The notes under the pieces are model-generated. The model was not told the DNA's origin and searched no databases. It saw only the letters and a program-made list of their open reading frames with translations. Position numbers and translations under genes: made by a program. DNA of 64,000 nt from Hemiscyllium ocellatum (lineage: Eukaryota): NCBI RefSeq assembly GCF_020745735.1, contig NC_083409.1:11711052-11775051 (forward strand). The letters run 5' to 3'. How positions within the stretch are numbered: position 1 is the stretch's first letter; each line of letters starts with the position of its first letter. This document shows, piece after piece, positions 1-64,000 of this stretch.

Positions 1-238
1 TCCTTCCCTGTTAGGCCTCTTGCATTTGTTCCCGCCTGCCCTGACTCTTTGACTTGCCTTTGTTCTCAACTATACCAATCTCAGATTGAAATATTTCCTC
101 ACTATCTCCCTGGGTCCCTCCCACCCATCTTACTAGTTTAAATCCTCCCAAGCAGCTCTAGCAAACTCCCTGCCAGTATATTAATCCCCTTCCAATTTAG
201 GTGCAATCCGTCCTTCTTGTACAGGTCACTTCTACCTC

Positions 239-895
239 AAATTTGCCACCCAGGTAAATAGTGCTGTGAGGAAGGCATATGGTGTACTGGGCTTTATTGG
301 TAGAGGAATTGAGTTCCGGAGTCCTGAGGTCATGTTGCAGTTGTGTAAGACTCTGGTGTGGCCTCATCTGGAGTATTGTGTGCAGTTTTGGTCGCCATAC
401 TATAGGAAGGATGTGGAGGCATTGGAACGAGTGCAGAGGAGGTTTACCAGGATGTTGCCTGGCATGGTAGGAAGATCATATGAGGAAAGGCTGAGGCACT
501 TGGGCCTGTTCTCATTGGAGAAAAGAAGGTTTAGGGGAGATTTGATAGAGGTGTATAAGATGATTCGGGGTTTAGATAGGGTAGACACTGAGAACCTTTT
601 ACCGCTAATGGAGTCAGCTGTTACTAGGGGACACAGCTTTAAATTAAGGGGTGGTAGGTATAGGACAGATGTTAGGGGTAGATTCTTTACGCAGCGGGTT
701 GTGAGTTCATGGATGCCCTGCCAGTAGCAGTGGTGAACTCTCCTCTTTATGGTCATTTAAGCGGGCATTGGATAGGCATATGGAAGTTATTGGGCTAGTG
801 TAGGTTAGGTAGGATTTTGGTCGGCGCAACATCGAGGCCGAAGGGCCTGTACTGCGCTGTATTTTTCTATGTTCTATGTTCTATGTTCTATTTAA
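239..895 (+). mobile_element. Young 5'-truncated CR1-type LINE 3' end with (TTCTATG)n tail, inserted into ORF1 of an older CR1
   Basis: RT C-terminal motif LVWPHLEYCVQFWSP...LERVQRRFTRM; the host ORF1 esterase sequence resumes on the other side. Confidence 0.9.
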
Positions 896-1699
896 AACAG
901 CTTCCAAAGATTCAAAAATGTGAATCCTTCTCCATACACCAGCTCCTTAGCCATGCATTCATCTGCTCTATCCTACTATTCCTGCCCTCACTAGCTCATA
1001 GCACTGGGGGTAATTTAGATATTACTACTCTCGAGGATCTCCTTTTTAACTTCCTGCCTAACTCTCTGCAATCTACCTTCAGAATCTCAACCTTTTCCCT
1101 TCCTATGTCGTTGGTTCCAAAGTGTACAATGACCTCCTGCTGGTCCCTCTCCACCTTAAGAACATTTTGCACCCTCCCTGAGACATCCTTGATCCTGGCA
1201 CCAGGGAAGCAACACAACATTCTGGCTTTTCACTGCTGGCCACAGAAACATCTGTCTGTACCTCGGGCTAGAGAGTCCCCTAATACAGTCGATCATTTGG
1301 AACCCGACATACGTCCCATTACATTAGAGCCAGTGTCAATACCAGGAACTTGGCTGCTCATGCTAAGTACCCCTGAGTTTCCATGACTCCCTACATTTTC
1401 CAAAGCAGCATACTTGTTTGAAATGGGAATAGCCACAGAAGACACCTGCACCTCTCTGGCCTTTCCTGAAGTTATGGTAAGAGCCCATGGGATCCAAGGC
1501 ATTTTGGCAAATTGGATCCAAATATGAGGCAAAGAGTAATGGTGGAGGGTTGTCTTTGTGATTGGAAGCCTGTGACCAGTGGTGTAAGACAGGGATTGGG
1601 GCTGGGACCCTTGCTGTTTGTAATGTACATTAACAAATTGACTGTGATTGTATAATTCAAAAGTTTTCAGAGGCCACATAAATTGGTGGTGTTATTGAT

Positions 1700-2455
1700 A
1701 TTGATTTGATTTTTATTTTAGTGTATTGTCACGTGTACTCGAGTGCAAAAGTATTGGAGTACAGTGAAAAGTATGTAACGTCACCTCACAAGGTGCCATC
1801 TTAGGTACAAGGACCTCAGTACAGAATCGTAAGAACAAGGTAGAAAGAAAGAATAAAGTTCAAAGTTACACGTTGCAGATCTTTTTAGTTTTAAGTAGAA
1901 AATGAAGAAATAAAGCTGAAAGTTCAAGCATTAAAGCCTTTCTTTAGAACTTAGCAACCATGGGATCATACTTTAAGTAATCATCTCGAGACCAGAAGTC
2001 CGGGCTGAGGCCTTCCCTGGTGGAGAGACCACCATTACAGAAAGGACCACTATGTGGGCTGAGAGACACCCACTCTGGGCCACTCAGAGATCGCCACACT
2101 AGGCCGAGTGACCATCACGCTGGGCTGACAGTCTAGCATGCTGGGCTGACAGGCCACCATATTGAACTGAGAGGCCATCATGTTGGACCAAGAGTCTGTC
2201 TCGTTGGGCTGGAAGATCTCCCTGCCAGGCCAGGACACTGCCACACCAAGCCAGGAGGCCACATCATTAGGTCTGCACTAGGTCAGAGGCCTGGTGACTG
2301 AGGCTGGGAGTCGTGCCCAGGAGAAGAAATAAGGGAGAAGGACAAAAGAAAAACACAAAAGAAAAGGAAAAGAGAAGTGGAATAGAAAGAAGAAAAGGAA
2401 ACAGACGAAGCAGATGAACTCGGGCTGAAGCATCCTACTCTGCTGCCATCTTGGA
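1700..2455 (-). mobile_element. About 750-bp non-autonomous retroelement inserted in a CR1 RT fragment (second copy about 49885-50645)
   Basis: The minus strand starts CAAGATGGCAGC, has an internal degenerate repeat of about 21 bp, and ends ...TACACTAAAATAAAATCAAATCAA. CR1 RT is continuous on both sides. Confidence 0.6.
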
Positions 2456-3109
2456 TGACTGGGTCTCAGGCTAGAGTCTGATATTGGTCAGCTGGTAACT
2501 TGGGCAGAGCAATGGCAGATGTAATTTAATCCTGATACCTCTGAGGTGATCTAACTTGGGAGGTCTAATAAGGTAGGATATCACAATGAAAGGCATGTGC
2601 CTTGAGTGTCCTCATGCATGAATCACAGAGGGTTGGTCTACAGGTACAATAAATAATTAGGAAGGCAAATGGAATTTTGTCCTTCATTGCTAAAGGGATT
2701 GAGTTTAAAAAGCGGGAATGTTATGTTGCAGCTGTACAGGGTGTTGGTGAGGCCACCTGGAGTACTGCGTGCAGTAATAGTCTCCTTACTTGAAAAAGGC
2801 AATATTGGCACTAGAGAGGTGCAGAGTTCACTAGGCTGATTCGGGGTGGAGGGGGTTGGCTTATGAAGGGAGACTGCATCGACTGGGATATATTCATGGG
2901 AACTTGAAGAATGAGGGGGGAACCTTATAGAAACAAATAAAATTATAAAGATAATAGATAAGACAGAAGTAGAGAGGATGTTCCCACTGGCAGGTTGAAA
3001 CTAAAACAGGAGGGTTTAGCCTCAGAATTAGGGTGAGCAAATTTCGGATGAATTGAGAAGGAACATCTTCATCCAGAGGGTCATAAATCTATGAAATTCT
3101 TTGCTCAAT

Positions 3110-3122
3110 NNNNNNNNNNNNN
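3110..3122. other. Assembly gap (13 N)
   Basis: Run of 13 N. Confidence 0.99.
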
Positions 3123-4344
3123 CTCACAAACCTTATTGAGTTTCTTTGAGAAGGTGACTAAGGTGGTGGACGTGGGTAAAGCAGTTAGATGTTGTGGTAT
3201 GTGGATTTTAGTAAGGCGTTCGATAAGGTACCCATGTAGGCTAATGCAAAAACTACGGAGGTATGGCATGAGGGTGCTTAGAGGTTTGGATTAGAAATTG
3301 GCTGGCTGGAAGGAGACAGAGGGTAGTAGTTGATGGTATAGGTTATCTTGGAGTGCAGTTACTAGCGGTGTACCTCAAGGATCTGTTTGGGACCATTGCT
3401 TTTTGTTATCTTTATAATGATCTAGAGAGGGGCTTGAAAGCTGGGTGAGTAAGTTTGCGGATGACACAAAAGTCGGTGGAGTTGTGGATAGTGAGGAAGG
3501 ATGTGGCAGGGTTACAGCGGGTATATAGACAAGTTGCAAAGCTGGCAGAAAGGTGGCAAATGGAATTCAATGTAGCTAAGTGTGAAGTCATTCACTTTGG
3601 TAGGAGTAACAAGAAGATGGATTACTGGCTAATGGTAGGCTACTTGGTAGTGTGGATGAGCAGAGGGATCTTGGTGTCCATGTACACAGATCTCTGAAAG
3701 TTGCCACCCAGGTAATAGTGCTGTGAGGAAGGCATATGGTGTACTGGGCTTTATTGGCAGAGGAATGAGTTCCGGAGTCCTGAGGTCATGTTGCAGTTGT
3801 ATAAGACTCTGGTGCGGCCTCATCTGGAGTATTGTTGTGCAGTTTTGGTGGCCATACTATAGGAAGGATGTGGAGGCATTGGAACGAGTGCAGAGGAGGT
3901 TTACCAGGATGTTGCCTGGTATGGTAGGAAAATCGTATGAGGAAAGACTGAGGCACTTGGGGCTGTTCTCATTGGAGAAAAGAAGGTTTAGGGGAGATTT
4001 GATAGAGGTGTACAAGATGATTAGGGGTTTAGATAGGGTAGACACTGAGAACCTTTTACCGCTAATGGAGTCAGCTGTTACAAGGGGACACAGCTTTAAA
4101 TTAAGGGATGGAAGGTATAGGACAGATGTTAGGGGTAGATTCTTTACACAGCGGGTTGTGAGTTCATGGAATGCCCTGCCAGTAGCAGTGGTGAACTCTC
4201 TCTCTTTATGGTCATTTAAGCGGGCATTGGATAGGCATTTGGAAGTTATTGGGCTAGTGTAGGTTAGGTAGGATTCGGTCGGCGCAACATTGAGGGCCGA
4301 AGGGCCTGTACTGCGCTGTATTTTTCTATGTTCTATGTTCTATG
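3123..4344 (+). mobile_element. Young CR1 LINE (RT 3' 1.2 kb), same subfamily and (TTCTATG)n tail, running into the gap
   Basis: FADDTK-type RT core, C-terminal ORF 3723-4262, near-identical to 239-895. Confidence 0.92.
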
Positions 4345-4629
4345 CTGTGGGAAGGGAACTGTTGCCTCTCAATGACAAAGCCAATGGAAGGATGTGGAGC
4401 TGGCAATGTGAAATGTTAGTGCACAGAGGATGACACCAGAAGCAATTCAATGTTGTCACTCTCTGCTTTGCAATTGCTAAACTGGTAATAATTGGTTTTT
4501 GCTCACAATTTGGTCTCTTGTATTCGATCCACTTGCCTTTCTTGCTTTGCTTCTTTTGACTTGAGTCTGTGGGTAGCTCCATCAAAACCCAATTCCCTCA
4601 CTCTCATCCAGGCCCCTGAAGAGATTAGA

Positions 4630-4900
4630 GACAAAAGAAAGTGCAAATGCTGGAATCCAAGGTTGACAAGCAGGAGGCTGGGAGAACACAGCAAGCCAGG
4701 CAGCATCAGGAGGTGGAGAAATCAATGTTTTGGCTGTAATCCTTCTTCAGGAATGGGGGTGGGTTGGGAGGTGGGGGAATGATGGGGGAGCTGCAGATAA
4801 AGGGAGTAGTGGGGGGCAGGGTGGTGAGATGGGGATAGGTGAAGGTAGGTAGAGGATTGGTTGATGGGAGGGATGAATACAAATTACTCTCCCATCGACT
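4630..4900 (-). mobile_element. Penelope-like element terminal fragment
   Basis: Matches the terminus of the Penelope copy at 14460-14700; absent from the paralogous arm. Confidence 0.65.
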
Positions 4901-5739
4901 AATCAGGTCATATTCTCTACCATTCTCAACCTATCCCTACCTCAACACCCTGCTCCGCCCCATTCCCTTTATCTCCTTTTCCAATCTTTCCTCATCACAG
5001 CCCACTCATTCCAGGGATCAATCGGGTAAAATTCCTGCGAACCACCTCCGATGCATTTATATTCTTCCTTCAATAAGGAGACCAAAACTACCCTCAGTAT
5101 TTGAGATGTGGTCACACCAATGTCCAGGAATAACTGAAACATCGCAGTCTCACTTTCTGGTCCTTAAGCACGTTTACACTCTCTTGTACCAGGCTTTTTA
5201 CTGTCCATCTCTAATTGCCCTGGACCTGGTGGTGATTAGCTCCCATCTTGAACCCCTGCAGTCAGTCTGCTGTTGGTAGACCCACAATGTCATAGGAGGG
5301 GAATTCCAGGATTGTGACCCAGTGATGATGTAGGAACTGCTTCATATTTCCAAGTCAAACTGGTGAATGACTTGGAGAGGAACTTGCTGGGGTGATGGTC
5401 CCGTGTACCTGCTGTCCTTGTCCAAATATCAGTGGTCATGGGTTTGGAAGCTGTTGTCTCAGGATCTTTGGTGAATCTCTGCAGTGCATCTTGTAAATAG
5501 TACACAGAGCTGTTACTGAGCGTCAGTGTGGGGGAATGCATGTGTGTGAATGTGGTTCCAATCAAGTGGGTAAACTTGTTTTCAACAAAATTTAAATAAA
5601 ATAATATAAAACAGCATAAAATTAAATAAAATATAATTTTGCTGCCTTTTTGATAAAACATCACTGAACCCAAAAAGTTAAACCTCCTCTCCCACAGAGG
5701 CTGCACCTGTTCCCTTTCTCCAGCATCGTGCTTCTATTT

Positions 5740-5990
5740 GAGATTTGCAGTATTTTGTTTATGTATCTGTTTAATGCCATTGGTTATAAGAGAAGCATTG
5801 GTCAGCACACTGGGGAGATTTTCCCTGAGATGGTCACAAAGCCCTTATATTCACATCGACCAGAGAGGGCAGTGGTTTAACCGATCATCCAGCAGATGGC
5901 ATCTTTGCCTTTGCCAGCCTCAGGACAGTGCTCCAGTGTCTGGAGTGGGGCTTGAAACCTGCAGGTTCAGGTGACGGTGTTATCACTGAA
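5740..5990. promoter_or_regulatory. Conserved 3' element, inverted paralogous copy
   Basis: CCAGCAGATGGCA on + at 5889-5901; reverse complement of 16920-17165. Confidence 0.4.
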
Positions 5991-6489
5991 CCCATCTATT
6001 CTTTTCTGGGATGTGGGAGTCACTGGCAAGACCAGCATTTGTTCCCCATCCCTACCTGTCCTGAAACTGAGTGGCTTCTTTAGCCTTTTAAATGGCAGGT
6101 AAGGGTCAGCCACATTACTGGAGTGCTGTTTTGTACATTCTGTGATACATGGAGACTCTGTCAGTATTGGGTATCGCAAGGTATGTTCCCTCCATTGAAC
6201 ACTTTCCAACACACTCTCTCCATCTTTCTTTACTCCTTATTGACTCTTCTACAATTGTCCCTGTTCCCCTACTCCATCCCGGTCTCAGAGGGATTGATGG
6301 CCGGAGTTCATGACCCCGCACTGTGTGAAGGTTGGTGTGAAGTGAGGCCAGTGTGTTGGAGATTGGGCTCCTGCCTCAGGACCAGGTGTTGGGGCCTGTT
6401 CAACAATCTGCACATTGTCCTTTTCCTCTTTCTGAATGAACTGGATCAAGTTGCAGTAACGAGCTGGCGACAAGGTGTCTTGTCTAAAA

Positions 6490-7590
6490 TGTTTCCAGCA
6501 TTGGGCACAGAACTGGCTGAGTAGGAGGAGACAGAGGGCAGTGATGGGGGGATGGTTTTCAGAATGGAGGGCTGTGACTCGTGGTGTTCCACAGGGAACT
6601 CTGCTGTATATGGTCTACATAAATGATTTGGAGGAAAGCGTAGCTGGTCTAATTAGTAAGTTTACAATTGATACAAAGATTGGTAGAAGTGCAGAGAATG
6701 AGAAGGATTATCTAGGATATGGCAGGATAGAGATGCTTGGACAGAAAAATGGCAGGTGTAGTTTAATCCAGACAAATGTGAGGTGATGCATTTTGGAAGG
6801 TGATGTACAGGTGGGAATTATACAGTGAATGACAGAATCCTTTGGAGTATTGATATGCAGAGGGATCTGGGTGTGTATGTCCACAGATCACTGAAGGTGC
6901 CAGCACAGGGAGGTAAGGCAGTAAAAAAGGCTGATGGCCTGGTTGCCTTCATTGGAAGGGGCATTGAGTGTAAGGATAGACAAGTTATGCTGCAGCTTTA
7001 TAGAACTTTAGTTCGGCCACACTTGGAATAGTGCACACAGTTCTGGTCGCATAGAACTGCACACAGTCCAAAAAGAAGGATGTGGATGTTTTGAAGACGG
7101 TGCAGAAAATGTTTACCAGGATATTGTCTGGTATGGGGGGATTGTAGTTCTGAAGAAAGGTTGGAGAGACTGAGTTTGTTTTCACTGAAATGCAGGAAAA
7201 TGAGGTGCGTCCTGATAGAAGTTTACAGAGTTGTGAATGGGATAGGCAGAGTGGAAATTATGAGACTTTTTCCCAGGGTGGAGGGGGTCAAATACTAGGG
7301 GACGCATGTTCAAGGTGCAGGGGTTTGGGGGAATTCATTGTAAAGAGGTGTACAAACCAAGTATTTCACACAGAGGAAGTTGACTACCTGGAACACACAG
7401 CCAGAGGAGGGGGTGAAAGCAGACACAATAGAAGTATTCAAGAAATTCCTGCACTAATGCATGAATAGGAAGGGAATAGAGGGATATGAATCCTGTCGAT
7501 GAAGATAGTTTCAGTATAGAAGGGCAAAATGTATCAGCACAGGCTTGGAGGGCCGAAGGGCCTGTTCCTGTGCTGTATTGTCCCTTGTTC
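6490..7590 (+). mobile_element. Decayed CR1 RT and 3' end (inside the left palindrome arm)
   Basis: RQRAVMGGWFSEWRAVTRGVPQG and LVRPHLE motifs; mirrored at about 9770-10770 on -. Confidence 0.85.
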
Positions 7591-8170
7591 TTTGGTCCCT
7601 GCTGTTGAATTGGATTCTCGGGAGCCAGCTCCATATGAAGAGCCTGTTCTCATTCTTTTGTTGGAGTTCATGGGGCAGCTGCTGCTTCCTTGTTACGTCA
7701 CTGATCAAACCAACAATGGGGAAAGCCTCTTGATATTTTAAATACACTGTCTGCAGGAAAATGTTTGGCTGAGGTTTTAATATTGTTTAATAAGATAATG
7801 ACATCAATACATCAGTGTTCTTTACGGCTGGGAGCATTTAACATCATAGTCCTTGTTTCAAGTGGACTCTCACTCATGATAATACAGTTTTCAATGTTTC
7901 TCTCCCTTTATGTGTTACGAAGAGATTTGCCAACATGTTTTGGTGAGGACAGTGCATCTTCATTGGAGGATTGGAAGATGATATCTTCAGGACACACACA
8001 CTAAACAACCCCACCATCCTGTGGCCGACCATTTCAACTCCCCATCCACTTGCTAAGGATATGCAAGTCCCTAGGCCTACTCCACCGCCAAATTGAAGCC
8101 ATCTAACAACTGGAGGAAGAACACCACATCTTCCACCTTGAGACCCTCCAATGACACGGAATGAATGTTA

Positions 8171-8790
8171 TAGAGTCATAGAGTCATAGAGATGTACAGC
8201 ATGGAAATAGACCCTCAGTCCAACCCATCCATGCCGACCAGATATCCCAATCCAATCTAGTCCCACCTGCCAGCACCCGGCCCATCTCCCTCCAAACCCT
8301 TCCTATTCATATACCCATTCAAATGCCTCTTAAATGTTGCAATTGCACCAGCCTCCACCACATCTTCTGGCAGCTCATTCCATACACATACCACCCTCTG
8401 CATGAAAAGGTTGCCCCTTAGGTCTCTTTTGTATCTTTCTCCTCTCACCCTAAACCTATGCCCTCTAGTTCTGGACTCCCCAACCACTGGGAAAAGATGT
8501 TGTCTATTTATCCTAATCATGCCCTTCGTAATTTTGTAAAACTCTATCAGGTTATCACTCTGCCTCTGATGCTCCAGGGAAACAGCACCAGCCTGTTCAG
8601 CCTCTCCCTGTAGCTCCGATCTTCCAACCCTGGCAACGTCCTTGTAAATCTTTTCTGAACCCTTTCAAGTTTCACAACATCTTTCCAATAGGAAGGAGAC
8701 CAGAATTGGATGCAATATTCCAGCAGTAGCCTAACCAATGTCCTGTACAGCCGCAACATGACCTCCCAACTCCTGTACTCAATACTCTGA
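8171..8790 (-). mobile_element. CR1 3' end nested in a Penelope fragment (about 7990-9100)
   Basis: LVRLLLEYCIQFWSP and YKRDLRGNLFMQRVV motifs; (CTATGACT)n tail. Confidence 0.85.
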
Positions 8791-9769
8791 ATGTTGATGT
8801 TACTTGTTTCCTCATCTCCACTCCCCCAGCTTATCCCAGGTCCAACCCTCCAACTCGGCACCACCCTTTTGAACTGTCCTACCTGTCCATCTTCCTTCCC
8901 ACCTATCCACTCCACCCTTCACTCTGACCTATCACTGTCACCCCCCCACCTCCACGTACCTATTGCAATCTTCATTACATTTTCGCCAGCCCCAATTCCC
9001 TCCCATTTATCTCTCGACTCCTCACTCCCTCCTCTCCATTCCTGATGAAGAGCTTATGCTCAAAATGTCGACTCTCCTGCTCCAGGGATTCTGCCTAACC
9101 AGCGCTACATGATTTCATTCTGTGCTGTGGTAACAGTGTGTTAAAGCCCAGTGCAGGTCATCCGTCATCTCAATCGGAGCACAGGGTCTAAGGTGGGTCA
9201 GTAATGTCTGGCCCCAGAACAATAACACTGACTGACTGGAGACAACCCAGATCAAGTCCCAGTGAGAGTGTTATTGACCTTCACACTCAAAGCCCACCAA
9301 GGAGGTGGTTGTTGTTAGTTTCAATGTTGCCACAGATTAAATTCTCCCAGAGATTCATAATTCATTCCAGATTTTAAACAAGGGAGGGATGTTGTGGGGA
9401 GACAGATGGGAAGGCATGGAGAGGAAACAAAAAGGAGAGAGAATTGCACTTCTGTTACACTGTTCATGAGCTCAGGATGTTCAAAGATGTTTTACAGCTA
9501 ATGGAGAAATTCCAAAGTCTAGTCATTGTTGTAATATGGGCGGGGGAATGACAGCTCCCCCGAACAGAAGGAATGCAAAAACTGCTATCACTATGAGAGT
9601 GGAAAGGTCGGATGGAGACAATGACAGTGACACCCTCCACAGAGAGAGAGGGGAAAGTACGCAGACACATTTAAAACTGTATTAACACAAGTGAGAAATC
9701 AAACAAACACCCACTTCATCATGAGTCTTCCTGCATTGTTGGTTTGAATCCAATTCAACAGCAGGGACC

Positions 9770-10770
9770 AAAGAACAAGGAACTATACAGCACAGGAACA
9801 GGCCCTTCGGCCCTCCCAGCCTGTGTTGACACATTTTGCCCTTCCTCACCGAAACTGTATTCACCTACAGGATTCATATCCCTCTATTCCCTTCTTTTCC
9901 GTGTATTCATCCAGGTATTTCTTGAATGCTGCTATTGTGTCTGCTTCCACCACTTCCACTGGCAGCGTGTTCCAGCCCTCACCACCGTTTGTGTGAAATA
10001 CTTACCTCACACATCTGTTTTAATTCCCCACTGCACCCACCCACCCCCTCCCACACCTTGTACCTGTGTCCCCTAGTAACTGACCCCTCTACCCTGGGAA
10101 AATCCCTCATATCAGACAGCATTCTTGGTACATTTTTTCAGTACCCTCTCCAAAGCATCCACATCCTTCTGGTCATGGTGACCAGAACCATATGCAATAT
10201 TCCAAGTATGGCCAAACTAAAGTTCAGTAAAGCTGCAGTATAACTTGTCTATCCTAATACTCAGTGCTCCTCCCAATGTAGCCAAGCCTGCCATTGCCTT
10301 TTTTACTACCTTAGGTGCTGCCACCATCAGTGATCTGTGAACATGTACACCCAGATCCCTCTGCATTTCAATACTCCAATGGATTCTGCCATTCACTGTG
10401 CAGGTATTCTGCCACGTGCTTCATCTTTCAAAATGCATCATTTCACATTTATTTGGATTAAACTTCATCTGCCATTTTCTATCCATGCGTCCAATTGATC
10501 TATGTCCTGCTGTATCCTCTGATAATCTGATCATTAACTGCAACTCCAGCAATCTTTGTGGCATCCACAAACTCATGAATTAGACTAGCCATGTTTTCGT
10601 CCAAATCACTTATGGAGACCATGGACAGCAAAGGTACCATCATTGATCCCTGTGAAACCCCACAAGACACAGCCCTCCATTCTGAAATCCATCCTTCCAT
10701 CACTACCCTCTGTCTCCTCTGACACAGCCAGTTCTGTATCCAATGCTGGGAACATTTTAGACAAGACACC
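9770..10770 (-). mobile_element. Decayed CR1 RT and 3' end (inside the right palindrome arm)
   Basis: ORF 10500-10769 with QRVVMEGWISEWRAVSCGVSQG...DATKI. Confidence 0.85.
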
Positions 10771-11219
10771 TTGTTGCCAGATCGTTACTGCAACTTGATC
10801 CAGTTCATTCAGAAAGAGACATAGGACAATGTGCAGATTGTTGAACAGGCCCCTACACCTGGGCCTGAGGGAGGGGCCCAAGCTCCAATACACTACACAT
10901 GAAATTTAAGACAGAGTGGGGTCATGACGTCTGTCCATATGTTCCTTTGGGACCGGAAAGGAGTGAGGAAATAGAGGCAATTGTAGAAGAGTCAATAAGG
11001 ATTAAAGCAAGATGGAGAGCGCTTTTTGGAAAGGGATTAGTGGAGAAAATATACTTTTTGCCACCCAACGTTGACATAGTCTCCGTGTATCACATCATGA
11101 ATAAAATAGCACACTGTGAGGACAATCAAAAGTTACACCAAAGTGCTTATTTTTGATATATCACAGCATGCAGAGCATTTTTATTGTGGTGCAATTAGGT
11201 ATCCTGGTTCAAAAGATGT

Positions 11220-11275
11220 TCTCTCTCTCTCTCTATCTCTCTCTCTCTCTCTCTGTCTCTCTGTCTCTCTCTCTT

Positions 11276-11308
<33 letters not shown>
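11220..11308 (+). repeat. (CT)n microsatellite
   Basis: Direct reading. Confidence 0.97.
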
Positions 11309-11310
<2 letters not shown>

Positions 11311-13345
11311 GTTTGTACAGATCCAGCTGGTTCGATCCTCACAGAGCCCCAGTTTATTTGGACTGTTCAGTAATGTGGAAATGTCGATGGTGGACTGGGG
11401 TACACCTGATAAAGGAGCAGCGCTTCAGAAGCTTGTGATTTCAAATGAATCAGTTGGGCTAGAACCTGGTGTAGTGTGTCCTCTGACTTTGTATTGTTCA
11501 GGCACAGTGAAACAGCTGCTTTCTAGTTACTATGGAGGACTTGCACAGCTGCTGAAGACTATGGGTAATGACTCCTTCCATTAGCTGCAAACACACCAGT
11601 AGTCATTCCAGTGGATTCCAGTGGGAATGACCAATCAGTTGCTTTGACCTAGTTCCCCAGTTAATCAGGCCATGGCTGACCTGGAATACATTCTCCCTTT
11701 GTCCTGTAAACCGTACTGCCCTGAGTAAATGGATATTGAAACCCAACCTCAACAGCTTTTTATTTTGGATTGAGGGTTCCAGATTTCCATCACTCTGTCA
11801 GAAAGAAATTTTCCTGAAATCGTCTGAATTACAATTTTAACAACCCTCTTGTTCTGGACTCTGGGACTGGAAAAAACAATTTACATCAACACTGTTCATC
11901 ACCTCTGGGGAAAAGTCTCACTGATGTAACCTGTTCTTTCTCATTACCAGTTTCTGATCTGAAGGTGATATCACAGGCTGGATACTGAGAGGGTGGATCC
12001 TGTTATCGGGCAGACGAGGACTGGAGGGCCGGTTTAACACAAACCAGTCTCCAGTTTAAAGGGAAGGAGGGGTTTTCTTGCTGAGGATTGATAGTCTGTG
12101 GAATTCTCTTCTCTACATGGGGATGGAGGTTCACTCATGGAGTTGGCACAAGGTTACAGTCGACAGACTTTTTGATGAACAAGGCAATTAAGGATAATGG
12201 GAGGGGGTGGGGAAGCAGAAAGTACGGGCGAGACCATAACCAGATGAGTAGTGATCTTCTTCATTGGCACAGCAGCTCCCAAAAGGCCTGCTCCTGCTCC
12301 TGGGCCCTATGTTCTGACAGAGGCTGCAGCAATTCTGGACCCCCATCTTTCCTTTGTCACTCACTGACAAAAATGTAATTTTAAAATGAAAATTATTTTT
12401 TTGAACAAGACCAACTCAATTCTAGTTGCAGTCATTTTCTTTGCTGGCTTTTAATTTCAACAGGGTTTCAGAAACACGTCATTTGCCTTATGTTGCAGTG
12501 GAGACAGACACAAGGCAGTGAGGCCTCAGAGAACACCGAGAGCTTTCACTCTGCACAACAAGGCTGTCAGCACAAGCATCTGGTGACAGGATTGTAGGGG
12601 GTTGAAAAGGAGAGAGTCACGGAGAAAAGAGACCTTATAGTTCAAAATAAAACCTCTTCCTATATTCCCACACTTTAATGAATTAATGTTAGAGGATTAG
12701 AAACCCAGAACGGTGAGAGTGTGCTGGCTCAGAGGCTAAAAGGCAGAGAGCAAGGAGCTGCATTATTCCTTCTCATTATTATTTCTGCTTCATCATTGGC
12801 AAGCTTCATAAATATTGCCCACCCCCAGTTGCTTGGACGAAGTTCTTTGCTGAGCCAGATCATGGGGTCATTAAAAATGGATCATGTCACAGTGGGGCAG
12901 GAGTCACAGACCAGGCACCCTCGCCAAAAGAACATTTGTGAACATCACATTGAATTTCATGTCTTTTTTTGTACAAATTCCAGCGCCTTCCTTTCCAGAT
13001 ATTACATGGCTCACCACCGCCCTCTCCAGGACAATTAGGGGAAGGCAACCAATAACCAACACGTCAACGCCCGCCCCATCCCGGGAGAAATCAGGAGAAA
13101 TGATGTAAAATTAAAATGATCAAACTGGTGAGGCTTGAATTCATCTCTTTGAAAGACTGGACTCTCGGTCAGAAACAGAGCCATGACATGGGTGAACCTG
13201 GTTTGTCAGACTGAAAGGTGGAGAGTCCTTTGGATTGACGCTGGGATCAGCAAAAAAATGAATTGCACTCAAAGATTGAACAAACAGCTATCAAAGTGGG
13301 TCACCAAACTGCAGAGTACAGCACTTGCAGCGATGCGTCCCCACC

Positions 13346-13651
13346 ACGGTGGCACAGTGGTTAGCACTGCTGTCTCACAGCGCCTGAGACCCGGGTTCAA
13401 TTCCCACCTCAGGCGACTGACTGTGTGGAGTTTGCACGTTCTCCCCGTGTCTGCGTGGGTTTCCTCCGGGTGCTCCGGTTTCCTCCCACAGTCCAAAGCT
13501 GTGCGGGTCAGGTGAATTGGCAGTGCTAAATTGCCCGTAGTGTTAGGTAAGGGGTAAATGTAGGGGTATGGGTGGGTTGCGCTTCGGCGGGTCGGTGTGG
13601 ACTTGTTGGGCCGAAGGGCCTGTTTCCACACTGTAAGTAATCTAATCTAAT
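13346..13651 (+). mobile_element. HE1-type tRNA-derived SINE, young and full length
   Basis: GGTGGCACAGTGGTTAGCACTG A-box, GGTTCAATTCC B-box, CR1-like 3' end and (TAATC)n tail. Confidence 0.9.
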
Positions 13652-14459
13652 CTCTCTCCTTGCTGTTGCCCTTCCCTAACTGCCATGAGTTTCTTGAAGA
13701 GAATCTGACAGAGGGACAAGGTCATGTCCTCGGCCTGAGCACGACTGCCTGACCTGCTGTGCTTTTCCAGCACCACACTTTTTGACTCTGAGTAAACTAT
13801 CCTTCAGGAGAATGAGCTGTGGCACATGGGAAAACCTGGGAGTATTGGAAAGGCACTGGCAGCCTGGTCAGCCTGCAGAGGGGCAGAAACAGATTTGATG
13901 AATGAGATGATATCCTTTCAGAGCTACACAGTTTACATTGTTACTGACGGTGACTCCATGGGCAATGCTCCTGCTTCAGAGTCAAATGGTCATTGCATTG
14001 AAAGCCACCTCAGAAATGAGAGCACAGAATCCAGGCTGAGACTGCAGTGAACTCTGACACAATGTTATGTATGGGATGTTCATTTAAAGCCCCACCAGCA
14101 CCATCCAGACCCCAATCCCTCCACCTCAGGGGGCTCAACAAGATCCCATTCTGAAGAGATTCCCTCAGGTATCCTGCTCAATATTCAACTAATGCCACCA
14201 AAAGGATTTGTCTCATCATTCGTTTGCTGATTTTGGGACCTCAGCATTTTGTCTTGTGAAGGTGATTGCACTGTGCAGGCAGCTTTAAATATCCTGGGAT
14301 GATTAAAAATAAACACTGCACCAACAAGTGTTCTCTCTTCCTGTCACATAACAGGGGAGTAAATCAGTAACTGAAAATCCACACTGAAGGCAAACACTGA
14401 AGCTTCAGCTGAAAGGCTTTTTGCACCACGTTAACCTGCGCCCTGGGCATTTCCTTCCA

Positions 14460-16010
14460 GTGTCCGAGATCGTTACCAGGCTGGGATGGAGGCTTACAGG
14501 AGGCTGGAAGAACACAGCAAGTCAGGCAGAATCTGGAGGTGGAGCAGTCAACATTTCGGGTATAACCCTTCTTCAGAACTGCAGGTGGGGGTAAGGGGAG
14601 CTGCAAATCAAGGTGGGATCGGTTGTTTGCGTGGGTGGAGGGGAATGGTGGAGTGGAAGGTATTGATGGATGAACACAGGTAGAGGGTTGGAAGTGCTTA
14701 GTCGATGGGAGGAATGAATCCATTTGGTGGCTGGAAGGGAGGGTCCGTAAGTGGAATAGAATGGAGGAGGGGGACTGGAAAGGGAGTCGAAAGTTGGGAA
14801 AGGCAGGCTTTTTGAAACTGGAGAACTCAATGTTGATTCCTCTGGGTTGTAAGCAACCCCGGGCAAAAGATAATTATTTGTTCCTCCAATTTGCAGTCTG
14901 ATTGCTTATGGTAATGGAGGAGGCAGAGGATAGTCATGTCAGAGAGGGAATAGGAAGGGGAATTGAAATAGGCAGTGACTGGGAGGCCAGGTCAGCCTTT
15001 GTGAGCCTGGCTGAGATGCTCATCAAAACATGTCCTTAGTTTACGTTTGGTCTCACCGATGCAGAGAAGACCACAACGGGTGCACCGGATACAATAAACT
15101 AGGTTGGAGGAGAGGCAGGTGAACCTCTGTCTGACCTGGAAGGACTGGGGCCCTGGATGGAAATGACAGGGTTTGGTGTGTGGGCAGGTTTTGCATCTTT
15201 TACAGTTGCAGGGGAAGGTACCAGGGTTTTGTTGGGGGAGGAGAGGGTAGGTGTGAAGTGTGGTGAAAACCAAGGATTGGCAAAGGGAACAGTCCTTGTG
15301 GAAGGCAGAGAGGGGTGGGGAAGGGAAGATGTTCTTGATAGTGGGGTCGAGCTGGAGTTGTCAGAATTGTTTGAGGATGATACGTTGGATGCGGAGATTG
15401 ATTGGACGTAAGGTGAAGACAAGGGGGACCCTGTCTCTATTGCATTTTGGAGGGGAGTGTTTAGATTTGGGGAGCAGAGAATGGAGGAGGTGTGGTGGAG
15501 GGCTTTCTGGATGGCAGAGGTGGGAAAAGTACATTGTTCAAAATAAGTGGACATCTGGGACACTTGGGAGGGGAGCATCTCCTCGTTCGAGCAGATATTA
15601 CGGAGATGGAAGAATTGGGAAAACGGGGTGGTGTTCTTGCAGGATACTGGTTGGGAGGAGGTGTTGACCAGGTAGTTGTGTGAGTCTGTGGATTTACAGT
15701 AAATGTCTGTTCCTAGACTGTCACCGGAGATGGAAATGGGGCGGTCAAGAAAGGAGAGGGATTTGTCCAAGATAGACTACGTGAATTTAAGGGCAGGTTG
15801 GAAGTTCTTAGCAAAGTTGATGAACAGCTCCAGTTCAGCCTGGCTGCAGGATGCAGCACTGATGCAGTCACTGATGTAATGGCGGAAGATTTGGGGAACG
15901 GTGCCTGTGCATGTACTGGTGAGGTGTTGTTTGTTGTAGCCGACAACAAGCAGACATAGCTGGGACCCATGGCCACCCACTGGATTTGGAGGAAATGGGA
16001 AGAGTTGAAG
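14460..16010 (-). mobile_element. Penelope-like element relic (RT C-terminal part plus GIY-YIG endonuclease)
   Basis: QWVAMGPSY, TDIYCKSTDSHNYL, CKRCKTC and NLVYCIRCTRCGLLCIGETKRKLRTCFDEH motifs. Confidence 0.9.
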
Positions 16011-16329
16011 GAAGCTGACAGATCACATGGAAATGTTTGGAAAAGGTTCACAAGGACACAGTCCAGGCTTCCTGCAAATATCAGCCTTCCTTCTATTGAA
16101 GTGCTTCTTCACAGGAGCTTCTCTATGGCGGTTTCAAGTACACATCATCCGTGGAAATATCACAGACTTTCTGAAATGGAATGAACTGAAAGAAGAGAAG
16201 GAAATGGGAAGAATTAACCAGACAAGGGTGAGCATCAAGAGAGATGGGAGTGTGTGGAAGACTCTGTGCCATGAAAAAATCCCAAAGGAGTTTCACAAGA
16301 AAAGCTCGAATCTTTACAAGGATATAACA

Positions 16330-16765
16330 GGGAGATGACTTACTGACATCAAACAGGTTGGGTGTTAGGGACCCTGTGCCTCTGGTGCCTAACTCTATAT
16401 GAGACATTACAGTCGAGGATGGTTGATGTGTAAATAAAGGGTGACTTGATGATGTGGAGTTATTTCATGATCAATGACCGCGGGCATAGATTTAATGGAA
16501 ATGGCAGAAGATTAAGAGGGAATGTGAGGAAACACGCTTTCATGCAGAAGGTGGTGGTAATTTGTAACTTGCTTTCTGTAAGGGTAGTTGAGGCAGAAGC
16601 TCTCCCATAACATTGATGTACTTTGATGTGCAGCTGTGATGCCAAGGTTTACAGGGCTGCGGGCCAACTGCTGGAACATGGAATTAGAATAGTGAGATGG
16701 TTGTTTTGACTGGCTTTGGCTCATTGGGCCGAAGGGCCTTGTTCTTGTAGACCTGTTGTAGATGT
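16330..16765 (+). mobile_element. Old CR1 3' fragment
   Basis: Typical CR1 C-terminal and 3' UTR sequence ending GGGCCGAAGGGCCTTGTT. Confidence 0.7.
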
Positions 16766-16919
16766 CTGACTCTGCCAGGACTCCAGCAATGTGGCTGACC
16801 CTTACCTGCCATTTGAAAGGCCGAGCAAGCCACTCAGTTTCAGGGCAGTTAGGGATGGGGAACAAATGCTGGTCTTGTCAGTGACTCCCACATCCCAGGA
16901 AAGAATAGACGGCCTCAGT

Positions 16920-17165
16920 GGTAACACCGTCACCTGAACCTGCAGGTTTCAAGCCCCACTCCAGACACTGGAGAACTATCCTGAGGCTGGCAAAGGTAAA
17001 GATGCCATCTGCTGGATGATCGGTTAAACCACTGCCCTCTCAGGTCGACGTGAATATAAGGGCTTTGTGACCATCTCACGGAAACTCTCCCCACTGTGCT
17101 GACCAATGCTTCTCTTATAACCAATGGTATTAAAACAGATACAAGAGTAAAATACAGCAAATCTC
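16920..17165. promoter_or_regulatory. Conserved 3' element with CTCF-like motif and E-box, copy adjacent to this cluster
   Basis: CCAGCAGATGGCA on - at 17003-17015 and CACCTG near 16932; about 9 mismatches in about 205 bp versus the inverted copy at 5780-5990. Confidence 0.4.
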
Positions 17166-20129
17166 AAATAAAACAAGATGCTGGAGAAAGGGAACAGGTG
17201 CAGCCACATTAGAGAGAGGAGGTAATAATGTTTTGGATTCAGTGATGTTTTATCAAAAAGAAGCCACAGTTTTTGATGATTTTATTTCATTTTAACCTGT
17301 TTTATGTTATTTTATTTTATTTAAATCTTGTTTATCAAATTTCAGCCCGCTTGATTGGCACCACATCGACATTGCCTCCACACTGACCCTCAGTAACAGC
17401 TGTGAGCACTATCTACAAGATACATTGCAGAGGTTCAGCAAAGATCCTGAGAGAGCACCTTCCAAACCCATGACCACGTCCATCAAGAAGGACATGGTAG
17501 CAGATACACAGGAACACCACTCTTTGCAAGTTCCCCTCATTGAAATATATCGCTGTTCCTACATTGTTATTGGGTCAGGCTCATGGAATTCCCTTCCTCC
17601 GCACATTGTGGGTCTACCTATAGCACACAGACTGTAACAGTTCGAGAAAGCAGCTCAGCGCCACTGTGTACATGACAATGAGAGATGGACAGTAACAAGG
17701 CTGGTGCAAAGTAAGAGCAGGTGTGATTAGGGATCTGAAAGTGAGAGTGTGATGGTTCAGTTCCTCCTGGACATCTCAAGGTTTGTATGAACTTTTGGTC
17801 TCCTAATTGCAGAAAGAATATAAATCCATTGGAAGTGTTTCAGAGGAGTTTTATCTGACTGAGTATGAGGGGGCTGTGTGGTGAGGAAGGATCGGAAAGG
17901 CTGGCCTTGATCTCACTGGAGTTTCAAAGAGTGGGGGGTTTTCCTGTCCCACTGTATTCTCCAAACCCTTATCTGACCCCCTCTTGGGTCATACCCTCCT
18001 GCCCCTTACTAACATGGAATCGGACTGCCCAGTCCTGAGGCTTACACCTTCCATCTGGAACAAAGTCTCCAGGTAGCTCTGACCCTCCCTGATGTATCAG
18101 GATTCTTACAACTCAGCTTCCAATCCAAACCCCCTGAGTGGGAGTTGCTGTAGATTTATACAGTCACTACCGATGTATTTACCCTGAATCATTTCAGTTT
18201 AATGAACAAATGCTGATCCCACTTACAAATGAAAGAAATCAATTCTTTCATGAAACTAGTAATTGTCCTCAGTCTCTGGATCAATGTTTCAGTACTTTTC
18301 ATTTCTAGGATTTCCCTATTTGAGGTTTCCTAAGCATACTATTTATATGGTTCCTTACACAAAGCTCTTCCCAGCTGATCTGGTCAACAGACTCCTATCC
18401 CCTTGTTTATTATTTTGCTATTTTCAAACCAAGTGCATGTGCAGGCTCCCATCAGCTGAAGTGACAGTCAGTTCACTGAACTCCCACATTGACCAAACTT
18501 CCCAGCATCCCCCTCTGTGCCAGCTGCACTGAGTGCCAACTGCAGGATATAGGCTGCCCTGTATTTATTCTGGTGCTAATTGATATCACTTTGTTCTGTC
18601 GTGCTATTAGAGTCATAGAGACAGCACAGAGACAGAACCTTCGGTTCAACTTGTCCACGCTGACCAGATATCCCAACGCAATCTAGTTCTACTTGCCAAT
18701 GCTCAGGATCAGGGTTAAGTTAGATCATTTCTCAGTCTGAAGCTTCCTTCTTTCAGCCTGAGAAATACGTTACTTTTATAACCAACAAATGTGACTTTAA
18801 TGCTGGAATCTGTTTTGAAGATTAATGGGCTCAATGGTTTGATTCAATGTGGTAAGATAAGAAATATCTGTGTCACTTGCTGTAATTCAGTCTTCTCTAA
18901 CCAATCTCTTCAGGGGCCAGGATGAGTGTGAGGAGATTGGGTTTTGATGGAACTATCCACAGACTCAAGTCAAAAGAAGCAAAGCAAGAAAGACAGGTGG
19001 ATCAAATACAAGAGAGCACATTATGAGGGAAAACCAATTATTACCAAAGGAGAGAGTGACAACATTGAATTGCTTCTTGTGTCATCCTCTGCGCCCTTAC
19101 GTTTCACAGTGTCAGCTCCACATCCTTCCATTGGCTTTGTCATTGAGAGCCAATGGTTCCTTTCCCACAGCCCTTTTTAAAATGCCCTGCCCAGGGAATC
19201 ACTCAGACAGAGAATATTTCACCTTTTCTGGGAAGGTTGGAGAAATATTGGATGTCGATGAGCTGCTTTCTCAGACTTCAGGGTCTGACAGAAGGATGTG
19301 TGTAGGCTGTGGATTCTGGAGACAGATCACTGAGATGTTCCTCACTCCCATCAACACCTGACTTTATCCTGAAATCAGTTTCTATTCTTCATTATAAAGT
19401 ACCCCCACCAGTTTCAGACTAGACATTTCACACCCAGCCCCCATTTCCTCACATTGGAATCAAGAACCAAACTTGCCCCATCTCAGGATTGCCCTCTGAA
19501 TGTGGTGTCAGTGTGCTAATGCTGTGTTTGATGAAAGAGCCACAGTGGAATCTGGGACTGAATCCAAGGGGTTTCTGATCCTACAGCAGCCTCCTTGCTG
19601 TGTGAGATTCTGTTTGGATAAGATTTCAGCCCCATGGTTCCCACTGATACGAGAACCATGGAGTGAGAGTGCTGGAGCCACGTGTGGACTGAGGAACACA
19701 ACAGTCAGGACAATGAGCTGCTCTGGAATCCATCCTGAGCACTGGATGGTTGTCACTGAGATGGCCCAGGGGCTACAGAATATGACAGCAGAAAGTGGAA
19801 CCAGTTTATCATTGACTGTACCCCCCAGCCATGACTCCCAGACTGAACATTCTCAATCTGACTCCAGGGACACACGGGGCAATTCCATCTCATTTGAAAA
19901 GTAAAGAAAACCCAGGTCTAATTTATGGAATATTTATTACCCAAACCCTGTGGAATTGTTATTTTGAGTTCCAAGATTCTGCTGATCATATTGATCAATA
20001 GAGTGTCCCTAGTGACCCTGATCTGAATTGCTTGGCTCAGGATCTTGCTGTCCCTGATGGATGGGTTGGTGTGGAGGGGGAATTGCCATCAGAATATTTT
20101 GTTCCAGGGATGGATCAAGTTAGTATAGT

Positions 20130-20240
20130 GGGTGACATGGTGGCTCAGTGGTTAGCACTGCTGACTCATAGCGCCCGGGATCTGCGTTCGATCCCTGCCT
20201 CAGGAGAATATCTATGTGGATTTTGCACATTCTCTCCAAA
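20130..20240 (+). mobile_element. SINE 5' head fragment between two tandem 180-bp copies
   Basis: GTGGCTCAGTGGTTAGCACTGCTG...GTTCGATCCC. Confidence 0.7.
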
Positions 20241-20564
20241 TACAAATCAAATGCTGTATGGAATATTTACTTTGCAAACCCTGTGGGATTGTTATTCTCG
20301 ATAGTAAGATCCTGCTGGTCAAATTGATCAATAAAATGTGAACTGAACTGCTCGGCTTGGGATCTTGCTGTGCTGAAAGGATGTGTTGGTGTTCAGGGGA
20401 ATTCCCATCAGACTATTGTGTTCCCCATTGCCCCCTCTATTCTCCCCTTCCTGCTCCATACCTGGGGGTGGGGTGGAGCTTTTCACTCCGTACACCTATC
20501 CCTGAGGACTCAGCTCTGGCCATTCCCAAAGTACACACGAGACAGAGACTGAATCTTCTTCATC

Positions 20565-20570
20565 TTTATT
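20565..20570 (-). terminator. Polyadenylation signal of the light-chain transcript
   Basis: AATAAA about 530 bp after the C stop, followed by a GT-rich tract (TCTCTGTCTCGTGTGT). Confidence 0.7.
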
Positions 20571-21098
20571 CCCTTTTCCAGATTGACATTGACAGAAAAC
20601 AGACTGCAATTCACAGCCCAGACAGAGGAAGCTGCTCAAATTCACAGCCACAATGGAGCTTGAGGAAAACACTTGTGGAGATTTTCTCAATAACATGAGA
20701 ATCCTGTCCCTTTAAACAGTGACAAAACCTTAAATTGGAACTGGTGGCTGAGCAGAAAGGAGGTCTGTTTTACTGAAACAGAGACTTTTGAGGTTCACAT
20801 TGTTTTTGCACAGCTGACAGTCTTTAGCATCTTCGGAGAGGTTTTACTTGACATCGCAAGTTAACACTGTCCCCATCAAACACATCCAGGTCAGGGAAAG
20901 CATGGGACTAGATAAAGAGTAAAGTTTTCTCTACACTATCCCAACGACCAGCCTTAACCCCTGAATCGCAGAAGTATCTCCAAGCCAGTCCTGAGAAGGA
21001 AGAGAGTTGAAACTCAGTGCTGACAATGACCTTTGTACTGCCAGCTCAGCCCTGTTCTATTTAAAGTTGTGTCTCCTCTGTGGACTGTCTCCAACACT

Positions 21099-21427
21099 CT
21101 ACACACATTCTGATCTCCTGATGCTCTTGCTGAGGGGAGAGGGGAGGGTCACGTGAGTGAGGGCACAGGAGAAGCGAGCGTTGGACTCCCAGTCAGACTC
21201 AGAGAGGGTCAGCAGGCTGCTGACACTGTAGGTGCTGTCCGAAGCTCGCAGGTAGTTGCTGGTCTGAACCCCGTCCGAAATGACTGCACCGTCCTTCTTC
21301 CACTGCACCTCTAGCTCATCGGGATAGAAGTGATTGGCAAGGCACACCAGGGTGGCAGTGCCCTTGGCATTGACCTGCTCCGGGGAGGGGGGCAGCAGGG
21401 TCAGCTTGGGCTGAGAGTTGTCACGGA
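21099..21427 (-). CDS. IGKC: Ig kappa-type constant exon (C1-set), intact
   Basis: Acceptor TCTTGTCTTTCAG|TC. Reads RDNSQPKLTLLPPSPEQVNAKGTATLVCLANHFYPDELEVQWKKDG...FSCALTHVTLPSPLSKSIRRSECV*, with both domain Cys and the penultimate interchain Cys; phase matches the J donor. Confidence 0.97.
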
Positions 21428-22249
21428 CTGAAAGACAAGAGAAACAATTTTAATCCCTGCCTTTTGAAGGTACATAAACTCTCTGAACAGTAACTGGTAA
21501 AACATTTGAACGTTTGTATCCAGTACCTAGCAGACCTGACAAAGCACTGGCATTTTAAACATTGCTTTTTGGGACGTGTACGGCACTGGCAGAGCCAGTC
21601 GCTGCCCATCCCTAACTGTCTCTGAGAAGGTGATGGTGATGCAGCAGAATGATAAGGGACAGTCCTGGACCACCATTTAAGGAATGAATGTGGGCAGCTG
21701 GAAGGGCTATCAATGTGGGAGCATTTTAGTGACAGTGATCGGACCTCAGTGAGATTGAGATTAGGGATGGAAATGGAGAACCGTGGAGCAAGTGTAAAAG
21801 TTTTCATTTGGGAACAATCCATTTTACCAAACTGTGTGGTAATTTGATAAAAGAGTACTGGAACCATCGACTTGATGGGAGATCAGTGACAGGGCAGTGG
21901 GAGGCCTCCAAGGATGAGACAGAGACAAAGACCATTCAGAATCTTTTCCCAAAAGAGTAAGAGTGGCACTCCCAAAGACAGAGTCTTAGCAAAGATGTGA
22001 AACTATCGATATGATGTGGAGGCTCTGGTGTCCAACTGGGGTGGACATGTTCAGGAGTCACATGACACCAGGTTACAGTCCAACAGGTTTATTTAAAATC
22101 ACGAGCTTGTGAAACGCTGCTCCATCTTCAGGTGAAGCGACTTCAGTGCTGAAGGAACAAAGCTCTGAAAGCTTGTGATTTGAAATAAGCCTGTTGGACT
22201 ATATTCTGGTGTCATGTGACTTCTGACTTCAAATGAAGCCCCGTTAGAG

Positions 22250-22800
22250 TACAATGAGAGAACTGTGTGCAGTTCTGGTCACCACATTGCAGGAAGGATG
22301 TGATTCCCCTAGAGATGGGGACAGTGGAGGGTTTTATCAGGAATGAGGAGTATTAGCTTTGAGGAATGATTGGATTGGCTGGGACTGGTTTCTTTGGAAC
22401 ACAGGAGGCTGAGGGGAGATTTGATCGATGGTGTGTAAAATGATGAGGGGTCTGGATAGAGTGGGTAGGAAGAACTGATTTCCATCAGCACAGAGGGCAA
22501 TAACCATGGGGAGAGATTGAAATGAATTGGGGGCAGGGTTCGAGTGGAGTTGAGGAGTAATTGTTTTCACCCAGTGGCTGGTGGGATCAGGACCTCACTG
22601 TCTGAAAGGGTGACAGCGGCAGAAACTCTCATCACATTGAAAAAACACTTGGATATTCACGTGAAACACCAAAGCCTCCAGAGCTATGGAGCAAGAGCTG
22701 GTATGTGGGGTGGAGTTCGACACCTCTTTAACAAACCTCCGATCACTCACAGCTCGGGAGAACTTTATCCAACAACATTGGAGCAGAGTTGGATCAGCAC
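22250..22800 (+). mobile_element. Old CR1 3' fragment in the J-C intron
   Basis: GTGCAGTTCTGGTCACC...AGGCTGAGGGGAGATTTGAT motifs. Confidence 0.75.
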
Positions 22801-23809
22801 ACTTCAGGAAGGAGTCACGTTGGGTGTCCATGTAGAAGGTTCTAGATTTTGTTTCAAACCTTCCAGCTCAGCGCTGGGTTAAGGTCAAATGTGAGGGTGC
22901 AAAGAGTCTCAGTGTCCTGGGATCAGACAGTGACACTGCTCTAAATGATCCCATGTTCCCTGGAAGATGGAAGCGTGCATCCAACGGGCAAGGGTCATGT
23001 TCAGGAGACTCCAACCTCAAAGAAAGACTTGCATTTATGTTGCACCTGCCTCCACCTAAGGATGTTGCAGTGGCTCTTTCCATCAGACTGTGCTCAGCAA
23101 GATCCCAGAGAGCTGGGTGACAATGTGGCGAGGATCAGATTTTTAGTGATGCTAATTAGGGAATCAGTATTGACCAGGACACCAGGAGACACCATCCTGC
23201 TGTTTGTCTAGTAGAGCCATGGATTGGCATCTCTGATATCTGAAAGGCTCCCAGTGCATCAAAAGAGAGACTTGTATGTCAGGCTCTCCCAAAGCATTTA
23301 CAGAGAGTGAGGGACTTGTCTGGACACTGGTCACTGTTGTAATGCAGAAAACACAATTTGCACATAGCAATATCGCACAAAAATAAATGAGATTATGAAG
23401 CATGTTCAGTGATGTTTCGGGGATAAATATTGACCTGAAGTCAACCCAAAGAGAAAGCAAATGGGTTCAGTTGCACAAAACGTGAGAAAATGAAAGGCAC
23501 AGGAGAAGGTGGGAGTCGTGGTTAGTGATGGGTTTGATTGTTACCAGAAAATAAAAGGAAGGATCAGAATTTGTGAATGTCATATTGTAACAAGGCAATA
23601 CAGACAGTAGAAATAACCTAAAGTCTTTGGATGATAAATCATTCGGAATAAGGTAGACAGAGTGATGCCACAAATTGAGGTTCCCAAGTACTTTAAAATC
23701 ATTAAAGTGACGCAGGGCTCAGGAGAGGTTAGTAAAGTTCCCAAAATAATTAATAGGACATAGATTATGGAAAGGGTCAGAAAATTAATTTTAGGCACAG
23801 TGCATAAGG

Positions 23810-24990
23810 GGACAACTATGAAAAGGAGGACAGTCAGTGCAGGACTGAGGGTGTTGTACCTGAATGCAGGGAGTATCCGAAATGAGGTAAATATGTTTGT
23901 CGCAGATTGGAATTGGCAGGTACGATGTTTTGAGTATCACAGAGACCTGGCTGTAAGGGGTTGAGGGCTGGGAATGAAATACTCAAGGATGCACATCCGA
24001 TTGACAGGACATGCTGATGGGCAGATGGGGGTGGGGTTACCTTCTTGGTAAGAAATGAAATGAGATCAATCACAAGAAGGGATTTAGAGTTGGAATGCAT
24101 TCAATCTGTGTGGGTAGAGGTGAGGAGTTGCAAGGGAGAAAGAGCATGATGAGAACTTAGCACAGGACCCCCCAGCAGCAGTCAGGATATGAGGAAGAAA
24201 ATAAATCAGGAGATAGAGAAGGCCCCGCTATAATAGTCATGAGGGACTTCAATATGCAGGGAGACTGGAAAATTAAATTGTTTGGGGATGTCAAGGGTAG
24301 GAATTAAAGGAATGTTTACGACATGGTTTTTAGAGCAGCTTGTGGTAGAGATCACTATGGAACAGGCAATTCTGGATTGGGTGATGTGTATTGAAGCAGA
24401 CCTGATTAGGGAACTTAGGGTGAAGGAATTCCTTGGGGGCATTGACCGTAATATGACAGAATTCACCCTGCAGTTTGTGACAGGGAATCTGGAGTCAGTT
24501 GTACCGGTAATGCAATTAACTTAAGGTAACTACAAAGACATGAGGGAGGAGCTGGCCAGAGTTGGTAAGAAAGGAAGCTGAGCATAAGAGAGAATGGAGC
24601 AGCAATGGTAGGAGTTTCTGGGGGGTAATTTGGGAGGCAGAGCAGGAATTTAACCCAAGGAAGAAGAAAGGTACTGAGTGGAGGCCAAGGCAACCATGGC
24701 TGATGAGGGAAGTCAGGGTCAGCATAAAAGCAAAAGAAAAAACATGCAATGTGGTGAAGATTATTGGGAAGCCGGAGGATTGGGAAGCCTTTAAAAAACA
24801 GCAGAGAGTAACTAAAAAAAAGTAAGGGTGGGTGTGTAAATAAAATATGAGGGTCAACGAGTTAGTAACATAAAAGAATATTGCAAGAGGTTTTCTTTAG
24901 ATATATGAAAGGCAAGAGGGAGTCAATAATAGAAATTGTACCACTGGAAAAGGCAGAAGTAGTAATGGGGAACAAAGAAATGGTGGAAAA
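23810..24990 (+). mobile_element. CR1 ORF2 endonuclease fragment
   Basis: LRVLYLNAGSIRN, EQAILDWVMC and QPWLMREV motifs. Confidence 0.85.
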
Positions 24991-25639
24991 AGTGCATCAG
25001 TGCCTTAAATCAGCTTTAACAGTGGTGTGATAATGCTGCTCATTTCACAAGTTTGAGTTGTCCTTGGATTTTTTTTCAAGAGGGGTTGTAAAGGCAGAGG
25101 TTCCAATTTGTCTGGGTTAGGGACTTTGCTCATGGCTAACAGATACTGCCTAAGGCAACAGTCAGGGAAAAGGCTTTTAGGTTTTATATTAAACACTTGT
25201 CCAATAAAAGGAAAATGGCCAGTTCTTCCAGTTTGCTGTTTTTGACAAACAGTCGGTTGGAAGCTCCTGGATAAAGAAAGCTGCTGGTGAGAAAGGTTCC
25301 CCAATTCAACATTTTCCAGTGGACTCACTGTCTGAAATTCCTCTCCTGTAAGAACCCCTGTGTTTATATTTACCTTCTTGCCAAGGCTATTACAGCAAAT
25401 TGGAACAGCTCTTTGTCAAGTTACATTTTTTCGTCAGTTGGGTTTTCAAATAGTTAAGTTATTCTAAATTCTGTTTTCTTTTGATTGTAAATAAATACTC
25501 TTTTCCTTCAAGCTGAGTGGTTTGGCCAGTTGTATCAATCCTGGAATATCCAGGTTACATTTGCTGAACACAATTCGAAAAGGTAAGGTCTGGGCTGCAT
25601 TCTTAAAATGTTTTGAAGGGTCTGGCCTGGTCCATAACA

Positions 25640-27090
25640 ATGTCACAGAGTCCTACAGCATGGAGACAGGCCATTTGGACCAAACTGGTCCATGCCAACC
25701 AAAATGTCCATTTACGCTAATCCTGCACTTGGCCCATATCCTTCTGAATCCTTTCCTTTGCTGTATTTGTCCAAATGCCTTTTAAATGTTATTAATGTAC
25801 CCACCTCAACCACTTCCACTGGCAGCTCATTCCATATGCGAACAATCCTATGTGTAAAAAGGTTGCCCCTCAGGTTCCCTTTTATTCTTTCCCCTCTAAC
25901 CTTAAACTGATGCGCTCTAGCTCATATTCGCAAACCTTGGGGAAAAGACAGAGTGAATTCACCCTATCCATGCCTCTCATGATCTTATGAGGTCCTCCCT
26001 CAGTCTCCTACACTCTAAAGAAAAAAGTACTCTCCCTTTAACCCAAACGATTGAATCCTGGCAACATGCTTGCAAATTTCTTCTGCACTCTTTCCAGTTT
26101 AATAACATCCTTCCTGGAACAAGGTGACCAAAACTGAACACAATATTCCAAGTGTGGCTTCACCAGTGTCCTGCATAACTGCAACATAACTTCCCAACAT
26201 CTGTAGTCAATGCCCTGACTGATGAAGGGCACTGCAGAAAAAGCTCTCTTCTCTGCTCTATTTACTGTGACTCCATTTTCAGAGAACTGCTTATCTGAAT
26301 TCTAAGGACCCTCTGTTCCATTATATTCCTTAAGGTCCTATCATTCACCATGAAACTCCTACCTTGCTTTAAATTTCCAAAATACAAGACCTCACATTTG
26401 TCTGTATTAAACTCTATTTGTCATTTCTCGGCCCACTTCCCCAGCTGAGCAAGGTCCTGCTGCAATTTCTGATAACTGTCCGCACTGTCCACAATGCTGC
26501 TTATTTGAGTGTCATCAGCAAACTCACTAACCATGCCTTGTACATTCTCATCCAAAACATTGTTATAGATAACAAACAGCAATGGGCTCAGCACTGACCA
26601 CTGAGGCACTCCACTAGTCACAGGCCTCCAGTACAATAAGGATTCTTCCCCTATTACCCTGTGCTTTCTACCATCAAGCCAATCGTGTATCCAATTTGCC
26701 AGGTCACCTTGGATTCCATGCGATCTAACCTTCCATAACAGCCTACCATGTGGAACCTTATCAAAGGCCTCACTGAAATCCATATAGACCACGTCTACCA
26801 TCCTGCCCTCATCAACCTTCCTGGTAAATTCATCAAAGTACCTTAACAAATTTGTGAGGCATATTCTCCCACTCACAAAGTCATGCTGACAACTCCTAAT
26901 CAAATTCACTCTTTCCAAATGCATGTGTACCTTATCTTATCAAACAACTTACCCACCACAAATGTTAAGCTTATAATTCCCAGGCATTTGTTTCTCAGCC
27001 CTTTTTGAACAATGGCACAATCTTCGCTATCCTCCAGTCTTCTGGCACCTCACCTGTGGCTAACCATGATGCTTAATTATCAGCCAGTAC
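25640..27090 (-). mobile_element. CR1 RT and 3' end
   Basis: ORF 26421-26924 with DVVYMDFSEAFDKVPHGRL...FADDTQI. Confidence 0.9.
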
Positions 27091-27099
27091 ACCTGACCT

Positions 27100-28740
27100 T
27101 CAAGAGAGTTGGGAGCAGAAGTGAGTGGAAAGGGCATCACTAAGGTGGAGGGGTTGAGGCAGCTGAAAGGTCTGAAGGTGGATAAATCATTCAGACCCGA
27201 TGGACTACACTCCAGAGTTCTGATGGAGATAGCTAAGGTAATTGTAGGGCCATTGGCTGTGATCTTTCAGAAATCACTGGAGTCAGGAGTGGTCCCAGAA
27301 GACTGGAAAATAGTGAATGTAACATCCCTGTTTAAGAAAGGAGGGAGGCAGAGATGGGACATTATAAGCTGGTTAGCCTGACCTCGGTCATTGGTAAGAT
27401 TTTAGAGGTCTATCTAAGGGTGAGATTGCAGGTATTTGGAATCTCACCCTTAAGTCTGGTAAAATTGCAGCCTGGCAAAATTGGGCTGAGTCAGCACAGC
27501 TTCATCAAAGGGAGACATGCCTGATAAATCTGTTAGAAATCTTTGAGGAGGTAACAAGTGAGTTAGACAAAGGAGAGCCAGTGGATGTGATCCATTTGGA
27601 TTTCCATCAGGCCTTTGACAGGGTACAATAAAGGAGACTGCTAAGTCAAATCAGAGCCCATGCTGTCAGGAGCAAGGCACTGCGAATTGTAGAGGATTGG
27701 CTGGCCGGCACAAAGGCGAGAGTAGGGACAAAGGGATTTTTTTCTGGATGGCTGGTGGTGCTTTGTGGTGATCCTCAGGGATCTGTGTTGGGACCACAAC
27801 TATTCACATTATCCATTAACAATCTGGATAAGGAACTGAAGATATTGTTCATATGTTTGTAGATGACACAAAAATTGGTGAAAGGACAGGTGGAGTTGAG
27901 GAAGTGGGGGAGATTGCAGAAGGACTTGGTCAGGCTGGGAGAATGTACAAAGAAGTGGCAGGTGGAGTACAATGCGGGGACTTGTGAGGCTAGATACTTT
28001 GGTGGGAAGAATAGAGACACAGAATGTTTTCTAAGTGAGGAAAGATTTCAGAAATCTGAAGCACAAAGAGAATTGGGAGTCCTTGCTCAGGTTTCTCTGA
28101 AGGTTAACGTGCAGGTTCACCATTGGCTGTTTGAAAGGCAGTTACAATGTTAGCATTAACTTTAACGTCAGAGGTGTACTGCTGAGTTTGTATAAGTCTG
28201 TAATCAGACCACATTTGGAATTTTGGTCTCCTTATTAAGGAAGGATGTGCTGTCATTGGAGAGGGTCCAGAGGAAAAAGAGAGAAAGAATAAGAATACTC
28301 CTGGGAATGAAGGGGTGTCATATAAAGAGTGGTTGAGGATTCTGGATCTGTATAACAATTGTGTTTAGAAAGATGACGGAGGAATCTTATTGAAACTACA
28401 GAATATTGAGAGGCCTGGAGAACATGGAGAAGGTGTTTCCACGAATAGAAGAAACTTGGGCCCGAAGGCAAAGCCTCAGAGTGAAGAATGATCCGTCAGA
28501 ACTGAGGTAAGGAGGCATTTCTTCAGCCACAGGGTGGTGAATCTGCGGAACTCATTGTCACAGAGGTCTATGGATGCCAAGATGTTGAGAGTATTTAAAA
28601 CAGAGACAGATCGGTTCTTGATCAGTAAGGAGATCAAAAGTTAAAAGGAGAATGGGGTTGAGAAACACATCACACAAGATCAAATGGCAGAGCAGACGCT
28701 CTTCTGACTGGCCCAATTCTGCTCCTATATCTTAAGTATT
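27100..28740 (+). mobile_element. CR1 RT and 3' end
   Basis: PDGLHSRVLME...PEDWKIVNVTSLFKKG and further RT motifs, degraded. Confidence 0.88.
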
Positions 28741-28784
28741 TTGGGTTTATGTAGAGGTTCCTTGAATCCCTGGAAAACTGGAAG

Positions 28785-29120
28785 TACGGTCACTTAGTGG
28801 TTAGCCCTGCTGCCTCACAGCGCTATGGACCCAGGTTTGATTGTAGCCTCGGGCGTCTGTCTGTGTGGAGTTTGCATGTTCTCCCTGTGCCTGTGTGGGT
28901 TTCCTCCGGGTGCTCTGGCTTCCTCCCACAGTCCAAAGCTGTGCAGGTTCGGTGAATTGGCCATGCTAAATTGCCCATAGTGCAGGTTAGGTACATTAGT
29001 CAGGAGTAAATGTAGGTTAAAAAGGTAGGGGAATGGGTCTGGGTGGGTTACTGTTCGGAGGGTCAGCGTGGACTTGTTGGACCAAATGGCCTGTTTCCAT
29101 ACTGTAGGAATTCTATGATT
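28785..29120 (+). mobile_element. HE1-type SINE
   Basis: Same body as 13346-13651. Confidence 0.88.
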
Positions 29121-29249
29121 GTATGGACATTGAAAGTACTGGATTGTGGGCCCTGCTGTTGCTGTTTCTCAAAAGTACTTTGACAAAAGATAATCAGGGA
29201 GTGGTGAGAGTGAGCATCAGGTTGCATGAGGGAATTGCTTGTCCTGCTT

Positions 29250-30890
29250 CCTGGAATACCATGAGTACAGGAAGTGTGGTCAGTGACAGCAGTTGCAACT
29301 CTGGGTTTCGGAGCTTCAGCAGCAGCTGGTGTCAGTGAGGAACGTCCGTGAGGCTGAGAGCTCCGTAGAGAGCACGTTTCTAGATGTGGTCACTCTGCAG
29401 TTTCAGAGTATGCAGGGAGAGAGGGAATGGGGAGCAGCAGACAGTCCAAAAGGACCAGGCAGCTAGTACAGGAATCCCATGAGTGCATCCCACTCTCCAA
29501 CCAGGATTCAGTTTGGAATCCTGATCAGAATGATGGTTCATCTGGGCAGTGCAGCCAGAGCCAAGTCCCTGCCACCATGGGGGGCTCAGCTGTACACGGG
29601 GGGCACAAGGAAGACTGGAAGAGCAATAGTGAGAGGAGATTCGAGAGTGAGGGCATCAATAGGTGTTTCTGCAGCTGCAGATGGGAATCCAGGATGGTGT
29701 GTTGTCTCCCTGGTGCCAGGGTGAAGGATGTCACTGAGCGACTGCAGAGCACCCTGAGGGGAGAGGGGGAACAGGCAGCAGTCGTGGTCCACATCGGTCC
29801 CAGTGACAGTGGGAGAAAAGGGATGTGGTCCTCCAGTCAGAATTTAGGGAGTTCCAGAGGGAATTAGCAGCAGGAGCTCAAAAGTAGGAATCTCCAAGAT
29901 TACCCCCAGTGCCCCACACAACTGAGAATAGAAAGAGGAGGATAGCACAGGTGACGGTGGAACTGAAAAGACAGTCCAGGAGGAAGGGCTTTCGATTATT
30001 TTAACATTGGGACTGGCTTTGGGGGGAGATGGACATGTACAGACCAGACGGGTTGCTCCTGAACAGACCTGGGACTGAGTTCCTTTGGGGTGATTTACTC
30101 GTGCTGTTGGAGAGGGTTTAAACTATCTTGGCCTGTGGGATCCAGGAGCTAATACCAGAGAGGAACACAGAGGTGCACAGAATCCTGGGAGAGATAGATA
30201 GCACCAGAATAATGAATAGAACTTCTTACCCAGTTTCAGAGTGAGGGAGAGAGAGTAATAAATTCTAAATCAGGGTCACTGTGTAAGGATGGGACTGCAC
30301 GGAGTGTTGGGAATAAGACTGGGAAGGTACAGCCACAGAGTGTTAAGTGGAAATCTGATGTGTGTCTCTCACATAGGAAGATAAGATAATAAGAACATTA
30401 GAAATAGGAGCAGGAGTGGGCTATCTGACCCATCGAGGATGAGGAACGTGAGTTATGAAGATAGACTGAAGACGTTGGGACTGTTTTCCTCAGAGAAGAG
30501 AAGGCAGAGAGGAGATTTGATCGAGAAATTCAAAATCAGGAGGGGTCTGAACAGAGTAAACCAGGAGAAAATGTTCCCACCTGAGAAAGAATTGAGAGGG
30601 AGAGGCCATGGATTGAAAATAATTGGTAAAAGAGGCGAAAGTGAGATGGGGGAAAAACATTTTCAGCCAGTGGGTGGTTAAGGTGTGGAATGCACTGCCT
30701 GAGAGTGTGGTGGAGGCAGCTTCAATTGAAACATTCTGAAGGGAATGAGACTGTTATTCAAAAAGGAACAATGTGCAGGGTGACAGGGAGAAGGCAGGAG
30801 AATGACACTCAGTGAATTGCTCATTCAGAGAGCCGGTCCAGACAGGATGAGTTGAATGGCCTCCTTGTGCACTGAAACGATTCTGTGATT
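29250..30890 (+). mobile_element. CR1 ORF1 (zinc-finger/coiled-coil plus SGNH esterase) with a 3'-end fragment
   Basis: RMVCCLPGARVKDV...VVVHIGPSD (ORF 29427-29867), then EKRRQRGDLIE (30439-30681). Confidence 0.82.
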
Positions 30891-30943
30891 GTGTGATTGA
30901 GCAGAGTTAAAGCTGGGGGAGGTGGGAGCTCGGTGTCTCACTG

Positions 30944-30978
<35 letters not shown>
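30944..30978 (+). repeat. (CTG)11-12 trinucleotide repeat in the J-C intron
   Basis: Direct reading. Confidence 0.97.
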
Positions 30979-31339
30979 AGGTCAGTGAGATCAGAGACTG
31001 GGACAGGGAGCCAGAGCTCACATCAAACTCTGCCCCGTGTCCGTCACACTGAGACTGGCAGGAGGCTACTCACTGATTTCACTCCATGCTGCAGGAATGG
31101 GACCACAGGCTGCAAATGGACAGAGCTCCTCCGCACGGTGAGTAAAACTGACTGACTTATATCTTGCTGCTTAAGCAGGGCAATAGGACGACAGAAATAC
31201 AGCTGTACACCCTGTTAGATACAGTGCTCCTCAATCATTCACTGCAGCTCCCCACTAACACCTGCATCAATTCAGCATTTGTGATTTAGGAAGTTTCAGT
31301 ATTGAAAGGGTTAATAACGGAGGATTGAGGTTTACTTAC

Positions 31340-31374
31340 TCAGTCTGAGCTTGGTTCCTTTACCGAACGTAAGC
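31340..31374 (-). CDS. IGKJ: Ig light chain J segment, LTFGKGTKLRL
   Basis: FGxG motif, abuts the 23-RSS heptamer, phase-1 donor A|GTAAGT. Confidence 0.97.
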
Positions 31375-31413
31375 CACAGTGAGAGCTCCCAGTGTAGAAG
31401 CTGTACAAAAACC
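31375..31413 (+). other. J recombination signal sequence, 23-bp spacer
   Basis: CACAGTG-AGAGCTCCCAGTGTAGAAGCTGT-ACAAAAACC read on +, facing the V RSS, so joining is deletional. Confidence 0.97.
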
Positions 31414-31821
31414 TCAGCTCTCTGCTTCCCTCTGTCACTCTCACCCTCTCCCTATTTCCCAGTCTGTCGGTCACTCTCACCCTCTTTTTGCCCCTATCAG
31501 TCTCTCCCTCATTCATGTGTCTTTCTGTCTCTGCCTCTGGGTTGTGAACTTTATTTTTTGTTGTTAAATCTTGCAGCTGTTCTTCACATGTGGCCATGCA
31601 GTGGAAGGGGGAAACCTGAGGCCTTCAGTGAGCGTTGAGACACCACAGAGACTGGAGTGTGTCGTGGACAGTGACAATCCCAGCATGGGGTAATTTGTTC
31701 AGTTTCATTTAGATCTAACTGTGGGATATGACAGTTCAGGCGGTGGGACTGTGTGTCCATTATTATGCATTTTATATAACCGTGGATGTGTCAGTACAGG
31801 AGGTGATTCTGTGTGCTTTGA

Positions 31822-31849
31822 GGTTTTTGTACAGCTCTGTATCACTGTG
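31822..31849 (-). other. V recombination signal sequence, 12-bp spacer
   Basis: CACAGTG-ATACAGAGCTGT-ACAAAAACC with perfect heptamer and nonamer. V12/J23 is the kappa configuration. Confidence 0.97.
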
Positions 31850-32148
31850 TAGAGGGTAGCTGCTATACTGCATACAGTAATAGTCAGCGACATCCTCATT
31901 CTGAACGTTGCTGATTTTCAGGGTGAAACTGGTCCCTGATCCACTGCCGGTGAATCGATCCGAGACTCCTGTGAATTGATTTGTTGCAGCATAGATCAGG
32001 AGAGAGGGTTTCTGACCTTCTTGCTGCTGGTACCAGGAAAGCTCATTGCTAACAGATTGACTGGCCGTACAGGTGATGGTTGCAGTCTGGCCCCGTCCCA
32101 CTGACAGCACCGGGGGAGACTGAGTCATGATGATGTCCCCACTGATAC
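31850..32148 (-). CDS. IGKV: Ig kappa-type V exon (shark NS4/type III-like), intact and unrearranged
   Basis: Acceptor CCCTCAG|GT. Translates (G)[26 protein letters not shown]...WYQQ...[33 protein letters not shown] with both Cys and the Trp conserved, no stops, and is directly followed by an RSS. Confidence 0.97.
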
Positions 32149-32334
32149 CTGAGGGATCAGAGAGAAACACAGTGAAGTCAGAACTGTCACACAAAGAGCC
32201 GGTCAAATGAGAGATTGTTGGAGACACTGAGCATTCCTCTGATTTCAGCATTTTCCCTTCAATCACAAGTCAGTGGAATTGGAGTCAAATGGAGAGCAGC
32301 TAAAGATTCAAGGTGGAAGGAGAGAGATTTGTAC

Positions 32335-32383
32335 CTGCGACACAGAATGCCAGGGGCCAGATTAACTGGATGCGTGAAATCAT
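32335..32383 (-). CDS. IGKV: Ig kappa-type light chain leader exon, MISRIQLIWPLAFCVA(G)
   Basis: ATG at 32383, hydrophobic signal peptide, phase-1 donor GCAG|GTACAA; 186-bp intron to the V exon. Confidence 0.95.
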
Positions 32384-32440
32384 GGTGTGTGCTCTTGTCC
32401 CTGTGCCTGGTTTCTGATAAACTCTCCCTTCATTGGGCTC

Positions 32441-32505
32441 TGCTTTATAAAGCTGCAGCCTGTGAGAGTCTGACTGGGTGTTCCTCAGTATGTAAATGGC
32501 ATCTG
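32441..32505 (-). promoter_or_regulatory. V promoter: TATA-like TTTATAAA, variant octamer ATTTACAT (32490-32497), E-box CAGATG (32500-32505)
   Basis: Order and spacing upstream of the leader ATG match Ig light-chain promoter architecture. The octamer has one mismatch to ATTTGCAT. Confidence 0.65.
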
Positions 32506-32569
32506 GCAGAGAGAGCCACGTCAGCCCCTCACACTTCCTCTTCTCACTCTCTCTTTGTCTCAGAGAGTG

Positions 32570-33510
32570 ATTGATGTGAACAGCACTGAATGAGGCCATT
32601 TGACCCATTGTGTCTATGCTGGTAAACAAAGATCTGATGACACTCATCCCATCCTCCAGCTCTTGGCCCATTACCCTGGGGTTACAGCAACACAAGGGAA
32701 TATCTAAACACTGCTCCAATGTCACAAGAGTTTGTGACTCAACCAGCCTTTCAGGCAGTGAGTTCCAGACTCCCACCACCCTCTGGTTGAAAACATTTCT
32801 CCTCAATTCTCCTCTCACTCTGCAACTCAACTGGGCCTGGAGTCACTCGAGTTTAGAAGGATGAGAGGGGATCTGATTGAAACATATAAAATTGTAACAG
32901 GGCTGGGCAGGGAGGAGGTTTCCCCTGGTTGGGGAGTCTGGAACCAGGGGACACAGGCTCAGGGGGATACAGGGTAGACCATTTAGGACTGAGATGAGGA
33001 AACATTTCTACACTCAGAGGATGGTCAACCTGATGAATTCTCTACCACAAACGGCTGTGGAGGACAAGGAACTGAATATATTCAAGAAAAAAGAGAGTTG
33101 TTTTGCATTTTAACAGCATGAAGGAAATAGGGAGAAAGCAGCAACACAGCATTGAGAGAGAGGGTCAGCCATGATCATACTGAATGACACACAAGACTCA
33201 AAGGGCCGAATGGCCTGCTCCTGCTCCAAGTTTCTATGTGTCCATGTCTGTGTTACCTTCAATCTCTGTCCCTGGTTATTGAGTCCTTTACTCTTGTATA
33301 AAGTACCTTCCTATGCAACATATCACTGCCAACAATTATCTTATACCTCTCTATCAGGTCCCTCTCAACCTTCAATGCTCCGAGGAAAACAGCCCCAACC
33401 TTTCCAATCTTTCCTCATAGCTGACCCTTCATCCCAGGCAGAATCCTGGGAAATCTCCTCTGCCCCCTCTCAAGTACAATCACATCCTTCCCAGAATGTG
33501 GTGACCAGGA
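32570..33510. mobile_element. Cluster of short CR1 3'-end fragments on both strands, just upstream of the V promoter
   Basis: NVFNQRVVGVWNSLP (-), TTTAGGACTGAGATGAGG (+) and further tail pieces. Confidence 0.7.
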
Positions 33511-33850
33511 CCTCTCTCTCTCTCTCTCTTTTCCCCTTTCTGTCTCACATCTGCTACTTTGATCTCTCTACATCTATCTCTCTCTCCCACTGTTAATCTC
33601 TCTCATATTCCCTCTCTCTCACTCTGTCTCATAGCCACTCTCTCCAACTCACTCACCCTTCCTCACTCTGTATCATAATCTTTCTCTGTCTCTCACTGCC
33701 TCCGTCACTTGCTCCATCTCTCACTTCAATCGAAAGCCTGCAAATGTTATCTCCCCCTCTCTATTTCTCCCTCTGTCTCTCCCTCCTTGTCCGCATCCCA
33801 CTTGACCTCTATTTCTCTTTCTCTGTCTCACTTCTCTCTCTTTCTCAGTG
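33510..33850 (+). repeat. CT-rich low-complexity tract
   Basis: Direct reading. Confidence 0.9.
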
Positions 33851-34319
33851 TCCCAGGTGGTGACAGTTGAATTCAGGATAAATCTCTCTCTGCTCTGCCC
33901 GACAAATGGATGTTAACCCTTTACCCCAGAAGCATGTCTTCTCCTGGAGTAAAGGCCCATTTCCACATTGACCAGGTTTTGGTATCTCTCAGGAAGATGG
34001 ACAGATTCTTGTTAAATGAAGGGCAGTTCTGTGCTGTTGGTCTATTCTCACTGGGGACTGGTTTGGACACAAACCTCATTCCATGAAGGCCCAGCAGAGA
34101 GAGGAGATCCTCAGGCCATCAGTGTGAGCTGGAGGGACAGAACAGGCTCTGACCCACTGACCCATCCTGTCCATTCACAACATGTTCCAATCCCTTCCCC
34201 TCTCCTTCCCCTTCCATGGTCAGTCTCTGAGTCAGTTGGACCATCACACATGTACAACAGAAAGGAACTGAACCCCACACCCACCATGGTGTCCACGATG
34301 CACTGGACTCTCCAACAGA

Positions 34320-34590
34320 TTCCAGTCAACATGGACATCAGTTCCCGAGAGTGCCCCATAGAGAGACATGGGCCTCCTTTCCAATGAGCTCCCAAATAGA
34401 GACCAGTAAACATGGGCATCATTCCTGCTTGAGCCTCCGATAAAGACCAGTACATATTGGCCTCCTTCCTAATAGACTCACCAAAGAAGACCAGTAAACA
34501 TGGACCTCCTTCTGACTGGATACTCCAAGAAGACCAGGAAATGTGGGCCTCCTATTCAGTTGTCCTTCTAATGGAGACCAGTGGATAGTT
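34320..34590 (+). repeat. Degenerate 44-bp minisatellite, resuming at about 35805-35870
   Basis: GACCAG unit starts at 34401, 34445, 34489, 34532 and 34576. Confidence 0.85.
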
Positions 34591-35805
34591 GAGTTTTTGA
34601 AGAAATAGATAGATTAAGATAGATCAGTACACATCGTCGACAAGGACTTTAGCAAGGCCTTAGACAAGGTTCCCCATTGTAGACTGCTTAGTAAGATTAT
34701 ATCACAGAGGATCCAGGTAGAGCTAACTAATTAAATATAAAATGGGCCTAATGGTAGGAGGCCGAGGCTGGTGAGAGAGGGTTGTTCTTCAGACTGGAGG
34801 CTAGTGACCAGCTGTCTGCCACAAGAATCGATCCTGGATCCACTGTTGTTCATCATTTATATGAACAATTTGTATGAGAAAATAGCAGGAATGGTCAGTA
34901 AGTTTGTGGCATCGTTAACAGGGAAGAAGGTTATCTAAGAATGCAATGTCATCTTCATCAACTGGACCAGTGGATCAACAAATCCAGATGGAGTTTAATT
35001 TCGATAAATGCAAGGAGTTGCATTTTGGTAAGACCAACCAGGGCAGGAATTGCACAATTAATGGTGGAGCCATGGGGAGTGTTGTTGAACAGAGAGACTG
35101 AGGGGTACAGGTACATAGTTCCTTGAAAGTGGTGTCACAGGTAGACAGGATGGTGAAGAAGGTATTTGGCACGTGCACATTCACTGGTCAAAGCAGGGAG
35201 TACAGGAGCTGGGACATCATGTTACAGCTGTACAAGGCATTGGTAAGGCCACATGTGGACACTGTGTACATTCCTGCTCACCCTTCTATAGGAAGGAAGT
35301 TATTACACTGGTTTGGATAAAAGAAAGATTAACAGGGATGTTACCAAGGTTGGTGAGTTTGAATTATAAGGCGAGGATGGATTGGCCGAGAGATTTTTCC
35401 AGTGAATGCAGGAGATTGAGGGGTGACCTTAGACAGGTTTATAGAACCATTAGGGCCATGGATAAGGTGATTAGCCAAAGTTTTTTTCCCCCCAGGGTAG
35501 GAGAGTCCAGTATGAGAAGGAATAGATTTAAGTTGAGAGGGGAAAGAATTAGAAGGGCCCTGAGAGACAACCTTTTCACACAGAGGATGGTGTGTATGTG
35601 TAATAAGCTGCCACAGGAAGTGGTAGAGGTGAGTACAATTATTACATTTCAAGGACATTTTTACAGGAACATGGATAGGAAGGATTTAGAGAGGATTGGG
35701 CCAAACGCATGCAGATGGAACTAGTTCAGTTTTGGAAACTTGGTCGACATGGATGAGTTGAGCTGAAGGGCCTGCTGCCACGCTGTAAACCTCTATGGCT
35801 CTATG
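34590..35805 (+). mobile_element. CR1 RT 3' fragment inserted into the minisatellite
   Basis: KALDKVPH and LYKALVRPH motifs; CTCTATG tail. Confidence 0.85.
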
Positions 35806-36429
35806 ATGATGTAAACATGGGGCACCTTCCCATGGGACCAGTCAACATGGGCCTCCTTCCCATTGTATTGTCCAGTACCTGAGCTGCAAACCCCACATCT
35901 TGTCCATTACGTAGGTCTCTTATTTCAATCTGCACAACATTGTTTGTCTCTGCACTACCTCAGCCTCTTGACCACCGAAACCCCAATTCCTGCACATCCC
36001 ACCTCCTGACTCTATGATGTCAATGTCCTCTCCCAGCTTCCTGAAGCCACATTCCATAAACCCCAACTTGTCTGATATGGAGTGGTCCCTTCCCTGTCTT
36101 ACAACTACAGTTGTTCCAGAATCTGACCTCACTGCCAGCCAATTGCCTCCATAGCCTCCCTCCTCCCTCACTCTGTGTCCTGCTGTAGACTCACATTCCC
36201 TCCCTCCCCCTTCCACCTTCTGTCTCTGGTCTCCTACCCATTGCTGCTTCCTCCATCCCACCATTGACAGCAGAGCCTTCAGACCCCGAGAGTATCCTTT
36301 CTGCCTTCCTGCCCTTCATCCCTCCCTCTCTCGTTGTTTGTGCTATTGAATATACTGTTCAGTTCCATCACTTTTGGTTCGCTGTTCCCTTGCCATTGAT
36401 TTGCTGATTTATTCTGGTAAATCTAGACT

Positions 36430-37300
36430 GGTGTGTTCTCTGAGTTGGTTCAAGAGTGTTTTGCTTGAGAAAACACTTCTGTGAACTGGTTTGTCTGTTT
36501 CTTCCAGTCTTTGTGTAAAGGTGAGACTAAGTGTGTAAATGCTGTCATTTCATGGAGCAATCCAGTCAGTCCCACCCCCTCCCCTACTCGACCCCCAGAG
36601 CCTTGCAGGTTTATTTCCATCAAGAGCCCATCCAATCTGCCATTGCAATCACTGAGTGTCTTCACCTGCCTCACCTGAATGGGCACTAATTTCCAAGTCA
36701 TTACCAATTGCTGCTAAAAAAAGTTCTTCCTGGCATCCCATATCTCTTGCCCAACAAAATGCAAGGTAATCTCAATGTGAAGATGGGATTTTGTCTCCAC
36801 ACGGACTGTGCGGCGGTCACCCTTACTGATACTGTCATGGACAGATACACCAGCAGCAGGCAGGTTGGTGAGGGTGATAGTGAGTATGTTTTTCCCTCTT
36901 GTTGGTTCCCTCACCACCTGCCCCAGGTCCAGTCTAGCAGCTGAATCAGGTGGAACTTGACCAGCTTGCTCAGTAGTGATGCTTCTGAGCAGGTCTTGAT
37001 GGTGGACTTTGAAGTCCCTTACTCAGAGTATATCCTGCATCCTTCTCCCCCTCAGTGCTCCCTCCAAGTGTTGTTCAACATGGAGGAGGACTGACTGCTC
37101 AGTTGAGGTTGGAGTGGAGGGTGGTGCTATGTGGTTATCAGCAGGAGGTTTGCTTCCCCATGTTTGACCTGCTGTCATGAGGCTTCATGGATTCCATAGT
37201 TAATGGTGAGGACTCTCAGGGCAACTCCCTTCCAACTGTACACACCACTGTGTTGCCTCCCCTGCTTGGTCTATCTTGCCAGTTAGAAACTGAATGAGGG
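36430..37300 (-). mobile_element. Old LINE endonuclease fragment (CR1/L2 superfamily); related copy at about 62770-63800
   Basis: VREPTRGKNILTITLTN motif. The two copies are in the same orientation, consistent with independent insertions. Confidence 0.65.
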
Positions 37301-37450
37301 AACAATTCTGTGCAGGTTTCACAGCTTGGAGACAGAGCTGCTGCTGGATTCTGTTTCTCATCTCCGAGTGCAGCCATGTGTGTTTGTGAGAGAATGACAG
37401 ACACTTTTTCCATCGTTGTGCTGTTTCTGAAAAGAAAAATCCCAGAACCA

Positions 37451-37740
37451 GCCTCCTGTGCTGTCAGGTTCCAGGGAGTGCAGATGGTTCACAGTTTTCT
37501 CCCATCTCAGTAACAAACACCCAGCAGCTCCGAGCTCCTTCTTTCACTTCCTCTTTTGGTGAAGTTTCAACCTTGTGCTCTGACAGTCTTTGCAGTTATT
37601 TTTTACACTGGGGCTTTCTGCTGTGGTCAGAAACTCTAATAATAAGTGTCCAATCCGTGACAATCACAGCAGCTAAGAGTAGTCAGGACTGAGGAGCCAG
37701 GCTCACTGTGAAACATATTGGGAAGATCAAAGCCATTCCC
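37451..37740. promoter_or_regulatory. Candidate B-cell enhancer module, copy 1
   Basis: EICE AAAGAGGAAGTGAAA on - at 37542-37556, GGGGCTTTCT at 37610-37619 and TGTGGT just after; about 95% identical to the inverted copy at 61190-61478. Confidence 0.5.
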
Positions 37741-38399
37741 TTCAGCTCCTGGTATAAACTCCATCCCTCTCCCTGAGCACTATCTGCTGCTCAACCAGAC
37801 TCTTTACAAACTTGGCCTCATCTTTGAGGCTGATCTGAGCACCATATCCTCCATCCACAAAGATCAGCCACTGAAAATGTCTGTCATGTCCATGGGACTC
37901 CAAACATGACCATGCCAATGTTGTGCTTGCACACATCACAGCCACTGCCCTCCGTAACCTTCAGCTCATCCCAAATTCTGCTGCCCATATCCAAACTCGC
38001 ACCAAATCCCATTCCTCCAACCTCCTGCACCCTGTGCCTACATTGGCTCCTGGTCCAGCAACATCTCGATTTTCAAATTCTCATCCTTGTTCTCAAGTCC
38101 CTCCCTGTCCTCCACTCTCCCTATCTCTGTAACCTCCTCCAAACTGCCTCACTCAGTGTGATCAACAATCTTGGATATATGGCTGTCTATTCCTTCATCC
38201 AAGTCATTTAGAAATATCGTGAAATGCTGAGGTTCTAGCCCAATTCCCTGGGGACACCACTATCCACATTTTGCTCATTGGAGAGCGCACACATTATCCC
38301 TCCTCTCTGTCTCCTCCCTCCAAACTAATTTCTGACCAAAGATAAATATTTTTCCCTAACTGGCGAGAATGGGAGAAAGCAGAGGGACATAGTGGAAGG

Positions 38400-39400
38400 A
38401 TACTTGTCAGATTGGAGGCCTGAGTCTAGTGGAGTTCCTCAGGATTGATGCTGGGCCCATTACTGTTTGTCATCAATATCAATAATTTAGAAAACATGAG
38501 AATAGCCGGTATTGTGGACAATGAGGAAGGTTATCAGATATTGTAGCAGGACCTTGATCAGCTGTGGAGGTGGGAAAAGAAATGATAAATTGAGTTTAAT
38601 GTAGATAAGTATGAGGTCTTGCATTTTGGAAAGTTAAATCAATGTAGGAGTTTCATGGTGAATGGTAAGGCCTTAAGGACTGTAGTGGAACAGTGGGATC
38701 TCGGAGTTCAGGTGCACAGTTCTCTGAAAGTTGAGTCACAGTTAGACAGGGCAGTGAAGAAGGCTTTTGGCATACTGGCCGTCATCAGTCAGGGCACTGG
38801 GTGTAGAAGTTGGGAAGTTATGTTTCAATTGTACATGACATTGGTGAGGCTGCACTTGGAGTATTGTGTTCAGTTTTGGTCACCTTGTTTTAGGAAGGAT
38901 ATTATTAAACTGGAAAGAGTGCAGAATAAATTTACAAGGATGTTGCCAGGTTTCAACATCTGAGTTTTTGGGAGAGTTTGGACAAGCTAGGACATTTTTC
39001 TTAAGAGTGTCGGAGACAAAAGGGGAATCTTTTAGAAGTGTATAAGATCTTGAGAGACATGGATAGGGTGAATGCACTCAGTCTTTGTCCCAGGGCTGGG
39101 GAATCAAGGACTAGAGGGCATCAGTTGAAGGTTAGAATAAACGGGAACCTGAGGGGCAACATTTTTACACAGAGGGTGGTAGTCGTATGGAATGAGCTGC
39201 CAGCTGAAGTGATTGAGGCGGGTACATTAACAACATTTAAAAGGCATTTGGACAAATACATAGATAGTATGCAATTTGAAGGATATGGACCAAATGGAGG
39301 GAAATGGGGTTAGTGTGGATGGATATTTTGGTCAGCACGGTCCAGTTTGGGCCAAAGGGCCTGTATCTGTGCTGTAGGACTCGATGACTCTATGACTCTA
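38400..39400 (+). mobile_element. CR1 RT 3' fragment
   Basis: ORFs 38619-38963 and 39038-39313. Confidence 0.88.
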
Positions 39401-40729
39401 CAATTCCATATGTTTCTATGTTTATGAACAGTCTCTCAAACATAGAAACAGAGGAACTAGGAGCAGGAGGAGGCCATTCAGCCCTTCGAGTCAGCTCTGT
39501 CAGTCAATATGACCATGACTGATCATCCAACTTAGTCTCCTGTTCCCATTTTTTCTCCATAACCTTAATCCCTTTAGTCCTAAGATCTATACCTGTCGCT
39601 TTCTTGAAAACATTTAATGTTTTGAGCTCAACTGCTTTCTGTGACAGAATATTCCACTAGCTTCCCACTCTCTGGCTAAAGAACTGTTCCTCATCTCAGT
39701 CCAAAATGGCCTTTCCATTTTCTTTAAACTGTAATTCCTGGTTCTGGACTCTCAAGTCATCATGAACATAATTCCTGTATTTTCTGGTCTTGTTCTGTTA
39801 GGATTTTACAGGTTTCAATGTGATTCCTCTCAAATTTCTAAACTCCAGTGAATATAATCCTAACTGATCCAGTTTCTCATCAGATCTAAGTGCTGTCCTT
39901 CCAGGAATCAGTCTGGTAAACCTTCGCTGCCCTCCCTCCACAACCAGAACATCCTTCCTCAGGTAAGGAGACCAAAACTGCACACAACAGAAACATAAAA
40001 TCACACAGTACAGAAGAGGCCCTTCAGCCCATTAACTGTGTACTAGCCAAACTACAGTAAACCTATACCAGTCCCACTTTCCAACATCAGACCCATAGCT
40101 TGAATGTTCTGATATTTCAACTGCTCACCCAACTACTTTTTAAAGTTTGTGAGGTTTCCCACGTCAACTACCCTCCCAGGATGTGCGTTCCAGACCCCCA
40201 CCACCCTCTGGGTAAAAAACACTTTCCTCAAAACATCTGGAAACCTCCTATCTTTGACATTGAATGTGAGCCAACTTGTTCTTGACCTTCCCAAGAAGGA
40301 GAACAGCTGCTTTCTCTCCTCCCTGTCCATTCCCCTCATAACCTTATACACCTCTACCAGGTCCCCCCTCCACCTTCTCTGCTCTGAAGAAAACAACCCG
40401 AGCTGATCCAATTTCTCTTCATCACTGAGATGTTCCATCCCACACAACATCCTGGTGATTCCCCTCTGCACCCCATCCAGTGCAATCACATCCTTCCTAC
40501 AGTGTGGTGACCTGAACTGCACACAGTACTCCAGCTGTGGTCTCACCAATGTTCTGCTTAACAGCAACATCTCCTCCTGCTGTTATAACCAATACCTGAC
40601 ATGACAAAGGCAAGTGTCCCCTGTGCCTTCATAACTGCTCTGTTAACCTGTCTTGCCATTTTCAGGGATCAGTGGAGAAGCACCCAAGATCACTCTGTTC
40701 CTTTGTGCTTCCTCAGTTCAAAGACCAAA

Positions 40730-43700
40730 GAGCAATGAAAATTACAGCACAAGAACTGGCCCTTCGGCCCTACTAGCCTGCACTGGTCCATATCCTCCAA
40801 CTAAACCTGTCATCAATTTTCCAAGGGTCTATCTCCCTTTGCTCCCTGCCCATCCATGTATCTATCTAGATATATCTTAAATGATGCTATTGTGCCTGCC
40901 TCTACCACCTCCACTGGCAACGTGTTCCAGGACCAATCACCCTCTGTGTGAAGAACTTTCCATACATATCTCCTTTCAATGTTTCCACTCTCACCTTGAA
41001 CTCATGACCCCTGAGTAATTGAGTCCCCCACTCTGGGAAAAAGCTTCTTGCTATCCACCCTGTCTATACCTCTCATGATTTTGTAGACCCCAATCAGGTT
41101 CCCCCCTCAACGTTCGACTTTCTAATGAAAATAATCCTAATCTACTAAGCCTCTCTTCATAGCTAGTGCCCTCCATACCAGGCAATCCTGGTGAACCTCC
41201 TCTGCACCCTCTCCAAAGCATTCACATCTTTCTGGTAATGTGGCAACCAGAACGGTACACAGTATTCCAAATGTGGCCAAGCCAAAGGCTGATATAATTC
41301 TAATATGACCTTCCAACTCTTTTGCTGAATACCACGTCTGGTGAAAGAAGGTATGCCATATGCCTTCTTGAACACTCTATCGATCTGTGTTGTCACCTCC
41401 AGGGTACAATGGACCTGAACACCCAGGTCTCTCTGGGCATCAATTTTCCCAGGGTGTTCCATTCACCGTACAGTTTACTCCAGATTTGGATCTTCCAAAT
41501 TTCTTCAGATCGCATTTGCCTGGTTGAACTCCATCCATCCGTTTCTCTGCCCAACTCTCCAATCTATGTATATTCTGCTACATTCTCTGACAGTCCCCTT
41601 CCCTATCTGCTACTCCACCAATCTTAGTGTCATCTGCAAACTTGCTAATCAGACCACCTATACCTTCCTCCAGATCATTTATGTCTTTCCAAAACAAGAG
41701 TGGTACCAGCACGGATTCCTGTTCTCCATTTTGAGAAACTCCGTCCTTTACTATCGTCTGTCTTCTGTTGCCCAGCCTGTTCTCTATCCAACTAATGAGT
41801 ACACTCTGGACCCCATGCGACTTAAATTTCTTTATCAGGCTGCCATGGGGAACTTTATCAAACGCATTCCTGAAATCCATGTGTATGACATCCACAGCCC
41901 TTCCCTCATCAATCAACTTCATCACTTCTTCAAAAAATTCTATAAAGATGGTAAGACATGACATTCCCTGCACAACTTCACGCTGTCTATAACTAATAAG
42001 TCAATTTTCTTCCAAATATAAATAGATCTTATCCCTCAGTATCTTCTCCAGCAGCTTCCCTACCACTACATCAGGCTCACTGGTTGATAGTTACCTGGAT
42101 TATACTGGCTACCCTTCTTAAACATTAGTAATTCTCCACTCCTCTGGGACCTCATCCATGTTCAAAGTTGCTACAAAGATATCGATTAAGGCCCCAGCTA
42201 TTTCCTCTCTTGCTTCCCTCAGAACCTGGGATCGATCCCATCCCGACCTGGGGACTTGTCCACCTTGATGCCGTTTAAAATACCCAAAACTTCCTCCCTC
42301 CTTAAACCGACTTGACCCTGAGTAATCAAACATCTATCCCCAACTTCAACACCTGTCATTTCCCTCTCCTTGGTGAATACCGACGTAAAGCACTTATTAA
42401 GAATCTCATCCATTTTCTCTGCCTCCACACATAACTTTCCTCCTTTGTCCTTGAGTGGGCCAACCCTTTCTCTAGTCACCCACTTGCTCCTTATATATGA
42501 ATAAAAGGATTTGGGATTTTCCTTAATCCTGTTTGTTAATGATATTTTGTGACCCCTTTTAGCCCTTTTAATTCCTCACTTCAGGTTGGTCCTACTTTCA
42601 CAATATTCTTCCAAAGCTTTGCCTGTTTTCAGCTACCTCGACCATATGTATTCATCCTTTTTCCTCTTAGCTAGTCTCACAATTTCATCTGTCATCCAGC
42701 GTTTCCTAGTCCTGCCATTTCAATCCCTTATTTTCACAGGGACATGTCTGTCCGGACTCTAGTCAACCTCTCTTTAAAAGCCTCCCACATATCAAATATG
42801 GATTTCCCTTTAAACAGCTACTCCCAATCCACATTCCCCAGCTCCTGCCAAATTTTGCTATAGTTGGCCTTCCCCCAGTTTAGCCATCTTCCTTTCGGAC
42901 CACTCTCGTCTTTGTCCAGGAGTATTCTAAAACTTATGGAATTGTGGTCACTGTTACCAAAATAATCCCCTAGTGAAATTTCAACCACCTGGCCGGGCTC
43001 ATTCCCCAATACCTGGCCCCTTCCTGAGTTAGATTATTTCCACATTACTCTGTAAAATCCTCCTGAATGCTCCTTGCAAATTCTGCTCCATCTAAACTGC
43101 TAACATGAAGTGAATCCCAGTCAATGTTGGGAAAATTAAAATTTTCCATCACCCACCACCTTGTTACTCCTACATCTTTCCATAATCTGATTACATATTT
43201 GTACCTCTATCTCACGTTCACTGTTAGGAGGCTTGTAGGATAGCACCAACATTGTTACTGCACCCTTCCTATTTCTGAGCTCTGCCCATATTGCCCCACT
43301 GCTCGAGTCCTCCATAGTGCCTTCCTTCAGCACACCTGTGATAACCACTCTGACCTGTAATGCAACTCCTCCATCCCTTTTACCTCCCTCTCAAACCCAT
43401 CTGATACATCTGTATCCTGGGATATTTAGTTGCCAATCTTGCCCTTCCCTCAACCACGTCTCAGTAATAGCAATAACATCATACTCCCAGATACTATTCC
43501 AATCCCAAAATTCCTCTGCCTTACCTACTACACTTCTCACATTAAAACAATACACCTCAGACCATTTGTCCCTTTGCTTTCATCATCTGCCCCCAACCTA
43601 CTCTTAACCTTAGTCACGCTGACTTCAATATCTAGTTCCTGACAGGCTTTAGTTACTCCCTCCTTATTGTCCACTAACTTCCTCATTTGGTTCCCATCCC

Positions 43701-44150
43701 TCTGCTACACTATTTTGAACGTGATCAAACATATCCCACAGGACACTGGTTCCAGTCCTGCCCAGGTGTAGACCACTCGATTTGTAATTGTCCCACCTCC
43801 CCAGGAACCAGTCCCAATGCCCCAAAAATCTGAACCCCTCCCTCCTGCACCATCTCTCAAGCCACGCATTCATCCTGCCTATACTTTCATTTTGACTCTG
43901 ACTAGCACATGGCACTGGGAGCAATCCTGAGATTACTACCTCTGAGATCATACATTTTAATATGGTTCCTAACTCCCTAAATTCTGCTTGTCCGCCCTCA
44001 TTCCATTTATTACCGATATCATCGGCGCTTACATGCACCATCACAGCTAGCTGTTCACCTCCCCCTTCAGAATGTCCTGCAGCTGATCTGAGACATGCCT
44101 GAGCCGTACAACTGGGAGGCAACATGCTATGCGTGAGTCTTGTCTTTGAC
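40730..44150 (-). mobile_element. Near-full-length decayed CR1 (ORF1 esterase, EN, RT, 3' end)
   Basis: Ordered motifs: WCRREGFRFLGHW (ORF1), LVLSYKPPNS and SDHNSISF (EN), DFRNAFDKVPHG and FADDTKIGG (RT). Confidence 0.9.
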
Positions 44151-47100
44151 CACAGAACCGCCGATCTACTCCCTTTACAAAGTCCAAACAAACCATATCC
44201 ATGGGCCCCCCCTTATCAAATCCACTCACTACATCCTCAAACAATTCCAGTCGATTTTTTAAGCATGATTTCCCTTTCAACAATTCATGCTTACTATCTC
44301 CAGTTCTGTCACTGTTTTCAAAGTGCTAAGCTATCAAATATTTGGAATGAACTTGAGCATTTTCTCCACTGCTGATTTCTGGCTAATTGGTCTAAAATGT
44401 TTTATTTTCCCCCTCTCTATCTCTCTCTCTTTTTCAATAATTGTGTTAAATTAGGTCCCTCCACTCTGTTTGACCTATTCCACAGTCGACAAACAGATAA
44501 CCATCAATGTTTCTAATATTTTACAACCCACTTCCTGAAGCACTCCTGAAAATAGATTATTTGGCCCTGCTGATTTAACACACTTTAATTTTCCCAGAAC
44601 CATTTTCCTCAACAACTGATTTCCTTCAGCTCCTTCCTCTGATAAAACTCCAAGTTCACCAACATGTCTGAGATTTATTTGAGAATTCATTTGTGCAGAA
44701 AGATTCAGAATATGTTTATCTGTCATCTCTTTGTTCCAACTATAACATTATAACACTTGTGTGAAGCTTCCTTGAATGTCATCTGGACGTCCATATAAAC
44801 AACACATTCCCTTATCTCACACATTAGTGACCTCGTTAAAACATGTAACCAGGTTAGTTAAAAATGTCTGACCCTTTTTAAATCCATGCTGACTTACTCT
44901 GATCTGTTCATATATGTCAGACATTCTGTCTCTAAACCAGCTTCAATTACTTCCCAACAATAGACATTCGACGGAGATGTTCATTGTGAGTGAGGTTAGT
45001 AAACAGCTAGCACTGACATGACGGGCTGAACAGCCTCCTCCTAGAGTCACAGAGTCAAAGAGATATTCAGCATGGAAACAGACCCTTCGGTCCAACTTGT
45101 CCATGCCGACCAGACATCCCAAACCAATCTAGTCCCACCTGCCAACTCCTGGCCCAGATCCCTCCAAACCCTTCCTATTCATATACCCATCCAGATGCCT
45201 TTTAAATGTTGCAATTGTACCAGCATCTACCACTTCCTCTGGCAGCCCCATTCCGCACTCGCACCACCCTGTGCGTGAAAAAGTTGCTCCTCAATTCTCT
45301 TTTATATCTTTCCTCTCTTACCCTAAACCTATGCCCTCTATTACTGGACTCCACCACCCCAGGGAAAAGACTTGGTCTCTTTGCCCTATCCATGCTCCTC
45401 ATGATTTTATAAACCTCTGTAAGGTCACTCCTCAGCCTCCGACACTCCAGGGAAAACATCCCCAGCCTATTTAACCTCTCCCTATAGCTTAAATTCTCCA
45501 ACCCTGGTAACATCCTTTTAAATCTTTTCTGAACCCTTTCAAGTTTCACAACATCTTTCTGATAGGAAGGAGACCAGAATTGAATGCAATACTCCAAAAG
45601 TGGCCTAGGTGACCTCCCAATTCCTATACTCAATAATCTGACCATTAAAGGAAAGCATATCGAATGTCTTCTTCATTATCCTATCCACCGACTACTCTAC
45701 TTTCAAGGAGCTATGAACATGCACTCCAAAGTCTCTTTGTTCAGCAACACTCCCAAGGACCTTACTATTAAGAGTATAAGTGCTGCTCAGATTTGCTTTC
45801 CCAAATGCAGCACCTTACATTTATCTAAATTAAACTCCATCTGCCATTCCTCAGCTCAATGGCCCATTGGATCAAGATCCTGTTGTAATCTGAGGTAACC
45901 TTCTTCACTGTCCACTTCACCCCCAATTTTCGTGTCATTTGCAAACTTACTAACTCTACCGCCTATGTTCATATCCAAATCATTTATTTAAATGACAAAA
46001 AGTAGTTGACTCAGCACCATTCCTTATGACACTCCACTGGCCACAGGCCTCCAATCTGAAAAACATCCCTCCACTACCACCCTCTGTATTCTACCTTTGA
46101 GCCAGTTCTGTATCCAAATGGCTAGTTCTCCTGTATTCCATGAGATCTAACCTTGCTAACCTATCTCCCATGGGGAACCTTGTCGAATGCCTTACTGAAG
46201 TCCATTCAGATCCTGTCTAAGGCTCTGCCCTTATCAATTCTTTCTGTTACTTCTTCAAAAGATTCATTCAAGTTTGTGAGACATGATTTCCCACACACAA
46301 AACCATGCTGCCCAACCCTAATCAGTCTTTGCCTTTCCAAATGTATGGACAATTTGTCCCTCAGGATTCCTTCCAAGAACTTCCTCACAATCGACGTCTG
46401 GCTCATTGGTCTACAATTCCCTGACTTGTCCTTACCACCTTTCTTAAATAGTGGCACCAATTAGTGAACCTCCAGTCTTCTGGCACATCATCTGTGACTA
46501 TTGAGGATACAAATATCACAGTATGATGCCCAGCAATCACTTCCCTAGCTTCCCACAGAGTCCTAGGGTACACCTAATTAGGTCCTGGGGATTTATCCAC
46601 TTTTATGCATTTCAAGACATCTAGCATCTCCTCGTCTGAAATAAGAACATTTTTCAAGATGTCACCATCCATTACCCTACGTTCTATAATCTTCAATATC
46701 CTTCTCCACCGTTAAACTGAAGCAAAATACTCGTTTGGTATCTGCCCCATCTCGTGCGGCTCCACACAAAGGTCGCCTTTCTGATCTTTGAGGGGCCCTA
46801 TTCTCTCCTTAGTTACCCTCTTGTCCTTAATGTATTCGTAAAACCCCTCTGGATTCTCCTTAACCTTATTTGTCAAAACTTTCTCATGTCCCCTTGTTGC
46901 CCTCCTGATTTCCCTCTTAAGAATACTCCTACTGCCTTTGTATGCCTCTAAGGATTCACTCGATCTATCCTGTCAATACCTGACATATGCTCCATTCTTT
47001 TTCTTAACCAAACCCTCAATGTTTCTTGTCATCCAATATTCCCTACACCTACCAGCCTTTCCTTTCACCCTAACTAAAATATACTTTCTCTGGACTCAAG

Positions 47101-47177
47101 TTATATCATTTCTGAAGGCTTCTCATTTTCCAGCTGTCCCTTTACCTGTGAGCAACTTCCCCCAATCAGCTTTTCAG

Positions 47178-47505
47178 AGTTTTAGATTAGATTGCTTAGT
47201 GTGGAAACAGGCCCTTCAGCCCAACAAGTCCAGACGGACCCTCCGAAGAGCAACCCACCCAGACCCATTCCCCTATGTTTACCGCTTCACCTAACACTAT
47301 GGACAATTTAGCATGGCCAATTCACCTACCAATTCACCTAACCTGCACTTTTTTAGACTGTGGGAGGAAACCGGAGCACCCGTAGGAAACCCACGCTGAC
47401 ATGGGGAGTATGTGCAAACTGCACACAGACAGTTGCCTGAGGTGGGAATTGAACCCGGGGCTCTGGCACTGTGAGGCAGCAGTGTTAACCACTGTGCCAC
47501 CGTGC
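47178..47505 (-). mobile_element. HE1-type SINE nested in CR1
   Basis: Reverse complement of the 13346-13651 type. Confidence 0.9.
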
Positions 47506-48422
47506 CTGATACTGGCAAAATTAGCCTTCCTCCAATTTAGAACTTCAACTTCTGGATCTGGTCTATCCTTTTCCATCACTATTTTAAAATGAATAGAATT
47601 ATGCTCGCTGAGCAAAAGTGCTCCTCCACTTGCACCTCAGTCACCTGCCCTGCATTATTTCCCAAGAGAAGGTCGAGTTCTGCACCTTCTCTAGTAGGTA
47701 CATCCACATACTGAATCAGAAAATTGTCTTGTACACACTTAACAAATTCCTCTCCATCTAAATCCTTAACACTATGGCAGTCCCAGTCTATGTTTGGAAA
47801 GTTAAAATCCCCTACTATAACCACCCCATTATTCTTACTGATAACTGAAATCTCCTTAAAAATTTATTTCTCAATTTCCCGCTGACTACTGGAGGGGGGC
47901 TATAGTATAATCCCAAGAAGGTGATTATCCCCTTCTTTTTTCTCAGTTCCACCCAAATAATTTCCCTGGATGTATTTCTGGGAATATCCTCCCTAAGTAC
48001 AGCTGTAATGTTATCCCTTATCAAAAATGCCACTCCCCCTCCTCTCTGGCCTCCCTTTCTGTCCTTCCTATAGCATTTGTATCCTAGAACATGAAACAGC
48101 CAGTCCTGTCCATCCCTGAGCCATGTTTCTGTAATTGCCATGCTATCCCAGTCCCACGTTCCTAACCATGCCCTATGTTCATCTTCCTTCCCTGTTAGGC
48201 CTCTTGCATTTGTTCCCGCCTGCCCTGACTCTTTGACTTGCCTTTGTTCTCAACTATACCAATCTCAGATTGAAATATTTCCTCACTATCTCCCTGGGTC
48301 CCTCCCACCCATCTTACTAGTTTAAATCCTCCCAAGCAGCTCTAGCAAACTCCCTGCCAGTATATTAATCCCCTTCCAATTTAGGTGCAATCCGTCCTTC
48401 TTGTACAGGTCACTTCTACCTC

Positions 48423-49078
48423 AAATTTGCCACCCAGGTAAATAGTGCTGTGAGGAAGGCATATGGTGTACTGGGCTTTATTGGTAGAGGAATTGAGTTC
48501 CGGAGTCCTGAGGTCATGTTGCAGTTGTGTAAGACTCTGGTGTGGCCTCATCTGGAGTATTGTGTGCAGTTTTGGTCGCCATACTATAGGAAGGATGTGG
48601 AGGCATTGGAACGAGTGCAGAGGAGGTTTACCAGGATGTTGCCTGGCATGGTAGGAAGATCATATGAGGAAAGGCTGAGGCACTTGGGCCTGTTCTCATT
48701 GGAGAAAAGAAGGTTTAGGGGAGATTTGATAGAGGTGTATAAGATGATTAGGGGTTTAGATAGGGTAGACACTGAGAACCTTTTACCGCTAATGGAGTCA
48801 GCTGTTACTAGGGGACACAGCTTTAAATTAAGGGGTGGTAGGTATAGGACAGATGTTAGGGGTAGATTCTTTACGCAGCGGGTTGTGAGTTCATGGAATG
48901 CCCTGCCAGTAGCAGTGGTGAACTCTCCCTCTTTATGGTCATTTAAGCGGGCATTGGATAGGCATATGGAAGTTATTGGGCTAGTGTAGGTTAGGTAGGA
49001 TTTGGTCGGCGCAACATCGAGGGCCGAAGGGCCTGTACTGCGCTGTATTTTTCTATGTTCTATGTTCTATGTTCTATT
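48423..49078 (+). mobile_element. Young CR1 3' end with (TTCTATG)n tail, nested in ORF1
   Basis: Uninterrupted 179-aa RT C-terminal ORF at 48450-48989. Confidence 0.92.
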
Positions 49079-51369
49079 TAAAACAGCTTCCAAAGATTCA
49101 AAAATGTGAATCCTTCTCCCATACACCAGCTCCTTAGCCATGCATTCATCTGCTCTATCCTACTATTCCTGCCCTCACTAGCTCATAGCACTGGGGGTAA
49201 TTTAGATATTACTACTCTCGAGGATCTCCTTTTTAACTTCCTGCCTAACTCTCTGCAATCTACCTTCAGAATCTCAACCTTTTCCCTTCCTATGTCGTTG
49301 GTTCCAAAGTGTACAATGACCTCCTGCTGGTCCCTCTCCACCTTAAGAACATTTTGCACCCTCCCTGAGACATCCTTGATCCTGGCACCAGGGAAGCAAC
49401 ACAACATTCTGGCTTTTCACTGCTGGCCACAGAAACATCTGTCTGTACCTCGGGCTAGAGAGTCCCCTAATACAGTCGATCATTTGGAACCCGACATACG
49501 TCCCATTACATTAGAGCCAGTGTCAATACCAGGAACTTGGCTGCTCATGCTAAGTACCCCTGAGTTTCCATGACTCCCTACATTTTCCAAAGCAGCATAC
49601 TTGTTTGAAATGGGAATAGCCACAGAAGACACCTGCACCTCTCTGGCCTTTCCTGAAGTTATGGTAAGAGCCCATGGGATCCAAGGCATTTTGGCAAATT
49701 GGATCCAAATATGAGGCAAAGAGTAATGGTGGAGGGTTGTCTTTGTGATTGGAAGCCTGTGACCAGTGGTGTAAGACAGGGATTGGGGCTGGGACCCTTG
49801 CTGTTTGTAATGTACATTAACAAATTGACTGTGATTGTATAATTCAAAAGTTTTCAGAGGCCACATAAATTGGTGGTGTTATTGATATTGATTTGATTTT
49901 TATTTTAGTGTATTGTCACGTGTACTCGAGTGCAAAAGTATTGGAGTACAGTGAAAAGTATGTAACGTCACCTCACAAGGTGCCATCTTAGGTACAAGGA
50001 CCTCAGTAAAGAATCGTAAGAACAAGGTAGAAAGAAAGAATAAAGTTCAAAGTTACACGTTGCAGATCTTTTTAGTTTTAAGTAGAAAATGAAGAAATAA
50101 AGCTGAAAGTTCAAGCATTAAAGCCTTTCTTTAGAACTTAGCAACCATGGGATCATACTTTAAGTAATCATCTCGAGACCAGAAGTCCGGGCTGAGGCCT
50201 TCCCTGGTGGAGAGACCACCATTACAGAAAGGACCACTATGTGGGCTGAGAGACACCCACTCTGGGCCACTCAGAGATCGCCACACTAGGCCGAGTGACC
50301 ATCACGCTGGGCTGACAGTCTAGCATGCTGGGCTGACAGGCCACCATATTGAACTGAGAGGCCATCATGTTGGACCAAGAGTCTGTCTCGTTGGGCTGGA
50401 AGATCTCCCTGCCAGGCCAGGACACTGCCACACCAAGCCAGGAGGCCACATCATTAGGTCTGCACTAGGTCAGAGGCCTGGTGACTGAGGCTGGGAGTCC
50501 GTGCCCAGGAGAAGAAATAAGGGAGAAGGACAAAAGAAAAACACAAAAGAAAAGGAAAAGAGAAGTGGAATAGAAAGAAGAAAAGGAAACAGACGAAGCA
50601 GATGAACTCGGGCTGAAGCATCCTACTCTGCTGCCATCTTGGATGACTGGGTCTCAGGCTAGAGTCTGATATTGGTCAGCTGGTAACTTGGGCAGAGCAA
50701 TGGCAGATGTAATTTAATCCTGATACCTCTGAGGTGATCTAACTTGGGAGGTCTAATAAGGGTAGGATATTCACAATGAAAGGCATGTGCCTTGAGTGTC
50801 CTCATGCATGAATCACAGAGGGTTGGTCTACAGGTACAATAAATAATTAGGAAGGCAAATGGAATTTTGTCCTTCATTGCTAAAGGGATTGAGTTTAAAA
50901 AGCGGGAATGTTATGTTGCAGCTGTACAGGGTGTTGGTGAGGCCACACCTGGAGTACTGCGTGCAGTAATAGTCTCCTTACTTGAAAAAGGCAATATTGG
51001 CACTAGAGAGGTGCAGAGTTCACTAGGCTGATTCCGGGGTGGAGGGGGTTGGCTTATGAAGGGAGACTGCATCGACTGGGATATATTCATGGGAACTTAG
51101 AAGAATGAGGGGAACCTTATAGAAACAAATAAAATTATAAAGATAATAGATAAGACAGAAGTAGAGAGGATGTTCCCACTGGCAGGTGAAACTAAAACAG
51201 GAGGGTTTAGCCTCAGAATTAGGGGGAGCAAATTTCGGACTGAATTGAGAAGGAACATCTTCATCCAGAGGGTCATAAATCTATGAAATTCTTTGCTCAA
51301 TGAAGAAAGTGATGCTACTTCATTAAATGTTTTAAAACTAAGATAGATTTTTTTCACAACAAAGGAATT

Positions 51370-52990
51370 AAGAGATACAGTGAGAGCAAATGCCAGGTCT
51401 TGCACATTAGAAAAAATAATACAGGCATGGTCTAGGTTCTAAACGGTGAGAAAATTCCTAAAACCAAAGTACAATGGGATCTAGGAATGCTAGTCCCGGA
51501 TTCTCTAAAGGTTCACTTGCAGGTTGAGTCTGTGGTTAAGGAAGCAAATGTAATATTGTAATTTATCTCAAGAGGATTGGAATGTAAAATGAGATGTGCT
51601 GCTGAGACTTTATAAAGCTCTGGTTAAGCCCAATTTAAAACACTGTGTCCAGTTTTTGGCCCCATACCTCAGAAAGAACATACTGGCACTGGACCGTGTC
51701 CAGTGGAGATTCACATGGATGAGCCCTGGAATGGTAAGCCTAATATATGATGAATGACCAAGGATCCTGGGATTGTATTCATTTGAGTTTAGAAGGTTAA
51801 GGGGAGATCTGATAGAAACTTACAAGATATGCATGGCTTAGAAAGGTTGGATGCTGGGAAATTGTTTCCGTTAAGTAGGGATACTAGCATCTGTGGGCAC
51901 ATCCTTAGAGTTAGAGGGGGTCAGTTTAAAATGGAACTGAGGAGACATTTCTTCAGCTAGAGAGTTATGGGCCTGTGAAATTCATTGCCACAGAGCGCAG
52001 TGGTGGCCAAGATATTAAATGTCTTCAAGGCAGAGATTGATAAATTCTTAATCTTGCAATGAATTAAGGGCTACAGGGAGAGTGCGAGTAACTGTCGTTA
52101 AATGCCCATCACCCATGATTGAATGGCGGAGTGGACTCGATGGGTCAAATGGCCTTACTTCCACTCCTATGTCTTATGGTCTTATGTGGAACTGAGTCAT
52201 GAAAAGATCAACCATGATCTTATTGAATGGCAGAGCAGGGTTGAAGGGCCAGATGGCGTCCTCTTGCTCCTAGTTCTTATGTTCTTATGTTCGTTGGGAG
52301 TACTGAGGAATGAAGGGACCTTGGTATACAAGTCCATCAATCCCAGAAGGCATCAACTCGACAGGGTGGTGAAGAAAGCATATGGGATGCTTGTCATCAT
52401 TAGCCAGGGTGTAGAATATAGAAAGGAAGAATTCTTGTTGTTACCTGACAGAGCATTGGTTAGGTCATGTCTGGAATACTGTGCACATTTCTGGTCATGA
52501 CACTGTTGGAAGAACATGATTGGACTGGAGAGGATGCAGAGGAGATTAACCAGAATGTTCCCTGGGATGGAAAGTGTTAGTTCTGAGGAGAGACTGGATA
52601 GACTGGGTTTGTTTTCTCTGGGGGGAATCTGATTGAGGTATACAAAAATATGAAAGGCATAGTCAAAGTCAATTGTGAGAATCTTTTCCCCATGTCAGAC
52701 ATGTCTATGACCAGAGGGAATAAGCTTACCGTGTGAAAATGTGGTTTAGACGGGTTGAGGACTTGTTTTCCCCAGAGGGTGGTAGAAATATGGAAGGTGC
52801 TGCTTGAGAAGGTGGTGGAGGCAGCTCCTCTCACAACATTTAAGAAACATCCAGATGAGCACATAAAATGCCAGGGCATGGAAGGCTATGGACCAACTGC
52901 AGGTAAATGGAGTTTGGTGATTACTGATTGGCATCAACATGTCGACAAACAGAAGGGCCTGTTTGTTTGCTGTATGACTCTATGACTATG
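51370..52990 (+). mobile_element. Two tandem old CR1 3' fragments
   Basis: Repeated LEYC.HFW and FPQRVVEIW motifs, each with a CR1 tail. Confidence 0.8.
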
Positions 52991-55900
52991 AAGAGAAGGA
53001 TGTGGAAGCATTTTTCATGTTGTTTCAGAAGATAGCAACACAAGTGAGGTGGGAAAAACAGGTTGGACCTTGCCCATGCAAAATGAACTTGAGAAGCACA
53101 AGAGGTTTCTACATCCCTGTCAGAGGAATGTTCTCGGGATCATGAGGAAGTGAAATCGGCTATTCTAAGCACATATGAGTTGGCCCCAGAAACATACAGA
53201 CAGATGTTTCAGAACTTACACAAACAGCCTGGACAAACCTCTACTGAGTTTAAGAGAGTTTAACAAAATAATATTGACAGGTGGATAAGAGCATTAACAG
53301 CTGAGAATACTTACAATGCTCTCAGAGAAGTTATATTTTGAGAAGAATTTAAAGCTTCCTTCCCTTCTAGAGTTAGAAATTAATGTCGAAGACCAAAGGG
53401 GAACGACAGCAAGACAAGCAGCTATAATGGCTGATGATTGTAGACTTTGTTAAAACCAAAACCCTGCAGATGCTGGAATCCAAAGTAGACAAACAGGAGG
53501 CTGGAAGAGCACAACAAGCCAAGCAGCATCAGGAGGTGGAGAAGTCACCTGATGGGAGACTGATCCAGAAACCTTTTTCCCATCAGGCCCAGAAATGGGA
53601 GAAAAATAAAAATTGGGAGAGTGTGAGGATGGAAGGTAGCCAGGGGAGAGAAGGGTCAGGAGGGAACAGCCCAAGAACTCCTCCTCAGATTAAGGAGGAA
53701 ATTGCTGAGGGTGGAAGTGATGATCAGAAGCTGAAATGTTTCTCTTGGAATAAGGTGGGCCATGTATGTTTGGAATGTTGGAAGTTGTGAGGTAAACCCA
53801 TGGGATTTATGGGAGTTAGTAAAATGAGTCAGAGAAGGGAACACAGACAGATAATCCCACAGAGCAGGTTGTAGCTGTAACTATAGCAAAAAGGCCGGAG
53901 GTGAATTATGTCATGAGTAAAGGAAGTTGTCAGGTAGATGAGAGGTGGACAGGACTTTTATCAAAAGGAATGGTGACTCCTTTTTCTTCAGCTAAACCCA
54001 GAACCAAACTGAGAGATACAGGAGCAACACAGTCACTTTTACTGGAGAAAAAATTGATTTTCCCTCCAGAGAGCTCAATGGGAGCTAATGTATTAATCAA
54101 TGGGATTGGTGGAGAATATGTTCCACTTCCATTGTATACAGTACAACTGGAATGTGATTTGTTATCAGGAGAAGAAATTGTCGGAATGTGAAAACATTCC
54201 CTGTTGAAGGAGTCGATTTCCTTCTGGGGAATGGTTTGTCAGAACTAAAGGCAGTAGCTTCCCCGATAATTACAGAATGTCCAAAGGAGGGCCAAGAAAC
54301 AGAACAATGACAGGAACAGGTTCCTGGTCTCTCTCCTTCGTGTGAGGTAACCAGGGCAATGGTTAAACAAAATCCATCAATAAGGGTTGATGTGACAAGA
54401 CAGCAAGTGAAAGGATCGCTGAAACGTTCCAAAAGGGTGAAGATAATCCAGGTGGAGTGGTTGGTATGATGTCACTAATTCCAGCAGATCCAAAAAGCAG
54501 ATCCTGAATGAAATAAATGAGCACAGTCAGCTCATAATGAGGTCAAGGCTGAAGGAGTTTCAGAGTGTTATTGTGTTCAGAATGGAGCGCTGATGAGGAA
54601 GTGGAGACCCCCTCAAAGACCCCCAGAAGAATGGTCGGTTAGACATTGGCTAGTGGTCCCACCCAGCTATCAGAGGGAGATAGTACAAGGGGCACATGAG
54701 ACTTTTATGGCAGGTCACATGGGGATTTGGAAAACACAGGCATTCAGAAACAGGTATTTTACTGAGCTACAATTGGATAAAGATGTGGTGCAGTTTTATA
54801 AAACGTGTCTTACTTGTCAAGTTATAGGTAAACATCAATACAAAACCAGCATCCTTAATTCCTTTCCCAGTTTTTGAGGAACCATCCCGTCATGTACAGG
54901 TTTGTCAAGTAGTGAGTATAATAGAGGAGGGGATCAGAAAAAGCTTGAGATCAAAAAAGACCTGGACACTTCCCAAAGTAAACTTCCTGTTATTAGATGA
55001 ACAAATTCAGAGATATTTGAGACTTCAGACACAATTTTTGTATCTGGAGAAAGATCAACAGGTAGATTTAGTGAGGCTGCTCAGACAATACAAAGATGTT
55101 TGTATGAGGAGTCGTTGAGGACTTTGGTTCTGTCCTTGATGGAGCTTAGAAAGATGAGAGGGAATGTAATTGAAACTTACAGAATACAGGGTGGCCTGGA
55201 TAGAGTGGACATGGAGGAGATGTTTCTAATAATAGGAGAGTTGGAGACCCGAGGGAACAGCCTCAGAGTGAAGAGATGATCTTTCGAACTGAGTTGAGAA
55301 GGACTTTCTTCAGCCAGAGTGTCATTAATCTGTGGAACTGCAGAGGGCCTTGGAGACCAATTCGTTGAGTGTATTTAAGACAGAGATAGATTGGCTCTTG
55401 ATTGGTCAAGGGATCAAGATTTACAGGGAAAAGGGAAGAGATTGGGGCTGAGAAACATTATCAACTGTAAATGACCAGACATGATGGGCCAAATGGCCCA
55501 ATTCTGCTCCTTTATCTTGTGGACTTGTATTGATACACTTAGATCTATCACATGAATCAAATATAACATGAATTTGGTAATTCAGACAAAATAAAACAAA
55601 AACCAACCGAAACCGGCAATGGAACAGAGGGCTTCCATGTTGGAGAATCAGCTGATTGAACCATATCAGAGTAATTGGAGTTCTCCTGTAGTATTGGCTC
55701 CTGAACCAAACTGTTCAATTTAATTCTGTGTAGACTTGAGGAATCTGAGTCTCGTCATAAAACCAGATTCATTCCCTATTCCCAGCTGAGAAGGTTGTAT
55801 AAAGAGGGTTTGTAGCATATCATTCTTGTATAAAATTGATTTGTTAAAAGGATGTTGACAAGAACTCACTGATAACTAGAACTAAGCGAGTTTCTGTATT

Positions 55901-55995
55901 TATCACACCTAATGGATTATACCCAATGGCAGGTTTTGCTCTGTGGACTTAACAACTCTCCAGGCACATTTGAATGATTATTGTGAAAGTGAACA
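52990..55995 (+). mobile_element. Decayed Gmr1-like Ty3/Gypsy LTR retrotransposon internal region (gag-PR-IN-RT)
   Basis: Gag EKDVEAFF...YELAPETYRQMF, CCHC-like knuckle KCFSWNKVGHVCLEC, protease LRDTGATQSLL, integrase HHCC (AHETFMAGH...KTCLTCQ), then RT (SNWSSPVVL...FCVDLRNL...KIDLLKG). Interrupted by Penelope (about 53440-53590) and CR1 (about 55120-55520) pieces. Confidence 0.85.
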
Positions 55996-56382
55996 AGGTC
56001 ACACTCCCCCACATTACACTCCATCTGCCCAATATTTCTTCAAAGCCCAGCTGTATCTAATATTCAGCAGGATGGATCTTCACTGAGAAATAACCATTTG
56101 TAACTAGAATAATGATATCTCTGAGAATCATATTAATAATTGTTTTTATTGAAGCTTTCATAAGTTCTGTGTTGATTGACACAATGCTCTGGTTTGGGCT
56201 TTGCTGTCTGTACAAACCATCTGTCATGTCTTTGCTGCAATGGTTCACATTTCCATCATCAAACTCACACTCCAAATATCCCGTCATTATTCTCCATGGG
56301 ATTCACTGGCATTGGCTCAGATCGAACTCCCAGCAGCTGAAATGGAGGGAGGGATACGGCTTAGAGAGCAAGAGATGGAGCA

Positions 56383-56383
56383 C

Positions 56384-56420
<37 letters not shown>
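56383..56420 (+). repeat. (GA)n microsatellite
   Basis: Direct reading. Confidence 0.95.
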
Positions 56421-56425
<5 letters not shown>

Positions 56426-56579
56426 CAATGAAGCACTAAAAGAGAGGGGGATAGACCTTGGACAGAGAAAGAGGTTTGGAATTCAGAGTGAGATCTATGC
56501 AGCTGAGTTAGAGAGGGGTGGGGAGAGTGAGTGAGTGAGAGAGATGGAGTCAAGGAGTTCTATGTCAAAGATAAATTAT

Positions 56580-59500
56580 ACTCTGTTAAAGATTGGACTG
56601 GATGAATGCTGACTCTCTGACTCTATGAACACTACCTAGAAAGCTGCCTAACTTTGTGTCATTAGCAAACTAGAGTATCTGACTTTCTATGTCATTATCC
56701 AGTGCATTAATAAATAATATAAATAATTGAGATGTGCACACACATTCCTATTGAACACCACTGGTCACATCCTGCCAATTTCAGCAGTTACCCATTATCT
56801 CTGTTTTCTGTCACCTGTCACTCAACCAATTTCGGTATGGCAGTATTTTAGCCTCAATTCTGTGGATTTCTAACTGAGTTGAACAGTTTCTTACATGGGA
56901 TTTTATCAAATGCCCTCTGGAAGTGCCTATAAACAACATCCATTGACATTACTGTCTCCAGTAATTTTGTTTCCTCTTCAAAAATGTTCAATGAGATTTT
57001 TCACCATGACCAACTTGTCATGAATCCTTGCTGATTCTCCCTGATTAACTGATCATTTTCAAGGTCTTCAGTTACCCCCATCCTTGATTATAGACTACAA
57101 CAATTTCCACACCACAAACGTTGGCTTAATGACCTGTAATTCCCTGGCTTTTCTCTGACATCTTTGTTAAATGTGAAATGAAATTTGCAATTTTCCAGTT
57201 CAGAGGTACTCCTGAATCCAGGTAACTCTGAAAGATTATAGTCAGGGTGTCTGCAATGTGGTTTATTACTACTTTTTCACCCTCAGGTTCTGAGGATTTG
57301 TCACTCTTTAGTTCCATTATTTTCCTTATTACACATGTTCTATTGACATTAACTTTATTGAGGTGACACAGTGGTTAGCACTGCTGCCTCACAGCACCAG
57401 AGTCCCAGGTTCAATTCCAGCCTTGGGCAATTGCCTGTGTGGAGTTTGCACATTGTCTGCATGGGTTTCCTCCTACTATCCAAAGATGTGCAGGTCAGAT
57501 GAATTGGTCATACTAAATTGCCCATAGCGTTAGGTGCATTAGTCAGAGGGAAAATGGGTCTGGGTGGGTTACTCTTCGGAGGGTCGGTGTGGACTGGTTG
57601 GGCCAAAAGGCATGTTTGCACACTGCAGGGAATCTAATCAGTCCCTGACACAGATCCTCTGTTAATTCCTTTGGGACTTCAGGCAAGTCCTCTTCCTTTT
57701 CTACTGCAAATCTTGAGGTAAAGTATTTATTTAACATGGCTGTCATTTCCCCATTGTCACTGACAATATCCCTCACTTTCAGTCTTTAATGGCCAACATT
57801 GCTCCTGACCTCCCAGCTTCCCTTTTATGGAACTGTAACATTTCTCCTGATTGATTTTGTTACATGTTTCCTTTCAGAATCCCTTTTGGTAGCTCTTAGA
57901 AGCTGATATGTGGCCCTTTTGTATCCTTCCCATTCAGCGGAATCTGTCCTTATTTTTTGCTTTTCTATAAGCCTTTTTAAACATTTTATTCTTTCCCTTA
58001 TCTCTTTAATTGACCATTGTTGTTTGTTTGCTTTTCCCTCTCAGGTATAAAGTAGCTTTGTTTTGTGTTGAATGTTCCTTTAAATATTCCCCACTGTTCT
58101 TCAGTTGTTTTACCCATGAGCTGATTTTCCCAGTTTATTGTGGACAGTTTCTGTCGCATCTTGTTAAAGTCGGCCCTTACCTTAATCTCAAAATCGAGCA
58201 GCTGATTCATTCTTTTTACTTTCAAATGCGACACTGAACTAGATCATGTTATGATCACTATTTGATAAATGTTCATGCACAAATAGTTACGAACTAAATC
58301 TGGCTCATTATTCATTACTAATTCCAATATTGCTTGTCCCCTTGTTGTATCCAGGACCTATTGCTGTTGGAAACTATTCTGGACACACAGCAGCAATTCA
58401 CTACCTTTCTGACAGAGGGCTTGTCTGTCTCCCAATCTAAGTTAAAGTTAAACTTCCCCATTAATAATACACTGGCTTTGCTACACACTTGTCTAATTCC
58501 TCCATTTATATAACCCAGCACCTCAGAGCTGCTGTCAGGGGGGTCTGTATCCAACATCTACTACAGTTTTAGACCCTTTCCTGCTCCTCAGTCCCACTGA
58601 GTGTTTTCTCCTCATTATGACCTCCCTCACCATTGAAGCCATTTTTTCCCTCATCAATGAAGCTGCTCCACCTCTTCTGCCATTTCCCATATCCATCCTG
58701 TGAACCTTCTAACCCGATAGATATCGTTCCCAATCTGAATGATTCTGCAACTATGGCTCAGTAATTGATCCGATACCACAATCTTAAATTTGAATTTGTG
58801 CCTGCAGATTATTGTATTTATTCCTTACGCTCCGTGCATTCGTATGTAGGACTCGTATTTGGTCCATTCACTGGAATCTGTTCCTCAGCACTGATGCTGT
58901 ATTCACCTCTTTCTTATTTCTCTCCATCTGTTTAATCAATATCCTTCTGATAGCTTTCCTGATATTGTCCAAATAGGAGCTTTTGCCGATTTTTGCTGAT
59001 GTTGTTGGTCCCGACACATACAACAACAACTGGATACTCAACACCGCCCCCACCCCCCCCCACCCCCAACCCCACCCCCCCCCAAGTCTGTTATACTTAA
59101 AAGCCGGCTCAAGATGCCCTTACCTTGAAACCAGGCAGGAAACACACCATGTGGGGCTCTCAATCCTGCTCACAAAGGATGCTATCAGTTCCCCTCATTA
59201 TCAATACCTCTCTTTTCTTTGTGCTCCCCCAGTCTGAGTGGCCTCCTGGGCCATGGTGCAGTGGTTTCCTTCGTTCATTCTTAGGAAATGGTCATCCCTG
59301 GCCAAGCCAGCAATGACTGTCCGTAGGAGTCATCGAATTATAGAATCCATACAGCGTGAAACAGGCCATTCAGACCAATGAGTCCACACCAACATTCTGA
59401 AGAGCATCCCACCCAGACTTGTCTCCCTACCTTATCCCTGTAAATCTGCATCTCCCATGGCTAATGCACCTCACCTTCACATCCCTACATTTTCCCCAGT

Positions 59501-59970
59501 TTAGACATTATAATTTCTGCTCTATCTTTATCTTTTTATATAATGACTTTGAAACTTACAGAGTTATGGTCACTATCACCAAAATCCTCAAACGACATTT
59601 GCCCATTCTCCCGACAATCCTTTTCCTCATTGACACAGGGAGCAAGTCCCTCATTCCTGTTGGACAAGGAGCTGAGGCACCTGTAAGGCTAAATCCAGGC
59701 TGCATCGGCCTGTTCACTTTTGGTCACACCCTCCTGTCCCTGACCACTGGCCATAATTTGAAGTATTTAACCTACAAGGTGTGACTGTCTCCCCAAACAC
59801 AGTGTCCAGGTAACTCTCCCCCTCCCTGATGTGTCGCAGTGTTTGAAGCTCAGATTCCAGCTCATCAACTCTGAGCTGGAGTGCCTTGAGCAACCAACAC
59901 TTGCTGTAGATGTGGTCACTCTGAGCTACAATGGGCTCCACCAGCTTCCCCATCGTACAATTACTACACA
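56580..59970 (-). mobile_element. Decayed CR1 pieces (ORF1 N-terminus, EN, RT) with a nested SINE
   Basis: LQLRVDELESELQTLRHI (ORF1), LHTNARSVRN and MGKFNFNLDW (EN), PLNWKIAN (RT). Confidence 0.75.
57360..57640 (+). mobile_element. HE1-type SINE with an internal deletion
   Basis: ACACAGTGGTTAGCACTGCTGCCTCACAGC head; CTAAT tail. Confidence 0.85.
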
Positions 59971-60095
59971 TCGCCCGGCCCTGTATGTGGAAATTATTTG
60001 AGGAGATTTTAATTTATATTTTAAAATTTGCTGCTGGTCTTTAGTTTTTAATCTGTAAAATATTTCCGTCCAGGAGACAGAGAATGTGCCAGCAC

Positions 60096-61478
60096 AGGAG
60101 GAGGCTGTTCAGCCCCTCGTGTCAGTGCTAGCTGTTTACGAGCCTCAATCACAATGAACATCTCCATTGAATGTCTGTTGTCAGGAAGTGATTGAGTCTG
60201 TTTTTAGAGACAGAATAACGGACAAATATGAACTGGTCCGAGAGAATCAGCATGGATTGACAAAGGTTCAGACATCTTTAACTAACCGGGTTACACTTTG
60301 TTCGGCGCTCACTAGTGTGGGATATAAGGGAATGTCGATGGCTATTGTCTATAGGGAATTCCAAAAGATATTTAAGAATGTTCCACAAAAGAAACATTGA
60401 TTCAGATCTTACACTCCACAACCATCTGATGAAGGAGCAGTGCTCCAAACGCTGATGCTTCCCAACAAACCTGTTGCATTAGAACCTGGTGTTCTGTGAT
60501 TTTTAACATTTACACGACAGTCCAACACCGGCATCTCCAAATCATGGAATTGGATGGAATTTGAGAAATGCATTTACCTTGGGTAGGAATGAGTCTGTCT
60601 AGGAGACAGAGAGGAAGGATAATGTGCGTGTGTTCCAATGAGCCAGATGTGAGTAGTGGTATTCCCAGGGATCTGTGCTGGGACCACAGCTTTTCACGAT
60701 ATTTCTCAGTGACTTGGATGAAGAAACAGAGAGCCATATATCCAAGATTATTGATCACACTGAGTGAGGCAGCTTGGAGGAGGTCACAGAGATAGGGAGG
60801 GTGGAAGAACAGGGAGCAGATTGAGAACAAGGATGGGAATTTGAAAATCGAGGTGTTGCTGGACCAGGAGCTGATGTCAGTCAGCTAGGATTGTGTCGGT
60901 TATGGTGGGGAGGCATGGACAGGAGTATGGGGTGGACTTGGTGTGAGTTTGAACACAGACAGCAGAGTTTGGAATGAGTTGATGTTTACGGAAGTCAGTG
61001 GCTGTGATGTGGGCCTGGATAACATTGGAATGGTCTCAAAAACATGGTTGAGATTTTCAGTGGCTGATAATTGTGATGTGGAGGATTTGGGCCTCAAATC
61101 AGCCCCAAAGATGAGGCCAAAGTTGTAAAGAGTCTGGTAGAGCAGCAGACAGTGCTCAGGGAGAGGGATGGAGTTTGTACCGGGAGCTGAAGAGGATGGC
61201 TTTGATCTTCCCAATATGTTTCCCAGTGAGCCTGGCTCCTCAGTCCTGACTGCTCTTAGCTGCTGTGATTGTCACTGATTGGACACTTATTATTAGAGAT
61301 TCTGACCACAGCAGAAAGCCCCAGTGTAAAAAATAACTGCAAAGACTGTCAGAGCACAAGGTTGAAACTTCACCAAGAGAGGAAGTGAAAGAAGGAGCTC
61401 GGAGCAGTTGGGTGTTTGTTACTGAGACGGGAGAAAACTGAACCGTCTGCACTCCCTGGAATCTGACAGCACAGGAGG
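60096..61478 (+). repeat. Right arm of an old inverted duplication of the cluster 5' flank
   Basis: Reverse-complement matches: 60096-60390/44760-45042 and 60548-61478/37451-38350, including shared repeat-repeat junctions. Confidence 0.88.
61190..61478. promoter_or_regulatory. Candidate B-cell enhancer module, copy 2 (inverted)
   Basis: AAGAGAGGAAGTGAAA at 61375-61390, AGAAAGCCCC at 61313-61322 and ACCACA retained. Confidence 0.5.
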
Positions 61479-64000
61479 AGGCCATTCAGCCCATCATGCC
61501 TTTGAATGACCCAGTTAATCCCACTGCTCCCCTCTCTCTCCCTGTAACCCAGCAAATCTTTCCTTTACCGCTCAATCTCCAATTCTCTCTTATAGACCTC
61601 ATGTCCACAGAGTGAGACTGCCCTTAACCTGGGCTTCAAATTAGCATCTCATTCATTCATTGGGAGACAAACTGCCTGGGCTGGGAAATGGAGTTCAGGA
61701 CCCTGAACATTCCCTCTCCCCTCCTGAGGGACACTTCATTTGGTTTTGCATATTCACTTGTGGGAAGTGGGCTTCACCGGCTGGGCCAACATTTTTTACC
61801 CTGTCCCTAGTTGCCCTGGAGAAGGTGGTGGGAAGCTGCCATCTTGAATTGTTATCGTCCACAAGCTGTAAGATGACCCACAATGCCAGCATTTTAACCC
61901 AGCAAGGCTGAGGGATCAGCGACATATTTCCAAGTCAGGATGCTAAGCTTTTTCGAGGGGAACTTGCAGCTCACAGTGTTCCCATGTATCTGCTGCTCTT
62001 GTTCTAAATGGAAGTGAACGTGGGTTGGAAGGGAAACCAAAAGAACTGCAGATGCTGTCAATCCGAGACAAAAATAGAAAGTGCTGGAAAAGCTCAGCAG
62101 GTCTGGCAGCATCTGTGAAGAGAAATCAGAGTTAATATTTCATGCTCAACCAGAAATGTCAATTCTGATTTCTCTCCAAGATGCTGCCAGACCTGCTGAG
62201 CTTTTCCTGCAATTTTTATTTTTGTCCATGGGTTTGGAAGGTGCTACCTGAAGATCGGTGATGAATTTCTGCAGTGCATCTTATCGATAATACACACTGC
62301 TGCTATGGAGCGTCAGTGACGGTGAGTTTGGATGCTTTGAGAATGCGATGCCAATCAAGGAGTTTGCTTTGCTCTGGATGGTATCAAGTTTTTTGAGTGG
62401 ATAAGAAAGACATAGGATACAATAGACATAGATAGGAAAGATTTCAAGGGATATGTGTGAAATGCAGGCAAATAAGATGAGTTCACTTCAGAAAACCTGG
62501 TCAGCGTGTAGAAGTTTGGCTTAAGGGTTTGTTTCTGTGCTGCATGACTCTGTGACACTATCAATCTATGAATGTTGTTGGAGCTGCACCTGTCCAGGCA
62601 AGTGGGGAGTATTTGCTCACACTCCTGACTTGGTTGACAGGCTTTGGGGGGATCAGGAGGTGAGTTACTGGATGCAGTATTCGTAGCCTCTAACTTGCTC
62701 TTGTAACCACTGTGTTTCTTTGGTGAATCGAGTTGTGTTTCTGGTCAATGGCACCTCAAGAATGTTCATAGTGGGGATTCAGTGATGGTAATAGCATTGA
62801 TTATCAAGGGGCTATGTTTAGATTGTCTCTTATTGGTGATGGTGATTGGCTGGCATTTGCATGGCACCAATGGGAAATGTCACTTCTCAGACAAAACCTG
62901 GATATTGTCCAGATATTGTTGCATTTGCACGTGGACTGCGTCAGTATCTGAGGAGTTGGGAAGAGTGCTGAGCATTGTGCAATATGAGTTTGCCTTGAGT
63001 TGCAATATCTGTTTGGAGTCTGTCCTATTTAGTACGGTGATAGTACCACACAACACAATGGAGGGGATTCTCAATGTGAAGGTCAGACTTTGTTTCCACA
63101 AGGACTGTGTGATGGTCACTCTTACCAATACTGTCAAGGACAGATGCATCTACAGCCACAAGATTGGTGAGGATGGGGTCAAGCATCTTTTTCCATCTTT
63201 TGGTTCCAGCTGCAGAGCCAGTCCCTCAGCTACATCCATGAGGAACCAACCAGCTCGATCAGTAATGCTGCTGCCGAGCCACTCTCAGTGGTAGACATTG
63301 AAACCCCCCATCCAGTGTACACTCTCTGCTGTCATCACCCTCAGTGCTTCCTCCAAATGTTGTTCAACATCCAGGAGAGACTGATTCATCAGCCCAGGGA
63401 GCAAGATATCTTGTAATCACCAGGAGGTTTCCTCGCCCATGTTTAACCTGGTGTCATGAGTCTTTATAGGGTCCAGACCCAACTTTGAGACTTCCCAGGG
63501 TAACTCCCTTCTGGCTGCAGACCACTGTGTCATCAGCTCTGCTGGGTCTGCCTTTCTGGTGGGACAGGACACATGTAGGGACAGTGATGGTGGTGTCTGG
63601 GACATTGTCTGTAAGGTGTGGTTCTGTGAGTATGGCTGTGTCAGGCTGTTGCTTGAGTCATCTGTGAGACAGCTCTCCTGAATTTGGCACTAGCTCCCAG
63701 ATGTCAGTAAGGAGGATGGAGCAGGGTAGACAGGGCTGTTTCTGTCATTGTCTTTTCGGTGTCTAGATCGATGCCTGTGGTCCGTCCGGTCTCATTTCTT
63801 TGTTGAAACATTGTCATAATTGATACAACTGAGAGCCTTGCTCGGCCATTTCAGAGGGCACTAGAGAGTCAACCACATTGCTAGAGGACAGTGCCGTGTA
63901 CCCCGGCAGTACATTCCGACCGCCCCCACTTCCCCATTCTGTATATGGAAGGCGGAAGCCTGCCAGCAGGATATTCACCCGCAGGAGCTATCACAGCCCG

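Follow-up and report, generated by a model that had tools for sequence, protein, structure and literature searches.

A conserved non-coding block upstream of shark kappa light-chain clusters is a candidate B-lineage enhancer

In the core of the mouse Ig-kappa 3' enhancer, a composite site for PU.1 and PIP/IRF4 is separated from an E2A site by a gap of about 15 bp, so that an Ets-IRF composite is followed on the same strand by an E-box at little over a helical turn. This enhancer lies 3' of C-kappa, is present once per locus and not once per cluster, and has no MEF2/RUNX pair. In cod, enhancers are associated with individual light-chain clusters. Like the catfish and zebrafish E-mu-3' enhancers, that of the cod light-chain cluster lies outside the J-C intron, 3' of C. 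The catfish enhancer core uses octamer and mu-E5 sites and not an Ets-IRF composite element (EICE) (PMC1800861). The Ig-lambda enhancers of chicken, human and mouse are defined by a set of E-box, NFkB, MEF2 and PU.1-IRF4 sites (PMC3972084), and chicken cIgLE, the human IgL enhancer and mouse E-lambda 2-4 and 3-1 have the same motif set. Shark antibody genes form many small autonomous V-J-C clusters, and the literature searched yielded neither a described regulatory element of a shark antibody cluster nor an Ig enhancer of cartilaginous fish.

Here we describe a non-coding block of about 340 bases that is conserved a few kilobases upstream of shark kappa light-chain genes and occurs twice in the window, the whole 64-kb stretch of DNA analysed. 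Its sequence suggests, with a probability of roughly one half, that each kappa V-J-C cluster has in this block a cis-regulatory module of its own, most likely an enhancer of the B lineage, and it bears on how such clusters may be activated, chosen for rearrangement and targeted for hypermutation. In the block, as in the tetrapod Ig-lambda enhancers, PU.1-IRF4 composite, MEF2, kB-type and E-box sites are gathered in about 130 bp next to a light-chain gene. This likeness is one of motif set. There are differences as well: the tetrapod enhancers are found 3' of C and the shark block 2.4-6.4 kb 5' of V; kB-like and MEF2 sites follow each other in a different order; the shark kB-like site is non-canonical; and the copies in the window lack the E-box. 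The same-strand arrangement of composite and E-box resembles the mouse Ig-kappa 3' core, the gap being 14 bp wherever CAGCTG persists in the shark copies. The position outside the J-C intron is shared with the teleost enhancers, which unlike the shark block lie 3' of C.

The kappa cluster presumed to be the target of one copy (cluster A) and the two copies of the block are laid out in the window as follows.

21099-32383, minus strand: kappa cluster A, an intact-looking V-J-C cluster and the presumed target
21347-21099, minus strand: C exon of cluster A
About 31378-31340, minus strand: J of cluster A, with a 23-spacer RSS
About 32150-31850, minus strand: V exon of cluster A, with a 12-spacer RSS (heptamer, 12-bp spacer, nonamer)
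32383, minus strand: leader ATG of cluster A
32440-32560, minus strand: V promoter of cluster A, with TATAAA and the octamer variant ATTTACAT at 32497
37452-37467, plus strand: remnant of a LINE 3' tail adjoining the block, the first ~15 bp of the duplicated unit
37468-37806, reading toward V on the minus strand: block copy A, upstream of the minus-strand kappa cluster
37807-38360: faster-diverging, co-duplicated flank made of old retroelement pieces (copy B equivalent, 60560-61127)
61128-61462, inverted, V-proximal end toward the right-hand end of the window: block copy B, placed by alignment

The C exon of the window is identical to Hemiscyllium and Chiloscyllium chains at 80-81 of 82 residues, which places the window near or inside the Hemiscylliidae. 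From the leader ATG (32383) to the V-proximal end of copy A (37452) the distance is 5,069 bp, in agreement with the ~5 kb upstream of V given in the original prediction.

Copies A (37468-37806) and B (61128-61462, inverted) are 95.3% identical in a gapped alignment. They belong to a co-duplicated unit that is collinear between 37452-38360 and 61478-60560, and beyond this unit the two neighbourhoods share no homology except unrelated TE matches. Between 37451-37740 and 61190-61478, where about 14 differences had been reported, we count 13 mismatches and one 2-bp indel. The single mismatch reported for the central ~95 bp is also confirmed (37530-37624), a weak signal when taken alone because about 4.5 mismatches are expected at the block's own rate (P ~0.06) and the stretch was chosen post hoc. 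The neighbouring LINE-derived DNA is, as had been claimed, much more diverged, with 79.2% identity at 37807-38360 versus 95.3% at 37468-37806 (Fisher p = 4e-12), and identity between the copies drops abruptly past ~37806. CpG decay is not the cause of this difference, since G+C is equal in block and flank and the two hold 2 and 5 CpGs, respectively.

As comparison DNA, we used an older Chiloscyllium punctatum assembly and Stegostoma tigrinum, reached via kappa proteins that match the V of the window. Together with the window, these 114.5 kb of other shark loci make up a sample of ~178 kb that is biased toward Ig loci. Four further copies of the block lie in these loci.

L001 (C. punctatum), 3268-3615: block, 92% identical to the window, 6.4 kb upstream of its gene
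L002 proximal (C. punctatum), 4948-5296: block, 76% identical to the window, 4.7 kb upstream of its gene
L002 distal (C. punctatum), 991-1350, inverted: block, 74% identical to the window, its gene outside the locus
L004 (S. tigrinum), 7295-7634: block, 86% identical to copy A by BLAST and 88.6-91.6% to the window copies by alignment, 2.4 kb upstream of its gene

The comparison with other sharks bears out the predicted association, the block being found upstream of kappa V in C. punctatum (three copies) and in S. tigrinum (one copy). All six copies lie upstream of a kappa V or between head-to-head kappa clusters, and no further copy was found in the 64-kb window or in the 114.5 kb of other loci. 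Wherever the gene of a copy is known, the block is oriented the same way with respect to it. The expectation of a similar position at each cluster, on the other hand, does not hold, as the distance from block to V varies (2.4, 4.7, 5.07 and 6.4 kb). The C. punctatum copies are safely taken as independent cluster copies, though they may be paralogous and not orthologous across species; Stegostoma is the secure second species for the block. In L005, the closest relative of cluster A, there is no block in the 8.3 kb upstream, a stretch with gaps and with a breakpoint at the equivalent of 37341.

Copy A is 95.3% identical to copy B, 92.0% to L001 and 88.6% to L004, whereas its flanks reach 79-81% in the same comparisons; copy B is 95.5% identical to L001 and 91.6% to L004. 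Among copies A, B and L001, the ratio of block to flank divergence is 0.21-0.42 (Fisher p 4e-6 to 8e-13), that is, the block diverges 2-5-fold more slowly than its flank in all three pairs, with sharp edges. Because copy B has 95.5% identity with L001 and 95.3% with copy A, within-genome homogenisation does not explain the likeness of the window copies. At greater depth the constraint signal becomes weaker. In the Stegostoma comparison, the block has 88.6-91.6% identity and other alignable non-coding pieces (copy A versus Stegostoma) have 78-87%, and in L002 distal the block is kept no better than the flank beside it (ratio 0.8-0.87). Taken together, these findings indicate that the block is very probably a real, kappa-cluster-linked conserved non-coding element.

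The same data have to be weighed against the reading that the block is a functionless relic, old and partly TE-derived DNA that is carried along with cluster duplications and whose motifs are coincidental. Its apparent conservation would then come from local variation in mutation rate, from patchy gene conversion between clusters, or from survivorship of the pieces that can still be aligned. The location of the block between a LINE tail and LINE-derived DNA fits such an origin, as do the wide range of collinear non-coding identity between related clusters (79-93%, copy A cluster versus L005), the lack of the E-box in both window copies and the decay of the L002-distal copy to the level of its flank. 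We nevertheless regard it as unlikely that the block is a relic. The slowdown with sharp edges recurs in each of the three pairs, and gene conversion within one genome would not leave copy B equally similar to copy A and to the C. punctatum copy. In Stegostoma, about 2 kb that flank the block in the window (37807-39795, including the TE-derived flank) are absent and the block is kept, directly adjoining the homologue of window 39795-40145. Additionally, CpG content does not explain the difference between block and flank, and the core at 37468-37710 matches no TE, Pfam family or protein homologue and has no further copy in the window.

In the flank, the C-terminal 'LHWLP..FK' motif of a non-LTR ORF2-like protein is matched at E = 7e-8 by the plus-strand ORF at 37906-38208, and 38150-38360 on the minus strand is a reverse-transcriptase fragment. 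The last ~90 bp of the block (from ~37712) presumably continue the ORF2 of a very abundant shark LINE. The right-hand edge at ~37806 appears to be a real edge of the block, because a 229-bp insertion in L001 (L001:3034-3262) and the joint of the Stegostoma deletion (L004:7275-7295) both fall there. At the other end, several other copies of the adjacent LINE tail occur in the window, none of which then runs into the block; they stop within ~15 bp of the junction, which rules out that the block is part of this LINE.

Several other identities were considered and rejected. The ORFs at 37742-37945 (minus strand) and 37402-37689 (plus strand) match no Pfam family, the latter has no homologue among 5.8 billion proteins, and a look-up of the ORF in the 3' part of the block in the ESM Atlas gave only noise. 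The block is not coding, because the differences between copies alter residues and shift frames; gene models of related species begin at the V leader, and none has an exon upstream at the block. A reverse-transcriptase remnant suspected in the core ('VPQGS...YADD') is unsupported, as Pfam RVT_1 gave no match there, though the true reverse-transcriptase fragment of the window does match. A structured non-coding RNA is rejected as well: an Rfam search of the block found no match at E <= 1, and the covariation term is +2.37 kcal/mol, a penalty, so that no conserved structure is supported. A CTCF boundary is rejected because the block contains no CTCF core motif, with up to 2 mismatches allowed. 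A 29-mer from the core has no matches in metagenome contigs.

The V-proximal flanks of the block were also compared (window 37250-37451 versus 61479-61680; L002:760-990 and L002:5297-5500), and they are of two types. One has the full LINE 3' end (copy B, L002 proximal and L004 of Stegostoma), and the other has a LINE tail of ~15-22 bp followed by unrelated sequence (copy A and L002 distal). Both head-to-head pairs, that of the window and that of L002, have one flank of each type, so the pair looks like an old unit that was duplicated whole. The paired blocks are 23 kb apart in the window and 3.6 kb apart in L002.

Within the block, the following candidate factor sites were located by motif match.

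37542-37556, minus strand: EICE of copy A, AAAGAGGAAGTGAAA, with the core GGAAGTGAAA at 37542-37551
61376-61390, plus strand: EICE of copy B, AGAGAGGAAGTGAAA
37522-37527: former E-box of copy A, CAGCAG, where L001, L004 and both L002 copies have CAGCTG
61405-61410: former E-box of copy B, CAACTG (CAGTTG on the plus strand), a mutation that differs from that of copy A
37610-37619, plus strand: kB-like site GGGGCTTTCT, whose last base breaks GGGRNWYYCC (copy B equivalent, 61313-61322)
37622-37627, plus strand: RUNX core TGTGGT (copy B equivalent, 61305-61310)
37636-37645, plus strand: MEF2-consensus site CTAATAATAA (YTAWWWWTAR; copy B equivalent, 61287-61296)
37650-37657, plus strand: CCAAT box, in gene sense CGGATTGG in copy A and CTGATTGG in copy B (61275-61282), L001 and L004

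The EICE on the minus strand, the kB-like site and the RUNX core all lie where they had first been reported. The original prediction, however, described a conserved module of these three sites, of which the kB-like part needs qualification. The EICE pattern GGAANNGAAA is kept in five of six copies, with the core GGAAGTGAAA in both window copies, and the RUNX core is likewise kept in five of six. The kB-like site survives in five copies in a relaxed form and matches the canonical GGGRNWYYCC in none (0/6). The MEF2-consensus site, which the prediction had overlooked, matches fully in copies A, B and L001 and with one mismatch in the remaining three, and the CCAAT box is kept in four of six copies. 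Four copies, none of them in the window, have the CAGCTG E-box at 14 bp from the composite; its losses in copies A and B were independent, because the mutations differ (CAGCAG versus CAACTG). In the L002-distal copy, the EICE, RUNX and kB-like sites are all lost.

The window contains 11 matches to the EICE pattern, versus 3.9 expected. Only in the block copies is an EICE accompanied by sites of at least three partner classes inside 120 bp, with 0.005 such cases expected per shuffled window, a rarity whose significance is overstated because the motif classes were chosen after inspection. The 15-mer AAAGAGGAAGTGAAA is contained exactly in a published working PU.1 EMSA probe (PMC8105723), and GGAAGTGAAA is the core used for an IRF4-PU.1-DNA complex (bioRxiv 10.1101/2025.03.12.642038).

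One further match to the composite lies in the J-C intron of cluster A (29959-29968), where GGAACTGAAA stands 11 bp from a CACCTG E-box and resembles the core of the kappa 3' enhancer. The composite is not conserved in L003, L004 or L005, and we reject it as a second element and take it as a chance match. The intron match therefore serves as a control for the retention of the EICE in the block.

Some of the observations count against an enhancer. The E-box is destroyed in both window copies even though cluster A looks functional, constraint is uneven, with the L002-distal copy decayed like its flank, and the motifs were picked post hoc. Around the EICE, the partner sites are incompletely kept, with MEF2 perfect in 3/6 copies, CAGCTG in 4/6 (neither window copy) and a canonical kB site in 0/6.

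The block could instead be regulatory in another way, as the start (promoter or first exon) of an upstream transcript, sterile or long non-coding, that annotations lack, as mainly a DIVAC-type hypermutation element, or as a boundary between head-to-head clusters. An orientation to the gene that is constant wherever the gene is known would be unusual for a pure enhancer, and the CCAAT/Y-box, the A/T-rich stretch and the PU.1 site resemble TATA-less haematopoietic promoters. Two copies lie between head-to-head clusters both in the window and in L002, a placement that would suit a boundary. Additionally, the chicken and human lambda enhancers with the same motif set target hypermutation and have little effect on transcription (PMC3972084). 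We consider these roles improbable, to about the same degree as a relic: no gene model of a related species has an exon at the block, the block has no CTCF-like site, and it shows neither a conserved RNA structure nor an Rfam family. The weakest alternative, that the block is a dispersed TE or composite repeat with many Ig-unrelated copies and lies near the clusters by chance, gains some plausibility from a very TE-rich window and the TE-derived right half of the unit but is very unlikely, given that only six copies occur in ~178 kb of Ig-biased sample and all are kappa-linked, that the clusters share collinear flanks, as segmental duplication would give, that the adjacent LINE tail recurs several times without the block after it, and that the block ORF has no homologue among the 5.8 billion proteins and the core no match in metagenome contigs.

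Under the preferred reading of the block as a B-lineage enhancer, a PU.1/Spi-B-type Ets factor would recruit IRF4/8 at the composite site GAGGAAGTGAAAG, and RUNX/CBF, MEF2, NF-Y and a Rel-like factor would join at the neighbouring sites; in the copies that retain CAGCTG, an E-protein would occupy it as well, at 14 bp from the composite. The V-gene promoter with its octamer and TATA box would be the target of this complex at a range of 2.4-6.4 kb; the cluster would thereby become accessible to transcription and V-J joining, and might also be marked for somatic hypermutation. What the data show is the sequence, its linkage to and orientation toward kappa genes, its slower divergence and the retention of the sites; factor binding, enhancer activity, target gene and B-cell specificity are inferred. 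More tentatively, and with some doubt, the block may be an upstream enhancer of each mini-locus with a tetrapod-like grammar of PU.1/IRF, MEF2, kB-like, E-box and RUNX sites that doubles as a hypermutation-targeting element. If so, one block per cluster would drive both rearrangement and expression and the targeting of hypermutation, the grammar would predate the split of cartilaginous and bony vertebrates, and the block would be the first defined Ig enhancer in cartilaginous fish. An active block would mean that the light-chain enhancer logic of birds and mammals is very old, an age of about 450 million years for the shared logic, and would offer a way to study how sharks choose among clusters and exclude others. 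With its textbook PU.1/IRF site, the block is a concrete, mutable test object.

Additional features were observed in the non-coding DNA around cluster A and elsewhere in the window. A second conserved non-coding block, 33901-34260, lies 1.5-1.9 kb upstream of the V leader and is 93-94% identical to C. punctatum L001; L002, L003, L005 and L006 have an equivalent at the matching relative position, and none was found in Stegostoma L004. The V-proximal 800 bp beside copy A (36535-37341) are 93% identical to L005:8327-9134, while other collinear L005 segments are 79-88% identical, and an opposite-orientation copy at 63051-63554 is 70% identical. Either this stretch is under constraint too, or rates in the region are strongly heterogeneous. 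Window 1-3109 and 48185-51301 form a 3.1-kb direct repeat with 99.4% identity, which could be a recent duplication or an assembly artefact; its first copy ends at an N gap (3110-3122). The V promoter region of cluster A also has a CRE-like TGACGTGG and a second PU.1-like site, AGAGGAAGTG, ~150 bp upstream of the ATG.
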